A DNA stretch of 64,000 nt, taken from the NCBI GenBank assembly GCA_007378955.1, contig VMGY01000001.1:38804-102803 (forward strand), written 5' to 3'. Numbering within the stretch: the stretch's first letter is position 1; each line of letters starts with the position of its first letter. Origin of the DNA: Parcubacteria group bacterium Athens0714_12 (lineage in GTDB: Bacteria; Patescibacteriota; Patescibacteriia; UBA2591; VMGY01). A program made the translations under genes and the position numbers. The notes below the pieces were generated by a model, which saw only the letters and a program-made list of their open reading frames with translations, was not told the DNA's origin and made no database searches. This document shows positions 1 through 64,000 of the stretch, piece by piece.

Positions 1-768
1 AAAACCACCACACTTTACACAATTCTTAATATTTTAAACACCGCGGAAGTTAATATTTCAACCATTGAAGACCCGATTGAATATAGATTGACAGGAATTA
101 ATCAAAGTCAAGTCAATCCTCGCATCGGCTATACTTTTGCCACTGGCTTGAGGTCGCTTTTAAGACAAGACCCGAATGTTATTATGGTGGGAGAAATCCG
201 AGACAACGAAACCGCCAACATCGCGATTAACGCCGCTTTAACAGGCCATTTAGTCCTTTCCACTTTGCATACCAATGACGCGATAACAAGTTTGCCGCGG
301 CTTTTAGATATGCAAGTGCCCGCTTTTTTAATCGCTTCCACCATTAATGTGATTGTCGCTCAGCGATTAGCGAGAAAAATTTGCCCAAACTGCATCCAAA
401 GCTATAATTTGGATAAAAAACAGATAGAAGAATTGAAAAAAAACTTTGAACTTGATTCCATCATGCAAACTTTAATCAGAGAAAAAATAATTTCCCCAAA
501 AGAAAAAAATTGGGAGTCTCTGCTTTTTTACAAAGGAAAAGGATGTAAGCAATGCGATAATAATGGTTATAAAGGAAGAGTGGGAATATATGAAGTTTTG
601 GAGCTAAATGAAGAATTAAGAGATTTGGTTACTAAAGAGGCCGACACCGACCAATTAAAAAAAATAACGAAAAAACACGAAATGATTACTATTTTGGAAG
701 ACGCTTTTATTAAAGCGAAAAACGGCCTCACTTCTTTGGAAGAAATTATCAGAGTAACAAAAGAATAA
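1..768 (+). CDS. pilB: Type IV pilus/T2SS assembly ATPase (GspE/PilB family), C-terminal part; 5' end lies outside the window
   Basis: The frame is open from nt 1. The EDPIEY motif, the His-box '[11 protein letters not shown]' and a C-terminal tetracysteine (CPNC...CKQC) zinc finger are typical of GspE/PilB and absent from PilT. Confidence 0.85.
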
Positions 769-769
769 A

Positions 770-2119
770 ATGTTCCAACAAATAAGCCCTTATTCAATCC
801 CCGTCGGGATAGCATCAATAGGATTTTTATTTCTTTCGTCACTTGTTTATTTAAAAAATAAAAAATCTTCCGTAAACATTAATTTCGCTGTTTTTAATTT
901 TTTAATTTTTGTCTGGCTGTTTTCATACGCTATTTGCTATTCAACGCAAAACGATAAAATCGCTTACTTCTTCGCGAAAACAGCTTGCGTCGCCGTATTT
1001 CTGTTTGTCCTTTTTTATTTTTATAATGCTCTTTATTATGGCGAAATGGAAAGGGAAAAAGAAAAAGTAGAAAATATGATTTCTTTTATGCCGGACGGTT
1101 TAATTCTTTTAGATGAAAAAAATAAAATTCTTCACCTTAATCCGAAAGCTAAAGAAATTTTAAAGATGGAAGATATAAATAAAAAAGATTTATCCATGGA
1201 GGCTCTTGTTAATTATCCTTTTTTTACTACTTTTTTATCTTTTATTGAAAAACAAAAAAAATTGCGGGAGACAGGCAAATTGGAAGAAGCTCTATTTTTA
1301 AAAGATGATCATGGAAATGATTTAATTTATGAAACGACTTTGTCTTATTCTAAAGAACTTAAAGGAATTTTGATTATTTTGCGCGATATCACCAGAGAAA
1401 AAGCGGTTGATAAAATGAAATCAGAATTTATTTCCATCGCCGCCCATCAGCTTAGAACGCCTCTTTCCGCCATTAAATGGGTGATAAAAATGATTTTAGA
1501 TGGCGATACCGGAGTAATCAACGCGGAACAAAAAAATCTTTTAAATAAAGGATATCAAAGCAATGAAAGAATGATCAAGTTGATTAATGACCTGCTTAAT
1601 GTTTCCCGAATAGACGAAGGAAGATTTTTATATCAATTTTCCGAGGAATCTTTAGAAAAATTAATTAAAGAAATAATCAATTTAATAAATCCTTTGGCGA
1701 AAAAAAATAAAATTAAAATTATTTTCAATAAATCCGCAGAAACCCTGCCAAAAATAAAGATTGACAAAGAAAAAATATTCTTGGCCATTCAAAATTTAGT
1801 TGAAAATGCCATTAGATACAGTTCTAATAACAGCGAGGTGATTATTTCCGTAAAATATGATAAAATAGAAAAGAAAGCAGTGGTGGAGGTGAAAGACAAG
1901 GGCATTGGCATTCCAAAAAACCAGCAATCTAGAGTTTTTACTAAATTTTTTAGAGAAAATAATATAACTAAAACTCAAACTGAGGGCAGCGGATTGGGGC
2001 TATTTATCGTTAAAAACATTATTGAAGCGCATAAAGGCAAGATATGGTTTGAAAGCGAGGAAAAAAAAGGGAGCAGTTTTTATTTTAGTTTGCCTCTATA
2101 TAATAATAAAAAATTATAA
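770..2119 (+). CDS. Sensor histidine kinase (multi-TM N-terminus, PAS-like region, HisKA, HATPase_c)
   Basis: Contains the H-box 'SIAAHQLRTPLSAI' and the N/G boxes 'ENAIRYS' and 'GSGLGLFIVKNIIEAHKGKIWFES'. The N-terminus is hydrophobic. Confidence 0.85.
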   Translation: MFQQISPYSIPVGIASIGFLFLSSLVYLKNKKSSVNINFAVFNFLIFVWLFSYAICYSTQNDKIAYFFAKTACVAVFLFVLFYFYNALYYGEMEREKEKVENMISFMPDGLILLDEKNKILHLNPKAKEILKMEDINKKDLSMEALVNYPFFTTFLSFIEKQKKLRETGKLEEALFLKDDHGNDLIYETTLSYSKELKGILIILRDITREKAVDKMKSEFISIAAHQLRTPLSAIKWVIKMILDGDTGVINAEQKNLLNKGYQSNERMIKLINDLLNVSRIDEGRFLYQFSEESLEKLIKEIINLINPLAKKNKIKIIFNKSAETLPKIKIDKEKIFLAIQNLVENAIRYSSNNSEVIISVKYDKIEKKAVVEVKDKGIGIPKNQQSRVFTKFFRENNITKTQTEGSGLGLFIVKNIIEAHKGKIWFESEEKKGSSFYFSLPLYNNKKL

Positions 2120-2126
2120 AAAAACT

Positions 2127-2519
2127 ATGCCCAAACAAAATCAAACAAAAATTTTAATTATTGAAGACGATCAATTCTTAAGGGAGCTTTGTGAAAAAAA
2201 GCTCAAAAAAGAAGGTTTTAATGTTCTAACCGCCATTGACGGCAAATCAGGTTTGGAAAAAATTATAGAAGAAAAACCGGATTTGGTGTTGCTTGATATT
2301 GTCCTGCCCATGATGGATGGATTTGAAGTTTTAAAAAGAATCAGGCAGCAAAATGATATGGAAATAATCACTATTCCTATTATTATTTTATCTAATTTAG
2401 GCCAGGAAAACGATCTAGAAAAAGCTAAAAAATTAGGCGCTAACGACTATTTAATAAAAGCCCAGTTTACGACTGACGAAATTACGGAAAAAATAAAAAA
2501 AAATTTAAAAAATAAATAA
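2127..2519 (+). CDS. Single-domain CheY-like response regulator (receiver only)
   Basis: 'KILIIEDD...' and 'DLVLLDIVLPMMDG' with the phospho-acceptor Asp, plus a conserved Lys near 'LIKAQ'. The start is placed at the ATG at 2127 (MPKQNQ); the track ORF beginning at 2022 overlaps the kinase. Confidence 0.85.
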   Translation: MPKQNQTKILIIEDDQFLRELCEKKLKKEGFNVLTAIDGKSGLEKIIEEKPDLVLLDIVLPMMDGFEVLKRIRQQNDMEIITIPIIILSNLGQENDLEKAKKLGANDYLIKAQFTTDEITEKIKKNLKNK

Positions 2520-2545
2520 ATTTTTCTATTTTTAATAATTTATAA

Positions 2546-3643
2546 ATGGCTGATTTAAATTCTAAAAATACAAATAAAAAAAATATTTTTTCTTGGGGGA
2601 TTTTTGGCAGAATAAGCATGAAAGAAAAAATATTTTTTACTAAAAATTTGGCGGTAATGGCAAAATCTGGACTGTCTCTTTCCGTTGCTTTGGAAATTTT
2701 AGCCAATCAAACGACAAATAAAAAATTTGAAATTGTTTTAAAAAATATCAAAGCAAACGTGGAAAAAGGAAATTCCTTGACATCTTCTTTGTCAAAATAC
2801 CCTGAAATTTTTTCTGAAATAACCGTTAATATGATAGAAGCCGGCGAAAAAAGCGGAAAATTAGAAGATGCTTTAAATCAAGTGACGTTGCAAATGAAAA
2901 AAAATTATGAATTAGTTTCAAAAATAAAAAGCGCGCTGACCTATCCCCTTTTTATTTTAACCGTGATGGCAATAATTGGAATTTTTATGTTTCTTTTTAT
3001 TATTCCTAAAATGCTGGCTATTTTTGAAGAAATCGACGCCCCTCTGCCATTAGTAACAAAAATTCTAATAAAAACGAGCGATTTATTTTCCCAATACGCG
3101 ATTTATTTTCTATTCGGATTGATAATTTTAATTATCTTATTTATAAAATTTAAAAAAACAAAAAAAGGAAAAATAATTATTCAAGGAATGTTATTAGAAA
3201 CGCCCATTTTTTCCGAGATAATAAAAAAAATAAATTTGGCTAAATTTTGCCGCACCTTCAGTTCTCTCTTAACAACTGATATTCCCATTGTCCAAACTCT
3301 TAAAATCACGGCCAATGTTCTGAATAATGTTCATTACAAGCAATTAATAATAGAATCTTGCGAAGAAGTAAAAAAGGGTAATTCTGTCGCCGCTCTTTTG
3401 GAAAAAAAACCGAAATTATTCCCCCCTCTCTTAACGCAAATGGTCAAAGTAGGCGAACAAACCGGAACTTTGGATAATATTTTAAATGATTTGACTCTTT
3501 TTTACGAACAAGAAGTAAAAGATACTTTAGACACCTTAGCTTCCTTGATAGAGCCGATTTTAATTGTTGTTTTAGGCGTCGGCGTCGGGCTAATCGCGTC
3601 TGCCATTATTTTACCGATGTATTCAATGACGCAAGCGTTTTAA
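2546..3643 (+). CDS. pilC: Type IV pilus/T2SS inner-membrane platform protein (GspF/PilC family)
   Basis: Two T2SS_F-like repeats with about three TM segments. Its size and its position beside the GspE-like ATPase fit PilC. Confidence 0.85.
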   Translation: MADLNSKNTNKKNIFSWGIFGRISMKEKIFFTKNLAVMAKSGLSLSVALEILANQTTNKKFEIVLKNIKANVEKGNSLTSSLSKYPEIFSEITVNMIEAGEKSGKLEDALNQVTLQMKKNYELVSKIKSALTYPLFILTVMAIIGIFMFLFIIPKMLAIFEEIDAPLPLVTKILIKTSDLFSQYAIYFLFGLIILIILFIKFKKTKKGKIIIQGMLLETPIFSEIIKKINLAKFCRTFSSLLTTDIPIVQTLKITANVLNNVHYKQLIIESCEEVKKGNSVAALLEKKPKLFPPLLTQMVKVGEQTGTLDNILNDLTLFYEQEVKDTLDTLASLIEPILIVVLGVGVGLIASAIILPMYSMTQAF

Positions 3644-3651
3644 AATTTAGT

Positions 3652-5820
3652 ATGAAACAAAATTCTGGTCTTACTTTAATAGAACTTATTATTACTATAA
3701 GTATTTTTATTATTGCCTCTTTGGGAATTTTAGGCCTTTTTTCTTATAGTTTTAAAACGGTCGGCAATAGCAAGGCAATTTTAACCGCGACAGGCTTGGC
3801 CGCCAAACAAATAGAAATTATCAGAAATATGCCTTATGATAAACTCGGAACAACGGAAGGCTGGCCGCCTGGCGATATTCCGTCTTCTCAAATAATAAAT
3901 CAAAACAAAATTAATTATACCATTCAAACGATTATTGAATATGTTGATGACCCTTATGACTCCCTATTCCCCGATGATACGACCGGAAATGATTACAAAA
4001 AAGCGGAAGTAATGGTTAGTTGGGATAAATTTTTTTCTATAAATCCAGTTAAGCTGACTACTAATGTCTGCGCCAAAGGATTAGAAATTCCTAATGGCGC
4101 CGGCGGCTTAAAAATTAATCTTTTTGACAATAATGGCAATCCGGTAAGTCAAGCTTCTGTTAAAATAGAAAATCTTGCTCTTGACCCAAATATTAAGATT
4201 AATAGAGAAACTAATAATGCGGGAATTTTGCAAATTTTAGACCTTCCTCCTTCCGGGGAAAATTATCATATCATTGTTTCCAAAGAGGGATACTCGCAAG
4301 ACTATACCATCGCGCCAGACTCTTTAGGCGCCTCTACTCCGCTTCAGCCAGATTTAAGAGTAATTGAGAAAGAGTTGACTGAAAAAACTTTTTCCATTGA
4401 TAAAATCAGCAGCTTAAAAATATCTACTTTAACAAAATATTGCTCTTCTGTTCCAAATATTTCTTTTAATATGCGAGGACAAAAATTAATCGGCCGAGAC
4501 CCCGATGTCTTTAAATATTACCAGAATTTAAGCACAAATAGTTCAGGAGAGTTAATTATTGATAATTTAGAATTTGATACTTATAATATAGCTTTAAACT
4601 CTCTGGCTTATGATCTTGCCGGCGCTAATCCCTTAATACCTTTGATACTCTTGCCTAATACCAACCAAAATTTTTATTTTATTTTAAAGCCTCATCAAGC
4701 TCATACTCTTTTAGCGACAGTTAAAGATAACAGCACGGGCTTAGTTTTATCGGGAGCGGAAGTAAAACTATCTAAAATCGGCTATGAAGAAACTTTAATC
4801 ACCGGCAAAGGCATTTGGCGGCAAACTGATTGGCAAGGAGGAAGCGGACAAGAAAATTGGGAGGAAGAAGATATGTATTTTGATGATGATGGAAATATTA
4901 ACACTAATAATTCTGAAGAAATGAAATTAGCTGGTGGCCATACTCAGCAAAATTTTAACGAAACATTTGATGACGCGGCTTATGAAAATTTTTCCGCCAC
5001 CACGGCTGATTGGAACACTACTTTAAAAGAATTAAGATTGCCTAAAATAGGAACGGACTTTTCTTCTTCCGCCACCGGGGAATCGCTAAAAATAAATTCC
5101 GCCGCTTATACGATTACTAAGGCTTATTTAAATGCCAGCCATACGTTAAACGGCGAAACAATAAATTATTATTTATCCGCTAATGGAGGCATTGATTGGG
5201 AAAATGTAATTTCCGGCGTTGAATATATTTTTATTAATCAAGGCAATGATTTGCGATGGAAAGCGGAATTATCCACGAATACTGTTTCTATCACGCCTTC
5301 TATTCAAAGCATCTCTATTAATTACACTGATTCAAATCCTTTTGCTAATAATGGCTTCTTAATATCTTCTTCTTATGATACCGGCACAAATAAAACGATT
5401 TGGGGCAATTTAAGCTGGGAACCTCAAAATCAAGCAATAGAATTAGGAGAATCACCAATAAAATTTCAAATTGCCGCGAATAATGACAAGGCGACTTGGA
5501 ATTTTAAAGGGCCTGATGGCACTGAAGAAACTTTTTATACCAGCCCGGACGCCTCTATTAATCCCATCCATAACAATCATCAATATATAAGATACAAAAT
5601 TTTACTTTCTACTGAAAACTCTTCTTTCAGCCCGATTGTTTCGGATATTACCATTGACTTTACTTCCGGCTGCAGCACCCCGGGTCAAGTCTTTTTTTCT
5701 CCTTTGGAAGAAACGGCTTACGATTTAGATATAAGCTTGGCGGGATATCAAGGTTATTTTGAAAGCATAAATGTTTCCGGAAATAATTCCACGAAAATTT
5801 TTTTAAATCCAAATCCATAA
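3652..5820 (+). CDS. Large pilin-like protein with a prepilin-type N-terminal cleavage/methylation domain
   Basis: The N-terminus 'GLTLIELIITISIFIIASLGILG' is a class III signal (G/LTLIE, Glu at +5). The 700-aa tail is Ser/Thr/Asn-rich. Confidence 0.7.
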   Translation: MKQNSGLTLIELIITISIFIIASLGILGLFSYSFKTVGNSKAILTATGLAAKQIEIIRNMPYDKLGTTEGWPPGDIPSSQIINQNKINYTIQTIIEYVDDPYDSLFPDDTTGNDYKKAEVMVSWDKFFSINPVKLTTNVCAKGLEIPNGAGGLKINLFDNNGNPVSQASVKIENLALDPNIKINRETNNAGILQILDLPPSGENYHIIVSKEGYSQDYTIAPDSLGASTPLQPDLRVIEKELTEKTFSIDKISSLKISTLTKYCSSVPNISFNMRGQKLIGRDPDVFKYYQNLSTNSSGELIIDNLEFDTYNIALNSLAYDLAGANPLIPLILLPNTNQNFYFILKPHQAHTLLATVKDNSTGLVLSGAEVKLSKIGYEETLITGKGIWRQTDWQGGSGQENWEEEDMYFDDDGNINTNNSEEMKLAGGHTQQNFNETFDDAAYENFSATTADWNTTLKELRLPKIGTDFSSSATGESLKINSAAYTITKAYLNASHTLNGETINYYLSANGGIDWENVISGVEYIFINQGNDLRWKAELSTNTVSITPSIQSISINYTDSNPFANNGFLISSSYDTGTNKTIWGNLSWEPQNQAIELGESPIKFQIAANNDKATWNFKGPDGTEETFYTSPDASINPIHNNHQYIRYKILLSTENSSFSPIVSDITIDFTSGCSTPGQVFFSPLEETAYDLDISLAGYQGYFESINVSGNNSTKIFLNPNP

Positions 5821-5866
5821 AAAGCTATAAATTCCAAACTCTAAATTTAAAATTTTATAAATAATT

Positions 5867-6760
5867 ATGTCTAAATTTTATTTTTCCATTTTAACTTTAA
5901 TAGTAATTATCGGGGCTGTGACAGCGGCAACTATTTTTAAAATTAAAACCTCGGAAAAAAATAAATCTAATTCGGTCGTAATTTCTCAATCCAGTTCTCT
6001 TGAAGAAATCAATGAACTAATCGCCCAAGCTAATAATTACGAAGCTAAATTAAAAATTATCGCTCCTTCAGATAAAACTTACCTGGGCTACGTTTATGTT
6101 TCTTCCGATAAAATAAAAATTTCTTATCAAATAAAAGAAAAAATATTTTTTTCCGTGTCTGATTTAAATAAAAATGAAATTATAAATTATGAATTAAAAA
6201 ACAAAACAGGCGTTAAAATGCCTGTTCAAACTGAAAAAAAAGAAACTCTTTTTAAAAAATTGCCCGTGGGAGCGAAAATAATCAAAGAAAATGAAATATT
6301 CAATAATCTTAATTGCTGGGTAGTGGAAATTAAAAAGGGAAATGAAATAGAAACCTTATGGATTTCTAAAGACGACGGCATTATTATTAAAAAAGAAATC
6401 ATCAACTTTTTAGGAACAACTATCTTTGAATTAACAGAAATTGAAAATAAAGAAATAACGGAAAAAGAAACGGAAATACCTGAAGGAATAGAAATCATGG
6501 ATTTAACCTCTGAAGAATTTATTTCTTTTGTCCAAGAAAATCCAAATGATGCCGCTATTATCACTTCCTTGCCTTCCCTGCCCGCTTCTTCTGTAGAACC
6601 GGCCATTTCTCCTTATTTATCAACTGAATTCACGGGACAGTCAATACCAACTCTTAAAGAACAAGAATTCACAAATAGTTCTTATCCGAATGTCTTTGAT
6701 GAAGGAATTTATGAAGAAACTAATCCTCACCTGCCTTCGGAAATCATCCCATCATATTAA
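5867..6760 (+). CDS. Hypothetical membrane-anchored protein within the pilus cluster
   Basis: The ORF has a single N-terminal TM helix and shows uniform codon usage. I recognise no motif. Confidence 0.4.
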   Translation: MSKFYFSILTLIVIIGAVTAATIFKIKTSEKNKSNSVVISQSSSLEEINELIAQANNYEAKLKIIAPSDKTYLGYVYVSSDKIKISYQIKEKIFFSVSDLNKNEIINYELKNKTGVKMPVQTEKKETLFKKLPVGAKIIKENEIFNNLNCWVVEIKKGNEIETLWISKDDGIIIKKEIINFLGTTIFELTEIENKEITEKETEIPEGIEIMDLTSEEFISFVQENPNDAAIITSLPSLPASSVEPAISPYLSTEFTGQSIPTLKEQEFTNSSYPNVFDEGIYEETNPHLPSEIIPSY

Positions 6761-6780
6761 ATCAATATTAATATAAAATT

Positions 6781-7374
6781 ATGCGCGGCTTTACTTTAAC
6801 AGAAATTATTATCGCAGTCTCTTTGCTAACTTTAGTCGTTTTAATGGTGTGTTCTTTTATAATTCAAAGTTACAGAACATGGGATTTAATTCAAATACAA
6901 GGCGGCGCGCAAGAACAAATAAAAACCGAACTTAATAAAATAACCAAAGAAATGAGAAAAGCGCAAATGGCTGAAACAGGCGCTTATCCCATAAAAGAAG
7001 CTTCTCCCCTTTCTCTGACATTTTACGCTAATATTGACTCTGATCCGGAAATCGAACAAATCCGATATTTCCCGCAAGGAACAAATCTAATAAAAGGAAT
7101 TATTAAGCCGACTGGCAATCCGCCCGCTTATTCTTCGGAAGAACAAAATAAAATTATCGCTTCTTCAGTAAGAAATGATGATGAAAATCCAATTTTCAGT
7201 TATTTTGATGAAAATTATACTGGCGCGGAAGAGCCGCTTTCTTATCCTTTGGAAATAAATCAAATCAGATTAATAAAAATAAATTTAATTGTGGACGTTG
7301 ACACGGAAAAAAATCCTCCGCCTTATATCTTGGAAACAGAAGTTAATCTGCGAAACCTAAAAACAAATATCTAA
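6781..7374 (+). CDS. Prepilin-type (pseudo)pilin
   Basis: 'MRGFTLTEIIIAVSLLTLVVLMV' is a canonical G|FTLxE prepilin leader followed by a hydrophobic helix. Confidence 0.65.
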   Translation: MRGFTLTEIIIAVSLLTLVVLMVCSFIIQSYRTWDLIQIQGGAQEQIKTELNKITKEMRKAQMAETGAYPIKEASPLSLTFYANIDSDPEIEQIRYFPQGTNLIKGIIKPTGNPPAYSSEEQNKIIASSVRNDDENPIFSYFDENYTGAEEPLSYPLEINQIRLIKINLIVDVDTEKNPPPYILETEVNLRNLKTNI

Positions 7375-7383
7375 TTTAACGTT

Positions 7384-8772
7384 ATGTTAATAAAAAATCG
7401 AAAAATTTATTTATCCGGTTCTACCTTGGTTTTATCTATTGTTTTTATTGCCATTTTTCTGACTTTAAGCATTTCCGCTTTAAATTGGGTTTTGTTGCAA
7501 AATAAAAAAAGTTTTCGCGACCAAATAAAAGAAAAAGTTTTCGCGATTGCTGAAGCAGGCATAGATTATTATCACTGGCATTTAGCTCATGACCCTCAGG
7601 ACTATCAAGATGGAACTGGCGAGCCGGGACCGTATATTCATGATTATTATGATATCAACGGCAATTTAATCGGCAAATTTGAGTTAGAAATAATACCCCC
7701 GCAAATTGGCTCTACGATCGTCACTGTTAAATCTACCGGTTATTTAATTTCACAACCTCAAATTAAAAGAACAATTGCCACCAAACAAGGCATCCCCTCT
7801 CTCACAACTTACGCGGTAATAGCTAATGACAATATGCGATTCGGCCCTGACACTGAAACTTACGGAAAAGTCCATTCTAATGGAGGAATTAGGTTTGACG
7901 GGGTGGCTCATAATATTGTCTCAAGCTATAAAGAAACTTACACCGACCCTGACAGCGGCTTAACCAAACCAGGCGTTTGGACGGCTTTGCCTAATGAGAA
8001 CGAAGTCTTTTTAGCCGGCAAAAAATATCCCGCGCCTTTAGTGGATTTCAATAAAATCACTAAAGATTTAAATGATATTAAATCTGACGCGCAAGCTAAC
8101 GGAATTTATCTTCCTCCTTCGGGAAATAGAGGTTATTATATCCATTTGCGCGATGACCAAAAATTGGATATTTACAAAGTTACCGGCGTAAGCTCTCAAT
8201 GCGATGGTAAGGATACCGACCGAATTAATAATAAAAAAACTTTTACTTATCAAGGAGAAAGTTCTATTGGCATAGCGATGCCTGTTAATGGCTTAATATT
8301 TGTGGAAGATAAGCTTTGGATTGACGGCAAAATAAATAATAATCGCTTAACTATTGCTGTCGGATTTTCCACCAGCAATGACATTATTATTAATAATGAC
8401 CTTACTTATACTAATTATGACGGCAGTGATAGTTTGGGATTGATCGCCCAAAATAATATCAGCGTTGGACTCTACAGCGAAAATGATTTAGAAATTAACG
8501 GCGCTTTATTCGCGCAAACCGGAAGAGTGGGAAGAAATTATTTTCCTTCTAATTGCAGTTCTACTTATTATAAAAGAAATTCCCTCACTTTAAGAGGCGC
8601 GTTGGGCACTAATAAAAGATATGGCTTTCGTTGGGTATGCGGGGGTTCGTACTGTTCCGGCTACGAATACCGCTATCTTACTTTTGACGAAAATCTAATT
8701 TTTATGCCGCCGCCTTCTTTTCCTACGGCGCCTACTTCCACTTACTCTATTATTTCTTGGATTGAAGAATAA
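7384..8772 (+). CDS. Hypothetical N-terminally anchored protein, possibly a PilX-like minor pilin
   Basis: It has an N-terminal TM helix but no clear Glu+5 motif. It is the last gene of the pilus cluster, and a strong palindrome follows the stop codon. Confidence 0.4.
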   Translation: MLIKNRKIYLSGSTLVLSIVFIAIFLTLSISALNWVLLQNKKSFRDQIKEKVFAIAEAGIDYYHWHLAHDPQDYQDGTGEPGPYIHDYYDINGNLIGKFELEIIPPQIGSTIVTVKSTGYLISQPQIKRTIATKQGIPSLTTYAVIANDNMRFGPDTETYGKVHSNGGIRFDGVAHNIVSSYKETYTDPDSGLTKPGVWTALPNENEVFLAGKKYPAPLVDFNKITKDLNDIKSDAQANGIYLPPSGNRGYYIHLRDDQKLDIYKVTGVSSQCDGKDTDRINNKKTFTYQGESSIGIAMPVNGLIFVEDKLWIDGKINNNRLTIAVGFSTSNDIIINNDLTYTNYDGSDSLGLIAQNNISVGLYSENDLEINGALFAQTGRVGRNYFPSNCSSTYYKRNSLTLRGALGTNKRYGFRWVCGGSYCSGYEYRYLTFDENLIFMPPPSFPTAPTSTYSIISWIEE

Positions 8773-8784
8773 TTTTTTCAAAAA

Positions 8785-8815
8785 GAAAATGTCAAGGTTG
8801 AACCTTGACATTTTC
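8785..8815. terminator. Perfect 15-bp-arm palindrome between convergent genes (bidirectional terminator-like)
   Basis: The sequence is GAAAATGTCAAGGTT|GAACCTTGACATTTTC, followed by a T-rich run. Confidence 0.5.
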
Positions 8816-8886
8816 TTGAATAAAATACAAAAATAGTAGGTTTGTAATTCGTAAAATATAATGAGTTTTGCAACCATCTCAATAAC

Positions 8887-9882
8887 TTAACCAATATATT
8901 CCGCCAACTCCACTAATCTGCAGGCATAAGCCCATTCATTATCATACCAAGCGACAACTTTTACTAAATTATTTTTAGCCATCGTCAGAGCAAGGTCTAC
9001 AATGGAAGACTTGTCATTTCCTTTATAATCCATAGATACTAACGGCTCATCGCTGACATCTAAAATTCCTTTTAATTCTTTCTCTTGCGCTTTAATAAAA
9101 GCCTTATTAACTTGTTCGGCCGTGGCGTCATTGTTAATTATCGCTTGAAAATCAATAATTGAGACAGTCGGCGTCGGCACGCGCAAGGCAATGCCATCTA
9201 ATTTTCCTTTTAATTCGGGAATTGTTTTTTCCACTGTTTTTGCCGCGCCGGTAGTAGTGGGGATAATTGACAGACCTGCCGCTCTAGCTCGCCGCAAATC
9301 TTTATGCGGCAAATCTAAAATTTTTTGGTCATTGGTATAGCTATGGATTGTCGTCATAAATCCTTGTTTAATGCCAAAATTCTGATGCAAAACTTTTACC
9401 ACCGGCGCCAAACAATTAGTCGTGCAAGAACCGCAGGAAATAATTTTTTCCTTTGAATTATATTTTTTTTCATTAACTCCCAAAACATAAGTGGGAATAT
9501 CATGGCTTTTTGAAGGCGCGCTAATAATTACTTTTTTTGCTCCGGCTTTTAAATGTTTCTCCGCTTCTTCTTTTAAAGTAAATCTGCCCGTGCACTCCAA
9601 AACAATATCTATGCCCAATCTTTTCCAAGGTAATTTTTCCGGGTCGCTTTCGGCAAATACTTTGATTTTTTTACCATTGATTATTAAATATTCTTTATCA
9701 AAATTAATTTCTTTTTCATACTTGCCGTATAAAGAATCGTATTTCAACAAATGGGCAAGTGTTTTATTGTCCGTCAAATCATTAATGGCGGTTATTTCCA
9801 AATTTTTTTTAGTTAAAATGGCTTTTAAGCTTTGCCTACCTACTCTGCCAAAGCCATTGATGGCGATTTTTATTTTTTTCAT
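8887..9882 (-). CDS. gap: Glyceraldehyde-3-phosphate dehydrogenase, type I
   Basis: 'INGFGRVGR' NAD-binding N-terminus and the 'SCTTNCLAP' active-site Cys; 331 aa. Confidence 0.92.
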   Translation of the reverse strand: MKKIKIAINGFGRVGRQSLKAILTKKNLEITAINDLTDNKTLAHLLKYDSLYGKYEKEINFDKEYLIINGKKIKVFAESDPEKLPWKRLGIDIVLECTGRFTLKEEAEKHLKAGAKKVIISAPSKSHDIPTYVLGVNEKKYNSKEKIISCGSCTTNCLAPVVKVLHQNFGIKQGFMTTIHSYTNDQKILDLPHKDLRRARAAGLSIIPTTTGAAKTVEKTIPELKGKLDGIALRVPTPTVSIIDFQAIINNDATAEQVNKAFIKAQEKELKGILDVSDEPLVSMDYKGNDKSSIVDLALTMAKNNLVKVVAWYDNEWAYACRLVELAEYIG

Positions 9883-9916
9883 ATTTTGTTTAAAATTTAA
9901 TATTCTTAAGTATTAA

Positions 9917-10777
9917 TTACTTCTTAAAAGGAATTTCAATGAAATTTCCGTTATCAATTTCAACTTTGATTGTCTGCTTTAAAATATTTCTTCCCACCAC
10001 CTTGCCTTTCCCTTTTTCTGTTTTTATGATACTGCCGAGAGCGGGAAGATTATTAGCTAATTCTTTATACATTGGCTCGTTATAAGCCAAACAGCAATAT
10101 AATCTGCCGCAAGAGCCGGACAAACGTTCAGCGCCCCGATGATTTAATTGCTGGTCAAAAATAAAATCCGTGCTGATATTGCCTAAATTTTTTAAAAACT
10201 TAAGGCAGCATAACTCTCTTCCGCAAGGTCCGATTCCTCCCATTATTTTCGCTTCTTCGCGCACTCCTATCTGTTGCAACCTGATTGACTTATGAAAAAT
10301 ACCGGTTAATTCCTTGACTAAGTTTCTAAAATCAATTCTTTCCGGAGCCGTAAAAGCGAAAGTTATCCTTCCGCCGTCAAAAGAAAATTTAACATCTATT
10401 AATTTAGCTGGTAAATTATATTTTTTTATTAGATTTCGGCAAGTTTTTAAAGTTTCCGCTCTGTTTTTATTTCTAAAATTAACTTTTTCTATGTCGCTTA
10501 AATTCGCTTTTCTTAAAATTGGCTTTAATTCTTTGATAGCTTTAAAATTTTCAATGCTTTTTATTCCTATTATTTCCCCTATTTCTATTCCTAATTCAGT
10601 CTTAACAATTACCTGGTCGCTTGTCTTTAATTTATGACTATCGGAATTAAAATTATAAATTTTATCCCACGGCGCAAATTGAACCTGAATTACCTTCGCC
10701 TCGCTGGAAATTTTTTGTTGCTGGAACATAAAAGCGAGCTTATAAATTTTAAAGAGGTTATAAGCTAAATTTGACAA
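9917..10777 (-). CDS. PSP1 C-terminal domain protein (YaaT/RicT-like)
   Basis: Contains the Cys clusters 'GPCGRELCCLKF' and 'GSCGRLYCCLAYNEP'. The start may instead be the internal Met at about 10729, because the annotated start overlaps tsf by 20 nt. Confidence 0.6.
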   Translation of the reverse strand: MSNLAYNLFKIYKLAFMFQQQKISSEAKVIQVQFAPWDKIYNFNSDSHKLKTSDQVIVKTELGIEIGEIIGIKSIENFKAIKELKPILRKANLSDIEKVNFRNKNRAETLKTCRNLIKKYNLPAKLIDVKFSFDGGRITFAFTAPERIDFRNLVKELTGIFHKSIRLQQIGVREEAKIMGGIGPCGRELCCLKFLKNLGNISTDFIFDQQLNHRGAERLSGSCGRLYCCLAYNEPMYKELANNLPALGSIIKTEKGKGKVVGRNILKQTIKVEIDNGNFIEIPFKK

Positions 10778-11348
10778 ATCTTTTCACTTGAATATTTTCA
10801 CCAAGCTTGGCAATCGCTTGTTTGATTAGTTCTTCAATCGTAATTTTGTCTTCTTTTATAAACGGCTGTTTTAATAAGCAAACTTCCTGATAATATTTTT
10901 GCAGTTTGCCCTGCATAATTTTATCAAGCATATTTTCCGGCTTGCCTTCCTTCAATAATTGCTCTTTGTAAATCTCTTTTTCTTTTTCTATCTCTTTAGC
11001 GGGGATATCTTCAAGGCTTAAATATTTAGGATTGGCCGCGACGACCTGCATTGCTAAATTATGAACCAATTTCTTAAATTCTTCATTTCGAGCGACAAAA
11101 TCCGTTTCGCAATTTACTTCTATTAAAGACGCTATTTTATTATTACTATGCATATAACTTCCAATCAATCCTTCTTTAACTGTTCGGCTTGATTTTTTTT
11201 CAACTATTTTTTGCCCTTGTTTTCTCAAAATTTCTATTGCTTTGTCAATGTCGCCGCCGGCTTGTTCTAAAGCATTTTTACAATCCAATATCGCAGCGCC
11301 TGTTTTTTCCCTAAGTTGTTTAATTGTTTCCGCGCTAATCATATTCAT
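10758..11348 (-). CDS. tsf: Elongation factor Ts (short form)
   Basis: Begins with a UBA-like N-terminus 'IKQLREKTGAAILDCKNAL' and contains 'CETDFVARNEEF'. It lies downstream of rpsB, as in the conserved rpsB-tsf pair. Confidence 0.85.
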   Translation of the reverse strand: MNMISAETIKQLREKTGAAILDCKNALEQAGGDIDKAIEILRKQGQKIVEKKSSRTVKEGLIGSYMHSNNKIASLIEVNCETDFVARNEEFKKLVHNLAMQVVAANPKYLSLEDIPAKEIEKEKEIYKEQLLKEGKPENMLDKIMQGKLQKYYQEVCLLKQPFIKEDKITIEELIKQAIAKLGENIQVKRFVKFSL

Positions 11349-11459
11349 TATACTTAAAAATAAATTTTAAATTTTTATTTCATTCTGATTGAGCGATTTC
11401 AAAGAATCCCATTTTTATCCCGCGGGTTCCTTCAGTCGTCTGCCAGCTGGCGGACTCCT

Positions 11460-12167
11460 TTAGGATGACGCCTCAGGAGTCACTTTCCTTCCTTCTTCTA
11501 TCGCCTGCGCCACCAAGTTAGTAATCATCTCTACTGACTTTATGGCGTCGTCATTCGCCGGAATGGGATAAACAGCTTCTTCGGGATTGCAATTTGTATC
11601 CACAATGCCAATCGTGGGGAGTTTTAATTTTTTTGCTTCTCTAATCGCGGTCTTTTCATCCTTGGTGTCAAGCATAAAAATAGCTTCCGGAAGTTTGTCT
11701 AAATTTTTAATGCCTTTGATTACTTTATTTAATTTTTCTATTTCCGTATTAAATTTACTCTGTTCTTTTTTCGCGTACTTCGCGAATTCCCCTTTTTCTT
11801 TTTTATTTTCCAAATCTTTTAATTTTTTTATCAAACGGGAAATAACCGAGAAATTAGTCATTGTGCCTCCGATCCATTTTTCATTGATATAAGGCATATT
11901 GACTTTTTCGGCGTATTTTTTAGTAACTTCTTTAATCGTCTTTTTTGTCCCTAAAAATAAAATCACGCCGTTTTTTTCCATCACTTCTTTTACAAAATCC
12001 AAAGCTTCTTTTAATTTTTCCTGGGTTTTTTCCAAATTAATAAGATGCACCGTATTTTTAACGGTGTAAATATATGGCTCCATTTTTGGATGCCACTTGG
12101 AGGTGCGATGCCCGAAGTGGACGCCGGCCTTTATCATTTCTAATAAACTCGGTATTTTTATTGGCAT
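11460..12167 (-). CDS. rpsB: 30S ribosomal protein S2
   Basis: 'LEMIKAGVHFGHRTSKWHPKMEPYI', with 'GIVDTNCNP' near the C-terminus. Confidence 0.92.
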   Translation of the reverse strand: MPIKIPSLLEMIKAGVHFGHRTSKWHPKMEPYIYTVKNTVHLINLEKTQEKLKEALDFVKEVMEKNGVILFLGTKKTIKEVTKKYAEKVNMPYINEKWIGGTMTNFSVISRLIKKLKDLENKKEKGEFAKYAKKEQSKFNTEIEKLNKVIKGIKNLDKLPEAIFMLDTKDEKTAIREAKKLKLPTIGIVDTNCNPEEAVYPIPANDDAIKSVEMITNLVAQAIEEGRKVTPEASS

Positions 12168-12260
12168 ATTATTAAAATATTATGGCATTATGAAAACATT
12201 GTCAAGCTAAAATCGCGGCTGTAAAATAAAAAGAGCCGTTCTTTTTGTCAAATGAAATGA

Positions 12261-12289
12261 TTGACTTAAAAACGATTTTATACTAAGAT
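12261..12289 (+). promoter_or_regulatory. Candidate sigma70-like promoter for rpmE (TTGACT-17-TAAGAT)
   Basis: The -35 is TTGACT at 12261-12266, followed by a 17-nt spacer and the -10 TAAGAT at 12284-12289, 31 nt upstream of the rpmE ATG. Confidence 0.4.
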
Positions 12290-12319
12290 TGGAATTAGAA
12301 TTATTAAATTTTTAAAAAT

Positions 12320-12568
12320 ATGAAAAAAGACACGCACCCGACTTATTACCCTGACGCGAAAATTATCTGCGCTTGCGGCAACACTTTAACCACAGGAAGC
12401 ACGCTTAAAGAAATCCGCGTGGAAATTTGTTCCAAATGCCATCCTTTTTTTACGGGAAAACAAAAATTGGTTGACACGGCCAAGCGAGTGGACAGATTTA
12501 AAAAATTGATGGAAAAAAGGGAGGAAATCAGGAAGAAAGTAAAAGGCAAATCTCCAAAAAAATCCTAA
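12320..12568 (+). CDS. rpmE: 50S ribosomal protein L31
   Basis: '[10 protein letters not shown]', with a CxC...CxxCHPF zinc ribbon. Confidence 0.9.
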
Positions 12569-12574
12569 ATTCGA

Positions 12575-12593
12575 TCCTGAACTTGATTCAGGA
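12575..12593 (+). terminator. Hairpin downstream of rpmE
   Basis: TCCTGAA-cttga-TTCAGGA directly after the rpmE stop. The T-tract is weak. Confidence 0.35.
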
Positions 12594-12725
12594 CTAAATC
12601 CCAAACAAATCCAAAATCCAAATAACCAAAATTCAAAACAAAAAACTATTTTTTGTCATTTGAATTTATAATTTAAAATTTATTTAGGGTTTAGATATTA
12701 GGATTTAGAATTTGTTTATAATAAT

Positions 12726-13601
12726 ATGCCTGACATCAAAGAATTAGAAAAAAAAATAGAAGAACTGGGAAACGCATTCCAGGACCCTTCTATTTGCAGT
12801 AACCCGCAAAAAATCCAGCGGCTTTCCCAGGAATACAACAAAGCGAAAGAAGAATTAAAAAAACTCAAAGGAAGAGAAGATAAAAATGTGATCATAGAAA
12901 TCAGGGCCGGTGTCGGCGGCGACGAAGCGGAATTATTTGCCGCCGAACTTTTTAGAATGTATAACCGATACAGCCAAAATAAAAACTGGAAAATCCGGAT
13001 CATGAACAGCAATAAAACCCCTTTGGAAGGATTTAAGGAAATAACTTTTGAAATTTCCGGCTCTAAAGTCTACGACAATTTAAAATACGAATCCGGCGTT
13101 CATCGGGTGCAAAGAATTCCCGCCACGGAAAAAAATGGCAGAATCCACACTTCAACCGTCAGTGTGGCTGTATTGCCCGAAGCTTCTTCGGTGGATATTC
13201 AAATTGACCCGAAAGATTTAAGAGTTGACACTTTCTGCGCTTCCGGACACGGCGGCCAAAGCGTTAATACCACTTATTCAGCAGTCAGAATTACCCACTT
13301 GCCTACTAATCTAGTTGTCGGCTGCCAAGATGAAAGATCTCAAAGACAGAATAAGGATAAGGCGATGATTGTTTTAATGACAAAATTATTATCCTTGGAA
13401 GAAGAAAAAAAACAAAAAGAAGAAGCGCAAAAAAGAAAAGAACAAATCGGCACGGCCATGAGAGCGGAAAAAACAAGAACTTATAATTTTCCCCAGGACC
13501 GAATCACCGACCACCGAATACAACAAAGTTGGCACGGCATAGAACAAATTATGGAAGGAAATTTAGACCCGATTATAGAAAAATTAAAAAATACAAATTA
13601 A
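12726..13601 (+). CDS. prfA: Peptide chain release factor 1, N-terminally short (291 aa)
   Basis: Carries the GGQ motif ('SGHGGQSVNTT') and the RF1 tripeptide 'PAT' ('RIPATEKNG'). It lacks about 65 aa of N-terminal domain 1 relative to E. coli RF1. Confidence 0.85.
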   Translation: MPDIKELEKKIEELGNAFQDPSICSNPQKIQRLSQEYNKAKEELKKLKGREDKNVIIEIRAGVGGDEAELFAAELFRMYNRYSQNKNWKIRIMNSNKTPLEGFKEITFEISGSKVYDNLKYESGVHRVQRIPATEKNGRIHTSTVSVAVLPEASSVDIQIDPKDLRVDTFCASGHGGQSVNTTYSAVRITHLPTNLVVGCQDERSQRQNKDKAMIVLMTKLLSLEEEKKQKEEAQKRKEQIGTAMRAEKTRTYNFPQDRITDHRIQQSWHGIEQIMEGNLDPIIEKLKNTN

Positions 13602-13604
13602 TAA

Positions 13605-13642
13605 ATAAAAAAAGGATTCGCGCTGATGCAAATCCTTTTTTT
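13605..13642. terminator. Bidirectional rho-independent terminator between prfA and the convergent minus-strand gene
   Basis: AAAAAAAGGATTcgcgctgatgcAAATCCTTTTTTT has a stem flanked by A and T runs on both sides. Confidence 0.7.
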
Positions 13643-13649
13643 ATTTATT

Positions 13650-14711
13650 TTAATAACTGATAATTTTTTCATCAGGCGCCACCTCAACCCAAGTTATCCC
13701 TCGGTTAAACTTGATTTCCCGGCCATTTTCATCAAAAAAATTAGTCCTGTCGCCTTTTCTGAATTTTTGCCAAGTTCCTTTAATTACTCCTCCATCCTGA
13801 AAAATAAAAGCATTCCCCTCTCCGATAATTTTTATTTCCTTTCTCCCTTCTTTGTCAAGAATTGTTGTTTTTGCCGTTTGAACAATAATATTTTTTGCCC
13901 TGATTTGTTTTTCATCTTCTTCTAAATATATCTTATTCTCTTGTTCCCGCAGATAATCATTTTTTTCCGCGTCATATTTCCATTTTACTTGATATTCAGG
14001 ATAAGAATATTCAATCGCCAAATCTTTGCCTTTTATAGGGCGATTTTCTGGATTCAAATCTTCTTTGAATTGCCAAGAGCTTAATTCCGACGGCTTGGCT
14101 CCTTTTTCTTTTAACGCTCTTTGAAAAAGATCGGATGAAGTATAAACATTAAAAGGAGCTTTTTTTGTTTTTAAGCGCCAAAAATATTGCGCGTTAAAAA
14201 ATTGGTCTAAATTATACAAGCTGTATTCTTTATTTTTAAGCGATTCAAGCGCCGCCGGACTTCCGCCGACATGCATAAATAAAGACCCGTACTCTTCCGA
14301 TAAATCCAAAAAATAAGGTCTGGCGCTTCTGACAGGCCCGATTTTTATTACTTCTTTATCAGGCGTGTAAAAAGCCAAAAAACGAGTGATTCCCGCTTCA
14401 GTTAAAAATTCATAAACCAAATTTGCTTCGCTTAAACCGCTTAAAGGCCTGGATTCCGTAAAATTATCTATCACGATTCCTATCAAGTAAGGATTTACTT
14501 CTTCCTTATTTTCCACTTCTACGCCGTCCAAAGAGCGATAAAATTTATCTTCTTTTTTTTCAATTTCGGCAGATTGGATTAGATGATTATCGCCAAAGCC
14601 AACAGCTGTTTCTTTGTTTCTAAAAATAAAATAGCCGCTAAAAAAGGCTATTGAAACTAAAATCAAAAAAACCGGAATTAAAAATAAATATTTATTCTTT
14701 GATGAGCGCAT
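13650..14711 (-). CDS. Hypothetical membrane-anchored extracytoplasmic protein (DUF3048-like)
   Basis: Has an N-terminal TM helix. The 'GPVRSARPYFLDL' region resembles DUF3048 lipoproteins; this is from memory only. Confidence 0.4.
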   Translation of the reverse strand: MRSSKNKYLFLIPVFLILVSIAFFSGYFIFRNKETAVGFGDNHLIQSAEIEKKEDKFYRSLDGVEVENKEEVNPYLIGIVIDNFTESRPLSGLSEANLVYEFLTEAGITRFLAFYTPDKEVIKIGPVRSARPYFLDLSEEYGSLFMHVGGSPAALESLKNKEYSLYNLDQFFNAQYFWRLKTKKAPFNVYTSSDLFQRALKEKGAKPSELSSWQFKEDLNPENRPIKGKDLAIEYSYPEYQVKWKYDAEKNDYLREQENKIYLEEDEKQIRAKNIIVQTAKTTILDKEGRKEIKIIGEGNAFIFQDGGVIKGTWQKFRKGDRTNFFDENGREIKFNRGITWVEVAPDEKIISY

Positions 14712-14810
14712 TTTTAATTAATCTAATCGAGTTCCAATAATTAAATAGTTGGTAATCAAAAGATTAAGCTGATTATTGAAACTTAAAATTTATTAAGAAA
14801 TTAGTATGTT

Positions 14811-15470
14811 TTATTTCTTGTCTTTTTTAGTTGGTTCGGCTTCTTTCTTTTCTTCTGTTTTTTCTTCAGTTGCTTCCGCTTTTACCTCTTCAACAACTTC
14901 TGCTTCTACTTTTACTTCCTCCGCTCTTGGCGGAAGAACCAAGACCACGGTTTCGTCTTCTTTTTCCAAAACTTTGATTTTTTCCGGAATAGCAAGATCT
15001 TTCACCTTGATTGAATCTTCAAAAGTATTTAATTTGGAAATGTCCACTTTAATATTATGGATTAAATTTTCAGGCAAGCATTCTATCTTTATTTTATTTA
15101 AATTTTTAACTAAAACGCCTTTTAATTCTTTAACCGCTTTTGATTCTCCGACAAATTCTAACTCCACTTCCACATTAACCTTTTCGCCTTTTTTAATCTG
15201 ATAAAAATCAATATGATTTAAGACATTGGAAAGATAATCTTTTTTAATGTCATAAATTAAAGCTTTGACGGATTCCTTATCATCTATCTTTAAATCAATT
15301 ATGGTGTTTTCTCCGGCTTCTTCGTAAATTTTTTTGAAATCTAAAAAATTAACCTGTAAAATTTTAGGCTCTACCTTATGGCCATAAAGAACAGCGGGGA
15401 TAATATTTTTTTTCCTTAATGTTTTTACGTTTTTTCCTTTGATGATTCTTGCCGCGGCATTTAATTCCAT
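14811..15470 (-). CDS. rplY: 50S ribosomal protein L25/general stress protein Ctc, with an E/K-rich C-terminal tail
   Basis: 'IPAVLYGHKVEP...NVEVELEFVGE' matches the L25 family. The tail reads EEVKVEAEVVEEVKAE...KKDKK. Confidence 0.8.
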   Translation of the reverse strand: MELNAAARIIKGKNVKTLRKKNIIPAVLYGHKVEPKILQVNFLDFKKIYEEAGENTIIDLKIDDKESVKALIYDIKKDYLSNVLNHIDFYQIKKGEKVNVEVELEFVGESKAVKELKGVLVKNLNKIKIECLPENLIHNIKVDISKLNTFEDSIKVKDLAIPEKIKVLEKEDETVVLVLPPRAEEVKVEAEVVEEVKAEATEEKTEEKKEAEPTKKDKK

Positions 15471-15529
15471 AAATAAAATTATTAATTTTTAAACTGAAGA
15501 TAACATCACTTTTTAATTATATATAAAAA

Positions 15530-16648
15530 TCAAAAATTGTCAACGCTGGCGGTTTTATGCAAGAGAATGCTCTCTAAAATGCCGAACATTATTAAAGTGG
15601 TAATTAAAGAGCTTCCGCCGTAACTCAATAACGGCAAAGGAATGCCGACAATAGGGACCATGCCCATATTCATACCGATATTGATGACTATCTGAATTAT
15701 AAAAATGGAAGCAAATCCTAAAATTAAAATCAAAGCAAAATCATCATAAGCCGACTTAGTCAAAACCATCAAGCGGTAAAACAAAATTAAATAAAAAATT
15801 AAAACCAAGGAAACGCCCGCCAAGCCCATTTCTTCGGCGATAACGCTAAAAACAAAATCCGTTTTGGTTTGGGGCAAAAAACGAAGCTGGCTTTGCGGCC
15901 CCAAGCCCAATCCTCGGCCGAAAAGTTTTCCCGAGCCGACGGCGATAATAGATTGGGTAATTTGATATCCCCGGCCAAAAGGGTCTTCTTGCGGATTCAG
16001 ATAAGTTAAAATTCTTCCTTTTTGATAATCTTTTAATAAAAAATTCCAGGTGGACAAAAAAATCAGCGCGGCTAAAATTAAAATCCAAATAAGATGCTTG
16101 ATTTTGCGGTCAATGGCTAATAAAATCAAAAACCAAGTTGCTAATAAAATAGAAGCCGAGCCGAAGTCCGGCTGTAAAAGCACTAAGATAAAAGGCGGCA
16201 GAACCAAAAGTCCGCTTAAAATTATTTCCTTGAAATAAATTCCATTTTTAATTTTAGCGCTCCAAAATTTAGCCAGAGATATGACTAAAATTATTTTAGC
16301 CAACTCCACCGCTTGAAAATTGAAAGGCCCGAGAGCCAGCCAGCCCTTTGTCCCCCTTAAAGTGATGCCTATAAATAATATTAAAACTAAAATAATTAAA
16401 AGAATAAAATATAAAAGATGGGAATGCGCCTTGAAATTGCGGTAATCAATAAAACTCAATAAAAAAAATAAAGCTATTCCTAAAATAGCGAAAATAAGCT
16501 GGTGGTTAAAGGAAGTGAAATCATTCTGCTCCAGCCCCAAGCAAAGAGTGTATTGGATGGCCAAGCTGATGGAAATTAAAATAAAAACAATAAGGAATAA
16601 AGACCAGTCAAAAGATTTAAAAAAAGAAAAATATTTTTTCAAAAACAT
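15530..16648 (-). CDS. SEDS-family peptidoglycan polymerase (FtsW/RodA)
   Basis: Has about ten TM segments and the SEDS motifs 'QPDFGSA' and 'KTDFVFSVIAEEMGLAG'. Confidence 0.85.
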   Translation of the reverse strand: MFLKKYFSFFKSFDWSLFLIVFILISISLAIQYTLCLGLEQNDFTSFNHQLIFAILGIALFFLLSFIDYRNFKAHSHLLYFILLIILVLILFIGITLRGTKGWLALGPFNFQAVELAKIILVISLAKFWSAKIKNGIYFKEIILSGLLVLPPFILVLLQPDFGSASILLATWFLILLAIDRKIKHLIWILILAALIFLSTWNFLLKDYQKGRILTYLNPQEDPFGRGYQITQSIIAVGSGKLFGRGLGLGPQSQLRFLPQTKTDFVFSVIAEEMGLAGVSLVLIFYLILFYRLMVLTKSAYDDFALILILGFASIFIIQIVINIGMNMGMVPIVGIPLPLLSYGGSSLITTLIMFGILESILLHKTASVDNF

Positions 16649-16666
16649 AAAGCGCTCCTTATCTGT

Positions 16667-17485
16667 TTATTCCGCCTTGATCGGCATAAAATTATTCTCG
16701 TCTAAAATATTTACTTCCGGTTCTATAATTGCTCGGGTAAAGTAAGGGAAGTCGCCCTGAAAAGGAATTTCAATCAATCTCTCTTGGCCGGATAAAAATT
16801 TATTGGCTGGAATTTTATTAACCGCCGAAACTTTATCGCCTTGATAAAGAATGCTCTTGAAATAAACCGTCCAAAAATTATAAGCTGAATTATTTTTAAC
16901 TTGAAAAGAGATTCTTTTCAAGGACGGGTTGGAAGAAATATCTTTAACCGCGAAATCCGAAGATTTAAAATCAGGAATTTTATTTTTGGCAGTTATTCTT
17001 TTCCACCCGACTTCTAAAAATTCCAAATTTAAACCTTTCGGTTCAATATCGCTTTTTATGTTTAAAACTAAAAGAAATTTTTTTTCTTGGGCTAAAATAA
17101 AAGTTGACTGCCCTGCCTCCCTGCCCTCCCAAAAAAATCTATAATCCAAACGAGAAACCGCCCACTTGTTATTAGGGTTGTTTATTTGGGCGACTAAATC
17201 GTATCTTGAATTTCCCAATGGAATGAAAGAAATATCAGAAATCTCCAAAGGCAAAAAATCATTTTTTGAATGAATGGCTTGCCAATCAATAAAATTTTGC
17301 CCTATTTCTTCCATAGACTGCTGGAACTTGACTGTTTCTTGGGCATAACGAAACCACTTATAAATATTTATCCCCCACAAAAAAACGCTTAAAATTATTA
17401 AAAATAAAACCCAAGCCATTTTTAAGCGCTGTTTATTGGCGATTAGCCAATAATTTATCTTTAATTGTGTTTTTGATATATTCAT
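16667..17485 (-). CDS. Hypothetical membrane-anchored protein
   Basis: Has an N-terminal TM helix and no recognisable motif. Confidence 0.35.
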   Translation of the reverse strand: MNISKTQLKINYWLIANKQRLKMAWVLFLIILSVFLWGINIYKWFRYAQETVKFQQSMEEIGQNFIDWQAIHSKNDFLPLEISDISFIPLGNSRYDLVAQINNPNNKWAVSRLDYRFFWEGREAGQSTFILAQEKKFLLVLNIKSDIEPKGLNLEFLEVGWKRITAKNKIPDFKSSDFAVKDISSNPSLKRISFQVKNNSAYNFWTVYFKSILYQGDKVSAVNKIPANKFLSGQERLIEIPFQGDFPYFTRAIIEPEVNILDENNFMPIKAE

Positions 17486-17528
17486 AATTTTATTATATCA
17501 CATTTTTATTGTTTGTTAATTATTGTTG

Positions 17529-17537
17529 TGGTATACT
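17529..17537 (+). promoter_or_regulatory. Candidate extended -10 element (TGnTATACT) upstream of the small ORF
   Basis: TGGTATACT lies 45 nt upstream of the ATG at 17582. A weak -35 (TTGTTT) sits about 17 nt further upstream. Confidence 0.3.
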
Positions 17538-17581
17538 ATTATTATATTAACAAAGGTCTTTTTAAAATAATTTAAATTATT

Positions 17582-17869
17582 ATGCTCCAAACATCTCAAG
17601 ATTTGCTCTTTATCGTAATCGCCATCTCCGTCTTATGGCTTACTGTCTTTCTATCCATCATTCTTTACTATTTTTTTGTTATTGTCAGGCAGAGCTCTAA
17701 AATTATAAAAGAATGGGGGAATAGATTTAAAAAAATTGATGAAATTATTAATTTAATCAAAGAAAAAATCGGCCACCCTGCCGCTTCATTCGTAATGCTG
17801 GCTGAAGGAATTAAACAGATAATAAATTTTTTGAAAATCAAACGGCAAACGAAGAAAAAGAGCAAATGA
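17582..17869 (+). CDS. Hypothetical small membrane protein
   Basis: 95 aa with one TM helix and a basic C-terminus. Confidence 0.3.
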   Translation: MLQTSQDLLFIVIAISVLWLTVFLSIILYYFFVIVRQSSKIIKEWGNRFKKIDEIINLIKEKIGHPAASFVMLAEGIKQIINFLKIKRQTKKKSK

Positions 17870-17928
17870 ATTTCTATTGAATGGATTTTTATTAGACATT
17901 AAAAATTTGGCATTAGACATTTTTATAT

Positions 17929-20900
17929 ATGTTCACTCATCTCCATGTTCACTCCCATTATAGCCTGCTTGACGGCCTGGCAAAAATAGACGGGCTGATC
18001 GCCAAAGCGAAAGAATATAAAATGAACGCTTTGGCGCTGACTGACCATGGCGTTATGTACGGAGCGATAGAATTTTATAAAAAATGCAAAGCCGAAGGAA
18101 TCAAACCGATTATCGGCGTGGAGGCATATTTAGCCCGGCATAGCAGGCTGCAAAAAAGAGCCAGGATAGATGAAAAACCATTTCATCTTCTTTTATTGGC
18201 AAAAAACATTAAAGGCTACCAAAATTTGCTTAAATTAACCAGCATCGCTCACTTGGAGGGATTTTATTACAAACCAAGAGTTGATTGGGAAATTTTAGAA
18301 AAACATTCTTCGGGATTAATCGCTTTAACCGCCTGCATTCAAGGAGAAATTCCCCAGCTTATTTTAGAAAATAAATTAGAAAAAGCGGAAGAAGCCATAA
18401 TCAAATATCAAAATATTTTTGGAAAAGAAAATTTCTACTTGGAAGTAATGGATTTAAAAGAGCAAAATAAAATCAATCAAGCTCTTTTTGATTTAGGAAA
18501 AAAATTAAATGTGCCCGTCGCCGCGACCAATGATGTCCATTATTTAAATCCTGAAGATGATGAAGTGCAAGATATTTTACTTTGTTTGCAGACAAAAAGG
18601 AAAAAAAATGAAAAAAATCGGCTTTGCATGCTGGGTGATAATTTTTCTTTTAAAAGCCCTGAAATAATGGAGGAGGCATTTAAAAATCATTTGGAAGCAA
18701 TAGAAAATACCCAGAAAATAGCGGATCAATGCGATTTAGAGATAGAATTGGGTAAAATAAAACTGCCTTACTTTGAAGTGCCTAACTCTAAAGCGCCTGA
18801 TGAATATTTAAAAGATTTGTGCGAAGAAGGCGTTAAAAAAATTTACGGCCAAAAAAATAAACAAATTGAGGAACGTCTTGACCATGAATTAAAAACAATA
18901 GAAAAAACCGGCTTTGCTCCTTATTTTTTAATTGTCCAGGATTTTGTCAATTGGGCAAAGGAACGCGAAATCGTGGTCGGCCCGGGCAGAGGAAGCGCCG
19001 GCGGCAGTTTAGTTTCTTATCTGCTGAATATCACTGAAATCGACCCCTTAAAATACGATTTGCTGTTTGAAAGATTTTTGACTGATTCAAGATTTTCTCC
19101 GCCAGATATTGATTTGGATTTCGCCGACACAAGGAGAAATGAAGTCATAAAATACGTGGAAGAAAAATATGGCAAAGATCATGTCTGCCAAATAATCACT
19201 TTCGGAACAATGGCGGCGCGCGCCGGTGTCAGGGATGTCGCCAGAGTACTTGATTATCCTTATGCTCTTGGCGATAAAATTTCTAAACTAATTCCGCCTT
19301 TCGCAAAATTAGACGAAGCATTAAACACTGTTTCCGAACTTAAAGAAATGTACCAAAACGACCCTGACGTTAAAAAAACTATCGACGCGGCAAAAAAATT
19401 AGAAGGGGTGGTGAGGCACGCTTCCACCCATGCTTGCGGCGTGGTAATTACCAGAGAGCCCTTGGACCATTATCTTCCTTTACAATACGCGTCTTCGTCC
19501 GACCGAACCGTTGTTTCCCAGTATGATATGAAATTAGTGGAAGCCATCGGGCTTTTAAAAATGGATTTTCTGGGCTTAAAAAATTTAACCTTAATTGAAC
19601 AAGCGACAAAAATTATTGAAAAAACAAGAGATGTTAAAATTGATTTTGAAAAAATACCCTCTGATGATAAAAAAACTTTTAAATTATTAAGAGAAGCGAA
19701 AACCACGGGCGTATTTCAATTAGAATCAGCGGGAATGAAGCGCTATCTGAAACAACTAAAACCAACTGAATTTGAAGATATTATCGCGATGGTGGCGCTT
19801 TTCAGGCCGGGACCAATGGAATTTATTCCTCAATATATCGCGGGCAAGCATGACGTTATCAAGCCGAGTTATATCCACCCAAAATTAAAACCAATTTTAG
19901 AAAAAACTTACGGAATAATAATTTATCAGGAACAATTAATGCAAATCGCCCAGCATTTAGCCGGTTTCAGTTTGGTTGAAGCTGATGTTTTAAGAAAAGC
20001 CGTGGGCAAAAAAATAAAGGAACTCTTATTGAAGCAAGAAAAAAAATTAATAGACGGAATGATAAAAAACGGCATCAAAAAAGAAGTGGCGGAAAAAATC
20101 TGGAGCTGGATTTTACCTTTTGCCAGTTATGGCTTTCCCAAAGCTCATGCTACTGCTTACGCCACTATCGCCTACCAGACCGCTTACCTTAAAGCCCATT
20201 ATCCCGAAGAATTTATGGCCGCTCTCTTAACATCAGACCAAAATGATATGGACAGAATAGCGATTGAAGTAGATGAATGCAAACAAATAGGTATTAAAGT
20301 CCTGCCGCCTGATATTAATGAAAGTTTTGAAAATTTCACTGTTGTCCAGCAAAAAGAAACAGACGGCAAACCGCTAATCCGCTTTGGATTGAAGGCGATA
20401 AAAAATATCGGCTCGGGAATCGTCAATGCCATTATTGACGAAAGAAAAGAAAACGGCTTTTATCAAAGCTTGGAAGATTTTTTAAAAAGAGTTAAAAATA
20501 AAGACTTGAATAAAAAATCTTTAGATGGCTTGGCAAAAGCGGGCGCCTTGGATAAATTCGGTGAAAGAAACCAAATATTAGAAAATATAGACAAGTTATT
20601 GAATTTCATTAAACAAATAAATAAGGAAAGAAATAACGGGCAGGTAAATTTATTTAATAATATCCCCGCTCATAACGGAACTTCTTTAAAATTGGATTAC
20701 GCGCCGCCGATAGACACTAAGCAAAAATTAGCTTGGGAAAAAGAATTTATCGGCTTGTATATTTCCGACCATCCTTTAAGGGAATTTATGCCTTATTTGG
20801 AAAAATTTATCACTCCTTGCGATAAAATTTATGAATCTTTTAATAAAGGATTGCGGGAAATTAAAATTCTTGGCGTGATTACTAAAATTAAAAAATTCTT

Positions 20901-21147
20901 CACCAAAAAAAACGAACCAATGCTTTTTGTAAAATTAGAAGATAGTTCAGGCAGTGTGGAAGTAATTGTCTTTCCTTCAAACTTAAAAAATGAAACTGAT
21001 GTCTGGCAGGAAGAAAAAATTATTCTGCTCAAAGGAAAACTCTCAAAAAAAGAAAATGAAATGAAAATTTTAAGCGACAAGGCGATGGAAATGAACCAAG
21101 AAAATTTGGCCAAAATAACAATAAAATCGCGAGCTTGCGCTCATTAA
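17929..21147 (+). CDS. dnaE: DNA polymerase III alpha subunit
   Basis: Starts with the PHP domain 'HLHVHSHYSLLDGL' and contains 'GVVITREPL'. It also has an OB fold and a C-terminal region; 1072 aa. Confidence 0.95.
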   Translation: MFTHLHVHSHYSLLDGLAKIDGLIAKAKEYKMNALALTDHGVMYGAIEFYKKCKAEGIKPIIGVEAYLARHSRLQKRARIDEKPFHLLLLAKNIKGYQNLLKLTSIAHLEGFYYKPRVDWEILEKHSSGLIALTACIQGEIPQLILENKLEKAEEAIIKYQNIFGKENFYLEVMDLKEQNKINQALFDLGKKLNVPVAATNDVHYLNPEDDEVQDILLCLQTKRKKNEKNRLCMLGDNFSFKSPEIMEEAFKNHLEAIENTQKIADQCDLEIELGKIKLPYFEVPNSKAPDEYLKDLCEEGVKKIYGQKNKQIEERLDHELKTIEKTGFAPYFLIVQDFVNWAKEREIVVGPGRGSAGGSLVSYLLNITEIDPLKYDLLFERFLTDSRFSPPDIDLDFADTRRNEVIKYVEEKYGKDHVCQIITFGTMAARAGVRDVARVLDYPYALGDKISKLIPPFAKLDEALNTVSELKEMYQNDPDVKKTIDAAKKLEGVVRHASTHACGVVITREPLDHYLPLQYASSSDRTVVSQYDMKLVEAIGLLKMDFLGLKNLTLIEQATKIIEKTRDVKIDFEKIPSDDKKTFKLLREAKTTGVFQLESAGMKRYLKQLKPTEFEDIIAMVALFRPGPMEFIPQYIAGKHDVIKPSYIHPKLKPILEKTYGIIIYQEQLMQIAQHLAGFSLVEADVLRKAVGKKIKELLLKQEKKLIDGMIKNGIKKEVAEKIWSWILPFASYGFPKAHATAYATIAYQTAYLKAHYPEEFMAALLTSDQNDMDRIAIEVDECKQIGIKVLPPDINESFENFTVVQQKETDGKPLIRFGLKAIKNIGSGIVNAIIDERKENGFYQSLEDFLKRVKNKDLNKKSLDGLAKAGALDKFGERNQILENIDKLLNFIKQINKERNNGQVNLFNNIPAHNGTSLKLDYAPPIDTKQKLAWEKEFIGLYISDHPLREFMPYLEKFITPCDKIYESFNKGLREIKILGVITKIKKFFTKKNEPMLFVKLEDSSGSVEVIVFPSNLKNETDVWQEEKIILLKGKLSKKENEMKILSDKAMEMNQENLAKITIKSRACAH

Positions 21148-21201
21148 TAAGCCAAAACTTTTGCCAAAATAATATTTAACGGCGGATTTAATATAAAACC
21201 C

Positions 21202-21230
21202 TTGATAAACTGCTTTAAATAAGGTAAGAT
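21202..21230 (+). promoter_or_regulatory. Candidate promoter TTGATA-17-TAAGAT, giving a nearly leaderless transcript
   Basis: The -10 ends 7 nt before the ATG at 21238. It shares the -10 hexamer with the rpmE candidate promoter. Confidence 0.4.
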
Positions 21231-21237
21231 CGTAAAA

Positions 21238-22362
21238 ATGCCCAAAGAAAAAAAAACAAAATTAAAAACATCTAATTTATATCCTTACAAAAAAATTGTA
21301 AACGTTTATCTTTTTTTAACCGTAATTTTAATTATCTCCATATTTTATTTAATTTCTTCAAAAGCCTTGGTTTTAATTATTTTTGAACCGGAAAAAATCA
21401 GTTCTAATTTCATTATCCAGCTCGGCTCTGAAACAAATTTGGAAAAAGAAACCATCAAAAGCGAATTTGCCGAGGAAATTATAGAAAAAGAAGAGACCTT
21501 TTCGCCCAAATCCGAAACAATGGAAAGCAAGGCTTCGGGAGAGGTGACAATTATAAATAATTACGGCAAAAATCAGCCGTTAGTCGCCACGACCCGCTTG
21601 CTTTCGCCGGAAGGGTTTTTATTCAGAACCGCTGAATATGTGATGGCGCCGGCAGGCGGCAAAGTTAAAGTCAAAGTTAAGACCGACCAAGAAGGGCAAA
21701 AATACGAAATTGGACCGTCCACCTTTACCATTCCCGGCTTATGGGAAGGGCTTCAGGATAAAATTTACGGCCAAAGCTTTGAACCAATGAAGAGAAATGT
21801 TAAAAAAATAAGCGCGATTATCCAAGAAGATATAGACAAAGCCAAAGAAAAAATTAAAGGAGACGCGGTTAAAGAGGTTTTAGAAAAAATAAAAAACGAG
21901 CCCAAAATTATTAAAACGGAAATTCTGGAAGAATTTTCCGACAGCCAGCCGAATGAGGAAAAGGAAAATTTCAAAGTTAAGTTAAAAATAAAAATTATGA
22001 TGATTGACTTTAGCGATAAATCATTGGAAGATTTTCTTTCTTTTAGTTTTAAAGCTTTAATCCCGCAGGAAAAAAAATTATTGTCCATTAATAAAAATAA
22101 TTTAACTCATACTTTATTAAATTACGACTCGGATAAAAAATCCGGAAAAATAAAAGTTTCCGCGGAAGGCAACTTCGCGCCTGATTTAGAACTTTTAAAT
22201 TTCCCCAAAGATAAGCTTGTCGGCTTAACTGAAGAAGAAGTTAAAGAATATCTTAAAAATTTTACAATCATCAAGGATGTTAAAGTGGAATTAAAGCCTT
22301 TTTGGCTTAAAACTATGCCTTTATTAAGCGATAAAATTGAAATTAAAATCATGGGAGAATAA
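21238..22362 (+). CDS. Hypothetical protein with a basic N-terminus and a TM helix
   Basis: 374 aa. The N-terminus 'MPKEKKTKLK' is followed by a TM segment. Confidence 0.4.
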   Translation: MPKEKKTKLKTSNLYPYKKIVNVYLFLTVILIISIFYLISSKALVLIIFEPEKISSNFIIQLGSETNLEKETIKSEFAEEIIEKEETFSPKSETMESKASGEVTIINNYGKNQPLVATTRLLSPEGFLFRTAEYVMAPAGGKVKVKVKTDQEGQKYEIGPSTFTIPGLWEGLQDKIYGQSFEPMKRNVKKISAIIQEDIDKAKEKIKGDAVKEVLEKIKNEPKIIKTEILEEFSDSQPNEEKENFKVKLKIKIMMIDFSDKSLEDFLSFSFKALIPQEKKLLSINKNNLTHTLLNYDSDKKSGKIKVSAEGNFAPDLELLNFPKDKLVGLTEEEVKEYLKNFTIIKDVKVELKPFWLKTMPLLSDKIEIKIMGE

Positions 22363-22425
22363 TATGAAATTGAAAATTAGAAATGATTTTGAAATTTATT
22401 TTTTGATTTTTTATATTCAAATATT

Positions 22426-24168
22426 ATGCCTAAAATAAATCAATCTCAATTAGAGATAATGCGCCATTCTTGCGGCCATTTGATGGCCGCGGCTGTGCAA
22501 AAACTTTTTCCCGAAACAAAATTTGGCATCGGACCGAACATAGAAAACGGTTTCTATTATGATTTTGAATTGCCTGCAACTTTAACGCCCGAGTTTCTGC
22601 CAAAAATCAAAAAAGAAATGAAAAAAATGATCGGGCAAAATCTGCCTTTTATCAAAAAAGAAATGCCCGTTGATGAAGCGATTAAATTATTTAAAAGCAT
22701 AAACCAGCCTTATAAAATTGAATTATTGGAAGAAATGAAAAAGCAAGGCGAAAAATCGGTCAGCATTTATCAAACTGGCGATTTTATCGACCTTTGCCGA
22801 GGACCGCACCTTAAATCAACCGGAGAAATCGGCGCTTTTAAATTAACGAAAATAGCCGGCGCTTATTGGCGCGGCAATGAAAAAAATAAAATGCTCACCA
22901 GAATTTACGGCTTGGCTTTTTCCCATGAAGAAGAATTAAATAATCATTTAAAAGTTTTGGAAGAAGCGGAAAAAAGAGACCACCGGAATTTAGGCAAAGA
23001 ACTGGAATTATTTTCTTTTGAAGAAGAAATCGGCGCGGGCCTGCCCTTATGGCACCCAAAAGGCGCTTTTCTCCGCCATTTAATTGAAAATTATCTTTAT
23101 AAAGAATTAAATTCATCCGGCTACCAATGGGTGGTAACGCCGCATATCGGCAATATTAATCTATGGAAAACTTCCGGCCATTGGAATTTTTACCGCGAAA
23201 ATATTTATTCGCCGATAAAAATCGACGAGGAAGAATTTTTATTAAAGCCGATGAACTGCCCTTTTCATATCAAGATTTATAATTCTAAAATTCGCAGCTA
23301 TAAAGAATTACCCATCAGATTCGCTGAATTTGGCACAGTCTACCGTTATGAAAAATCAGGCGTTCTGCATGGCTTGACCCGAGTCCGCGGCTTTACCCAG
23401 GACGACGCTCATATTTGGTGTACTTTAGACCAATTGCCGAAAGAAATAAACAATCTTTTAAAAGACGGCTTAAAAATCCTCAGAAGATTCGGCTTTAAAG
23501 ATTTTAATATTTTTCTTTCCACCCGGCCGGAAAAATTTACCGGCGACCCTAAACATTGGGACAAGGCGGAAGAATCTTTGAAAAACGCCTTGGAAAAATC
23601 AAAGCTTAATTACCAAATTGACCCTGGCGCCGGAGTTTTTTACGGCCCTAAAATTGACATTAAAATAAAAGACAGTTTAGGCAGAGAATGGCAATGCACC
23701 ACCATTCAAGTTGATTTTAATCTGCCGGAAAAATTTGAATTAAATTATATCAATAAAGAAGGCAAGAAAGAACAGCCGATTATGATCCATCGCGCTCTTT
23801 TGGGCTCTTTGGAAAGATTTATCGGCGTCTTAATAGAACATTACGCCGGCGCCTTTCCAGTCTGGCTGGCGCCAATTCAAGTTCGCGTCGTCCCTGTCGG
23901 CTCCAAGCATATTAAAGCCAGTCAAAAATTAGCCCGAGAATTAAAAGAAAAAGATATCAGATGCGAGGTTGATGATTTGAATGAAACAGTCGGTTATAAA
24001 GTCAGAAAAGCGGAAAAACAAAAAATTCCTTATGTTTTAGTCATCGGTGATAAAGAAATAGACAGCAAAAATTTAACAGTCAGGATCAGAGGCAAAAAAG
24101 AAATGATTAAAATGTCCAGAAAAAAATTTGAAGAAAAAATCAGAGAAGAAATAGAAAAGAAAAAATAA
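22426..24168 (+). CDS. thrS: Threonyl-tRNA synthetase lacking the N-terminal TGS domain
   Basis: Begins at the editing-domain motif 'RHSCGHLMA', followed by a class II catalytic core and an anticodon-binding domain; 580 aa. Confidence 0.92.
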   Translation: MPKINQSQLEIMRHSCGHLMAAAVQKLFPETKFGIGPNIENGFYYDFELPATLTPEFLPKIKKEMKKMIGQNLPFIKKEMPVDEAIKLFKSINQPYKIELLEEMKKQGEKSVSIYQTGDFIDLCRGPHLKSTGEIGAFKLTKIAGAYWRGNEKNKMLTRIYGLAFSHEEELNNHLKVLEEAEKRDHRNLGKELELFSFEEEIGAGLPLWHPKGAFLRHLIENYLYKELNSSGYQWVVTPHIGNINLWKTSGHWNFYRENIYSPIKIDEEEFLLKPMNCPFHIKIYNSKIRSYKELPIRFAEFGTVYRYEKSGVLHGLTRVRGFTQDDAHIWCTLDQLPKEINNLLKDGLKILRRFGFKDFNIFLSTRPEKFTGDPKHWDKAEESLKNALEKSKLNYQIDPGAGVFYGPKIDIKIKDSLGREWQCTTIQVDFNLPEKFELNYINKEGKKEQPIMIHRALLGSLERFIGVLIEHYAGAFPVWLAPIQVRVVPVGSKHIKASQKLARELKEKDIRCEVDDLNETVGYKVRKAEKQKIPYVLVIGDKEIDSKNLTVRIRGKKEMIKMSRKKFEEKIREEIEKKK

Positions 24169-24191
24169 AAAACATTATAAAATTTTTTATA

Positions 24192-24366
24192 GAGATGGTT
24201 ACAAAACTGCTTCGTCGCGAAATTTAGATAGTTTCAGCCAAGACGAGGAAAACAAGCAAAATGATTTGAGTCGTAATAGAATTACGGCGAAAATCATTTT
24301 GCGCAGTTTGACGAAGTATTGGCTGAAAATAGCAAATTACAGCAGAAGTAGTTTTGTAACCATCTC
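24192..24366. repeat. 175-bp element bounded by 17-bp inverted repeats (GAGATGGTTACAAAACT / AGTTTTGTAACCATCTC) with nested internal palindromes
   Basis: The terminal inverted repeats are at 24192-24208 and 24350-24366. Inside are the nested palindromes CAAAATGATTT...AAATCATTTTG and CGTAAT-aga-ATTACG. Related motifs occur at 8863-8880 and 48384-48401. Confidence 0.6.
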
Positions 24367-24369
24367 ATA

Positions 24370-25038
24370 CTAGTAATTCGTAAAATAATTGATTTTTGCT
24401 TGAGACCTAAGAGAATTAATTAATAAATTAGCCGCCTCTGACATTTTTTGCTGTTCAATTTGATCTTTAATCTGCGCTTTATAACTATCTTCCTGGCCTT
24501 TGGGAATCTCAACTTTATTATCTTTAATGTATTTTGCCACTTCATCATCAGTAACTTGCACTTGGTCAGCGAGAAGTTTTTCTAATTTTTTTTGAATAAC
24601 AATCTTTTTCTTAAAATTCTCTTGCGTTAAGCCCTGCGCCGCGAGCGCTTGCGATAACGTCATGCCCTGCGCTTCAACTTGATTTTCCACGTTTTTTATT
24701 TCCGCGTCAATTTCATCATTGCTTACCGTAATTCCTTTTTTTAGCACTTCGTCATTAATAAGTTTTTGGGTGATAAGCGCGTCCAGCGCGTTTTTACCCG
24801 ACACGCTTTCAAGCTCTTTAATGACAGCAAACCGGCTGATGGGAGTTCCATTTACCATAGCGGCAATGAACAATCTTTTATAATAAAAAGCGAAAAATCC
24901 GATTAGAACGACCAAAACAACAATCGCCGCAATTTTTATGCCAAAAAGCCTTTGTCTTTTAATCTCTTTTAAATAATTTTCTCGTGTTAGAGGAGATTCT
25001 GTTGTTGTGGGTTGCGTTGTTTTAAAATTTTCATTCAT
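24370..25038 (-). CDS. Membrane-anchored SurA-N/PrsA-like chaperone-domain protein (hypothetical)
   Basis: Has a TM helix and a helical periplasmic-chaperone-like region; the similarity is weak. Confidence 0.35.
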   Translation of the reverse strand: MNENFKTTQPTTTESPLTRENYLKEIKRQRLFGIKIAAIVVLVVLIGFFAFYYKRLFIAAMVNGTPISRFAVIKELESVSGKNALDALITQKLINDEVLKKGITVSNDEIDAEIKNVENQVEAQGMTLSQALAAQGLTQENFKKKIVIQKKLEKLLADQVQVTDDEVAKYIKDNKVEIPKGQEDSYKAQIKDQIEQQKMSEAANLLINSLRSQAKINYFTNY

Positions 25039-25167
25039 AATTAATGTTTTAAAATTATTAATTTAATCGCCGCTCTATTTGTGGCAGTGTATATTAATTA
25101 TTATAGCTCATTGCCTTAAATCTTTCAAGAAAAGGCGCGACGAGATGAACATAATTATCTTAATGGA

Positions 25168-25947
25168 TTAAAAAAGAGTTTTGCGGTTATATTTTCTTTC
25201 TTCCTCGCCGGCTGCCGCGCGATAACGGCAAAAATCGCAATCAGGCGAAGCGCCGGGAATATTGTCGCTCATTAAACATTTGCGCGCTTCAAGTAAAACG
25301 TTTTCAATCCAAGAATCATCGCCTTTATAAGGGATTAATTCAATATCAAATTCTAATTTGGCGTCAAAAGCCTTACAGTCTGTTTTGCCATTGCAATAAA
25401 CAAAATAACCAACCGGCGAAACTTGGTAGCCATTTTGGCGAAAAAGCCATTGATAAATTTCCATCTGCCTCTTATAGCCAATCTGCCAATCCGCGTCCAA
25501 GTTTAACTGCCCTGTTTTTGAAGTCGCTTTGTAATCAACAATGATAAATTCTCCCTTTGGATTAACCCAAAGGTCGTCAATTCCGCCGGTAACAAAAAAA
25601 TTGCTCGGCTTGTGCAAAAAAGCGATTCCGCCGCGCAAAGCGTCTCGCCAAAAATCCAATTCTTTATGCGCCAAAGGCACCGCGTCAAGGCCATAAGTTT
25701 TCATTAAAGGATGGATTGTATTTTTTGCCCGATGAAGGTCAAATTCTTTTTTGAGCAACGCGTCAACCGCGGAATTAAGGGTGAAAGGATAACCCGGCGG
25801 CTGGCCGACGCCCAATCGCCTGTCAAGATAAAAACAGCGCGGACAATTCAAAAATAAATCAATTTTTGAACGGCTTAATCTGAAAGGATATTTTGAATTC
25901 GGGTCAAATAAATTCGATTTTCTTTTAGGGGTATAATATTTTGACAT
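25168..25947 (-). CDS. PD-(D/E)XK nuclease-superfamily protein (Cas4/RecB-nuclease-like) with cysteine clusters
   Basis: 'GIDDLW' and 'IVDYKATSK' fit the D...D/ExK core. Cysteines occur at the N-terminus 'CPRC' and the C-terminus 'CDFC', as in Fe-S Cas4/AddB nuclease domains. Confidence 0.6.
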   Translation of the reverse strand: MSKYYTPKRKSNLFDPNSKYPFRLSRSKIDLFLNCPRCFYLDRRLGVGQPPGYPFTLNSAVDALLKKEFDLHRAKNTIHPLMKTYGLDAVPLAHKELDFWRDALRGGIAFLHKPSNFFVTGGIDDLWVNPKGEFIIVDYKATSKTGQLNLDADWQIGYKRQMEIYQWLFRQNGYQVSPVGYFVYCNGKTDCKAFDAKLEFDIELIPYKGDDSWIENVLLEARKCLMSDNIPGASPDCDFCRYRAAAGEEERKYNRKTLF

Positions 25948-25968
25948 ATGATTATTGAACAGTTAAAA

Positions 25969-26003
25969 TTTGATTGATAATTGATAATTGATAATTGATA
26001 ATT
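25969..26003. repeat. Tandem heptamer (TTGATAA)x~4.5, followed by a GCGATAA-aaaa-TTATCGC hairpin
   Basis: The repeat is visible by direct reading and lies in the intergenic space between the nuclease and helicase genes. Confidence 0.6.
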
Positions 26004-26024
26004 TTCACGTTTTGCGATAAAAAA

Positions 26025-27665
26025 TTATCGCGCGTCAGATTCTTTCAAAAACAGCCGCGCGAGGCGCAGTTCGCGGTAGGAAAAACTTTCGCCGAGAATC
26101 TCGCGGACCACCGTCAATCTCGTATCCCCGGTCTCCTTAAAAACATTTTTTATTAATTCAAACCTTTTGCCCCATGGCCGCAAATATGACAAATCAAGGT
26201 TTTCATCCCGCTCAATTAATTTTTCCAGATGCCCTAAAATCGTATCCTCGGTCAAGCCGCGCTTTTCGGCAATTTCTTTAATGGAAAATTTTTGTAAAAC
26301 TAACATTTCCGTTTCCTCATATGTTGAAACGGATTTTAATTTTTCCGCCGGCGCGACAGATTTTAAAAATTCTTCCTGATTTTTTTCTTTTTCCAATTGG
26401 TTTAATTTTCTTAATCCAATACTAACCATCTCTGACATTCGCATTAATTCTTTATCTAATAATAACACTTCTTCATTGACTTGAAGAGCGATCTGATTCA
26501 AGCCCATCAATTTCAATCCCTCAAATGAGCGGACCCGCGAAAGCGCGACATAACCCATTCCTTCAACAAATGATTTGGAAAGGTCAATTTCCACCGCGTC
26601 CAAGCTCATCCCCTGGCTTTTATGCACGGTGATTGCCCAGGCCAAACGAAGCGGTATTTGGATAATTTCCGCTTTCGCCATCCCCTCTTCTTCTATCCGC
26701 CAGCTTTCCGGGCCGGCGATTATTTCTTTTCCTGTTTTACAAACCCGTACCACGGGAAAACCGTCTTCGTCAAAATCTTCAACTATACCAAGAGTGCCGT
26801 TCACGTAGCCTTTGTCAAAATTATTTTTAACAAACATCACCGCCGCTCCCCTTTTAAGTCGCAATTCCTCCGGCGCAAGACAGTTTTTTTTGAGAAAAGC
26901 CGCCAATTTTTTGTTGCCGCGGCTAGTCGCGAAATATGTTTTCATCTCTCCGCCAAGCGCTTCAAGATTTTTCTTATTGATAATATCAACATCAATATTA
27001 TGCGTGTAAAGTTTGGTCGCGGTAGAAAAATTTCGCGGACTTTTTTGGTATCTTTCTCTTAAAAATGACAATGTCCGCTCTCCCGCCTTATTCGCCCTGA
27101 TGTCGTTTAAGACTTTGATTAAAACGTCATCGCCCTGCCGATACTGCTCGCTTAAATAACAAATCTTTAAATTCATTTCCTGCCATATTTTTGATTTATT
27201 GGCAAAAGTTCTTTCCGTGCTGTTTTTTGAAACCGGTGGCAATTGAAAAAAATCTCCGCAAAGGACGACTTGCATACCGCCGAATGGCCGATTGTCTTTT
27301 TTGAAAGCCCGGCATACTTTATCAACCAAATCCAAATAAAAATAATGAAGCATGGAAACTTCATCGATGATTAAAACTTTGGTTTTTTCAAACCTTTTGG
27401 CGAGATAACGTTTTTTTGAAAGATCGCTGATTTCTCTTTCAGACATACTCTCTTTTATGCCGATTCCCGCCCAAGAATGAATCGTGATGCCATTCAGATG
27501 CGTGGCGGCAATTCCCGTGGAAGCGGTAACGCCGACGCCGACGCCCTTATTTTTTAAAAAATCAATATAAGCGTTAAGCGCGAATGTCTTCCCGCTTCCG
27601 GCCGGTCCAGTCAAAAAAACATTTTTTCCTAATTTTAATATTTCCAACGCCTCTTTTTGTGTCAT
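26025..27665 (-). CDS. Pif1/RecD-like SF1 DNA helicase with a C-terminal helicase-HTH domain
   Basis: Walker A 'GPAGSGKT', Walker B 'VLIIDEVSM', and 'VHKSQGMS' (motif VI-like). The C-terminal HTH reads 'KEIAEKRGLTEDTILGHLEKL'. Confidence 0.8.
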   Translation of the reverse strand: MTQKEALEILKLGKNVFLTGPAGSGKTFALNAYIDFLKNKGVGVGVTASTGIAATHLNGITIHSWAGIGIKESMSEREISDLSKKRYLAKRFEKTKVLIIDEVSMLHYFYLDLVDKVCRAFKKDNRPFGGMQVVLCGDFFQLPPVSKNSTERTFANKSKIWQEMNLKICYLSEQYRQGDDVLIKVLNDIRANKAGERTLSFLRERYQKSPRNFSTATKLYTHNIDVDIINKKNLEALGGEMKTYFATSRGNKKLAAFLKKNCLAPEELRLKRGAAVMFVKNNFDKGYVNGTLGIVEDFDEDGFPVVRVCKTGKEIIAGPESWRIEEEGMAKAEIIQIPLRLAWAITVHKSQGMSLDAVEIDLSKSFVEGMGYVALSRVRSFEGLKLMGLNQIALQVNEEVLLLDKELMRMSEMVSIGLRKLNQLEKEKNQEEFLKSVAPAEKLKSVSTYEETEMLVLQKFSIKEIAEKRGLTEDTILGHLEKLIERDENLDLSYLRPWGKRFELIKNVFKETGDTRLTVVREILGESFSYRELRLARLFLKESDAR

Positions 27666-27756
27666 AATTATAATTATTATCGCGCTTGATATGTAATTAA
27701 TTACTTACATCCATTATACCAAAAACCGTCGTTTACGGCGATTTCTAAAATCTTAA

Positions 27757-27909
27757 ATAATAGATTCTGTGAATTACGAAATGCGTTTTTTAAAACAAAA
27801 ATACGCGGGTAGATTGGAGCCTCTGCTCCAATCTTAGCTAATCTTGCTCCGAGTAGAGGCTCGGAGCTACCCATTTCGTATTTCGTAATTCACAGATAGA
27901 TTATTAATT
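27757..27909. mobile_element. MITE-like mini-element with ~25-bp terminal inverted repeats and two internal GC-rich hairpins
   Basis: The left arm TAATAGATTCTGTGAATTACGAAATG pairs with the right arm CATTTCGTATTTCGTAATTCACAGATAGATTATTA. Inside are the hairpins AGATTGGAGC-ctct-GCTCCAATCT and GCTCCGAG-tagagg-CTCGGAGC. No ORF is present. Confidence 0.5.
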
Positions 27910-28174
27910 TTATTCTTTAATAATTTTTCCATTCAATATAACACATTCAATAAAAAATAATGTTAAATAAGCAAAACTTAGAGCAACCATAAATGAAATA
28001 TTATATTTCAAAGGTATATTCTTATGTATTATTTTTTCATTTCTTATGACTCACGAATTATCTAATGCCAAAACTATATCTCTACTTACCCCAAACTTTT
28101 TTCATTTATCATTGGAGTCCCTTAGATAAGCTAATTTTTTACTAATTTTACCTTTTTTATTTATTGAAAATGTA

Positions 28175-28183
28175 TGTGGATAA
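28175..28183. promoter_or_regulatory. Perfect DnaA-box 9-mer (TGTGGATAA, the reverse complement of TTATCCACA) in the promoter region of the LexA-MTase gene
   Basis: Exact match to the E. coli-type consensus. It sits about 30 bp upstream of the TATAAT at 28214-28219. Confidence 0.4.
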
Positions 28184-28213
28184 CTTATTGTTTTCATTTC
28201 GGTGAATGTTCGG

Positions 28214-28219
28214 TATAAT
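28214..28219 (+). promoter_or_regulatory. Consensus -10 hexamer TATAAT for the LexA-MTase gene, immediately followed by a GATC site
   Basis: 'ggTATAATGATCg' lies 69 nt upstream of the ATG at 28288. Confidence 0.4.
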
Positions 28220-28287
28220 GATCGTATATAATAAATTTAATACTCTCGTCAATCTTCGCCAAGTCTTTGATTGACGCAATCAATAAT

Positions 28288-29760
28288 TTTATGCCTACGC
28301 TTACTAAAAGACAAAAACAAATTTACGATTATATTAAAAGCTATGTAGAAAAAAATGGCCTCTCCCCTACTTTTAATGAAATAAAAAAACATTTCAAATT
28401 GTCGGCTGCTTCAACAGTCCATCAGCACATTGGGGCTTTGGTAGAAAAAGAAATGCTTATTAAAAATAATTACAACTCTCGCGGAATTGAATTAAATAAA
28501 AAAAATAGAAAAGATTTAATCAAAATTCCTCTTGCGGGAACTATTGCCGCCGGCCAACCAATTGAAACGTTCCAAACAAACGAAACAATCACGGTTCCTA
28601 AAAATCTTCTTTCAAAATCCGGCGAGCATTTTGCCCTTAAAGTTAAAGGCGACAGTATGATTGACGAAGGTATTTTTGACGACGACACTGTTATAATCAG
28701 AAAACAAGATACCATTGAAAACGGGGAAACTGCGGTCGCTCTGATAAACGGCAATGAGGTTACATTAAAAAAAATATACAAAGAAAAAAATCGCATCCGG
28801 CTTCAGCCGGCGAATCCAAATTTAAAACCTCTTTTTGTTAAAAATGTTATCATTCAGGGCAAAGTTATCAGCGCTTTTAGAAATATAGAAAAAATTGAAG
28901 AAGAAGATACTATTTTAAAATCTGACGAAAAATCAAAAGGACTTGCGGCAATAGAGCAAAAACATTATTTCAATAGAAATAATTTTGTTTTATACCATAG
29001 CGACTGCGTCTCAATGCTCAATAGTATGAAGGAAAACTCTGTGGATATGATTTTCGCTGATCCGCCTTATCTTCTTTCAAATGGCGGTTTTAGCGTTCAT
29101 GCCGGGCGGCGCGTAAGCGTTGATAAGGGCGAATGGGATAAAAGCAACGGACTTAAAAAAGATTTTGAATTTCATCTTGAATGGATACAAGCCGCGAGGC
29201 GCGTTCTAAAGCCGCACGGAACTATTTGGATTAGCGGCACTTACCATTCCATATATCAATGCGGTTTCGCGGTTCAGGTCGCCAAATTTCATATTTTAAA
29301 CGATATCGCGTGGTTCAAGCCAAACGCTTCTCCGAATTTAAGTTGCCGTTATTTCACCGCAAGCCACGAAACCTTGCTTTGGGCGCGTAAAGATAAAAAC
29401 GCAAAGCATGCTTTTGATTATGATTTGATGAAAAATGGCAACTGGCCGGAAGATCAGCTCAAAAAACCCGGGTTTCAGATGCGTTCGGTTTGGGCGATGG
29501 GAACGCCGAAACGGATTGAAAAAAAATTTGGGAAACATCCAACGCAAAAACCGGAGGATTTATTAAAAAGAATTATTCTCGCGAGTACAAATAAAGACGA
29601 TTTAGTTGTCGATCCATTTACCGGAAGTTCTACGACAGGAATCGCTTCCCATCTTTTAGGAAGGCGCTTTATCGGCATTGATACCGAAAAAAAATATTTA
29701 GATTTATCAATTAAACGATTTGAAGAATTAGAACGTAATTTAAAAAATCCATCAAATTAA
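28288..29760 (+). CDS. Fusion protein: a complete LexA repressor (wHTH + S24 autopeptidase) fused to a beta-class DPPY N6A/N4C DNA methyltransferase
   Basis: The N-terminus 'LTKRQKQIYDYI...GLSPTFNEI...ASTVHQHIGALVEKEML' is the LexA DNA-binding domain. It is followed by 'AAGQPI', the nucleophile 'VKGDSMIDEG' and the general base 'EVTLKKIY'. The C-terminal half carries motif IV 'IFADPPYLL' before motif I 'VVDPFTGSSTTG', which is the beta-class order. The two halves form one uninterrupted ORF. The track starts it at a TTG at 28267; I use the ATG at 28288. Confidence 0.75.
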   Translation, partial: FMPTLTKRQKQIYDYIKSYVEKNGLSPTFNEIKKHFKLSAASTVHQHIGALVEKEMLIKNNYNSRGIELNKKNRKDLIKIPLAGTIAAGQPIETFQTNETITVPKNLLSKSGEHFALKVKGDSMIDEGIFDDDTVIIRKQDTIENGETAVALINGNEVTLKKIYKEKNRIRLQPANPNLKPLFVKNVIIQGKVISAFRNIEKIEEEDTILKSDEKSKGLAAIEQKHYFNRNNFVLYHSDCVSMLNSMKENSVDMIFADPPYLLSNGGFSVHAGRRVSVDKGEWDKSNGLKKDFEFHLEWIQAARRVLKPHGTIWISGTYHSIYQCGFAVQVAKFHILNDIAWFKPNASPNLSCRYFTASHETLLWARKDKNAKHAFDYDLMKNGNWPEDQLKKPGFQMRSVWAMGTPKRIEKKFGKHPTQKPEDLLKRIILASTNKDDLVVDPFTGSSTTGIASHLLGRRFIGIDTEKKYLDLSIKRFEELERNLKNPSN

Positions 29761-29773
29761 ACATGAAAAATAT

Positions 29774-30418
29774 ATGAAAATTATAACTCGCGCAATGGCA
29801 ATAAATAATCTAAAAAAATATATCGGCCAAGATTTACAAAAGTTAGCTTTAAAGTACGGTATTACAACCTATAAAGCTGGAAAACAAAACAAGGGTTGGA
29901 AAGGTCTTATTCTAGAAATACTAGCCGGATTGGAAAACAATATTTCTAAAGCTCCTAATGGCTTATCATACGAATTAAAATCCGTTAGTTCGCATTATAT
30001 AAAAAACAAGCTTGTGCCAAAAGAAACTATGGCGATAACTATGATTAATCCGCAAGAGTTAAAAGCCCATTCTTTTTTTGAAAGCCATTGTTGGGCAAAA
30101 TTAAAATCTCTAATTTTTTGCGCTGTGATGTGGCATGGAAAAAACGCGAAAACATCGGAATTATTAAAAGTCATAAGCTTGGATTTTGCGGAAAATGATG
30201 ATTTAATAAAGGAAGTAAGGGATGATTATGACTTCATACGAAACAAGCTAATTATTAATGGCTTTGACGCATTAACTGGAAAAGATGGGAAATGGATACA
30301 AGCAAGAACAAAAGGTATTGGCGGCATAAATCCTCAAACAGGAAAAAAACGGCCGGTAACTCGCGCGTTTTACGCAAGGCCTATTTTGATAAAAAAATTT
30401 TTTGAAATGGCAAATTAA
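29774..30418 (+). CDS. MutH/Sau3AI-family (GATC-type) restriction endonuclease
   Basis: 'KGWKGLILEILAGL...GLSYELKSV...KETMAITMINPQEL' aligns with the MutH core 'KGWIGVLLEIWLG...LGVELKTIP...ETTFVCVAPL'. The C-terminal 'RAFYARP' matches MutH 'RGFYLKK'. Confidence 0.7.
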   Translation: MKIITRAMAINNLKKYIGQDLQKLALKYGITTYKAGKQNKGWKGLILEILAGLENNISKAPNGLSYELKSVSSHYIKNKLVPKETMAITMINPQELKAHSFFESHCWAKLKSLIFCAVMWHGKNAKTSELLKVISLDFAENDDLIKEVRDDYDFIRNKLIINGFDALTGKDGKWIQARTKGIGGINPQTGKKRPVTRAFYARPILIKKFFEMAN

Positions 30419-30471
30419 TAAACAATAAATATACTTGATATCAAGGTTGAACCTCTATAACTTTAATTTTA

Positions 30472-30510
30472 TTTGGCGCATATTTAAATATGCGCCAAAT
30501 ATATTTTTTA
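30472..30510. terminator. Perfect 28-bp palindrome plus a T-run, terminating the R-M cassette and the convergent minus-strand gene
   Basis: TTTGGCGCATATTTAAATATGCGCCAAA is followed by TATATTTTTT. Confidence 0.65.
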
Positions 30511-30535
30511 GATTTTTTTGATGGCGAATTAACGG

Positions 30536-30889
30536 CTATTTATCTAATTTCGCGAGTTGTTTTTCGGCGAAATTTCCAATGACCGGCAATTTAAATTTTT
30601 CTCCGCTGTACGCTTTGTAAATCAAAACCAGCCAGAGAATTATCGTCAGGGGAGCGAAAGGCAACGCCAAAAAACCGATGAAAGGGATGACCGAGATTAA
30701 AAACAGCCCTAAAAACACCACCAAAGACTGCATCGCGTGGAACCGGACGAATTTATCTTCCTTTTCCAGCAATAAAAATACCACGCCGCTTACAAATCCA
30801 AAAACATAACAAAACGCTCCTTCTATATTTTCATCTAGATTAAGCGCTGTCTTGGATTTTTTCTCGATTTTGCTTTTTTTAGTTTTCAT
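30536..30889 (-). CDS. Small integral membrane protein (DUF4870-like), hypothetical
   Basis: 117 aa with 2-3 TM helices. The 'RFHAMQSL' motif is recalled from memory. Confidence 0.4.
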   Translation of the reverse strand: MKTKKSKIEKKSKTALNLDENIEGAFCYVFGFVSGVVFLLLEKEDKFVRFHAMQSLVVFLGLFLISVIPFIGFLALPFAPLTIILWLVLIYKAYSGEKFKLPVIGNFAEKQLAKLDK

Positions 30890-31000
30890 AATTCCTCCTA
30901 TTAAAAATTAATAATAAATATAATTGATTGCCTTTCCTTTTCAACGGGATTCTTCGTGGAGTTTATCCTGAGCGAAGTGGAAGGGCTTAAAATGACAATT

Positions 31001-31074
31001 TGGCTGCGGGGCAGGGATTCGGACCCCGATACTCGCCTCCAGAGGGCGATGTCCTACCATTAGACGACCCCGCA
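31001..31074 (-). tRNA. tRNA-Gln (anticodon CUG), with CCA encoded
   Basis: The minus-strand read TGCGGGGTCGTCTAATGGTAGGACATCGCCCTCTGGAGGCGAGTATCGGGGTCCGAATCCCTGCCCCGCAGCCA folds as a cloverleaf by hand. It has a 7-bp Watson-Crick acceptor stem with U1:A72 and G73 (bacterial Gln identity), U8, a D-loop containing GG, an anticodon loop CU-CUG-GA, and the T-arm CGGGG/TCCGAAT/CCCTG. Position 55 is C rather than U, which is unusual. Confidence 0.75.
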
Positions 31075-31104
31075 ATGGGTAACTGACAACTTCTAACTAA
31101 CAAC

Positions 31105-32205
31105 CTACAACTTGGAACCTTCACTGATTTCAATTATTGCCAATTCCAAAGGCAGTTGTGGAATTTCAGCATACTCCAAATCACGCCGCGCCTGAATAAA
31201 CATATTAATCATTCGGACTAAATCTTTTAATTCTATTTCTTTGCTTAATAAAATAATTTCCTCATCTTTAACCTTATCCAAACCATAATATATCCCTTTT
31301 GCCTCTTGGTCAATCTTTAAAATCATTAATTTTCGCAAAAATTCAATCAAATTGGAACTGAAATCTTTTAAATCAACGCCCTCTTCCACTAATTTATTAA
31401 TCAAAAAAATCGTTTTTTCTTTCTTCTTGCTTATTAAATTCTTAACAAAATCAATAATTAAATTAATGTCCGAGCGCGGAAAAAATATTTCCGCTTCTTC
31501 ATAAGTGATTTTTTTGTCGCCCAAAGAAAAAATCTGCTGGAGTAAAGTTTCCGCGTCCCTGATACAACCTTCGCTCTGGCCGGCAATTTTTTCCAAAACT
31601 CTATGGTCAATTTCTATATTCTCTTTTTTGGCGATTACTTTTAGCTTTTCCGCTATTTCTTTCAAATTAACTTTTTTAAAATCAAATCTTTGGCAGCGGG
31701 AAATAATTGTTTCCGGCAATTTATGGATTTCCGTGGTGGCTAAAATAAAAATTACATGGCTTGGCGGCTCTTCCAAGGTTTTTAAAAGAGCGTTAAAAGC
31801 TTCCGGGGTGAGCTGATGCGCTTCATCTATCACGAAAACTTTGTATTTAGATTTGGTCGGCGCGACGCGCGCGTGATCGCGCAATTCCCTGATTTCATTA
31901 ATTCCGCGATTGGAAGCGGCGTCAATTTCTATTAAATCCAAATTTCTGTTTCCGGCAATTTCCAGACAAGAACTGCATTTATTACAAGGTTCGTATTCGC
32001 CTTGCTTCCTGTTTTCGCAATTTATCGCTTTTGCCATTAAACGGGCCGTGGTCGTCTTCCCTATTCCCCGAGGCCCGGAAAACAAATAAGCATGGGATAT
32101 TTTCCCTGCTTTTATTTCATTCTGAAGCGTTGTTTTAATCACTTCCTGCCCTTCTATTTCACTGAATTTTTGAGGGCGGTATTTACGGTATAAAGTCGTA
32201 GACAT
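31105..32205 (-). CDS. dnaX: DNA polymerase III gamma/tau subunit, gamma-length (clamp-loader core only)
   Basis: 'YRPQKFSEIEGQE...HAYLFSGPRGIGKTT', a CxxC zinc module, and 'VFVIDEAHQL'. 366 aa with no tau C-terminal domains. Confidence 0.9.
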   Translation of the reverse strand: MSTTLYRKYRPQKFSEIEGQEVIKTTLQNEIKAGKISHAYLFSGPRGIGKTTTARLMAKAINCENRKQGEYEPCNKCSSCLEIAGNRNLDLIEIDAASNRGINEIRELRDHARVAPTKSKYKVFVIDEAHQLTPEAFNALLKTLEEPPSHVIFILATTEIHKLPETIISRCQRFDFKKVNLKEIAEKLKVIAKKENIEIDHRVLEKIAGQSEGCIRDAETLLQQIFSLGDKKITYEEAEIFFPRSDINLIIDFVKNLISKKKEKTIFLINKLVEEGVDLKDFSSNLIEFLRKLMILKIDQEAKGIYYGLDKVKDEEIILLSKEIELKDLVRMINMFIQARRDLEYAEIPQLPLELAIIEISEGSKL

Positions 32206-32211
32206 AAAAGT

Positions 32212-32811
32212 TTAAGCTGATTTTTGTTTGTAAATTACGGTCTTATTTTTGCCGCTATGTTTACCTTGATACAGCGCTTTATCGGCCTCTTCTATTAATT
32301 GTTCTACTGATTGTTCGTCACTTAAAGAAGCGATGCCTAAAGTTATGGTAACATTTATTGAACTGCCTTTCACTTCAATGGTTTTATTGCTGATTATTTC
32401 CCTGATTCTTTCCACTTTTTTAAAAGCGTCAATTTGGTTTGATTTTTCCAAAATAATAAGAAATTCTTCGCCGCCATAACGGGCAATTTTATCCGTAATC
32501 CTGATTTTATTCTTTATTAAACTGCTGACTTTTTTCAAAACCAAATCTCCCGCTTGATGACCATAAATGTCATTTTTCTGTTTAAAATTATCAATATCCA
32601 AAAAAACAATGCTTAACTCGCCTTTCTTGCTCGTTCGGCGATCGCTGTTTCCTCTTATCATGGAAACTTCCTGAAAAATTCTTTTTAATTCCACTTCTAT
32701 ATAGCGGCGATTATAAACTTTTGTCAACGGATCTAAAATAAGCAGATTTTCCAATTGCTCGATTTTTGATTTTAATTCTTTATTTTCTTTTATTAAATTT
32801 TTTTTATCCAC
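32212..32811 (-). CDS. GGDEF-domain diguanylate cyclase with an N-terminal coiled coil
   Basis: The active site 'RYGGEEFLIIL' is intact. Its stop lies 6 nt upstream of the dnaX start. Confidence 0.85.
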   Translation of the reverse strand: MDKKNLIKENKELKSKIEQLENLLILDPLTKVYNRRYIEVELKRIFQEVSMIRGNSDRRTSKKGELSIVFLDIDNFKQKNDIYGHQAGDLVLKKVSSLIKNKIRITDKIARYGGEEFLIILEKSNQIDAFKKVERIREIISNKTIEVKGSSINVTITLGIASLSDEQSVEQLIEEADKALYQGKHSGKNKTVIYKQKSA

Positions 32812-32851
32812 GAAATTTTAATTATATTTTTTGCTTAAAAATGATTTTTTC

Positions 32852-35140
32852 TTAATTTAATTTTGAAATTTCTTTTTCCACGATATTTTTGTCCTTGCCG
32901 TATTTCATACGCGATGATTCTTTTATCTTTTGGCTAATTTTGCCGTCTCCCGGCTCCAAATCAAAGGTTCTCATATTAAAAGCTCTGACTTGCTGATTAT
33001 CTATTAAAAGTTTAACACAAGCGTTAAATTTTTCAATATTAATAAGGTCTTGTTCTGAAAAAATCGGCTGAAACTCTTTGACTAAAATTTCCGCGTCCTC
33101 TATTCCCACTTTAAAAACAATCATTGTGCCGATGGTTCCTAAAACAGCATCCCTGATCTTGGTATCCTGTCCTTTAATAAGTTGGCCTAAATACTGATGG
33201 GCGACAGTTAAATTTAATCTGTATTTGCGCGCCTCTGATAAAATCGTGGAAATATTCTCGGTAATAAAATTTTGGAATTCATCAATATATAAATAAAAAT
33301 CATTTCTTTGCTCCAAGGGCATATTTGCTCTGCCTAAGGCCGCCATTTGCAGCTTTGCCACGATAATCAAACCCAATAAGTTGCTGTTTATTTCGCCGAT
33401 TTTTCCTTTTGACAAATTAACTAATAAAATTTTTCTTTCATCCATTATCCGCCGGAAATTAAAACTGCTGGCCGGCTGGCCGATAATATTCCGCATTACT
33501 TCATTTTCCGCGAATCTGCCGACTTTGCTGATAATATAGCCGTACATTTCTGATTTGTGAAAATCGCTTGTTTTCGCTATTTCTTTTTCCCAATAAAGGC
33601 GCACTTGGGGATTTTGAACTTTTTGCACTTTTACTTTTTGAAATTCCGGGTCTGTGAACAGGCGAGGAATTTCCACTAAAGTGCCGGAATTTTCTTTGTC
33701 TGCCATTAAAGTCAAAAGATTATTGCGCATATGATGCTCAAAAACCGGGCCTAAAATTTCCGGCGGAAACATTTTTTGCCAAATGGCAATCATTTCCTGA
33801 ACCGCGAAATCAACCTCTTGCGGCGTTTTTGCTTCCAGCATATTCAAACCGAGCGGCCGGCTGGTGTCCGAAGGGTCAAAAACAATCACCTCATTTACTC
33901 TTTCTTTGGGAATTCTTTGCAAAATATCTTCCACTAAATCGCCATGCGGGTCAATAACGCATACTCCGTGTCCATTTTTTATGTCCTGAATAGCCATATT
34001 GGCGATTAAAACGCTTTTTCCCGTTCCTGTCATGCCGGCAATATAAATATGCCTTCTGCGGTCATCGTCTTTAATTTTAATTATATTTTCCGCGCCGCGA
34101 TAACTATTTTTTCCTAAAATTATGCCTTCTTGCGCCATATTTGCCGGCGGCGCCGACTTTTTATAAAGCATCCATCGAATATTCGGAGTTTCTAAAGAAG
34201 GCAGAGGCGGATGGAATAAGCTGGCCAATTCTTCGGTATTAAGAATGATTTTCTTGCTTTCATCAAATTTTCTAAAAATAAAATTACTAATCAAACGATT
34301 TTGATTCCTTGGGATAATAGCATTAAAGCTATTTCCCGCTTCATAAATATTAAACTGGGTAAAAGTATTAATAATGCTATCCAAATCTCTTGACGCCATT
34401 TCTTTGCTTTTAGTGGAAACCAAAACTCTGACATTAACCCCTAATCCCATTTTAGACGCCTTTTCTTCCAAATTATTAATAATATTCTCTTCTATTGGCG
34501 AAAGGTGATGAGCTTGCTCTATTTCTTTTTCTTTCAACTTGCTTGGAAAAAAAATTTCTTTCAAATTTTTAAGCAATATCCCTTGCGAAACATTTGCCAT
34601 TGCTTCATTTAAATTTTCTCCTTGCTGCATTTGCGAAGCGATTTTTAATCCTCTTTTATGCCAATTTTGCGAAGTCGGCTTAATTAAAATCTGGATTACC
34701 GCGCTTTCCCCTCTTTTAAACTTGCTTAAAATGCTGGTTAATGAGTTTAAAGGGTTTGACTCCATTTTAAGGTATGTTTTGATGGGGAAAATGCTTTCTC
34801 TTTTTAAAATTAAATCAGCGCCTAAACAAGCGCCTTGGGGTAAAAAAATATTATAATCCCCCACTTCTTCCAATTCTGCCGATGGAAATTGAGCATGCAA
34901 TTGACGTTCAATAAACCTTTTCAGCGCCTCGGGATAAATTAAATAAAAAGTGATTAAATTATCTTTTTCCGCCGCGATCTCCAAGGCTAAATAATCTTTT
35001 TTACTCCAAAAATATTCCTTTTTCTTAATTCCTCCTAAATTGCCGTAAAAAGTCTCCATCAAAGCAATCAAATTTTTTGGCTCTTTTTTGGAAAATTCTT
35101 CGCTTAATTCTTTTGGCAAAAGCAAACGGCTGATAATCAT
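32852..35140 (-). CDS. Large P-loop ATPase of the conjugation/secretion AAA_10 group (VirB4/TraC/TraG-HerA-like)
   Basis: Has a mid-protein Walker A 'HIYIAGMTGTGKS' followed by 'VCVIDPHGD', a Walker B 'FYLYIDEFQNF', and 'EARKYRLNLTVAHQ' (RKxN...Q). It has no TM segment. The call rests on motifs only. Confidence 0.5.
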   Translation of the reverse strand: MIISRLLLPKELSEEFSKKEPKNLIALMETFYGNLGGIKKKEYFWSKKDYLALEIAAEKDNLITFYLIYPEALKRFIERQLHAQFPSAELEEVGDYNIFLPQGACLGADLILKRESIFPIKTYLKMESNPLNSLTSILSKFKRGESAVIQILIKPTSQNWHKRGLKIASQMQQGENLNEAMANVSQGILLKNLKEIFFPSKLKEKEIEQAHHLSPIEENIINNLEEKASKMGLGVNVRVLVSTKSKEMASRDLDSIINTFTQFNIYEAGNSFNAIIPRNQNRLISNFIFRKFDESKKIILNTEELASLFHPPLPSLETPNIRWMLYKKSAPPANMAQEGIILGKNSYRGAENIIKIKDDDRRRHIYIAGMTGTGKSVLIANMAIQDIKNGHGVCVIDPHGDLVEDILQRIPKERVNEVIVFDPSDTSRPLGLNMLEAKTPQEVDFAVQEMIAIWQKMFPPEILGPVFEHHMRNNLLTLMADKENSGTLVEIPRLFTDPEFQKVKVQKVQNPQVRLYWEKEIAKTSDFHKSEMYGYIISKVGRFAENEVMRNIIGQPASSFNFRRIMDERKILLVNLSKGKIGEINSNLLGLIIVAKLQMAALGRANMPLEQRNDFYLYIDEFQNFITENISTILSEARKYRLNLTVAHQYLGQLIKGQDTKIRDAVLGTIGTMIVFKVGIEDAEILVKEFQPIFSEQDLINIEKFNACVKLLIDNQQVRAFNMRTFDLEPGDGKISQKIKESSRMKYGKDKNIVEKEISKLN

Positions 35141-35308
35141 TTATTTGTTTATTATAGACCTGATGCCTAATAACTTTTTCTGCTGCAACTTGAAATTTTG
35201 GCTGCAAATTATTCAGAACTCCTCGCCTTATACTCCGTATAAAGCTTTGTCGTCCTTCATAATTTTCGCTCAAAATTTCCGCGTTTCGCAACGAAAAATT
35301 ATTACGCA
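35141..35308. repeat. 130-bp intergenic element flanked by an imperfect 18-bp inverted repeat (AGACCTGATGCCTAATAA / TTATTACGCATCAGGTCT)
   Basis: The inverted repeats were found by direct reading. The overlapping track ORF 35025..35309 is probably spurious. Confidence 0.45.
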
Positions 35309-35806
35309 TCAGGTCTTTATTTCTAAAATTTTTTTAGTTTTAATTTCAGCTTCTTTTTCTATGTAAAATTTATTTATGCCGGGAATAATTCTAAGCCACT
35401 CTCTTATTAATTCAAATATTCGCCTGAATACTGTTTTTGCCTTTTTTAATAAAGACTCTATTTTTAAGGCCGTTTCTTCGCCTTTGGCCTTGAAACTGTT
35501 TTTAACTGGTTCATCTAAAGAAAAATAAATGCTTTCCAAGTCTTCTTCCAAAATATTCTCTATTTTGCTTAAAGCCGGGCTTTTACTCGGAGTTTTTGAA
35601 GTTTTTTCAATAGAAATCGCGGCTGTGGTTTTTAACGGCTTTTTTTTAACTCCAATTTCTTTTTCTTTCTTGTAATCCCTTGTTTCATTTTCCCGACTAA
35701 GTTCTTCTTCTATTTCAACTGATTCTTTTTCCAAGCTTTTCAAATTTATATCTTCTAATTTTTTTTCTAAATTATTTTTATAAACCATAAATAGATTATA
35801 CCACAA
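35309..35806 (-). CDS. Hypothetical charged/coiled-coil protein
   Basis: 165 aa, K/E-rich, with no TM segment and no recognisable motif. Confidence 0.3.
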   Translation of the reverse strand: MWYNLFMVYKNNLEKKLEDINLKSLEKESVEIEEELSRENETRDYKKEKEIGVKKKPLKTTAAISIEKTSKTPSKSPALSKIENILEEDLESIYFSLDEPVKNSFKAKGEETALKIESLLKKAKTVFRRIFELIREWLRIIPGINKFYIEKEAEIKTKKILEIKT

Positions 35807-35853
35807 ATTTTAAGAAAAAAAAGCTTGTTTTATTTTTCCTGTTATTTTGCCAC

Positions 35854-35862
35854 TTATCCACA
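35854..35862 (+). promoter_or_regulatory. Perfect DnaA-box 9-mer TTATCCACA (box 1) at about -35 of the giant Cys-repeat gene promoter
   Basis: Part of the 11-mer ACTTATCCACA, repeated 63 bp downstream. Confidence 0.4.
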
Positions 35863-35916
35863 TTTATGATTTTCTATAAATATGGTAAAATATAATTAAA
35901 TAATAATATGTCCTAC

Positions 35917-35925
35917 TTATCCACA
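35917..35925 (+). promoter_or_regulatory. Perfect DnaA-box 9-mer TTATCCACA (box 2) between the -10 (TATAAT at 35891-35896) and the SD/start
   Basis: Same 11-mer ACTTATCCACA, in direct orientation. Confidence 0.4.
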
Positions 35926-35953
35926 ATTGGAAATTGGGACGATGGAGGTTAGA

Positions 35954-38900
35954 ATGAAAAAATTTACTCACTGCTTGAAAAAAATGGGGACGGGAATAAT
36001 CATTTTCGCCGTTCTTTTTATTTTTCAAGCGCAAGCGCAAACACCGGAAACAGATCTTCTGCCCGTGGTAGACGCTCCGCTATCCGGCAATCCGATCATT
36101 ACGGACACGGCAACCGACACGCCCGAAGCAACGAGCGCGCCTGAAACCGGGCTTCTCGCTAAAGAAACAGCTCCCCCGCCTGAAGTCTTGCAAGACACGC
36201 AAATCAGCGCGGAAGATTTAGGCGCGGTGAATGCCAGAATTAAACCGGGAAATTTCTTTCATCCTTTCAAGCAATTCGGCAGGGATGTCCAGGAATTTTT
36301 TACTTTTGACCCGGTTAAAAACGCTGAATTAAAACTCAAACACGCCAACCAGGAATTGTCAGAAATCCAACAGCTCGTGGAAGAAAAAGGCATTGAAAAC
36401 ATTAACCCGAAAATTCTGACTAATTCGGTTGATTGGTTTGAAAACAAAATGGAAAATATTAAAAATGCTTCGGAAAAAATCAAAGGCCAAAAAACTAAAA
36501 ATCCCGAAGGAATTGAGGAATTATTGAATAACCTGACAGATAAACAAATAAAGGAACATAAAATTTTGGAAAAATTCAATGAAGGCATTACTGAAAATAA
36601 AGAAAAAATCGTTGGCGCCGAAGACGCTTTTGCCGCTTTAAAAGATGTCCAAAGCAATGTTCTTAAACATTTCGGTGAAATTTTGACAAATGTAGATGAA
36701 CAGGAAAAAATCCCCGCAAGATTGAGCGCGGTAGCGAACGAGCAGCAAGGAAGCGAATTTAAACTTATAAAAACAACGGAAATTTTGAAAAAACTGCAAG
36801 AACAAGCTCCTGAAGAAACAAAAGACGCGATTAAAAAAGCCCAAACGAAAACCATGGAATTATTACAAGAAGATATGAAAGCCATGCCCGCGGTTGTCAG
36901 AGCGGAAAAATTTAAAACTTACACCAATGCTTTGCCCGGCAATGAAACAATCCAATTAAGCGTTTTTGAAGACTTAAAACAACTACCGAACATCCCGCAG
37001 GATATCTTGAAAAAAATTGAGGAAGTCAAAGAATTCGCCGTTAAAAGATTTGAAGAAAAAGCTATTAAATTTAAACAACCAGAAGTTCAAGAAAAATTTT
37101 TTGAAGATTTGAAAGGCGATTCTTTGGATGACATTATGGTTTTGGAAGAATTGAAAGCGAAAATTACCGCCAAACAGGAATCCCTAAAGAAAAAAGTGGA
37201 ACAAAAAAATATTGAAGGAATGGAAAAATTTAAAAAGAAATTTACCGATGCCCAGTCGCAAGAACAGGCAAAACAATTTGAAAAATTAGTTAAGGAAATG
37301 ACTGCTAATCCAAATCCGAAAACTTTAAAATTAATCAGTGAATTAGAAACTCAAGTCGCCCAGGACCCGGAGAAAAAAGCTTTTATTGAGGAAATAAAAA
37401 CTAAAACCAAAGCGGAAATGGAAACTAAATTCAGAATGGAAGGCGAACGATTTTTTGACCGAATGAGTTCTTTGAATCCGGAAGATATGATGGTCTTCCA
37501 AAAAATGGAGCAAGACCAATTTTACGACCCAATGATGATAGAGCAATTTTCACAACATCAAACTAATCGCTTTAAAGAATATGTCCAAGGAATTGATAAC
37601 ACGGAAAATTTTGACCGCTTTAATAAACGTTTCGGAACAGAAGTGGTGCAAATAATAAAAACAAAAGACACGGAATTCAGCAATGTAATGCAGTTCAAGT
37701 CCCGTAAAATCGCGGAAGCGGAAATGCAATTAAAAGAAAATGAGGCGCGGATGAAAATGGAATTAGAATGGAAAAAATCGGAAAATGATTTTCAGATGAA
37801 ATTAAGGCGAGCGGCTAATGACGAAGCTAAAAAAGCGCTTTATGAAGAAAAAAGGCAAAAAGAATTATCTTTAGTTGACCAAGAATTTGAAACGAGAAAA
37901 AAAATGATGCAAGAAAGAATTAAATTTGACCCTTTCTGCGACGAAATATGCCAGGTGATTCAAAAACAATTTCTTGAGCAAGATTCAAATTACAGAAAAC
38001 AAAATATTATGGAAGACGCGCGGATGAGAGAGTTTGAAATGGAATTAAGGACTCAACCTGCTATGGGTGGCGGCGACCCGTTCCAGGGAAAATGCCAAAG
38101 CCCTGAAACTTGCATGAAATTCTGCAAGGAAAATCTTAATTTTTCCGCTTGCCAAATGCTTGCCCCAATGCAAATGCAAATGCCGCCGCAGACGCAGCCA
38201 GTTGAAGGGCAAATGCCGCAAAATATCTACGCGAACAATCCAATGTATGGACCTCCTCCTTGCCCGCCAGGACAAATTAATATGCCGAAAGGTTCCGGAC
38301 AATGGGTATGCACCGACGACCCTTATCAAAAAATATCAGAAACTTTCAAAAAATGCCCTCCCGGCTATAACTGGAATGACATAAAAGCTTTCTGCGAATT
38401 CAACCAAGTAATGTTCAAAACATCCTGTCCGCAAGGCGAGTATTGGGATGAAGGGAAAAAAACTTGCATCAGGCCGGGAATGCCTCAAGCGTGTCCGCCT
38501 AGTCAATACTGGGACCCTGGAAAACAAGCTTGCGTAAGCTCTGGACAAAATCCTTGTCCGCCTAACCAATATTGGGACGCGGGAAAAAATGGCTGCGCGC
38601 AATACAAAACAGAACAAGCTTGTCCTCAAGGCCAATACTGGGACTCTGGCTTGCAAACTTGCAGAGGACAACAAATAACTCAACCAATGCCTGTTTTCTG
38701 CGGTCCGGGAGAATCTTGGGATAATATTCGCGGCTGTGTCCGTGAAAATTTCCAACAATGCGGTCCAGGCGAATATTTTGACTTCTATGAAAAACGTTGC
38801 AAAACAGACCAATGGAAATCTTGCCCGAGCGGCGAATACTGGGACCAGGGAAGAAATAGTTGTATTAGGGATATGATGGCTCAACCAGTTGAACAATGCG

Positions 38901-39778
38901 CTCAAGGATATTTCTGGGATTTCTATAAAAAACAATGCGTGAAAGATATGTATGCGCCACCACCCCCTGTTACTCCGCCTCAAGCCTGTCCGGCAGTTAT
39001 GCCTCGTCAATGTAACCCAGGCGAAACACCTACTTATGGTAATTGCGGCCCTTCCTGCACTATCCAATCCGCAACACCTTCCTGCCCATCAGGCCAATGG
39101 TGGTCTTCATCTGAAAATCGCTGTGCAGGCGGCGCCACTCCTACGCCAATAACAGGGGGTTGCGCCAGTATTATAGATAAAAACGTTTGCATGAGTAAAC
39201 CTGAATGCGGCGTTTGGTGCAGCGGAGATCCAAATCCGTGTTACGGACCAGGGCGCACCTGTGGAGGAAGTGGTACTTGCGGCAATAAAATCTGTGAAGG
39301 AAATGAAACAACAACTTCCTGCCCATCTGATTGCGGCGGCACTCCTCCTCCATCAGGCGGAGTCTGCGGCAATGGAACTTGTGAAAGCAGTGAAACGATG
39401 ACTTCCTGTCCAAGCGACTGCGGAACAACAAATTCCACTTGTCCATCAACCATTTACAACAACTACACTACTGGTTTTGCCTGTAATTATTCAAATTGCC
39501 CGAACGGCTGTATCTTTGACTACAAAGGCTGTCCTAACGGCTGCATAACCAGCACGACTATTTGCGGCAATGGCGTATGTGATAATGGAGAAACAACAAC
39601 CTCCTGCCCATCTGATTGCGGCGGCACTCCTCCTCCATCAGGCGGAGTCTGCGGCAATGGAACTTGTGAAAGCAATGAAACGATGACTTCCTGTCCATCT
39701 GATTGCGGCAATGTCCCGCCTCCGGGCTCTATCCTTCAAGCAATTCTTAATTTCTTTAAAAAGCTTTTCAGCAGATAA
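35954..39778 (+). CDS. Giant secreted protein: signal peptide, ~600-aa K/E-rich helical region, nine CPxGxYWDxGxxxC repeats, and C-terminal CGNGxCExxET..CPSDCG repeats
   Basis: The start is placed at the ATG at 35954, after GGAGG. The signal peptide is 'MKKFTHCLKKMGTGIIIFAVLFIFQAQAQ'. The repeats are visible directly, and two C-terminal blocks are near-identical at the DNA level. Confidence 0.7.
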   Translation: MKKFTHCLKKMGTGIIIFAVLFIFQAQAQTPETDLLPVVDAPLSGNPIITDTATDTPEATSAPETGLLAKETAPPPEVLQDTQISAEDLGAVNARIKPGNFFHPFKQFGRDVQEFFTFDPVKNAELKLKHANQELSEIQQLVEEKGIENINPKILTNSVDWFENKMENIKNASEKIKGQKTKNPEGIEELLNNLTDKQIKEHKILEKFNEGITENKEKIVGAEDAFAALKDVQSNVLKHFGEILTNVDEQEKIPARLSAVANEQQGSEFKLIKTTEILKKLQEQAPEETKDAIKKAQTKTMELLQEDMKAMPAVVRAEKFKTYTNALPGNETIQLSVFEDLKQLPNIPQDILKKIEEVKEFAVKRFEEKAIKFKQPEVQEKFFEDLKGDSLDDIMVLEELKAKITAKQESLKKKVEQKNIEGMEKFKKKFTDAQSQEQAKQFEKLVKEMTANPNPKTLKLISELETQVAQDPEKKAFIEEIKTKTKAEMETKFRMEGERFFDRMSSLNPEDMMVFQKMEQDQFYDPMMIEQFSQHQTNRFKEYVQGIDNTENFDRFNKRFGTEVVQIIKTKDTEFSNVMQFKSRKIAEAEMQLKENEARMKMELEWKKSENDFQMKLRRAANDEAKKALYEEKRQKELSLVDQEFETRKKMMQERIKFDPFCDEICQVIQKQFLEQDSNYRKQNIMEDARMREFEMELRTQPAMGGGDPFQGKCQSPETCMKFCKENLNFSACQMLAPMQMQMPPQTQPVEGQMPQNIYANNPMYGPPPCPPGQINMPKGSGQWVCTDDPYQKISETFKKCPPGYNWNDIKAFCEFNQVMFKTSCPQGEYWDEGKKTCIRPGMPQACPPSQYWDPGKQACVSSGQNPCPPNQYWDAGKNGCAQYKTEQACPQGQYWDSGLQTCRGQQITQPMPVFCGPGESWDNIRGCVRENFQQCGPGEYFDFYEKRCKTDQWKSCPSGEYWDQGRNSCIRDMMAQPVEQCAQGYFWDFYKKQCVKDMYAPPPPVTPPQACPAVMPRQCNPGETPTYGNCGPSCTIQSATPSCPSGQWWSSSENRCAGGATPTPITGGCASIIDKNVCMSKPECGVWCSGDPNPCYGPGRTCGGSGTCGNKICEGNETTTSCPSDCGGTPPPSGGVCGNGTCESSETMTSCPSDCGTTNSTCPSTIYNNYTTGFACNYSNCPNGCIFDYKGCPNGCITSTTICGNGVCDNGETTTSCPSDCGGTPPPSGGVCGNGTCESNETMTSCPSDCGNVPPPGSILQAILNFFKKLFSR

Positions 39779-39800
39779 AAATCTGAAAACTTTATCGCGG

Positions 39801-39838
39801 AAACCCCTGTCCATTGTCGGCAGGGGTTTCTTTTTTTT
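39801..39838 (+). terminator. Rho-independent terminator of the giant gene
   Basis: AAACCCCTG-tccattgtcgg-CAGGGGTTTC followed by TTTTTTTT. Confidence 0.8.
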
Positions 39839-39849
39839 AAAATTTATCT

Positions 39850-39950
39850 TATACTACGAAAGTATGAAAAAATACGAAAATTAAATTAAAATTATTTCGT
39901 AGTTTCGTACAATTTCGTACTTTCATGAGAGTTCGTAATTTCGTATGAGT
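39850..39950. promoter_or_regulatory. Array of about seven TTTCGTA / TACGAAA heptamers upstream of miaB
   Basis: The sequence reads tACGAAAgta, tACGAAAat, atTTCGTAg, TTTCGTAca, aTTTCGTAct, gTTCGTAaTTTCGTAtg. Confidence 0.4.
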
Positions 39951-39952
39951 AT

Positions 39953-41185
39953 ATGCAATACCATATTATCACCTACGGCTGCCAAATGAATAAATCTGAT
40001 TCAGAACGAATCGCCTCTGTTATAGAAAAATACGGCCTTTCCCCCGCGCCTAAAAAAGAAAATGCTGATTTAATCATTATTAATGCTTGTTCTGTCAGGC
40101 AATCGGCAATGGACAGAATTTATGGGCAAATCAGATATTTAAAATTAAAAAATAAAAAAATAAAAATTTTTCTGACTGGCTGTTTACTGGCTAAAGACAA
40201 AGAAAAACTTAGAAATAAAACGGATTTGATTTTTAAGATAAAAAATTTACTAAAACTTTCTAATTTTCTTAACCAAAAATTAAAAAAACAAATTAGCGAC
40301 GATTATTTTCAAATTTCCCCCAAATATCAAAACAAATTTTCCGCCTATATTCCCATTATGACCGGGTGCAATAATTTCTGCTCTTATTGCGTAGTCCCTT
40401 ATGTCCGCGGCCGCGAATATTGCCGTTCGCCAAAAAAAATTATCAAAGAAATAAAAAATTTAATAAAAAACGGCTGCAAACAAATAATTTTACTGGGGCA
40501 AAATGTGAATTCTTATAAATCCAAAGGAGTTAATTTCCCGAAACTTTTAAAAATGATTAATGATTTAAAAGGCGATTTCTGGCTGGCTTTTTTTACTTCC
40601 CATCCCAAAGATTTATCGGATGAACTTATAAAAACAATGGCGAAATCTAAAAAAATCAATCCTTATTTGCATTTGCCAATCCAATCGGGCGACAATCAAA
40701 TTTTAAAAAAAATGAACAGGAAGCATACGGCTGAAAATTATGAAAACTTAATAAAAAAAATCCGCCGAAAAATTCCCCAAATCGCCATTTCTACTGATAT
40801 TATTATCGGTTTTCCCGGGGAAACAAAAAATCAATTTCAAAATACGGCTGAATTAATGGAGAAAATAAAATTTGATATGGCTTATCTGAATAAATATTCT
40901 CCGCGCCAACAAACCGCCGCCTTTAAGTTAAAAGATGATGTTTCCCAAAAAGAAAAGAAAAGAAGGTGGGCGGTTTTGAATGAAATTTTAAAAAAAACCG
41001 CTTTGGAAAATAATCAGAAACTAATCGGCAAGACGATAGAAGTTTTGGCGGAAAAAAATAATTTCGGGCGCGGTTTTAATTTTAAAGACGTTCAATTTAA
41101 AGGCGATAAAAAATTAATCGGCAAATTTGTTAAAATAAAAATAACCCAAGCTAATCCCTGGAGCTTAAAAGGCGAATTAATATGA
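39953..41185 (+). CDS. miaB: MiaB/RimO-family radical-SAM methylthiotransferase (MiaB-like)
   Basis: MTTase N-terminus 'ITYGCQMNKSDSE' and radical-SAM 'CNNFCSYCVVP'. It is adjacent to miaA; the specific paralog is uncertain. Confidence 0.75.
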   Translation: MQYHIITYGCQMNKSDSERIASVIEKYGLSPAPKKENADLIIINACSVRQSAMDRIYGQIRYLKLKNKKIKIFLTGCLLAKDKEKLRNKTDLIFKIKNLLKLSNFLNQKLKKQISDDYFQISPKYQNKFSAYIPIMTGCNNFCSYCVVPYVRGREYCRSPKKIIKEIKNLIKNGCKQIILLGQNVNSYKSKGVNFPKLLKMINDLKGDFWLAFFTSHPKDLSDELIKTMAKSKKINPYLHLPIQSGDNQILKKMNRKHTAENYENLIKKIRRKIPQIAISTDIIIGFPGETKNQFQNTAELMEKIKFDMAYLNKYSPRQQTAAFKLKDDVSQKEKKRRWAVLNEILKKTALENNQKLIGKTIEVLAEKNNFGRGFNFKDVQFKGDKKLIGKFVKIKITQANPWSLKGELI

Positions 41186-41302
41186 AAATAAATAATAATT
41201 TAAAATCTATCAAAAGGGAAAAACAACGCCTAAAAATAAAGTACTGCTTAAAAGGCGGGACTTTGGCCGGACAAAAAAGAAAAATGGAAACAAATAAATT
41301 TT

Positions 41303-42244
41303 ATGAAAGAAAGAAAAAAACTTAACAAGTTAGTCGTTATTTTAGGCCCGACTGCTTCAGGCAAATCGTCAATGGCGATAAAGTTGGCTAAATTTTTTAA
41401 TGGCGAGATAATCTCGGCTGATTCAAGGCAAATTTATAAAGAAATGGATATTGGGACGAATAAAATCCCCCTCCTCTATCCTCCCCTTTTTCAAAAGGGA
41501 AGAATTAAAGGAGGGGGTTATATGATTGATATTACCAAACCGAACCAAAGTTTTACCGTGGCGCAATTTAAAAAAAAGGTAATAAAAATTATCAAAGATA
41601 TTCAAAAACGAAACAAAATTCCTTTTTTGGTCGGCGGCACTGGCTTGTATATCAGCGCCATAACCGATAATCTAAAAATTCCCGAAATAAAACCGAATGA
41701 AAAATTAAGAAAAAAAATAGAAAAAGAAATAAAAAAATATGGCTTGGGAAAAATTTATCAAAAACTTCTTAAATTAGACCCGGGAGCGAAAAATTTTATA
41801 GAAGAAAAAAATCCCAGAAGAATTATCAGGGCATTGGAAGTTTGCCTGACTGCCGGAAAATCATTTTCAGAATTAAGAAAAAAAGGGGAACCTTTATTTG
41901 ATGTTCTGAAAATCGGTATTAAAACGCCAAGGCAAATTTTATATAAAAAAATCAACCGGCGGGTTGATGAAATGCTCAAGCAAGGATTATTAAAAGAAGT
42001 TGAAAATTTAGCTAAAAAATATTCATGGCAATTGCCGGCGATGAGCGGCATTGGCTATAAGCAATTGGGAATGTATTTAAGAAAAGAAATTGACCTGAAT
42101 CAAGCGATTAATTTAATTAAAAGAGATACTCGCCGCTACGCCCGGAGGCAAATTTCCTGGTTTAAACGCGATAAAAATATTCACTGGATAAAAAATCGCC
42201 AAAAAGCCAAAAAAATAATTAAAGAATTTCTTTCAAAAGATTAA
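41303..42244 (+). CDS. miaA: tRNA dimethylallyltransferase
   Basis: P-loop 'ILGPTASGKSSMAI' and 'ISADSRQIYKEMDIGT'. Confidence 0.9.
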   Translation: MKERKKLNKLVVILGPTASGKSSMAIKLAKFFNGEIISADSRQIYKEMDIGTNKIPLLYPPLFQKGRIKGGGYMIDITKPNQSFTVAQFKKKVIKIIKDIQKRNKIPFLVGGTGLYISAITDNLKIPEIKPNEKLRKKIEKEIKKYGLGKIYQKLLKLDPGAKNFIEEKNPRRIIRALEVCLTAGKSFSELRKKGEPLFDVLKIGIKTPRQILYKKINRRVDEMLKQGLLKEVENLAKKYSWQLPAMSGIGYKQLGMYLRKEIDLNQAINLIKRDTRRYARRQISWFKRDKNIHWIKNRQKAKKIIKEFLSKD

Positions 42245-43697
42245 CAATTTGCCGGGCGTCCATCTTGCCTTTTGTTTCTTTCATTGCCTGGCCAACTAAA
42301 AACTGCAAAGCATTGGCTTTGCCTTTTTTATAATCTTCAACAACCTTAGGATTGCTTTTTATTATTTTTTTTAACGTTTCCTGAAGTGATTTTTCATCGC
42401 TCATTTGCGTCAAATCATCTTCTTCAATAATATGCTCTGGGTCGGAACCGGTTTTAAACATTTTCTCTAAAATTCTTTGGGCAAGATTGCTGGTAATTTT
42501 ATTTTGATAAATCAAGCTGATAAATTTAGCAAAACGAGCCGGGGTAATTTTTATTTCTTTAATTAAACTATCGCTTTCATCAACAATCTTATTTAATCGA
42601 TTAATTATCCAATTAGCGACTAATTTAACTAATTTTCTTTTATTCTCTTTCCATATTTCTTCTTCCGTTCCTTCCAATCCCAAAGTTAAAAGCCAAGTCC
42701 TTAGTTCTGAAATAACTTGTTCGGCATAGTAAGATAAATCCCTGTCATCAGTTAACGCTTTTGATTCTTCTGAATTAAACTCATATTCTTCCGCGAATCT
42801 TTTTCTTTTGGCTTGCGGCGTTTCCCTTTTCATTCTTTTTATTTTATTTATCCTTTCTTCGCCAATCTTTAAAGGAGGTAAATCCGGCTCGGGAAAATAT
42901 CTGTAATCAGACGCTTCTTCCTTGGTTCTTTGTTCAATCGTTACTCCCTTCGCGTCATCCCATCCTCTTGTTTCTTGTTCTTTCGGCGCTTTATTTTCTT
43001 CCCATAATTTAGCTTGTCTTTTAATTTCATATTCCAAAGCTCGCTCCACCGCCTTAAAAGAATTCAAATTTTTTATTTCTATTTTAGGATAAAGTTTTTT
43101 GCCGCCAATGGGCCTGAGAGAAATATTCGCGTCGCACCGCAAATGCCCTTTTTCCATATCAGCGCAAGAAACGCCCTGATAACGCATAATCAATCTTAAT
43201 TCCTGTAAAAATAATTTGGCTTCCTGCGGAGTTTTAATCTCCGGTTTGGTAACGATTTCCAATAATGGCGTGCCCGCGCGATTAAAATCAATTAAGGTTG
43301 AGTTTTTTTTGTGGATTAATTTAGCCGCGTCTTCCTCCAAATGAATTCGTTCAAGCTTGATTTTTCGATTATTTATTTCCAGATAGCCGCCGCTGACTAT
43401 CGGCAAATCATATTGGGAAATTTGATAACCTTTCGGCAAATCAGGGTAAAAATAATTTTTGCGGTCAAATTTAGAAAATTTAGCTATTTTGCCATTTAAA
43501 ACCATGCCGATTAAAATAGCCCAATCAATTGCCTGATTATTAATCACTGGCAAAGTTCCCGGCTGACCGGTGCAAATAGGGCAAATAGTTGTATTCGGCT
43601 CTTTATCCTCGCCTGTATTATCGCAAGCGCAAAACATCTTGGATTTAGTTTTTAATTGGATGTGTATCTCTAATCCAATTACCGGCTCGTATTTCAT
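42219..43697 (-). CDS. gatB: Asp/Glu-tRNA amidotransferase subunit B
   Basis: 'YEPVIGLEIHIQLKTKSKMFC' and a GatB/YqeY C-terminal domain; 492 aa. Confidence 0.92.
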   Translation of the reverse strand: MKYEPVIGLEIHIQLKTKSKMFCACDNTGEDKEPNTTICPICTGQPGTLPVINNQAIDWAILIGMVLNGKIAKFSKFDRKNYFYPDLPKGYQISQYDLPIVSGGYLEINNRKIKLERIHLEEDAAKLIHKKNSTLIDFNRAGTPLLEIVTKPEIKTPQEAKLFLQELRLIMRYQGVSCADMEKGHLRCDANISLRPIGGKKLYPKIEIKNLNSFKAVERALEYEIKRQAKLWEENKAPKEQETRGWDDAKGVTIEQRTKEEASDYRYFPEPDLPPLKIGEERINKIKRMKRETPQAKRKRFAEEYEFNSEESKALTDDRDLSYYAEQVISELRTWLLTLGLEGTEEEIWKENKRKLVKLVANWIINRLNKIVDESDSLIKEIKITPARFAKFISLIYQNKITSNLAQRILEKMFKTGSDPEHIIEEDDLTQMSDEKSLQETLKKIIKSNPKVVEDYKKGKANALQFLVGQAMKETKGKMDARQIVNLLKEIL

Positions 43698-43770
43698 ATA
43701 ATAATTTTTATTAAATATCTTTAATAAAACAATAGCACATTTTTATTAAAAAAACAATTCCACGCTAAAT

Positions 43771-44001
43771 TCAGCATGGAATTATTTTGGCTCTTTTTTC
43801 TAATTTAAAAAAATTCTTCGCTTGATGGTATGGTTCTGCCCTCCATTTTCTTATTCTATCCGCCCATTCTTTTAATTTCTGGTTTGTATTATACAAATTT
43901 TTTACCTTATTTCTTGACCCGAAAATGAATCTTTTTCCTTTTTTACTTTGTTTTTTACTCATTTTATCCTCCCTTAATTTTTGTAAAGAATAGCTTGGCA
44001 A
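43771..44001 (-). CDS. Hypothetical small basic protein (doubtful ORF)
   Basis: 76 aa and K/R-rich. It overlaps the downstream gene by 28 nt. Confidence 0.2.
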   Translation of the reverse strand: MPSYSLQKLREDKMSKKQSKKGKRFIFGSRNKVKNLYNTNQKLKEWADRIRKWRAEPYHQAKNFFKLEKRAKIIPC

Positions 44002-44405
44002 TTTGAATTTTCATTAATATAGTCCACTATCCTTCTTCTGTCTTCCAAATAATAAACGCACCTTTCTTTTTGCGCCATTCTTCCTTTATACTCTTGACAA
44101 CTTTCTTTCATGTTTTCACGAAGAATCAGTTTATCAAAAATTACTCCATTCCACTTAAGCCAACTTTCAAGCTCTTCACGATAATTTTCGCTATTGGCGG
44201 AAATTATCACGATTTTATTTCCTTGGCTTTTTAACCTTGCTATTGTTTTTCTTACCCCAGCGTCAACTTTTCTGAAAAATTTATCGTAAATTTTTCGGAA
44301 AAACCGCACTCTCAAAATCTGATAAACCATTAGTTCAAAATTTCTGCCGAAAAAACTAAACCCCTTGGAAATCACGCCGTCAATATCAAAACCATAAATA
44401 GCCAT
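43974..44405 (-). CDS. HAD-superfamily phosphatase-like protein
   Basis: The N-terminal 'GFDIDGVI' (DxDG) motif is the only motif recognised. Confidence 0.45.
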   Translation of the reverse strand: MAIYGFDIDGVISKGFSFFGRNFELMVYQILRVRFFRKIYDKFFRKVDAGVRKTIARLKSQGNKIVIISANSENYREELESWLKWNGVIFDKLILRENMKESCQEYKGRMAQKERCVYYLEDRRRIVDYINENSNCQAILYKN

Positions 44406-44452
44406 TTCTTCACCTCATCTTTATTTATTTTTAAAGAACAAAATGTTTAATT

Positions 44453-45022
44453 TTATTTAATCCTGAATTTTTTTAATATTTCTTCTAATTTTTTTCTTAA
44501 ATCTTCTATGCGGCCATTATTTTCTATAATCAAATCCGACATTTCCAAACAAGCTTCAACCTGCTGGCCGTGCACTTCCTGACCACTGCCTAAATCCCTT
44601 GAATCAACTTTGTAAAAATCTTCGGCTTTTTTGGGGTCGGAATCTCTGTTCCTTTTTAAATACCATTCTAATCTGGTTTCGCGTGAAGCAGTAATACCAA
44701 TAATAAATATATCTAATTTGTCTTTTAAAAAATTTATTTCTCCGGGATTTCTGATGCTATCTATCACAATATTGCGTGTTTCTTCGTTATTAATCATCGC
44801 CGCGGTTTTTTTCGCCAAAACATCTTTTCCAAACTCTTTTCTAAGATTATCACCTATGTTTTGCAAAGTCTCTCTTTCTAATGCCAATCCTCTGTTTTTT
44901 GCCTCTTCTCTTACCCTATCAGACAAAGAAAGATAAACAAATCCCGCGTCCTGAAAAAATTTAGCCGCCTCGCCTTTGCCGCTGGCGATTGGTCCCACTA
45001 ATCCGATAATCAATCTGAACAT
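44453..45022 (-). CDS. P-loop nucleotide/nucleoside kinase (dephospho-CoA-kinase/dNMP-kinase-like)
   Basis: 'IGLVGPIASGKGEA' P-loop. It lies adjacent to a dCMP deaminase. Confidence 0.5.
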   Translation of the reverse strand: MFRLIIGLVGPIASGKGEAAKFFQDAGFVYLSLSDRVREEAKNRGLALERETLQNIGDNLRKEFGKDVLAKKTAAMINNEETRNIVIDSIRNPGEINFLKDKLDIFIIGITASRETRLEWYLKRNRDSDPKKAEDFYKVDSRDLGSGQEVHGQQVEACLEMSDLIIENNGRIEDLRKKLEEILKKFRIK

Positions 45023-45034
45023 ATTAATTTTTAA

Positions 45035-45538
45035 TTAATAACCTTTTATTTTTAAGTCATTAAAATCTAAAATTTCTTCTTTAATCCAATTTTCTGGATT
45101 AATGCGTTCTATTTTGCCGTTTTTTTCAAAAATTACCTCTTTTAAGCCGGCATTAATAATCATTCTCTTGCATAGTTTGCATGGTTGGATATTTTCAACC
45201 GGAGTTCCATTAATATTTTCTCCATAAAGATATAAAACCCCGCCTAAAATAGAAACACCGGCCCTTGCCGCATTGATAATTACATTCATTTCAGCATGAA
45301 CACTGCGGCATAATTCATAACGTTCGCCCGATGGAATATTCGCTTTAGTTCTCGGGCAAATATCCAAATCTTGGCAATTTACCGCTTTTCTCGGCGCGCC
45401 TACATAGCCGGTGCTGATTATTTGGTCATCTTTAACGATTAAGGCGCCAAAACGCCTTCTTTGACAAGTTCCTCGCCGCGCTACTTGCTTGGCTATTTCC
45501 AAATAATATTCATCTTTATTGGGCCTTTGCTGTGTCAT
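45035..45538 (-). CDS. dCMP (deoxycytidylate) deaminase
   Basis: Zinc motifs 'HAEMNVIINA' and 'PCKLCKRMI'. Confidence 0.8.
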   Translation of the reverse strand: MTQQRPNKDEYYLEIAKQVARRGTCQRRRFGALIVKDDQIISTGYVGAPRKAVNCQDLDICPRTKANIPSGERYELCRSVHAEMNVIINAARAGVSILGGVLYLYGENINGTPVENIQPCKLCKRMIINAGLKEVIFEKNGKIERINPENWIKEEILDFNDLKIKGY

Positions 45539-45564
45539 ATTTTAATATATTAATCCTTTATAAT

Positions 45565-46672
45565 TTAAAAGGCAAGTTTATTTTTTTTCAAATACGCCTC
45601 TATAAAATCTTCCAATCCTCCTTCTAAAACATCTTTCGGATTTTTAGTTTCATAATTAGTCCGATGGTCTTTGACTAAATGGTATGGATGCAGAACATAG
45701 GAACGGATTTGATTGCCCCATTCCGCGCTTTTAAATTCGCCTTTGATTTTTTTTCTTTCCTCGTCTTTATGCTCTTGTTCATATTGGAATAATTTTGCTT
45801 TTAAAACTTTCAAAGCTTTTTCTTTATTCTGCCTTTGCGATCTCTCGTTTTGGCAAGAAACGGAAATTTTGGTCGGCAAATGGACTAATCTTACTGCTGA
45901 ATAAGTCGTTTGCACGCTTTGACCGCCATGGCCGGAAGCCAAAAAAGTGTCAATTCTTAAATCTTTAGAATTTATTTCAATCTCTTTTTCTTCCAACTCT
46001 TCTAATTCCGGCAAAACTTCCACCAAGGCGAAAGAAGTATGGCGCATTCTTTCCGCGTCAAAAGGCGAAATCCTGACTAAACGGTGAACCCCGGCTTCTG
46101 CCTTTAAATAACCATAAACGTATTTTCCTTTTATCTCTAAAGTCGCGCTTTTAATGCCCGCCTCACCTCCTTTTGATTGGTCCAAAATTTTTACTCCCCA
46201 TTTCTTTTTTTGGCAAAATTTCAAGTACATATTTAAAAGCATTTCCGCCCAATCCTGCGCGTCGTCTCCGCCGGCGCCGGCGTAAATGCTTAAAATCGCG
46301 TTATTTTTATCGTATTTTTGGTTAAATAAAATAAAAAATTCAAACCTCTCAAATTGTTTTTTGAGTTCATTGAATTTACTTTCTATATCTTCTCTCAAAT
46401 TAACGTTTTGGTCGTCTTCGTCCAAATTGGCGATTTCCAACAAATCATCGACTTCTTTCTTTATTTTTTCCCATTGCTCAATTTCTTCTTTTAATCCATC
46501 TAACTCTTGGCTTTTTATCTTCGCGTTTTTATTATCCCGCCAAAAATCTTTTTGACTTATTTCCGCTTCTAATTCTATTATCTTTTCTTTCTTTTTTTCA
46601 AAGTCAAAGCAACCTCCGCGCTTTTGCAATTCTTTTTTGCAAATCTTCAATTTTATTTATCAAATCCCGCAT
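45565..46672 (-). CDS. prfB: Peptide chain release factor 2, expressed via a programmed +1 frameshift
   Basis: GGQ motif and the RF2 tripeptide 'SPF'. ORF0 (ATG at 46672) runs 22 codons to CTT-TGA-C at 46609-46603, with GGAGG 3 nt upstream. The +1 frame continues into the 45565..46650 ORF as 'DFEKKKEK...'. This is the classic RF2 autoregulatory site. Confidence 0.85.
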
Positions 46673-46676
46673 AACT

Positions 46677-46901
46677 TTATTTTTTAAACATTTTATAAAT
46701 CGGTTTGATAGTAAAAATAATTGCTAAAACTAACCACCACCAAATACTCAACCAATTAGTTAAATCATAATCCCAAATAATTTTTATTCCTTTAAGCAAA
46801 ACAATCGTGAATAAAATCACGGCTAATTTCGCGCAAGATATGTCGCAACAATTCAATTTTTTAATTTTCTCGCTAATAAATTTACAACACATATTTCTCA
46901 C
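46677..46901 (-). CDS. Small Cys-rich two-TM membrane protein, translationally coupled to prfB
   Basis: 74 aa. Its stop lies 4 nt before the prfB ATG. Confidence 0.35.
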   Translation of the reverse strand: MRNMCCKFISEKIKKLNCCDISCAKLAVILFTIVLLKGIKIIWDYDLTNWLSIWWWLVLAIIFTIKPIYKMFKK

Positions 46902-47099
46902 CTCCTCTCGCCAATTTTATCTAAATTTTTGATTTGATTACAAAATTGAGCGTCCGCCGCAGCCTCTTGCCGACCGAAGCCTTGGTGAAGGCTGGTAGCG
47001 AAGGCGGACTCGCGAATTATTCACGAATTAACACAAATTAGTACAAATTAAATTATTATATTCGTAATAATTCGCGGAAATTTGTACTAATTCGCGATT

Positions 47100-48353
47100 T
47101 TATTTTCTCTCCTCCAATTTCGCTTTTACTTTTTTCTCTTTTCCTTTGCTTAAAATTTTTAATTCTATTTCATCGCCCGGCTTGTATTTAGAAATTTCTT
47201 TCGCCAAGGAACGTTTTTCATTTATTTTTTGGCCGTTAACTTCCAAAATTATGTCATTTTCCAATAAGCCTGCTTTGTCGGCCGGACTGCCGGGAATAAC
47301 CGCCAAATCAACGGCATTCTGGCCTCTCTGAATTAAGGCGCCATAATTCACTGAAAGATTATTCGCCTTGGCAATCGCCTCATTGATAATTAAATATCTG
47401 ACACCCAAATACGGCCTGACTATTCTACCGTATTTTTTAACGTTCTCAATTACTGCTTTTGCCTCATTAACCGGAATGGCAAAACCAATCAATTGTCCGC
47501 TTTGCGAAACAGCGGTATTAATGCCGATTACCTTGCCATTTAAATCAATAAGCGGCCCCCCTGAATTGCCTGGATTAATCGCCGCGTCTGTCTGGATTAC
47601 ATTTTCCAAAGTTTCGCTTCTGCCTAAAGTATCGCCGGCGACAATCGTCCGCCCAATACCGGAAATCACGCCCTGCGTCACCGTGTTTCTATACTCACCT
47701 AAAGCATTGCCAATCGCCACTACTGTCTGGCCTGCTTGCAATTTATCAGAATCGCCCAATTCCACGGGAATTAAATTTTTCGCTTCCACTTTAATGATAG
47801 CAATATCGTTTGTCGGGTCAACGGCCAAAATTTCGGCTTTGTATTTTTCACCGTCATTGGTTACTATGGTGTATTCCGCTTCTTCATCGCTGACGACATG
47901 TTTATTAGTCAAAACCATGCCATCTTGGGAGATTATAAATCCACTGCCCCAGCCGACTTCTTCTTTTTCTGTCTTTTGTTCTACTCTTGGCGTATAAAAT
48001 CTAAACGGGGAGCCATATCCGCCAAAAAAATCGTCATTAAAAAAATCTTCGGGAGAAGAAGGACTCTGATAATATTTAGTAACATCTTTAGTAATGACAA
48101 TACTGACCACTGAAGGAGAAATCTTTTTCACCGCTTTTATCGTGGAAGATTCTTCTATTTTAATTGAGTTATCGGAAACCGGAACCTCTTTGACGATTTT
48201 TTGAAACATCGGCGGCAAAGAATTCGGCAAATAATTGGAAAGATAGCTGCTGCCTAAAATTCCGGCAATCCCGCCGGTAAGACCGCCGACGAAAAAACTG
48301 ATAATTAAGGTAATAATAAATAATTTTTGAGGTTTTAAATTTTGGTTGTCCAT
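47100..48353 (-). CDS. htrA: HtrA/DegP-family serine protease (trypsin domain + PDZ)
   Basis: 'LTNKHVV' (His), 'DIAII' (Asp), 'GNSGGPL' (Ser), and a PDZ domain. It has an N-terminal TM helix. Confidence 0.9.
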   Translation of the reverse strand: MDNQNLKPQKLFIITLIISFFVGGLTGGIAGILGSSYLSNYLPNSLPPMFQKIVKEVPVSDNSIKIEESSTIKAVKKISPSVVSIVITKDVTKYYQSPSSPEDFFNDDFFGGYGSPFRFYTPRVEQKTEKEEVGWGSGFIISQDGMVLTNKHVVSDEEAEYTIVTNDGEKYKAEILAVDPTNDIAIIKVEAKNLIPVELGDSDKLQAGQTVVAIGNALGEYRNTVTQGVISGIGRTIVAGDTLGRSETLENVIQTDAAINPGNSGGPLIDLNGKVIGINTAVSQSGQLIGFAIPVNEAKAVIENVKKYGRIVRPYLGVRYLIINEAIAKANNLSVNYGALIQRGQNAVDLAVIPGSPADKAGLLENDIILEVNGQKINEKRSLAKEISKYKPGDEIELKILSKGKEKKVKAKLEERK

Positions 48354-48412
48354 AAAACTTTATTTAATCCCTAAATGTATAATGAGATGGTTGTAAAACT
48401 CTTTTTTCTATT

Positions 48413-48790
48413 TTATTTGGCATTTATAATATTGGGATTATTCAGAAACATTTCCGCTCCCGGGAGCTTTTGCAAAGTTTCAAACAAATTTTTCTGCTGT
48501 CCGCCCAATTCCTGGATAAGTTCTTGATAGGGCGCGATAAAATTCTGAATCAATGGCGGCAAATAAATCAACCCGATAACAAAAATGGCGATAATCACCA
48601 AAACTTTAATTATCCTCCAAATCCTTTGCCAAAAAATATAACTGTAAATAAATTTAACTTGTTTTTTTATTTCTTCAATAGATTCTGAATTTTTTAGCAA
48701 AAGTTCTTTTATTTCTTCTGAAGTTGAATTATTTTCATTGTTATTAGCCATAATTTTAATTATTTTATAAACGAACTTCTGTATTTTCAA
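48413..48790 (-). CDS. Hypothetical membrane protein
   Basis: 125 aa with one TM helix. Confidence 0.3.
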   Translation of the reverse strand: MKIQKFVYKIIKIMANNNENNSTSEEIKELLLKNSESIEEIKKQVKFIYSYIFWQRIWRIIKVLVIIAIFVIGLIYLPPLIQNFIAPYQELIQELGGQQKNLFETLQKLPGAEMFLNNPNIINAK

Positions 48791-49514
48791 CGAATTTTTT
48801 CGCCGCCTTTTGCATCTCTTTTAATTTGCTCTCGGCGTATGGCTTAATTTTTTTATATTCTTCTTTCAAAACGCTTTCTTTCGGATTAAACTGCTGTAAA
48901 ACAAATTTTTTTGCCCCTTTTAGAAATTTAGCTATTTTTATTATATCATTTTTAGTCAAAATTGGAACAATGGTAGTTTTAAATTCATAGTCAATGCTTG
49001 AATTTTTGATTATGCCAATACTTTCTTTTATCTTTTTTAAATTTACTTTTACGCCTGTTAATTCGTCGTATTTATTTGGTTGTAGGTTGTGAGTTGTAAG
49101 TTGTGAGTTGTAAGTTGTTAATTGTAAGTTATCTACTGGCGCTTTTATATCCATCGCGACAAAATTTAATAATTTTTCTTTAATCATTTTTTTCAACATC
49201 TCCGGGTTACTGCCATTAGTTTCTATCCCAATTAAAAATTTTAATTTTTTAACTTTTTTAATAAAATTTTGTAACCCCTTTTTTAAAGTCGGTTCTCCAC
49301 CGGTAATTATTATTCCGTCTAAAAGTTTTTTTCTTGTTTTTAAAAAATCTAGAATTTCCCCCTCTTTAAATGAAGGCAATTTTTCTGAATTTAAAACTAA
49401 ATCTTTATTATAGCACCAAGGGCAGCGCCAATTGCATCCCCCTACCCACAAAACCGAAACAATCTTGCCCGGATATTCAATTAATGATGTCTTTTGCCAA
49501 CCGCGAAAAATCAT
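48765..49514 (-). CDS. nrdG: Anaerobic ribonucleotide reductase activating protein (radical SAM), containing an in-frame heptanucleotide STR
   Basis: 'GCNWRCPWCYN'. It overlaps nrdD by 4 nt. (GTTGTRA)x~7 at 49078..49130 encodes 'NLQLTTYNSQLTTHNLQ'. Confidence 0.8.
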   Translation of the reverse strand: MIFRGWQKTSLIEYPGKIVSVLWVGGCNWRCPWCYNKDLVLNSEKLPSFKEGEILDFLKTRKKLLDGIIITGGEPTLKKGLQNFIKKVKKLKFLIGIETNGSNPEMLKKMIKEKLLNFVAMDIKAPVDNLQLTTYNSQLTTHNLQPNKYDELTGVKVNLKKIKESIGIIKNSSIDYEFKTTIVPILTKNDIIKIAKFLKGAKKFVLQQFNPKESVLKEEYKKIKPYAESKLKEMQKAAKKFVENTEVRL

Positions 49515-51631
49515 TTATTAAAAGTAGGCTGCGGAGTTTCTATCTTATATGTTTTGCGTTCGCGAAATTCCTGCTGTTTTCCAATATTATATTGGGACAC
49601 GGGCCTAAGGTAGCCGACGACGCGCGAATACACTTCGCAAGGCTGTTTAAAAGCGCATTTTGGGCAATCAAAATGTTCGCCTGCTATATAGCCATGCGTC
49701 GGACAAATAGAAAAAGTCGGGGTTAAAGTAATATAAGCTAAATGAAAATTTTCAAAAATCTTTTTGACTAAATTTTTTACCGCCCGCACATTGTAAATTT
49801 TTTCCCCTAAAAATAAATGCATTACCGTGCCTCCCGTGTATTTGCATTGCAAATCATCTTGAAGCTTTAACGCCTCAAAAACATCGTCAGTATAATTAAC
49901 CGGTAATTGTGTTGAATTCGTGTAAAATGGAATTTCTCTGGTGCCCGAGGTAATAATATCCGAATACCTTTCCTTGTCTGCTTTCGCTTGGCGATAACTC
50001 GTTCCTTCGGCGGGCGTCGCTTCAAGATTATAAAGATGCCCTGTTTCTTCCTGATATTTTACCAGCGCGTCTCTCATATAATCCAAAACTTCCAAAGAAA
50101 AATTCCTGCCTTCCTCCGCGCCAATATCCTTGCCGATAAAATTAAGAGACGCTTCATTCATGCCGATTAAGCCAATCGTGGAAAAATGATTGCCATAATA
50201 TGTATTTCTTATCTTTTTAATTGAAGATAGATAATGCTTAGAGTAGGGATAAAGCCCTTTTTCCATAAAATTATCTAGAGTCTTTCTCTTGATTTCCAGG
50301 CTTTCTTTTGCCAAATCCATCAGACGTTTTAATCTTTCAAAAAATTCATTTTTTGATTTTGATAAATAGCCGATTCTTGGCATATTGATTGTCACCACGC
50401 CGATACTTCCCGTGAGCGGCGCTGAGCCAAAAAGTCCGCCGCCTCTTTTATAAAGCTCTTTATTCGAAAGACGAAGTCTGCAGCACATACTGCGAAAATC
50501 TTCTGGGTTCATGTCTGACTTAACAAAATTTTGAAAATAATTTACGCCATATTTTGCCGTCGCCTCCCACATTGCTTCCAAAGCGGGGTTATCCCAATTA
50601 AAATCATCTCCAATTGATACTGTCGGAATAGGAAAAGTAAATGGCCTTCCTTTGGCGTCGCCTTCCATTAAACATTCATAAAAAGCGCGGTTAAACATAT
50701 TCATTTCTTCCTGAAACTCGCCATAAGTCTCTTCTTTTGCTTCGCCGCCGATAACAACTGGTTGTTCGGCTAAAAACTTTGGCGGTTTTATGTCCAAGCT
50801 TACATTTAAGAATGGCGTCTGAAAGCCGGTTCTCGTGGGCACCGAACAATTAAAAAGAAATTCCTGCATTGCTTGCTTTACTTGATGATAACTCAAGTCA
50901 TCGTATTTTATAAAAGGAGCTAAAAGAGTATCAAAATTTGATACGGCCTGAGCGCCAGCGTTCTCCCCTTGCAATGTATAAAAAAAATTAACAAGCTGGC
51001 CTAAAGCGGTTTTAAAATGTTTTGCCGGCTTTGATTCAATTTTTGCCGCCACGCCGCCAAATCCTCTTATTAATAAATCATAAAGATCCCATCCCATGCA
51101 ATAACAGCTGATGGTGTCTAAATTATGAATATGGAAATCTTCATTTATCGCCGCTTCCCTTATTTCCTTGGGATAAATTTTATTCAGCCAATATTTTTTG
51201 GCAGCCGATGAAATTATATACTGATTTAATCCCTGCAAAGAGTAAGTCATATTGGCGTTTTCGTGAACCTGCCAATCTAACTCTTGAATATATTTATCTA
51301 CTAATTTCGTGGACTCGTCAATCGCCGCCGCCGATTCTCTAATCCTTCTTCTTTGTTCTCGATATAAAATATAAGCCTTGGCAGTTTCTAATAAGCCTTC
51401 TGAAATTAAAACATCTTCCACGATATTCTGGATTTGTTCCACTTGGGGTATTTCCCCATCTTTAAATTTACTCTCTGCGATCTGCGATACTTTATTAGAT
51501 AATTCTTTTGATTTTTCTCCATCCCCTTGATTAGTGGCTGTGAGGGCTTTAAAAATAGCATTAGTAATTTTTTCTTGGTCAAAACTGGCAATTTGGCCGT
51601 TTCTTTTTTTTATTTCCTTGATTATCGCCAT
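49511..51631 (-). CDS. nrdD: Anaerobic (class III) ribonucleoside-triphosphate reductase
   Basis: N-terminal ATP cone, a C-terminal Zn ribbon 'CPTHG...CPKC', and the glycyl-radical motif 'RVVGYL'. Confidence 0.9.
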   Translation of the reverse strand: MAIIKEIKKRNGQIASFDQEKITNAIFKALTATNQGDGEKSKELSNKVSQIAESKFKDGEIPQVEQIQNIVEDVLISEGLLETAKAYILYREQRRRIRESAAAIDESTKLVDKYIQELDWQVHENANMTYSLQGLNQYIISSAAKKYWLNKIYPKEIREAAINEDFHIHNLDTISCYCMGWDLYDLLIRGFGGVAAKIESKPAKHFKTALGQLVNFFYTLQGENAGAQAVSNFDTLLAPFIKYDDLSYHQVKQAMQEFLFNCSVPTRTGFQTPFLNVSLDIKPPKFLAEQPVVIGGEAKEETYGEFQEEMNMFNRAFYECLMEGDAKGRPFTFPIPTVSIGDDFNWDNPALEAMWEATAKYGVNYFQNFVKSDMNPEDFRSMCCRLRLSNKELYKRGGGLFGSAPLTGSIGVVTINMPRIGYLSKSKNEFFERLKRLMDLAKESLEIKRKTLDNFMEKGLYPYSKHYLSSIKKIRNTYYGNHFSTIGLIGMNEASLNFIGKDIGAEEGRNFSLEVLDYMRDALVKYQEETGHLYNLEATPAEGTSYRQAKADKERYSDIITSGTREIPFYTNSTQLPVNYTDDVFEALKLQDDLQCKYTGGTVMHLFLGEKIYNVRAVKNLVKKIFENFHLAYITLTPTFSICPTHGYIAGEHFDCPKCAFKQPCEVYSRVVGYLRPVSQYNIGKQQEFRERKTYKIETPQPTFNK

Positions 51632-51697
51632 AGCTTAAAATATCTAATAATAAATTTTAGTTTCTAATAAAACATCTTTTTTTAAAACGCGAAAAAA

Positions 51698-52825
51698 TTA
51701 CATCATTTTTTTTCTGATAAAAGCGGGGATATCCAATTCTTTATCTTCATCTGTTTTTTCTTCATTAAAAATTATTTGCTTAAGAGCTTCTTTTTTTTCA
51801 AAAAAATGAGAATTTTTTAAATTTATAATCGGCTTTTCTTCTTCTATTAATAATTTTTCTTTCTTAAAAAAATCTTTTCCAAAGCCCGTGGCAATGACCG
51901 TGATTTTTATATCATTCTTTAAAGATTCGTCGATTACCGCGCCAAAAATAATTTTAGCGTTAGAATCGGAATTTTCCGTAATCACTTTAGCCGCTTCTTC
52001 AACTTCGTGCATCGTTAAATCTTTTCCGCCGGTAACAGTAAATAAAATTCCTTTCGCGCCTTCAATAGAAAGTTCTAAAAGAGGACTGCTAATCGCCTGT
52101 TTTGCCGCCTCAACCGCCCTATTTTCGCCTGACGCTTTGCCAATTCCCATTAAAGCGCTGCCAGCGTCTTTCATAATTGCTTTAACATCAGCAAAGTCTA
52201 CGTTAATTAATCCGGGAATAGTAATAATTTCAGAAATACCTTGCACTCCTTGCCTCAAAACATCATCCACTATTTTAAAAGCGTCTAATAAGGAAGTTTT
52301 TTTATCCACGATTTGCAAAATTCTATCATTAGGAATTGTAATAATAGCATCCACTTTTTCTCTCAATTCTTCCCATGCTTTTTCAGCTATTTCAATTCTT
52401 TGCGCTCCTTCAAAAGAAAATGGCTTGGTAATCACTGCGATAGTCAAAGCGCCTAAGTCGCGGGCAATTTCCGCGATAACAGAAGAAGCGCCGGAACAAG
52501 TTCCTCCTCCCAAGCCACCAGTAATAAAAACCATATCCGCCCCCTTTAAAGCGTCATTGACTTCGCTTTCATTTTCTTCGGCGGATTTACGGCCCAATTC
52601 CGGATTCATCCCCGCACCCAAACCGCGAGTTGTATTTTTACCGATATGTATTTTTTTAGGAGCCGGAATATGATGCAAAGCCTGGGCATCAGTATTTATC
52701 ACCACAAACTCCACCCCCCTGATTTTTGACTGAATCATTCTTGAAATAGCCGCGCCTCCACCTCCCCCCACGCCAACTACTTTAATTTTAGCGAAAGTTT
52801 CTAAATTTGGCTTCACTTCTGGCAT
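51698..52825 (-). CDS. ftsZ: Cell division GTPase FtsZ
   Basis: 'GGGTCSGASSVIAEIA' tubulin signature. Confidence 0.95.
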   Translation of the reverse strand: MPEVKPNLETFAKIKVVGVGGGGGAAISRMIQSKIRGVEFVVINTDAQALHHIPAPKKIHIGKNTTRGLGAGMNPELGRKSAEENESEVNDALKGADMVFITGGLGGGTCSGASSVIAEIARDLGALTIAVITKPFSFEGAQRIEIAEKAWEELREKVDAIITIPNDRILQIVDKKTSLLDAFKIVDDVLRQGVQGISEIITIPGLINVDFADVKAIMKDAGSALMGIGKASGENRAVEAAKQAISSPLLELSIEGAKGILFTVTGGKDLTMHEVEEAAKVITENSDSNAKIIFGAVIDESLKNDIKITVIATGFGKDFFKKEKLLIEEEKPIINLKNSHFFEKKEALKQIIFNEEKTDEDKELDIPAFIRKKMM

Positions 52826-52950
52826 ATAAATAGTTTTAAATTTAATATTTCATTATATTAGACCTACTGCATAATAATTATGCAATAGGTCTAATTTTAA
52901 AATCCTAAACTTTTACTGCTTGCAATTTGTCTAGGATTTTAAAATTATTT

Positions 52951-54180
52951 TTACGGTATTAATTTTTTAAACAATTTTTTTATTATTTTTGATATTTTAT
53001 TGCTTAATTTGGCTAAAAATTTTACCTCGCCGGTTGTTTTTTCTGTTTGCGCTCCCCATAAAACCAATCCTAAGGCGCAAGAAAATATTGGGTCGTAAAT
53101 TTTATCAACAGCGCTAATTACGTTTTGATTTACCCCCAAACTAGCCGGTAACTTAAATTCTTCCTTTGCTATTTCAATTATGCCTTCTAATTTGCTTCCG
53201 CCGCCGGTTAAAACTATTCCTGCTGGCAGTTTACCACTTCTGCTGATTCTATGCAATTCTTGATCAGCCATTTTAAAAATTTCTTCTATTCTGGCTCCAA
53301 TAATTTCTCCTATCTGCCTTTTGGAAATTATGCCATTTTCATTTTCATCTATTTCATTTAAATTAATCTCGCCTCTCCTTCCTCCGCGCCAAAGAGAAGA
53401 CGAACCATAAAGCAATTTTATCTTTTCAGCCATTTCTATTGAAGTTTTCAGACCAATGGCAATATCTGACGTGATATGATTGCCGCCTACCGGCAAAACT
53501 TTAGCCGTTAAAAGGTCTCCTTCTTCAAAAACCGCCAAACTAGTGGTGGCGCCGCCTAAATCTATCACCGCCGCGCCCAATTCTTTTTGCTTTTTATTTA
53601 AAACTGCCTCGCTGGTGGCAATAATAGAAAAAACCAAATCCTCTATTTCCAAACCAGTCCGATAAATTACTTTGGTTAAATTTTTTACTTGATTTGACAA
53701 TCCTTCAATTATTTCCGCTTCAACCTCTAATCTTATTCCTGCCATGCCAAGGGGATCTTTTATTCCGGATTGATTATCGATCGTGAAAGACTTTGGAATG
53801 ACATGCAAAATTTCATAATTAGGAGGAGTGGCCACTGCTTGGGCCGCTTCCAATACTCTTTCTATATCTTCCTCTTTTATTTCACCGTCAGCTTTAGAGA
53901 TGGTGACAACTCCCTTAGTTTCTTGCGAGGTAATATGATTTCCTGAAATTCCCACGTAAGCCTTTTCCAAAGGGACGCCGATCATTCTTTCCATTTTTTC
54001 CAAGCAAGCGGAAATGCTGGATACCGCGTCTTCAACGCTGCTAATTGTCCCTTTACTCACTCCCTCGGATTGTTTTTCCGTAGCGCCGATAATATGAATT
54101 TTATCTTCCAATAATTGAGCCGCTACCGCCTTTATAGCGGTAGTTCCTATATCCAAACCAATGATAACTTTTTCTTTCAT
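52951..54180 (-). CDS. ftsA: Cell division protein FtsA
   Basis: Actin-like fold with 'IGLDIGTTAIK' and 'VIDLGGATT'. Confidence 0.9.
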   Translation of the reverse strand: MKEKVIIGLDIGTTAIKAVAAQLLEDKIHIIGATEKQSEGVSKGTISSVEDAVSSISACLEKMERMIGVPLEKAYVGISGNHITSQETKGVVTISKADGEIKEEDIERVLEAAQAVATPPNYEILHVIPKSFTIDNQSGIKDPLGMAGIRLEVEAEIIEGLSNQVKNLTKVIYRTGLEIEDLVFSIIATSEAVLNKKQKELGAAVIDLGGATTSLAVFEEGDLLTAKVLPVGGNHITSDIAIGLKTSIEMAEKIKLLYGSSSLWRGGRRGEINLNEIDENENGIISKRQIGEIIGARIEEIFKMADQELHRISRSGKLPAGIVLTGGGSKLEGIIEIAKEEFKLPASLGVNQNVISAVDKIYDPIFSCALGLVLWGAQTEKTTGEVKFLAKLSNKISKIIKKLFKKLIP

Positions 54181-54243
54181 ATAATATTATTATACAAAAA
54201 ATTTAATTAATATAAAAGCGCAAATAAAAAAATAAAAATTTAT

Positions 54244-54600
54244 TTAAAAAAAATACGGCATAAAAATCAACAAACCTATGATTATCGCGGCAATCGTCGC
54301 GATTAAAACCGTCCCCGCTAAAATATCTTTTATGTCTTTTATATAATGATGAATTCTAGGTTTTAAAATGTCGCTTAATTTTTCAAAAACAGTATTAATC
54401 AGCTCTAAAACCAATACGGAACTAATAACCAAAACTAAACTAATTTTTTCCCAAACTTTCAATTTAAAATAAAAAGCAAGAATTAAAACCAAAACCGCTA
54501 CGACTATTTGAAATTGAAAACTTTGCTCGTAACGAAAAGCATGGCTTAATCCCTTAAAAGCATTGTGAAAACTCTTAAAAAATCTTTTAAAATTAGCCAT
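54244..54600 (-). CDS. dgkA: Prokaryotic diacylglycerol/undecaprenol kinase family protein
   Basis: 118 aa with three TM helices. 'ELINTVFEKLSD...AGTVL' matches the DgkA pattern. Confidence 0.65.
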   Translation of the reverse strand: MANFKRFFKSFHNAFKGLSHAFRYEQSFQFQIVVAVLVLILAFYFKLKVWEKISLVLVISSVLVLELINTVFEKLSDILKPRIHHYIKDIKDILAGTVLIATIAAIIIGLLIFMPYFF

Positions 54601-54731
54601 CTTATGCTCCTTTTTTAGCCATACTTAAATAAATTCTAAATCCTAATATCTAAATCCTAAAAAAATTCTAAATTCAAATGTTCAAAATTCAAAACCCTTT
54701 TGATTATTTGGATTTTGTATTTTGAATTTGT

Positions 54732-55139
54732 TTAGGATTTCAAATTTTGTATTTCGAATTTTAACAATCTCTTCTCCAATCTCTCCATCTTTAAAGCGTC
54801 TTTTTCTTTCTGATGGTCATATCCCAATAAATGCAAAAGGCCATGAATCAATAAAATTTCTATTTCTTTTTTTATGGAATGTTTTTTCTCTTTCGCCTGC
54901 CTTTTTGCCTGTGGATAACAAATAATAATTTCCTTAACATCTTCAAAACTTAATACATCGGTGATACGATTTTTTTTTCTGTAAATTTTATTTAAATTTT
55001 TTATCGCCTTGTCCCCGACAAAAGCAATGGAAATTTCCTTGCTTTCTTTTTCCGCCATTTCTTTTAAACATTCTTTAATTATCTTTTTTATCCATCCTTT
55101 GCTAATCGACGCTTTAACTAAATTATTAATTTCAATCAT
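54732..55139 (-). CDS. ybeY: Endoribonuclease YbeY
   Basis: 'HGLLHLLGYDH' zinc motif. Confidence 0.85.
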   Translation of the reverse strand: MIEINNLVKASISKGWIKKIIKECLKEMAEKESKEISIAFVGDKAIKNLNKIYRKKNRITDVLSFEDVKEIIICYPQAKRQAKEKKHSIKKEIEILLIHGLLHLLGYDHQKEKDALKMERLEKRLLKFEIQNLKS

Positions 55140-55173
55140 TGTAATATAATACTAATCGGCGAATTTACATAAA

Positions 55174-56532
55174 TTATTCTATTTTTAAGCTATTTTTCAT
55201 CATTTCAAATGTATTTTTGAAATTTAATTCTACTTTATCCCCATAATTATAAATCAGGCCATAAATTTTATCCAGCTCGCCAAAATAAATAATTTTTTGT
55301 CCTGAAGTATGGGAAATTTCTATTCCCTCATAATCAGCTACTTTTACATTTTTAATTTTTTCCAAATTCAATTTTTCTTCCGCGGTAAATTGTTCCTCGT
55401 ACCATTTTAAAGCGCTCAGCCGCCCCGGATTATCTAAAGTTAAAATCTCCATGAATTCTCCTGTCGCGGAAGTAAAAATAATATTGGCGTAAGTTTCATC
55501 CAATGTTTGGGCTATCCAGCTCGCCGGATAAAAAATGCTGTATTTAAAAATGGGATTGCTGTAAATATTAATCAAGCCGGACGTGTCAAGCTTTCCCGTT
55601 CTTGAAACAGGACTATAAAGCTTAACTACTTCTTCACCGTCTAAATAATTATCGCCGTCGCTATCCGAATTAAGGGGGTTGGTTTTATAAATTTTTTCTT
55701 CCTCGTCGGTCAAGCCGTCTTTATCCAAATCCGCGCCGGAAAACAATTCTTCGCCAGGCAATTCTATTTCGCTTTCTAAAGAAATAATGATGGCATAAGT
55801 ATAACTTTCTAATTTATCCAAAGAAACAGAAATCGTGTTATTTTGCTCGTCAATATTTCCTTCTAAAGTTTGCCATCCTTTATCGCCCCAAGAGCCTATC
55901 TTTAAATCTTTTGTTTGTTTTTCAATCTTTAAAAGTTCTTCTCCCGCGCAAGTCAAATAAAGAGTAACGGGCTTGAATAAGCTGATTAATTGCGGCTCTA
56001 AAAAATAAACCGGACCGATAATTTGAATTGTTGGGTCAAAATCTTCGTATACTTCTTTTGGGTAAGCCGTAATTTTAATATTCAAACCTTCTTCAACCGC
56101 CCCGACAGGAACAACTAATTTCGCTTTTCCAATTACCTTGCCTTTTTCATCTTTTAGTTCTTGAGCAATGACCTGCTCCGAAGCTATTTCCGGCGAGGGA
56201 TTAATGGCGGTTTCTTCTTGTTCAATATTTTGTTCAACTTTTTCAACCGGTTCTTTTTTTTCTATTTCTCCCAACCTATCCCATAACAGCTTAAAAAAGA
56301 AAATCCCGATTCCTATCGCTAAAATTATAAAAAAAGAAACTAAAATAATTAAAATTATAACTTTTTTATTTTTATTCTTCTTTTTTATCTTAGGAATAAA
56401 TTTTTCCGGCATTACATAAATCTTCTCTTCTCCCGCCGAAAGATTAGAAATGGAAGAATCAGAAAAAAAAATTTCTTCTTTATTTATTTTTTGTTCTTCG
56501 TCAAGATTTATTTTTTTTGGAGCCTCAAACAT
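55174..56532 (-). CDS. Hypothetical membrane-anchored protein with TSP3-like DxDxDG calcium-binding repeats
   Basis: Has a TM helix and the repeat region 'DLDKDGLTDEEE...NSDSDGDNYLDGEEV'. Confidence 0.4.
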   Translation of the reverse strand: MFEAPKKINLDEEQKINKEEIFFSDSSISNLSAGEEKIYVMPEKFIPKIKKKNKNKKVIILIILVSFFIILAIGIGIFFFKLLWDRLGEIEKKEPVEKVEQNIEQEETAINPSPEIASEQVIAQELKDEKGKVIGKAKLVVPVGAVEEGLNIKITAYPKEVYEDFDPTIQIIGPVYFLEPQLISLFKPVTLYLTCAGEELLKIEKQTKDLKIGSWGDKGWQTLEGNIDEQNNTISVSLDKLESYTYAIIISLESEIELPGEELFSGADLDKDGLTDEEEKIYKTNPLNSDSDGDNYLDGEEVVKLYSPVSRTGKLDTSGLINIYSNPIFKYSIFYPASWIAQTLDETYANIIFTSATGEFMEILTLDNPGRLSALKWYEEQFTAEEKLNLEKIKNVKVADYEGIEISHTSGQKIIYFGELDKIYGLIYNYGDKVELNFKNTFEMMKNSLKIE

Positions 56533-56562
56533 AATAAGTAACTTATAATTAATAACTAATTT

Positions 56563-57150
56563 TTACTTTAATTTCTCTATCTCCGCGTTTAAGTCTAATA
56601 ATTTTGCTCCTTTAGCCGGATTATTCGGGTCGTAGCCACTCCTTACTTCTTGACCGTCTAAAAAACCGTCTCCGTCCGAATCCGGATTAAGCGGGTTTAT
56701 GTTATAAACCCTTGCTTCTTCCCTATCGCTCAAACCGTCTCCGTCCGTGTCAATTTTATATATGCTGGTTCCTAATCCGATTTCTTCCTGGTCACTCAAG
56801 CCATCAGCGTCGCTGTCTTTTGAAAGAAGGGGAATTTTCACTTTTTGCTGATTTATTTTTTCTGTTTCAATTGTTGATTTTTCTTTTCTATTTTTAAATA
56901 CTTCCGACAGTTTGAGATAAGCGAGATAACTGCCGCAAACCGCGCCTGTCACGATTAAAAAACCAATCACGATGGTTATTAATTTTTTCCATATTGGCGA
57001 TTTTTCATCTTTAAAATCAAAAATATCTTTTTGTTTTTCCGCCACTGGCTTCACGCCAAACTTTTCCGTATTAGAAAAAATATCCTCTGGTTCATTTTTT
57101 TGAGGGTTGTCGGCGGAAAATGGATAGCTTTGCCTTTTTTCTTCAAACAT
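56563..57150 (-). CDS. Hypothetical membrane-anchored paralog with the same DxDxDG repeats
   Basis: 'DSDADGLSDQEE...DTDGDGLSDREE...DSDGDGFLDGQEV'. Confidence 0.4.
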   Translation of the reverse strand: MFEEKRQSYPFSADNPQKNEPEDIFSNTEKFGVKPVAEKQKDIFDFKDEKSPIWKKLITIVIGFLIVTGAVCGSYLAYLKLSEVFKNRKEKSTIETEKINQQKVKIPLLSKDSDADGLSDQEEIGLGTSIYKIDTDGDGLSDREEARVYNINPLNPDSDGDGFLDGQEVRSGYDPNNPAKGAKLLDLNAEIEKLK

Positions 57151-57228
57151 AAAATTAATTAATAATAATTATAACACTAATTATTAAAACCAACAATTTT
57201 TTTAACGGATATTTTTTAATTAAAAACA

Positions 57229-60200
57229 TTAAGGCGAACTTACGGAAATACTGCTAATTGTCGGAGAAACATCGTCGCTTTCCGAACTAAGAACTATTTC
57301 AATTTGCAGCCAACGATCTGTTTCGATGATAATATTTCTTTCTGTATAATAATCAGACCATTCTGCCGCCGCTAAACTATCTTCATTGACCGCGCTTTTA
57401 ATTCTGGTTCTGATATTGGTAAGAGGGGGTTCTTCTGTTTCCAAAACAATCTGACTTTGATGCATTCCTATTCTTTGGCTGTCAAAATTAGTCCGCCAAA
57501 TTCCCGCTCGCATTGTGATACTGCGCAAAGCATACCCAGTCATATCCGAGTATGTATAAGGATTATTACCTACTGGATATGTTCCTAAAACTACACCATC
57601 AAGTCCTCTTAATTTTGTCGCGTTCCCGCTGTTAAGATTAATCACCCAGATATTGCCGTCGCTGTCCGACGCCACGCCTATAGGATGTTCGCCTACCCCG
57701 TAACGCCCTAATAGACTTCCTTGATTATTAAGATTTACAACTGTGTTATCACCGGACATAGCCATCCAAATATTATTATTTTTATCTACTGCTATGCCTC
57801 GGCCATTTCCTTCAATACTAAAAAAAGTTCTCAAGCCAGTCACTGGATCCAATTTAGTCGCTCCAGATGGGTCATAATTAGCAATCCAAACATTATTATC
57901 CCTGTCTATCGCAATGCCATAAGGAGAAATAATATCCGTATAATTAGTTAATCTGCTGTTACTAATCTCAATTCTATCTATTTTATTAGCTCCTCTATTG
58001 GAAATCCATACATTGCCCAGGCCATCCACAACCGCGCCATAAGGCCCGCCGCCAACATTAATAGTTTCTAAAATCTGACAATTTGTATCATCGCCAGAAA
58101 GCTTCATAATTGTGCCGTTTATACCATCTTCATAATTCGCTATCCAAACATAACCCTGGTTATCAATCGCCGCGCCCTTTGGTCCATTGCCAACCGAACA
58201 AGTTTTTAATAAACCGCCGTCAGCGCCTCTTAATTTAGTTACATTGGCTGAATCGCGATTGGCAATCCAAACATCCCCGCTAATATCAACCGCGGTGCGC
58301 GAAGGATTAACGCCGACTAGATAAGCACCGACCAATGAACCGTCCTCTATATTTAATTTAACCACTCTATTATCAGAAGAATTGGCAAGCCAAATATATT
58401 CTGTTTCAATTTCCTGTAAATCCAATTGAATTTGATTGCCGTTTAAATTTACATTAACTTGTTCGCCTTCGCTAAATTCTAAAGATGAATCCCATGTCTT
58501 AGCTAAAATATCGCAATTAGCGCTGCAATATCCCGGTTGTCCATTTAAAAATCCATCGTCGCAAGTTTCATTTGGCTCTCTTATTCCATTGCCGCAAGAA
58601 CCCAAGGCCAAGCATTCCGTCCATTCGCCAAAAACGCAATTATTGCCGCAAATTCTTTTTCTTGCGCCCTGATAACCTCCTGGCGCAAGACAAGAAGCTG
58701 TTTCATCATTTCCATCGCATTCTTCTCCGCATTGGGTTACTTTATTGCCGCAAGAATTTTTCCATTCGCCCAAAACGCAATAATATCCGCTTCCATTTGG
58801 ATGGCAGGAAGAAAAAGAATAGCAATTATTTTCAAATTCACATTGGCTAAGCTCTTGGCAGGCATTGGTTGGGTATTCAGAAACATAATTCAAGGAATAA
58901 GTTTTTCCTTGATCAAAAGTAGTGTAAATATAAATATAACTCTCTTCTGGAAATTCTTCGGGCAAATTTCCATCAAACTCCTTTCTTTCCTCATTCCAGC
59001 AGGTTTTGGCATCATAGCCGGGACAAAGGCCAAATTCATTAACAGGGTCAATCGGCAAAACCGCTCCCAAATCTTTACCTAAAGTATCCTGCCAAGACTT
59101 CCAGGCAGAAACAGAAATTCCTTTAAGGTAACTGCCTGATTCTAATTTCGGGTAATAACCATAACTATTTTTATATTTTTCCAATAAATCGCTTATTTCG
59201 TTTATGTCGCCCCATCTTTTGACATTCCTTTGCAAGGCGATTTTTTCCTGTAAACTTTCTATGTTAGTGTTAAACCTTAAATTATTCAGCATTTGATTAA
59301 AAATATCTATCGTCTCTTTAGCGGCATCTTGGTTGTAAGAAATTAAATAAATATTAGTATAAGTTATTCCGCCTGCTGAGTTGGCCGCATTAACATAGAC
59401 CGTTCTTCCATCTTTCCATGCTTCATATCCATCAATAATCAAAGAAGCGGGATTTCCCGGATTTGGCGCGTTTTCTCGGTACCATGCCAAAGAATCTAAT
59501 TTTTTGGAGTTTTTCATTACTCTGATGCCAATCGCGTCTTTGCCGTTGTTTTCTTTAAATAAAAATTCTTTTACCACTTCGCCTCTGCCGAGAATAACCA
59601 CTTGGCTGTCAAAATTAGGCAGTAAGGTTTTTCCGTCTCGGCAATAAGTGGTGGAAAAATTCGTTTCATTGTCAATATAAGGAAATTCTATCAAAGAAGG
59701 CCATGGATTTTCACAAATAAACACGTCAATGCTTATTCCTCCCATACCCATACTTGATTCATTTTCAAAGCCTTGCGTTTCCGCTTGAACTTTTAAAAAA
59801 GCCCGGCCGTTTTTACTTTGCGCCGTAATAAATGGATTATTTATAGAATTAGAGGAAATATTTATTATTTCTTGAGGGTCTATTTCAGCCCAAATATAAG
59901 AAACGGAAAGTAAATTACCACTGCTGTCTAAAGCTTGAGCAATATAACGGTGCTGATTTCCAGGCATCGCGTTTTGGTCATTAGGGCAATCATTCCTACC
60001 CGCGCATTCAAATAAATCTTTTTCTTTTACTTCTCCCGGCGGTTCCACCATAATTTCCACTTTATCAATCTGGCAAATAGTGTTTCCCGTGGTAAAATTC
60101 CAATTATAGTCGCTGTTCATACTTATGCCTTGCCGGCTTTTCACCCCGTCTAATCCTCCTCTAATGGAAACCTGATGCGCGGAATTTTCCGCCAATAAAT

Positions 60201-61929
60201 TTTTTGGCGAAAAAGTCAAAATCGTCCGGTCAACTATCCTGTCATTATTAGAATCTATGCTATAACCGGAAACACCACCCTCAATTATTTGTTCGTTTGA
60301 AGTTAAAAAAACATTGTTTTTAAAACTCCCGACATCCATTAATTGGTCAAAGGAAGCTGAAATTAAAATATTGCGGCAAACATTGGAAGCATTGGCGGGC
60401 GGCGCGGTGCTACCAACAGAAGGGATAACCACAGAAGCGCATTGTTCCTGCCTGGCGCACCTGTCACTTCTACAGCAAGCGCTGGCGCATTCATTATTCC
60501 AAACACAAGCATCGCCTTCATCTCCGCCGTCAGAGCCGCACCGATTGGCCGAAGCGCACACATCATTACTGCAACAATTGGAAACGCAATCGCTATGGTA
60601 AACGCAATAACTTCCTATTTGGTCATTGGTTTTAAATTCCCAAATAAAAGAAGATGTTAAAGGATTATTGCAAAGGTCTGTTATATTATTCAAAGTGATT
60701 CTATACCAAGTCAAAGAATCAAAAAGGTAATTATTATTTAAAATCAAATAAAATCCTTTTTCTTTGATCTCAATTTCAAAATTGCTATTATTTAAAGTTT
60801 CCAATATCTGCCCTTCTTGAACGCTAATTCTCTGAATAATAATATTATTAGCTATTGGCATAAACGAATTTTCTTCAATCACTGTGCTGGCATCTATCGC
60901 TTCGGAAAAATTAACACTGATTATCGGGGAACGGAAAACATTTTCATCGGGATAATCTTCAGATGATCTGTTGGAAATCGGATAAGTGGAAGTAATCCTC
61001 GGGGATTCGGAATCACTCTCCTCGCCGCTGGTGAAATTCCAAATAAATGACGTTTCAGTCTCTTGGCAGCCGCCGCTTGCCACGCAGGCTCTTAAAAATT
61101 TTGGCGGATTTTGGGTATTGGAAATGGTTTTAGGAAAAATAGCTTGGTATTCCGCATTGCTTTCAAAAATTGACGGGTGTTTAAAAATAACCGTGTTGCC
61201 CGCAGTTTGCCAACTTCCTTCCAGATTGGAATTATTTAACCTTCTGATAATATTTAAGGTTCCCGAAGATTCAGCGCTTTCAACGCTTCCCCTCTCAACC
61301 CAATTATTAAATCTGGTTTGAATATTGCTGCATAAATAAACATTTTGGTGATAACCGCCCGGCTGGGCATAAGTTGTTTCTATTCCTCTTATTTGAAATC
61401 TGTCGCCGGGAAAAATATCGCCTCCTCCGCCTCCCCCGCCGCCTCCCCCGCCATTAACGGCAGATTCCAATTGCCCGATAACAAAACTGGCGATGGCGTA
61501 AGAAAGAAAAATAATAATCAAGCCGATTATCGCGTTGACGATAATCATTTTGGCCTTCTTTATGCTCTCCGCGCTTCCGCCAGCAGTCATCCAAATAAAG
61601 CCGCCATAAATTATAAATCCTACCGCGATTATTCCCAAAAATGATAAAAATATTCTAATGGCATTATTTACAATATCAATCAATTCAGCTTTTCCTAACC
61701 CCATATTAATATTCTCAAAACCATAGCTTCCTTGGGCAAAAACAGGTTCTATTTTCACTAAATTTGCGACAAATAAGAAAAAAATAAAAAAAGCTGCCAC
61801 GACTAAAATAGTCGGGCAGCTTAAAATAAAAATTTTATAAATTTTATTTCCTCCTGAAATCATAAAAAATGTAGAAATTCCCGTGCTAAATCGCGTAGCA
61901 CTCCTTGGGGAGTACCGCAACCTTGGCAA
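57229..61929 (-). CDS. Giant (1566 aa) surface protein: VirB2/TrbC-pilin-like N-terminus, Gly10 tract, Cys-rich modules, and a C-terminal beta-propeller repeat region
   Basis: N-terminal pattern 'VFAQG...AIRIFLSFLGIIAVGFIIYGGFIWMTAGGS...KKAKMIIVNAIIGLIIIFLSYAIASFV'. C-terminal blades include 'GDVWIANRDSANVTKL', 'GYVWIANYEDG', 'GNVWISNRGANKI', 'NNVWIANYDPSGATKL' and 'GNIWVINLNSGNATKL'. An alternative start lies at about 61863 (MISGG). Confidence 0.6.
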   Translation of the reverse strand: MPRLRYSPRSATRFSTGISTFFMISGGNKIYKIFILSCPTILVVAAFFIFFLFVANLVKIEPVFAQGSYGFENINMGLGKAELIDIVNNAIRIFLSFLGIIAVGFIIYGGFIWMTAGGSAESIKKAKMIIVNAIIGLIIIFLSYAIASFVIGQLESAVNGGGGGGGGGGGDIFPGDRFQIRGIETTYAQPGGYHQNVYLCSNIQTRFNNWVERGSVESAESSGTLNIIRRLNNSNLEGSWQTAGNTVIFKHPSIFESNAEYQAIFPKTISNTQNPPKFLRACVASGGCQETETSFIWNFTSGEESDSESPRITSTYPISNRSSEDYPDENVFRSPIISVNFSEAIDASTVIEENSFMPIANNIIIQRISVQEGQILETLNNSNFEIEIKEKGFYLILNNNYLFDSLTWYRITLNNITDLCNNPLTSSFIWEFKTNDQIGSYCVYHSDCVSNCCSNDVCASANRCGSDGGDEGDACVWNNECASACCRSDRCARQEQCASVVIPSVGSTAPPANASNVCRNILISASFDQLMDVGSFKNNVFLTSNEQIIEGGVSGYSIDSNNDRIVDRTILTFSPKNLLAENSAHQVSIRGGLDGVKSRQGISMNSDYNWNFTTGNTICQIDKVEIMVEPPGEVKEKDLFECAGRNDCPNDQNAMPGNQHRYIAQALDSSGNLLSVSYIWAEIDPQEIINISSNSINNPFITAQSKNGRAFLKVQAETQGFENESSMGMGGISIDVFICENPWPSLIEFPYIDNETNFSTTYCRDGKTLLPNFDSQVVILGRGEVVKEFLFKENNGKDAIGIRVMKNSKKLDSLAWYRENAPNPGNPASLIIDGYEAWKDGRTVYVNAANSAGGITYTNIYLISYNQDAAKETIDIFNQMLNNLRFNTNIESLQEKIALQRNVKRWGDINEISDLLEKYKNSYGYYPKLESGSYLKGISVSAWKSWQDTLGKDLGAVLPIDPVNEFGLCPGYDAKTCWNEERKEFDGNLPEEFPEESYIYIYTTFDQGKTYSLNYVSEYPTNACQELSQCEFENNCYSFSSCHPNGSGYYCVLGEWKNSCGNKVTQCGEECDGNDETASCLAPGGYQGARKRICGNNCVFGEWTECLALGSCGNGIREPNETCDDGFLNGQPGYCSANCDILAKTWDSSLEFSEGEQVNVNLNGNQIQLDLQEIETEYIWLANSSDNRVVKLNIEDGSLVGAYLVGVNPSRTAVDISGDVWIANRDSANVTKLRGADGGLLKTCSVGNGPKGAAIDNQGYVWIANYEDGINGTIMKLSGDDTNCQILETINVGGGPYGAVVDGLGNVWISNRGANKIDRIEISNSRLTNYTDIISPYGIAIDRDNNVWIANYDPSGATKLDPVTGLRTFFSIEGNGRGIAVDKNNNIWMAMSGDNTVVNLNNQGSLLGRYGVGEHPIGVASDSDGNIWVINLNSGNATKLRGLDGVVLGTYPVGNNPYTYSDMTGYALRSITMRAGIWRTNFDSQRIGMHQSQIVLETEEPPLTNIRTRIKSAVNEDSLAAAEWSDYYTERNIIIETDRWLQIEIVLSSESDDVSPTISSISVSSP

Positions 61930-61956
61930 AATTATTATAAATATTTCACAAAAATT

Positions 61957-62238
61957 TTAGCGGATTATTTTTTTTCGCCCGTATTTTTCTTTGATGTCAG
62001 GCAATTTTCCAATTTTTCTCAAATATTCTCTTTTTTCTTGCACGCCCTTTTTTCTTAGGGCTTCTTCTCTTACTTCTCTTTTGCTTTTATCCTTTTGGCG
62101 AAATTGTCTTTCCTTTGCCCTAATTAAAATTCTGCCTCTTTGCAATCCTTGTTTAAATCGCCTTAATAAATTTTCACTTGATTCGTTTTGCCTTCTTTTG
62201 ACTTCAAACACCTTCTCCACCTCCTTCTTTTGGCGCAA
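61957..62238 (-). CDS. rpsU: 30S ribosomal protein S21 with an extended basic tail
   Basis: 'NESSENLLRRFKQGLQRGRIL...ERQFRQK' matches the S21 core 'ALRRFKR...AGVL...REFY'. Confidence 0.55.
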   Translation of the reverse strand: MRQKKEVEKVFEVKRRQNESSENLLRRFKQGLQRGRILIRAKERQFRQKDKSKREVREEALRKKGVQEKREYLRKIGKLPDIKEKYGRKKIIR

Positions 62239-62472
62239 ACCCCTCGCCGCAAAACCTTGCGCTTAAACACGGAAACAAACCGAAAAAAACCAGAAAAACA
62301 TAATCCAAAGCCACTGGTCTTGATCTATAGCGAGGCGTAAATAAATTATTATTAAATTTATAAAACATATATTTTTATAATAACAAAATTTTAAAAAAAT
62401 AACAAGCTGCGATTACGCGATTTAGAATTAGTAATATTATTTTTTTAAAAACTGGTTTGTAGGCGCGCGAAC

Positions 62473-63846
62473 TTATGCCGCGCCATTAGACATGCCCAAC
62501 CTTTTTTTTACTTCCTTGACAATTTTTTTTAAATCCACCACTTCCTGAACGCCGTTTTCCATATCCCTGATAATCACGGTTTCGTTCAATATTTCCTCCT
62601 GGCCCAAAATTAAAGTGAATTTAACTCCTAATTTATCAGCCATTTCCAATTGCCCCCTTAATCCTTCTTTAGATAAACTCTCGCTCATTAAAACCCCTTC
62701 TTTTCTTAAGTCTTCAAATATTTTTAGGCATTTTTTTCTTGCTTCTTCTCCTAATTGGGCAATAAAAATTTGCGGCTTAATCTCTTCAAAAACTATCTCT
62801 TTTTCTTTTAGCTTGGAAATAATTCTTTCTATGCCAAAAGCCACGCCGCTGGCAGCCGTTTCCCTTCCGCCCAACATTTTTACCAAATAATCATATCTGC
62901 CCCCGCCGCCTAAAGCTAATTGACCGCTACTCTCTTTTTCTTCCGCGGATTTTGGAAAAATTTCAAAAATAGTTCTACAATAATAATCTAATCCTCTTAC
63001 AAGTCTGGAATTTAAAACATAAGGAACTTCCACTTCATCTAAATATTCTAAAACTTTAATAAAATGATTTTTACAAGAATCGCATAAATAATCCACGATT
63101 TGCGGCACTTTAAAAGTGACTTCGTGGCATTTTTCTTCTTTGCAATCCAAAACCCGAAGAGGATTTTTTAAATATCTTGATTGGCAGCTGGAGCAAAGAA
63201 AATTCTTTTTCGGTTTTAAATAATTTAATAAAACTTTTTTATAGCGCTCGCGGCAAGTATTGCACCCCAAACTGTTAATATTAATTTCTGTTTCCAAGCC
63301 GATTTCTTTATAAAAAACATAAGAAAATAAAATAATTTGGGCGTCAATCACTGGCAGGGCGTTGCCTAAAACTTCCAGGCCAAACTGGTAAAATTGCCTC
63401 TGTCGGCCGGATTGGGGCCTATTATATCTAAAAAACGGGCCGTAATAATATAATTTTACGGGCTGGGGCAAATTAAACATTCCGTGCTCTATATAAGCTC
63501 GGGCAACGCTTGCTGTCGCTTCAGGCCTAAGAGAAACCTTTTCGCCGCCTTGGTCAATAAAAGAAAACATTTCTTTTTCCACGATGTCAGTTTCCATGCC
63601 CACGCCCCTTTTAAACAAAGAAGTCTCCTCGATGATCGGAGTTTCAATTTTCTTGAAGCCATTATCCTTAGCCAATTTTATAGCCTTATCTAAAATCAAG
63701 TCCCAATATTTCTGGTCTTCCGGCAAAATATCTTTCATTCCTCTTAATAATTGAGGAATTTTAAGAACTTCTCTTTTACTTTTTTTTGCTTTTTGGCGAA
63801 TTATTTTTTTGAGCTTTGATTTTTTATCTTTGGTTTTTTTGGGCAT
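62473..63846 (-). CDS. hisS: Histidyl-tRNA synthetase with a ~30-aa Lys-rich N-terminal extension
   Basis: Class II motifs and the HisRS signatures 'FRYNRPQSGRQRQFYQFGLE' and 'GGGRYDYL'. The N-terminal extension reads 'MPKKTKDKKSKLKKIIRQKAKKSKRE'. Confidence 0.9.
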   Translation of the reverse strand: MPKKTKDKKSKLKKIIRQKAKKSKREVLKIPQLLRGMKDILPEDQKYWDLILDKAIKLAKDNGFKKIETPIIEETSLFKRGVGMETDIVEKEMFSFIDQGGEKVSLRPEATASVARAYIEHGMFNLPQPVKLYYYGPFFRYNRPQSGRQRQFYQFGLEVLGNALPVIDAQIILFSYVFYKEIGLETEININSLGCNTCRERYKKVLLNYLKPKKNFLCSSCQSRYLKNPLRVLDCKEEKCHEVTFKVPQIVDYLCDSCKNHFIKVLEYLDEVEVPYVLNSRLVRGLDYYCRTIFEIFPKSAEEKESSGQLALGGGGRYDYLVKMLGGRETAASGVAFGIERIISKLKEKEIVFEEIKPQIFIAQLGEEARKKCLKIFEDLRKEGVLMSESLSKEGLRGQLEMADKLGVKFTLILGQEEILNETVIIRDMENGVQEVVDLKKIVKEVKKRLGMSNGAA

Positions 63847-63899
63847 ATAAAATAAATTGTTTTTATTATTATGACTATTGCTAAAATTAATATAATAAT

Positions 63900-64000
63900 T
63901 TAAAAATCATAGTTTGGCGCGCCAAAATAAGTCGCTCTATTAATCGGCCAGCCGCGCACCAAAGCCTTGCCGATAATAAATTCTTTCTTGACCGGCCCGA
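63900..64000 (-). CDS. 3' end of an unidentified minus-strand CDS; the rest lies beyond the window
   Basis: The frame is open to the window edge and reads '...KEFIIGKALVRGWPINRATYFGAPNYDF*' with a stop at 63900-63902. It is too short for the ORF track. Confidence 0.25.
   Translation of the reverse strand, partial: GPVKKEFIIGKALVRGWPINRATYFGAPNYDF

Follow-up and report, generated by a model that had tools for sequence, protein, structure and literature searches.

An orphan coupling-protein-like ATPase in a probable conserved chromosomal block with dnaX and tRNA-Gln in Patescibacteria, and a diguanylate cyclase gene placed within it

Orphan genes for VirD4-type coupling proteins ('t4cp') are abundant in Patescibacteria, where most of them lie far from virB4, and the authors who described them noted their possible exaptation (Quinonero-Coronel et al. 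2025, PMC12102498). In Southlakia, the T4SS cluster contains no recognizable coupling and relaxase proteins (PMC10633639). The ATPase considered here very likely belongs to the orphan set of PMC12102498. The word dnaX does not occur in that paper (0 occurrences), and the partner gene, the tRNA-Gln linkage, the DUF8128 domain and the helix loss reported below come from the present analysis.

Layout and transcription of the locus

The preliminary description of the window (the whole 64-kb stretch of DNA analysed, from Parcubacteria group bacterium Athens0714_12) placed a conjugation-type ATPase, a GGDEF protein, dnaX and tRNA-Gln in this order on the minus strand, with 40 nt between the first two genes and the GGDEF stop 6 nt ahead of dnaX. 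Both the order and the gaps were correct according to the ORFs, ARAGORN and direct reading of the sequence (Table 1). One aspect of this arrangement is not a matter of chance: the order ATPase...dnaX-tRNA-Gln recurs in dozens of related genomes, while the GGDEF position recurs only in a handful of close relatives.

Table 1. Features of the ATPase-dnaX locus (positions in the window)
Feature	Position	Strand	Remarks	Basis
TGGTATAAT, extended -10-like box	35795..35803	minus	ends 6 nt before partner-gene ATG	sequence reading
Small partner gene, 159 aa	35309..35788	minus	upstream of ATPase	
Near-perfect hairpin, 161 nt	35156..35316	minus	fills partner-ATPase spacer	
TATAAT	35151..35156	minus	ends 10 nt before ATPase ATG	sequence reading
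ATPase, 762 aa	35140..32852	minus	ATG start	ORF listing, direct sequence reading
ATPase N-terminal alpha/beta domain, aa 1-~335	34136..35140	minus	DUF8128	precomputed annotation
ATPase motor domain, aa ~340-730	32951..34123	minus	P-loop NTPase, FtsK/HerA/VirB4/VirD4 superfamily	
ATPase-GGDEF spacer, 40 nt	32851..32812	minus		direct sequence reading
TATAAT	32821..32826	minus	ends 9 nt before GGDEF GTG, within the 40-nt spacer	
GGDEF protein, 199 aa	32811..32212	minus	GTG start, TAA stop	ORF listing, sequence reading
GGDEF-dnaX gap, 6 nt		minus	ACTTTT	direct sequence reading
dnaX, 366 aa	32205..31105	minus		ORF listing, sequence reading
dnaX-tRNA spacer, 30 nt		minus		
tRNA-Gln(CTG)	31074..31001	minus		ARAGORN; also Rfam

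The four genes had also been described as apparently co-transcribed, and this holds in part. They are co-directional and tightly packed, the minus strand shows no terminator-like site between any two of them, and the 40-nt spacer shows no stable structure (MFE -0.5 kcal/mol). Because the gap after GGDEF is so short and neither a -10-like box nor a Shine-Dalgarno sequence of its own was found at the dnaX start, GGDEF and dnaX, possibly with tRNA-Gln, are likely to share one transcript. A single transcript running from the ATPase to the tRNA is not assured, however, since an exact TATAAT (frequency in the window 0.00076 per position) precedes both the ATPase and the GGDEF gene. The box in front of the partner gene is a candidate promoter for the entire minus-strand unit; with exact TATAAT sequences before the partner, ATPase and GGDEF genes, these may belong to separate transcription units.

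The TATAAT ahead of the ATPase is created where the hairpin element meets the ATAA flanking it. The hairpin, which is also carried by an independent assembly (L001), has an RNA folding energy (MFE) of -72.7 kcal/mol, shuffled sequences giving -32.5 +/- 3.5 (z = -11.5). This exceptional stability, the position inside a putative polycistronic mRNA and the lack of any further copy in the window, in 96 loci or in the JGI metagenomes would suit a regulatory RNA (an RNase III site or an attenuator) that evolved in place, but such an origin is somewhat doubtful, as there is no U-tract past the stem and other features point elsewhere. The element has clean boundaries, its arms form terminal inverted repeats, ATAA direct repeats flank it at 35317-35320 and 35152-35155, and taking out the hairpin with one ATAA restores the reading ...AAA TAA ATG, in which stop abuts start. 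In the closest relative (L083) the hairpin is missing and the spacer measures 24 nt. The boundaries, the repeats, the restored junction and the absence in L083 favour an insertion, which would have split formerly abutting partner and ATPase genes in this genome.

The ATPase and its small partner

All the motifs quoted in the preliminary description are present in the ATPase (Walker A GMTGTGKS, IDPHGD, Walker B YLYIDEF and, for the RKxN...Q type, ARKYRL...Q), and all four lie in columns invariant over 118 homologues. The proposed origin from the conjugation/T4SS world is upheld by HMMs and by homology to plasmid T4CPs, but the AAA_10/VirB4-like label is not: among the profiles suggested for checking, AAA_10 and CagE_TrbE_VirB gave no match even at E<=1, whereas T4SS-DNA_transf (40.5 bits, cut-off 20.1) and DUF87 (30.6, cut-off 23.2) scored above their cut-offs, as did TrwB_AAD_bind (33.7, cut-off 20.5) and TraG-D_C (22.1, cut-off 22). 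The NCBIfam matches are TraD and the VirD4-like CD1115 family; sequence matches in the PDB are limited to TrwB and DotL; the top structural matches include TrwB, DotL and Cagbeta, and the full-length TM-score to VirB4 (TrwK) is only ~0.3.

A tblastn search with the ATPase reached 625 plasmids (Bacillus, Streptomyces, Clostridium, haloarchaea, Sulfolobus), of which 31 records cover at least 80% of the query; among the best matches listed, identity is 23-28% over 85-92% of the query. On plasmids of B. subtilis and Embleya, the gene for the homologue adjoins a replication-relaxation (relaxase) gene, and the conjugation cluster holding both encodes a VirB4-like ATPase as a separate protein. By hhalign, our protein aligns with the plasmid T4CP over its full length (650 columns, probability 100, E 2.5e-39), in contrast to a probability of 1.8 with the VirB4-like protein of the same plasmid, which aligns only at Walker A. 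Given this and the T4CP HMMs, a VirB4/AAA_10 identity was rejected; judged by its sequence and profiles, the ATPase is a homologue of the VirD4/TraD/TrwB-type coupling proteins (T4CPs).

It has in common with T4CPs, above all the two-domain ones on conjugative plasmids of Bacillus, Clostridium, the Streptomyces group and archaea, the P-loop motor with a helical insertion (all-alpha, about aa 440-567 here) and a DUF8128-type N-terminal domain; the DUF8128 domain (AlphaFold pLDDT 91.6) also aligns with the Bacillus plasmid T4CP, and PF26449 is annotated on the ATPase product and on all listed homologues. It probably descends from the VirD4/TraD-type coupling protein of monoderm and archaeal conjugation systems, which has both domains in common with it. 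Unlike the plasmid proteins, it is chromosomal, stands in a core-gene context with neither relaxase nor VirB4 nearby, and is far more conserved. There are 7,688 homologues, the best 120 of which are 52-72% identical and all possess DUF8128, and a relative is encoded in 587/600 candidate stretches of species-representative genomes. On the match to a housekeeping family that the preliminary description named as a refutation, the evidence is divided: no named housekeeping family matched, but the protein belongs to a widely conserved chromosomal family that stands among core genes. Most members retain a membrane anchor, one N-terminal transmembrane helix. In contrast to T4CPs, the copy studied here is without any transmembrane segment, its 19-residue hydropathy peaking at 1.49, whereas the N-terminal helix reaches 2.3-3.2 in typical members, and the helix has been lost in this clade.

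The partner protein gave no Pfam or NCBIfam match; its N-terminal part is variable and its C-terminal helical domain of ~95 aa is conserved. In ~70 of 80 related loci a homologue immediately precedes the ATPase in the same orientation, and its stop lies a median of 212 nt before the first aligned ATPase residue; the N-terminal extension of the ATPase is about as long, so that the two genes abut in the relatives. The family comprises 1,640 representative clusters at E<=1e-3, the best 150 of which are all stand-alone proteins (116-198 aa), and two sequences (P0003 and P0004) carry the C-terminal domain as a fusion to the N-terminus of the ATPase. No plasmid homologue was found, and the protein is specific to Patescibacteria. 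The adjacency and the two rare fusions suggest that the proteins may interact physically. Coupling ATPases are likewise encoded with a small helical partner in the Cagbeta-CagZ, TraD-TraM and DotL-DotM/IcmSW pairs (the comparison being taken from the title of a structural match, PDB 8dol, 'regulation of Cagbeta ATPase by CagZ'), although CagZ, TraM and DotM/IcmSW have no detectable sequence relationship to our protein. By analogy with such adaptors, the partner would probably recruit or regulate the ATPase.

Conserved synteny and the cyclase gene

Synteny was evaluated in the 80 best-matching genomes (Falkow-, Kerfeld-, Uhr-, Kuenen- and Komeilibacteria, which we take to be ABY1-type lineages). 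Downstream of the ATPase, on the same strand, dnaX is found in 48 of the 80 loci, or 48/66 where at least 3 kb of flank is available; a same-strand tRNA-Gln(CTG) follows dnaX in 35/44 related loci, and the dnaX start lies a median of 89 nt past the preceding ORF. Between the ATPase and dnaX there is a variable slot ('cluster1' in 35 loci, 'cluster0' in 57), usually holding a membrane SAM-methyltransferase-like gene, described as protein-lysine-methyltransferase-like, and a gene of 190-250 aa for a beta-rich protein with no assigned function. The identity of dnaX is clear (TIGR02397, 429.8 bits, cut-off 250), and the form present here is a short one with domains I-III only, most relatives having 500-570 aa. 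The coupling of a cyclase and a translocase to the clamp-loader gene, which had been called unexpected, thus resolves into two things. The linkage of a T4CP homologue with dnaX and tRNA-Gln recurs in dozens of related genomes and so appears to be an old, ancestral synteny in the examined part of Patescibacteria, which could persist through slow rearrangement instead of shared function. The GGDEF gene is a separate matter, being found at none of the 80 related loci.

The GGDEF protein (Pfam, 1.9e-42; TIGR00254, 163.5 bits) consists of a short N-terminal coiled-coil stalk and the GGDEF domain. It shares with PleD/WspR-type cyclases the GGEEF active site, the metal- and GTP-binding residues, the coiled-coil stalk before the domain and the RxxD I-site five residues upstream, and differs from them in having no fused receiver or sensor domain. 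The residues of both sites are invariant in the alignment with relatives, and the protein is predicted to be a catalytically intact, product-inhibited stand-alone diguanylate cyclase. Parcubacteria group bacterium Athens1014_10 has a protein of 100% identity, values of at least 59% are confined to about five relatives, and the next best match has 47% or less. In L083, a 72%-identical relative, the ATPase gene abuts dnaX with no GGDEF. Further variants are ATPase-DJ-1 (L084), ATPase-GGDEF-cluster0 (L085, L087), GGDEF-dnaX (L092) and HK-x-RR-GGDEF-cluster0 (L088-90), and the cyclase gene appears to be a clade-restricted insertion in the variable slot. In the last variant it directly follows a response regulator, the orthologue of a stand-alone receiver that is encoded with a pilus-linked histidine kinase at 770-2519 of our window, 30 kb from the cyclase. 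On the basis of this one related lineage (three contigs), the cyclase would more plausibly receive its input from that kinase and receiver.

Possible roles of the block

The tight spacing (40 nt and 6 nt) without terminator-like sites could also mean, as the preliminary description implies, that the ATPase, the cyclase and dnaX form a functional module in which local c-di-GMP controls the translocase and/or the expression of the clamp loader, and second-messenger signalling would then be tied to DNA transfer or replication. The cyclase does lie just upstream of cluster0 or dnaX in 5/5 GGDEF-clade contexts and just downstream of the ATPase in 3/5, but a single insertion inherited by descent explains these five contexts most simply. 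Its absence from L083 and from the 80 related loci with the ATPase-dnaX block, together with the unrelated genes housed by the same slot (DJ-1/PfpI, methyltransferase-like, cluster0), makes a module of this kind highly improbable. The search for PilZ or other c-di-GMP receptors, proposed in the preliminary description, detected no PilZ, EAL, HD-GYP or c-di-GMP riboswitch in the 64-kb window, and the MshEN domain of PilB does not possess the RLGxx...G...Q binding motif.

As to the ATPase itself, its full-length homology to bona fide plasmid T4CPs and the anchor kept in most of the family would be expected of a working coupling protein bringing DNA or protein substrates to a T4SS encoded elsewhere in the genome, with the dnaX adjacency being incidental; T4CP genes are often far from virB4 (PMC12102498), and one surface protein encoded in the window (1,566 aa) carries a VirB2-like T4SS_pilin domain, which suggests that this organism has a T4SS. 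We nevertheless regard this role as unlikely. Neither T4SS core genes (VirB4, VirB6) nor a relaxase were found within the 64 kb, Patescibacteria have few relaxases (109 in 103 genomes), and in ML1 the T4CP homologue is not essential while the T4SS is (PMC12102498). The lost helix also argues against it, and both the 52-58% identity across distant lineages and the fixed core-gene synteny are atypical for T4CPs of mobile elements. Exaptation for chromosome biology, as a DNA pump in segregation, in replication-linked DNA handling or in uptake, would explain the operon-like linkage with the clamp-loader gene, and the co-directional, closely spaced block ending in dnaX-tRNA-Gln, the strong sequence conservation and the affiliation of the motor with the FtsK/HerA/TrwB DNA translocases agree with it, the literature having left the possibility open (PMC12102498). 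It is decidedly improbable all the same, as the ML1 homologue is reported to be non-essential (PMC12102498), the slot genes give no replication signal, and a missing FtsK is no obvious driver, given that at least one Saccharibacterium (TM7x) has an annotated ftsK.

We consider it probable that the locus represents a conserved chromosomal block of Patescibacteria, composed of the partner gene, the orphan T4CP-like ATPase, the variable slot, dnaX and tRNA-Gln(CTG), into which the cyclase gene has been inserted. The ATPase, which one N-terminal transmembrane helix anchors in most relatives, likely acts as a ring-forming NTP-driven translocase or as a substrate receptor. In this genome and a few close relatives the slot holds a small product-inhibited diguanylate cyclase. 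Its insertion into an operon-like block would by itself account for its probable co-transcription and translational coupling with dnaX and tRNA-Gln. For the Patescibacteria this would mean that a coupling protein of conjugation systems has become a fixed and strongly conserved chromosomal gene with no relaxase or VirB4 adjacent to it.

Setting and identity of the ATPase

The gene order on the minus strand between 31.0 and 35.8 kb is as the preliminary description had it, and ORF coordinates, tRNA and domain searches agree on it (see the table). The window also holds dnaE, rpsB, tsf, prfA/B, ftsZ/A/W, nrdD, thrS, hisS, gatB and miaA/B together with a type IV pilus cluster; it is an ordinary stretch of core chromosome from a reduced genome, and the contig is also present in independent assemblies.

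Features of the window discussed in the text, in order of window position
Feature	Position	Strand	Remarks
Type IV pilus cluster	1-3643		also L093, 8272-9999; pilB (MshEN + T2SSE) and pilC
Histidine kinase gene	770-2119		between pilB and pilC
Stand-alone receiver gene	2127-2519		between pilB and pilC
pilC	2546-3643
Second release-factor gene	12726-13601		291 aa
Intergenic hairpin	24256-24302		z = -7.9
Pif1 helicase and PD-(D/E)XK/Cas4-like nuclease genes	25168-27665
Methyltransferase fusion gene, then MutH-like endonuclease gene	28267-30418		497 aa; 214 aa
Palindrome	30470-30501		T-run on plus strand only
tRNA-Gln(CTG)	31074..31001	minus	30 nt after dnaX
dnaX	32205..31105	minus	366 aa; 6 nt after GGDEF gene
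GGDEF gene	32811..32212	minus	199 aa; GTG start; 40-nt spacer after ATPase
ATPase gene	35140..32852	minus	762 aa
ATAA direct repeats	35317-35320 and 35152-35155		4 bp; flank hairpin element
Hairpin element	35316..35156	minus	161 nt, near-perfect; fills most of 168-nt partner-ATPase spacer
Partner gene	35788..35309	minus	159 aa; no family match
Intergenic hairpin	54631-54761		z about -4; AT-rich
T4SS_pilin protein gene	57229-61929	minus	1,566 aa

Some other genes of the window deserve mention in their own right. The Pif1 helicase and Cas4-like nuclease genes adjoin a fusion gene whose product joins a LexA DNA-binding domain to an S24 peptidase and an N6/N4 methyltransferase. The MutH-like endonuclease gene follows, and together with the fusion it forms a pair resembling a type II restriction-modification system, in which the LexA-type N-terminus is unusual. 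In the second release factor the match to the PCRF domain begins only at profile position 98, with an ABC_tran_CTD-like coiled coil in place of the N-terminal part, and the protein may be a truncated or unusual RF2.

The ATPase had been labelled AAA_10/VirB4-like, and this label did not survive the HMM searches, in which neither AAA_10 nor CagE_TrbE_VirB matches the protein even at E <= 1, whereas T4SS-DNA_transf (score 40.5, cut-off 20.1), TrwB_AAD_bind (33.7, cut-off 20.5), TraG-D_C (22.1, cut-off 22) and DUF87 do. The NCBIfam TraD and VirD4-like models also match, far under their equivalog cut-offs. Of the more than 7,600 homologues found, the top 120 align full-length at 52-72% identity; all of these have an N-terminal DUF8128 domain followed by the P-loop motor, and all come from Patescibacteria wherever a source is named.

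The AlphaFold model built from a 118-sequence alignment (pLDDT 91.6, pTM 0.85), used instead of one from nine sequences in which the pLDDT of the motor domain was 60, comprises an alpha/beta N-domain (residues 1 to ~335) and a RecA-like motor (~340-730). The Walker A/B nucleotide-binding domain of the latter carries an inserted all-alpha domain, an arrangement expected of coupling proteins of the VirD4/TraD/TrwB type (T4CPs). In a structure search the motor falls into the VirB4/TrwB/HerA/DotL/Cagbeta group, with values of 30.2 for the VirB4 C-terminal domain (4ag5), 28.0 for TrwB, 25.1 for HerA, 24.2 for DotL and 22.3 for Cagbeta, and the Foldseek TM-score against TrwB is 0.62-0.67. Since VirB4 and T4CPs are both among the top matches, structure by itself cannot tell one from the other; VirB4, however, shares only its C-terminal ATPase fold with our protein, and the PDB sequence matches are to TrwB and DotL only.

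Sequence comparison does tell the two apart. With tblastn the ATPase matched 625 plasmids, from Bacillus, Streptomyces-group bacteria, Clostridium, haloarchaea and Sulfolobus; the top matches listed are 23-28% identical across 85-92% of the protein, N-domain included, and 31 plasmid records span at least 80% of the query. On a Natrinema plasmid the N-domain and the motor are encoded by two separate adjacent genes. On a B. subtilis plasmid and an Embleya plasmid the homologue adjoins a replication-relaxation gene, and these conjugation clusters also encode a separate VirB4-like ATPase. Profile alignment (hhalign) to the B. subtilis plasmid T4CP gives a probability of 100 and an E-value of 2.5e-39 over 650 columns, and to the VirB4-like ATPase of the same plasmid a probability of 1.8 with a match at Walker A alone. 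The missing HMM match and the restriction of the profile alignment to Walker A rule out a VirB4/AAA_10 identity, and the match to the Bacillus T4CP and not to its VirB4 makes the protein a T4CP-like homologue of the coupling proteins of monoderm and archaeal conjugation systems.

Two features set it apart from a classical T4CP. The usual relaxase and mating-pair neighbours were not found in the 64-kb window, where the ORFs include no relaxase, VirB4 or VirB6. The N-terminal transmembrane anchor is absent as well: typical members of the family have a single N-terminal transmembrane helix, which the window protein and the three relatives closest to it (P0002-P0004) lack, their maximal 19-residue hydropathy being 1.49 against 2.3-3.2. 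Elsewhere in the window lies a protein in which an N-terminal VirB2-like T4SS_pilin domain is followed by Big_5 and beta-propeller/NHL-type repeats; it may be related to the pilin-bearing T4SS described for Patescibacteria. The T4CP identity fits published work, according to which VirD4-type t4cp genes number in the thousands in Patescibacteria (5,713 homologues in 2,918 genomes, implying roughly two per genome), lie almost always away from virB4 (only 148 of the 5,713 are near it) and may have been exapted (PMC12102498), and the essential T4SS cluster of Southlakia has no recognisable coupling protein or relaxase (PMC10633639).

A syntenic block with dnaX and tRNA-Gln

The neighbourhood of the ATPase was compared across the 80 best-matching loci of species-representative genomes, whose ORFs were searched with the window proteins. 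A homologue of the partner gene lies directly upstream, on the same strand and abutting the ATPase, in about 70 of the 80 loci, and dnaX follows downstream on the same strand, 0.1-4 kb away, in 48 (48 of the 66 loci whose flank extends to 3 kb or more; of the other 18, ten have the usual slot genes). The dnaX start is a median of 89 nt past the preceding ORF, and tRNA-Gln(CTG) comes after the gene, in the same orientation, in 35 of 44 loci. Such recurrence indicates that the ATPase-dnaX-tRNA-Gln linkage is an old, operon-like syntenic block. We found no description of this block in the literature searched, where DUF8128 is also unmentioned and where dnaX has zero occurrences in PMC12102498.

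The slot between the ATPase and dnaX is variable. Its common occupants, which we call cluster1 (35 of the 80 loci) and cluster0 (57), are absent from the window and occur across L005-L082, for example at 8326-8880 and 8956-9576 of L024. Cluster1 proteins are membrane-anchored and SAM-methyltransferase-like, resembling an archaeal protein-lysine methyltransferase with a score under the cut-off; cluster0, immediately upstream of dnaX in most loci, is a beta-rich protein of 190-250 aa with the motif VPANYASKSKLVEGD...WAAVENIIK. Neither cluster0 nor the partner protein belongs to a Pfam or NCBIfam family, and tblastn found no match to the partner on plasmids. The partner family (1,640 representative clusters) consists of stand-alone proteins of 116-198 aa; the ATPase homologues P0003 and P0004 carry the conserved C-terminal domain of the partner as an N-terminal fusion, which suggests that the two proteins may interact physically.

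The dnaX gene of the window was identified by TIGR02397 (429.8, cut-off 250) and NF004046 (466, cut-off 400). Its product comprises domains I-III only and aligns to no more than positions 3-358 of a 567-position model; the tau-specific C-terminal domains IV-V were not found in it. Short gamma-only genes (364-366 aa) are also present in L083 (5509-6603), the nearest relative, and in L004 (7152-8243); the dnaX of most related Patescibacteria encodes 500-570 aa. The tau C-terminal region, which normally contacts polymerase and helicase, appears to be missing from all three.

The claim that the ATPase, GGDEF, dnaX and tRNA-Gln genes are co-transcribed can be upheld only in part. In its favour, the four are co-directional with short gaps, and the sole minus-strand terminator-like match falls within the ATPase ORF, with none between genes; the short spacers form no stable fold. 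The strong palindrome downstream of the tRNA gene was rejected as a minus-strand terminator on account of its T-run lying on the plus strand only. Against it, exact TATAAT boxes, which occur in the window at a frequency of 0.00076 per position, end 10 nt before the ATPase start and 9 nt before the GGDEF start, so that these two genes may have their own transcription starts; another ends 6 nt before the start of the partner gene, as TGGTATAAT. Only six of the 48 window genes have Shine-Dalgarno sequences, and in 11 of the 48 a TAnAAT box lies 6-16 nt ahead of the start codon, which suggests that leaderless or very short-leader mRNAs may be frequent in this organism. No TATAAT box precedes dnaX, which starts in L083 just 7 nt past the ATPase stop. 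We infer that dnaX would rely on the transcription and translation of whichever gene is upstream, and tRNA-Gln probably does so too.

The probably inserted diguanylate cyclase and the hairpin element

The GGDEF protein (Pfam E = 1.9e-42, 145 bits; TIGR00254, 163.5 bits) has an identical counterpart in Parcubacteria group bacterium Athens1014_10. Its active-site and metal/GTP residues (RYGGEEF, LDIDNF, N80, D89 and K184 in GK..GKN) are invariant in its alignment with relatives, as are R104 and D107 of an RxxD I-site five residues before GGEEF (R104-I-T-D107 K I A R Y GGEEF). Ahead of the domain is a coiled-coil stalk of ~25 residues; the protein lacks a sensor domain. With its catalytic and I-site residues intact, it is expected to work as a diguanylate cyclase subject to product inhibition, an enzyme type already reported in ultra-small groundwater bacteria (PMC9938205).

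Close relatives of this protein are restricted to four sequences of 59-74% identity; the next best matches are at most 47% identical and some of them come from Thermodesulfovibrio and other phyla. The gene was found in none of the 80 best-matching loci. In L083, whose ATPase is 72% identical, partner gene, ATPase and dnaX follow one another and GGDEF is absent, and in L084 (68%) a DJ-1/PfpI gene follows the ATPase. GGDEF orthologues are present in L085 and L087 (ATPase-GGDEF-cluster0), in L092 (GGDEF-dnaX) and in L088-90, where the order is histidine kinase, a 253-aa gene, response regulator, GGDEF and cluster0. Most simply, the ancestor of a small clade would have acquired the cyclase once, in the variable slot that precedes cluster0/dnaX, and local rearrangements would have followed. 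The coupling of a c-di-GMP synthase to the clamp-loader gene, considered unexpected in the preliminary description, resolves into an ancient T4CP-dnaX-tRNA-Gln block (48 of 80 loci) and a recent cyclase insertion (none of 80). Recent transfer could not be argued from composition: the GC content of the gene is 31.8% against 36-37% in its neighbours, which lies within the gene-to-gene spread of the window (histidine kinase 30%, partner gene 29%) and makes the test uninformative.

The kinase and receiver of L088-90 are orthologues of the two window genes that sit between pilB and pilC. With the receiver orthologue directly before the GGDEF orthologue, the order in these loci resembles a split version of PleD/WspR, and the input of the cyclase is likely to be this pilus-linked two-component system. 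On the output side, the search for c-di-GMP receptors yielded none within the 64-kb window: its ORFs include no PilZ, EAL or HD-GYP domain, it contains no c-di-GMP riboswitch (Rfam found tRNA only), and PilB, encoded just upstream of the window, has an MshEN domain from which the RLGxx..G..Q binding motif is missing.

L083 lacks the hairpin element that separates partner gene and ATPase in the window. The folding energy of the element is -72.7 kcal/mol compared with -32.5 +/- 3.5 for shuffled sequences (z = -11.5), its terminal inverted repeats read AGACCTGATGC[G/C]TAATAA, and once it is excised, stop and start codon abut again as TAA-ATG, resembling the close spacing seen in relatives. The TATAAT box ahead of the ATPase arises at its junction. 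From these features it looks like a MITE-like insertion. It shares terminal repeats and target-site duplication with MITEs, whereas the multiple copies typical of these were not found in the sequences searched: a second copy was detected neither in the window nor in 96 loci nor in JGI metagenome contigs (two metagenome scans), and eight single-repeat matches, without a second arm, are attributable to chance. Two further stable intergenic hairpins of the window are unrelated to it in sequence, and a common repeat family was rejected.

Possible role and significance

We favour the view that this orphan T4CP works with an adaptor as a translocase or substrate receptor, perhaps for the dispersed T4SS of Patescibacteria, over its membership in a dedicated c-di-GMP/replication module. 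A role directed at the chromosome is unlikely but conceivable. In its strongest form, which we regard as improbable, the partner, the orphan T4CP, (where present) cluster0, dnaX and tRNA-Gln would be a single functional unit in which Patescibacteria have domesticated a conjugation motor for their own DNA, with tasks such as replication-linked translocation, segregation or salvage import; in this small clade the motor would also have come under c-di-GMP control and left the membrane. An anti-phage defence system is disfavoured: PADLOC gives just generic mad8/HerA-type matches for the ATPase and no match for the GGDEF or partner protein, and the universal synteny also speaks against it.

Patescibacteria account for much of bacterial diversity, and among the surface machines they rely on are type IV pili and a T4SS that has no relaxase. 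What their abundant orphan coupling-protein homologues do is posed as an open question by the 2025 survey itself (PMC12102498). What is new here is one family of these orphans with a fixed small partner protein, a two-domain architecture like that of plasmid T4CPs and an operon-like place before dnaX and tRNA-Gln. The c-di-GMP side is less important, its lesson being that a minimal cyclase can enter a core operon of a reduced genome. For the few tractable Patescibacteria, the block offers a defined gene set and testable hypotheses.

Follow-up and report, generated by a model that had tools for sequence, protein, structure and literature searches.

The predicted promoter of a gene encoding a giant secreted protein with cysteine-rich repeats is bracketed in this Parcubacteria genome by two perfect copies of the 9-mer TTATCCACA, and a third copy lies at the predicted promoter of a gene encoding a LexA-methyltransferase fusion. 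This word is a high-affinity DnaA box in many phyla, and DnaA-controlled promoters have been established in E. coli, B. subtilis, Caulobacter and Pseudomonas. The locus raises the question of whether these copies are regulatory sites at all and, if so, which factor recognizes them. Gene regulation in CPR/Patescibacteria is almost unstudied, and most members of this group are unculturable.

The box word in the window and in related genomes

The window (the whole stretch of DNA analyzed here, 64 kb long) was subjected to a word count, which located four perfect copies of the DnaA-box 9-mer TTATCCACA (TTATNCACA):

35854-35862, plus strand: box 1
35917-35925, plus strand: box 2
28175-28183, minus strand: box 3
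54910-54918, minus strand: fourth copy, inside the ybeY coding sequence (codons I-I-C-Y-P-Q)

Our recount reproduced the positions and strands that a preliminary description had given for the first three copies, as well as its pair of 11-mers ACTTATCCACA in direct orientation 63 bp apart (starting at 35852 and 35915); its tally of only three copies overlooked the one in ybeY. In the 11-mer form box 3 reads AGTTATCCACA, unlike boxes 1 and 2. The extended form of the box is A(G/C)TTATCCACA. Dinucleotide-preserving shuffles of the 64-kb window give an expectation of 0.36 copies of TTATCCACA against the four observed (close to the earlier rough estimate of fewer than 0.5), and none of 100 shuffles contained at least four. 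Three of the four copies are intergenic and promoter-adjacent; all three boxes listed previously do adjoin predicted promoters, as had been claimed. One-mismatch variants are in mild excess in the window (20 vs 13.4 expected) and thus barely enriched, so the signal is specific to the perfect word.

The comparison was extended to 132 kb of DNA from this genome and five relatives. Its 11.3 kb of intergenic DNA contains 8 perfect boxes vs 0.10 expected (the mean over 150 permuted words of the same composition, none of which exceeded 2), an enrichment of ~80-fold in which the absolute box density is inflated by most loci having been reached via the two box-bearing genes, the orthologues themselves being chosen without regard to box presence. 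The coding DNA of the same 132 kb shows no enrichment (1 perfect box vs 1.17 expected), and because of this match to expectation the ybeY copy is probably a chance occurrence outside the system. When all 9-mers occurring in four or more of 102 intergenic segments (15 kb) were ranked against a second-order Markov model, TGTGGATAA stood at the top (15 copies in 13 segments vs 0.18 expected, Poisson p ~3e-24), followed by overlapping words that extend it to AGTTATCCACA. The possibility raised at the outset that the 9-mer might be part of a dispersed repeat, with no preference for promoters, is at odds with this enrichment and with the flanks of the sites, which are unrelated past 9-11 nt.

Beyond the two promoters discussed below, intergenic boxes were found at the following places in related loci:

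L085: after a terminator, just upstream of adk
L084: between SerRS and a 61-aa gene
L086: shortly after a TATAAT, ahead of a XerC/D-like integrase gene
L094: upstream of a PIN-domain gene

At the place in L084 that is syntenic with the integrase-gene box of L086, a one-mismatch box is present. Distant CPR loci fetched via MiaB (at most 57% identity) have no intergenic box in ~20 kb of intergenic DNA, their 5 box copies being all coding, which leaves the extent of the regulon uncertain; these loci were of no help in aligning promoters. The database contained no exact match to the MiaB-like protein of the window, and a search of metagenome contigs with the VirD4-like protein returned one 2-kb fragment, which stops short of the promoters.

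The window is an ordinary stretch of CPR chromosome by Pfam scans of all large ORFs, with genes for type IV pilus/T2SS components, GAPDH, EF-Ts, S2, release factors, FtsW, DnaE, ThrRS, Pif1 helicase, DnaX, a GGDEF protein, a VirD4-like ATPase, MiaB, MiaA, GatB, NrdD, FtsZ, FtsA, YbeY and HisRS. A mobile-element or ICE origin was considered and ruled out, housekeeping genes lying all round (dnaX and the genes for the GGDEF protein, MiaB and MiaA). In agreement with the preliminary description, neither dnaA nor oriC was detected in the window: the Pfam scans and tblastn were both negative for dnaA, and the cumulative GC skew is monotonic, with no turning point. A tblastn search with B. subtilis DnaA gave no match in any compared locus. 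The DNA adjoining the right end of the window could be followed for a further 9.8 kb (L088 and L089, 100% identical), and this extension carries genes for ParB, TopA and DprA and tRNA genes, with neither dnaA nor oriC. The nearby ParB suggests that the origin region is perhaps not far. At positions 1-2100 of L089 (~8-10 kb past the right end of the window) three tRNA-like genes on the minus strand adjoin parB, and the same contig has a TTATACACA box in intergenic DNA beside a radical-SAM gene.

Once words that overlap the DnaA box are set aside, the intergenic ranking is led by a dispersed repeat of ~18 nt, AGTTTTG(T/C)AACCATCTCA, which lies in intergenic DNA, in the window mostly beside gene 3' ends, and is often found near TAATTCGTAAAAT. 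Its approximate coordinates are:

8863-8880, plus strand, window
24183-24200, minus strand, window
24349-24366, plus strand, window
48375-48392, minus strand, window
~8564, minus strand, L082
~7621, minus strand, L092
~7680, plus strand, L092

One inverted pair of the repeat is located inside the convergent intergenic region 24169-24369. This element could represent MITE ends or be associated with terminators.

Promoters of the LexA-methyltransferase and giant genes

The features of the LexA-methyltransferase locus are as follows:

28175..28185, minus strand: box 3 in its 11-mer form AGTTATCCACA (plus-strand reading TGTGGATAACT), at about -51 to -43 of the predicted promoter
28191..28219, plus strand: core promoter predicted by consensus scan (TTTTCA, 17 nt, TATAAT)
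28198-28213, plus strand: direct repeat TTCGGTGAATGTTCGG in the -35/-10 spacer, candidate LexA operator
28291..29760, plus strand: fusion of LexA DNA-binding, S24 peptidase and N6/N4 DNA methyltransferase domains (Pfam scan)

The preliminary description had treated this gene as accessory. That label does not hold, as the fusion (LexA_DNA_bind, Peptidase_S24 and N6_N4_Mtase) is widely conserved in CPR, with 7998 matches at E<1e-20, near all of the best 120 being three-domain proteins, and with proteins named from Woesebacteria and Parcubacteria among the matches. Judging by its domain architecture and distribution, we regard the LexA-S24-methyltransferase fusion as the CPR form of LexA and not as an accessory restriction-modification gene. 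In the window it is followed by a MutH/Sau3AI-family gene (29774-30418), the downstream gene being different in other genomes. On phage contig L102 there is a stand-alone methyltransferase domain 71% identical to that of the fusion; the viral contigs searched with the LexA-methyltransferase yielded this type of stand-alone phage methyltransferase without a box, plus incomplete contigs.

Downstream of box 3, the -35 hexamer follows after 7 nt and the TATAAT at 28214-28219 after exactly 30 nt. The same arrangement was found in all six LexA-methyltransferase promoters compared (the window and five loci, 58-100% protein identity), listed here with protein identity to the window gene product and the distance from the box to the -10 hexamer:

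Window: 100%, 30 nt
L090: 91%, 30 nt
L091: 71%, 30 nt
L092: 69%, 30 nt
L093, Woesebacteria GW2011_GWB1_39_10: 63%, 31 nt
L099: 58%, 29 nt

The block TGTGGATAAC is present upstream in six of six, including the one Woesebacterium, and is the sole invariant contiguous block in the alignment of these promoters; the box keeps a fixed position 6-7 bp upstream of the -35 hexamer, outside the core promoter. The gene upstream varies by genome (Pif1, Fic, rpoC, HerA-like, dnaX) while the box stays, and the box therefore belongs to the LexA-methyltransferase promoter. A second perfect box occurs in L092, 65 bp further upstream and in the same orientation (4861-4869 and 4926-4934). This 65-bp pair echoes the 63-bp pair of the giant gene, and the two may reflect a recurrent layout of six helical turns.

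The -35/-10 spacer has a conserved element of its own, a direct repeat of the form TTC(G/T)(G/A)-N6-TTC(G/T)(G/A) that is kept in six of six promoters (the window, L090, L091, L092, L093 and L099). Elsewhere in the window this candidate LexA repeat is not enriched (5 vs 4 expected). The 600-bp intergenic region between the Pif1 and LexA-methyltransferase genes also contains a long stable hairpin (27756-27904, plus strand; MFE -65.8 kcal/mol, z = -10.3 vs shuffles), which matched no Rfam family at the gathering threshold and could be a structured RNA or the remnant of a palindromic mobile element.

The second group of promoters is that of the giant DUF5667 gene, with the following features in the window:

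35309..35788, minus strand: divergent gene for a small charged protein (165 aa), no Pfam match
35852..35862, plus strand: box 1 (11-mer ACTTATCCACA), between two divergent predicted promoters
35883..35896, plus strand: -10 region of the giant gene, TGGTAAAAT overlapping TATAAT, predicted as read from the sequence
35915..35925, plus strand: box 2 (11-mer ACTTATCCACA), at about +15 to +27, inside the 5' UTR predicted for the giant gene
35954..39778, plus strand: gene for the giant secreted DUF5667 protein (1274 aa, Cys-rich repeats; Pfam scan)

The GenBank start of the giant gene is an alternative ATG at 35942 (1278 aa), and its product is 100% identical to protein P0001 of Parcubacteria group bacterium Athens1014_10. 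Box 1 is separated by 20 nt from the downstream extended -10 TGGTAAAAT (35883-35891) and by 28 nt from the TATAAT (35891-35896); the consensus promoter scan had omitted this promoter because it has no good -35 hexamer. Box 2 is located between the -10 region and the Shine-Dalgarno sequence GGAGG (35944-35948) that precedes the ATG at 35954. The two boxes, in the same orientation and 63 bp apart, are separated by 6.0 helical turns. On its other side, box 1 sits 53 nt upstream of the TATAAT of the divergent small gene. The latter has a perfect extended -10 TGGTATAAT (35795-35803, minus strand) that ends only 6 nt before its ATG, so its mRNA is probably leaderless.

Among the promoters of the giant gene and its five orthologues (62%, 61%, 45%, 43% and 45% protein identity), four of the six contain a match to TTATNCACA and a fifth carries a copy with one mismatch. 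The orthologous boxes are:

L082: AGTTATCCACA, 22 nt before TATAAT (TGc extended -10)
L083: AGTTATGCACA, 30 nt before TAAAAT (TGG extended -10)
L085: TGTGGATAA, opposite orientation, 30 nt before TATAAT and 7 nt upstream of the -35 hexamer TTGAAA
L086: TGTGGAAAA, one mismatch, 12 nt before TATAAT

No clear box could be detected in the 360 bp upstream of the giant gene in L084. An extended -10 after the box is also found in L082 (TGcTATAAT) and L083 (TGGTAAAAT). These two loci retain the gene order giant-MiaB-MiaA, and their upstream neighbours differ. Box 2 has no counterpart in the orthologues checked (L082, L083 and L085) and is therefore lineage-specific. Overall, the sequence comparison argues that the boxes are real regulatory sites, because they are fixed at promoters and kept in distant relatives with diverged flanks.

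Candidate binding factors

A sigma-factor -35 element was ruled out, as the box occurs in either orientation and its spacing to the -10 hexamer varies between promoters, which identifies the box as the site of a factor. DnaA appears to be the most economical candidate for this factor, because the perfect 9-mer and its AG flank match sites that are occupied in E. coli. The AG-TTATCCACA flank is found at the ChIP-seq-occupied sites oriC R4, datA, purH and polA, and the E. coli table shows a preference for gAG/aAG before the box (PMC11317965). The CPR boxes conform to it: in the six LexA-methyltransferase promoters position -1 is G in all six and position -2 is A in five, and AG precedes the box at several other sites as well; both giant-gene boxes read AC. 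As at known DnaA-regulated promoters, the box adjoins a predicted core promoter and is conserved in orthologous promoters.

Several observations count against DnaA. Most sites bound in E. coli cells are pairs of boxes spaced by 2-3 bp, and of 32 consensus single boxes only 13 are occupied (PMC11317965); the CPR layout departs from this rule, as no partner box is present at 2-3 bp from any box (the best 9-mers match at 1-6 of 9 positions, mostly at no more than 4). The genes dnaE, dnaX and nrdD are all present in the window without a box, and a giant surface protein would not seem an obvious DnaA target. On balance, we consider it fairly probable that the boxes are single high-affinity DnaA-box operators, kept by selection beside sigma-70-type promoters, with DnaA as the binder.

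The main alternative is a different CPR transcription factor that recognizes AGTTATCCACA and controls a small regulon, its resemblance to the DnaA box being coincidental or convergent. The single boxes lacking a partner at 2-3 bp would be accommodated by such a factor, as would the choice of the LexA-methyltransferase and giant genes (neither is a classic DnaA target) and the strict phasing at -47, which is typical of a dedicated activator; that no dnaA was found in the window, in its 9.8-kb extension or in the compared loci points the same way. On the other hand, a match at nine of nine positions together with the AG flank of validated DnaA sites would be a striking coincidence, and the box sites have no candidate factor gene as a constant neighbour. 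DnaA is present almost universally, and regulators are scarce in CPR genomes. We therefore regard a different factor as unlikely. It is less probable still that DnaA does bind and the boxes are chromosomal titration sites that buffer free DnaA, with no direct effect on promoters. Chromosomal boxes have been documented to titrate DnaA in E. coli (PMC12371093), and such a role agrees with the confinement of perfect high-affinity boxes to intergenic DNA; yet it needs neither a -10 spacing conserved within 1 nt in six genomes nor the repeated use of the same orthologous promoters, and no datA-like cluster is seen.

The presence of the box in every LexA-methyltransferase promoter compared (6/6) could also mean that it is the autoregulatory operator of the LexA-methyltransferase itself, i.e. 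a CPR SOS box, as lexA genes are usually autoregulated. This we hold to be a slim chance, since LexA binds as a dimer whereas the box is a single asymmetric 9-10-mer with no second unit, the classic position of a LexA operator is already held by the spacer repeat TTCNN-N6-TTCNN, and the other box sites are without that direct repeat. Chance, local duplication, a dispersed repeat or a cryptic origin can hardly account for the pattern. The identical 11-mers at 35852 and 35915 allow box 2 to be a recent copy of box 1, and the genome does hold dispersed repeats. However, chance is excluded by the statistics on the window, the 132 kb and the 9-mer ranking; a repeat is contradicted by flanks common to the sites only up to 11 nt and by the conservation of the box in other genomes; and a cryptic origin would have only two boxes, no dnaA/dnaN, no skew switch and housekeeping genes around it.

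Proposed regulation and comparison with known systems

With DnaA as the preferred binder, the boxes would be bound through its domain IV, DnaA acting as a transcription factor, and expression of the LexA-methyltransferase and giant DUF5667 genes would track how much free DnaA is present or how active it is. Through the boxes, the adjoining genes are thus probably coupled to the state of replication. Together, the box and the spacer direct repeat (presumably bound by LexA) would give the LexA-methyltransferase gene a two-input promoter. With phasing kept within ~1 nt over a very large evolutionary distance, the bound factor would seem to touch RNA polymerase, or LexA in the spacer, in a stereospecific way, which does not resemble simple occlusion; the position of the box would fit polymerase contact or LexA cooperation at least as well as occlusion, so that we lean towards activation or co-regulation at this promoter rather than the repression that the preliminary description had proposed. 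At the giant gene, boxes 1 and 2, lying 63 bp apart on the same face of the DNA, could clamp or loop the promoter or bracket RNA polymerase, and in this genome repression at high DnaA is plausible and is the sign we lean to.

In a broader reading, which we consider possible rather than probable, CPR, whose regulators are very few, recruited DnaA as a conserved input to the radiation-wide LexA-methyltransferase gene, forming an ancient DnaA-plus-LexA promoter that would link initiation, SOS and methylation; the DnaA input would extend in some Parcubacteria to lineage-specific targets, among them the giant DUF5667 gene, and would place DnaA among the main global regulators of these minimal cells. 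Whichever factor is involved, a short, invariant and precisely placed cis-element accompanies a gene present across the radiation, and the analysis yielded a candidate CPR LexA operator as a separate result. If the binder is DnaA, replication status would feed both the LexA-methyltransferase circuit and the expression of a major surface protein that may take part in host contact, and the DnaA regulon concept would be extended to a new superphylum and a new class of targets.

Our literature search found no description of direct DnaA control of lexA, and nothing relevant on DnaA boxes in CPR, on LexA-methyltransferase fusions or on a DnaA box at lexA, which is weak evidence of novelty. The closest counterparts are the DnaA-regulated promoters of E. 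coli (nrdAB, polA, purH, mioC, dnaA, rpoH and uvrB/DARS1), which resemble the CPR promoters in the word TTATCCACA, its AG flank, the promoter-adjacent position of the box, targets in DNA metabolism and an initiator doubling as a transcription factor. They differ in that the E. coli sites occupied in vivo are mostly double boxes whereas the CPR sites are single perfect boxes, in the identity of the CPR targets (the LexA-methyltransferase fusion and the giant surface protein) and in the radiation-wide phasing at about -47. The DnaA regulons of B. subtilis and Caulobacter (sda, ywlC and yydA; gcrA, ftsZ and podJ) likewise have boxes at promoters away from the origin and let cell-cycle or stress genes respond to replication status, and the DnaA response of B. 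subtilis runs parallel to its LexA response; unlike the single boxes of CPR, their sites are usually clusters of several degenerate boxes.

The same 9-mer is used at oriC, datA, DARS and the B. subtilis clusters, where high-affinity boxes serve as nucleation points. Such clusters need at least 3-5 boxes, whereas at most two boxes, 63-65 bp apart, occur per site here. Nor were the further hallmarks of oriC (a box cluster, an AT-rich unwinding element, a skew switch and, usually, a dnaA/dnaN neighbourhood) found at 35.9 or 28.2 kb, and the IHF sites that datA and DARS2 need are likewise absent. The spacer element has its own parallel in the alphaproteobacterial LexA operator GTTC-N7-GTTC, another direct repeat whose units recur every 11 bp over the -35/-10 spacer; the CPR repeat differs from it in sequence and is a candidate operator distinct from the DnaA box. 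Overall, the role of DnaA as a transcription factor is already well established, and what would be new is the CPR setting, the targets, the single-box architecture and the pairing with a candidate LexA operator.
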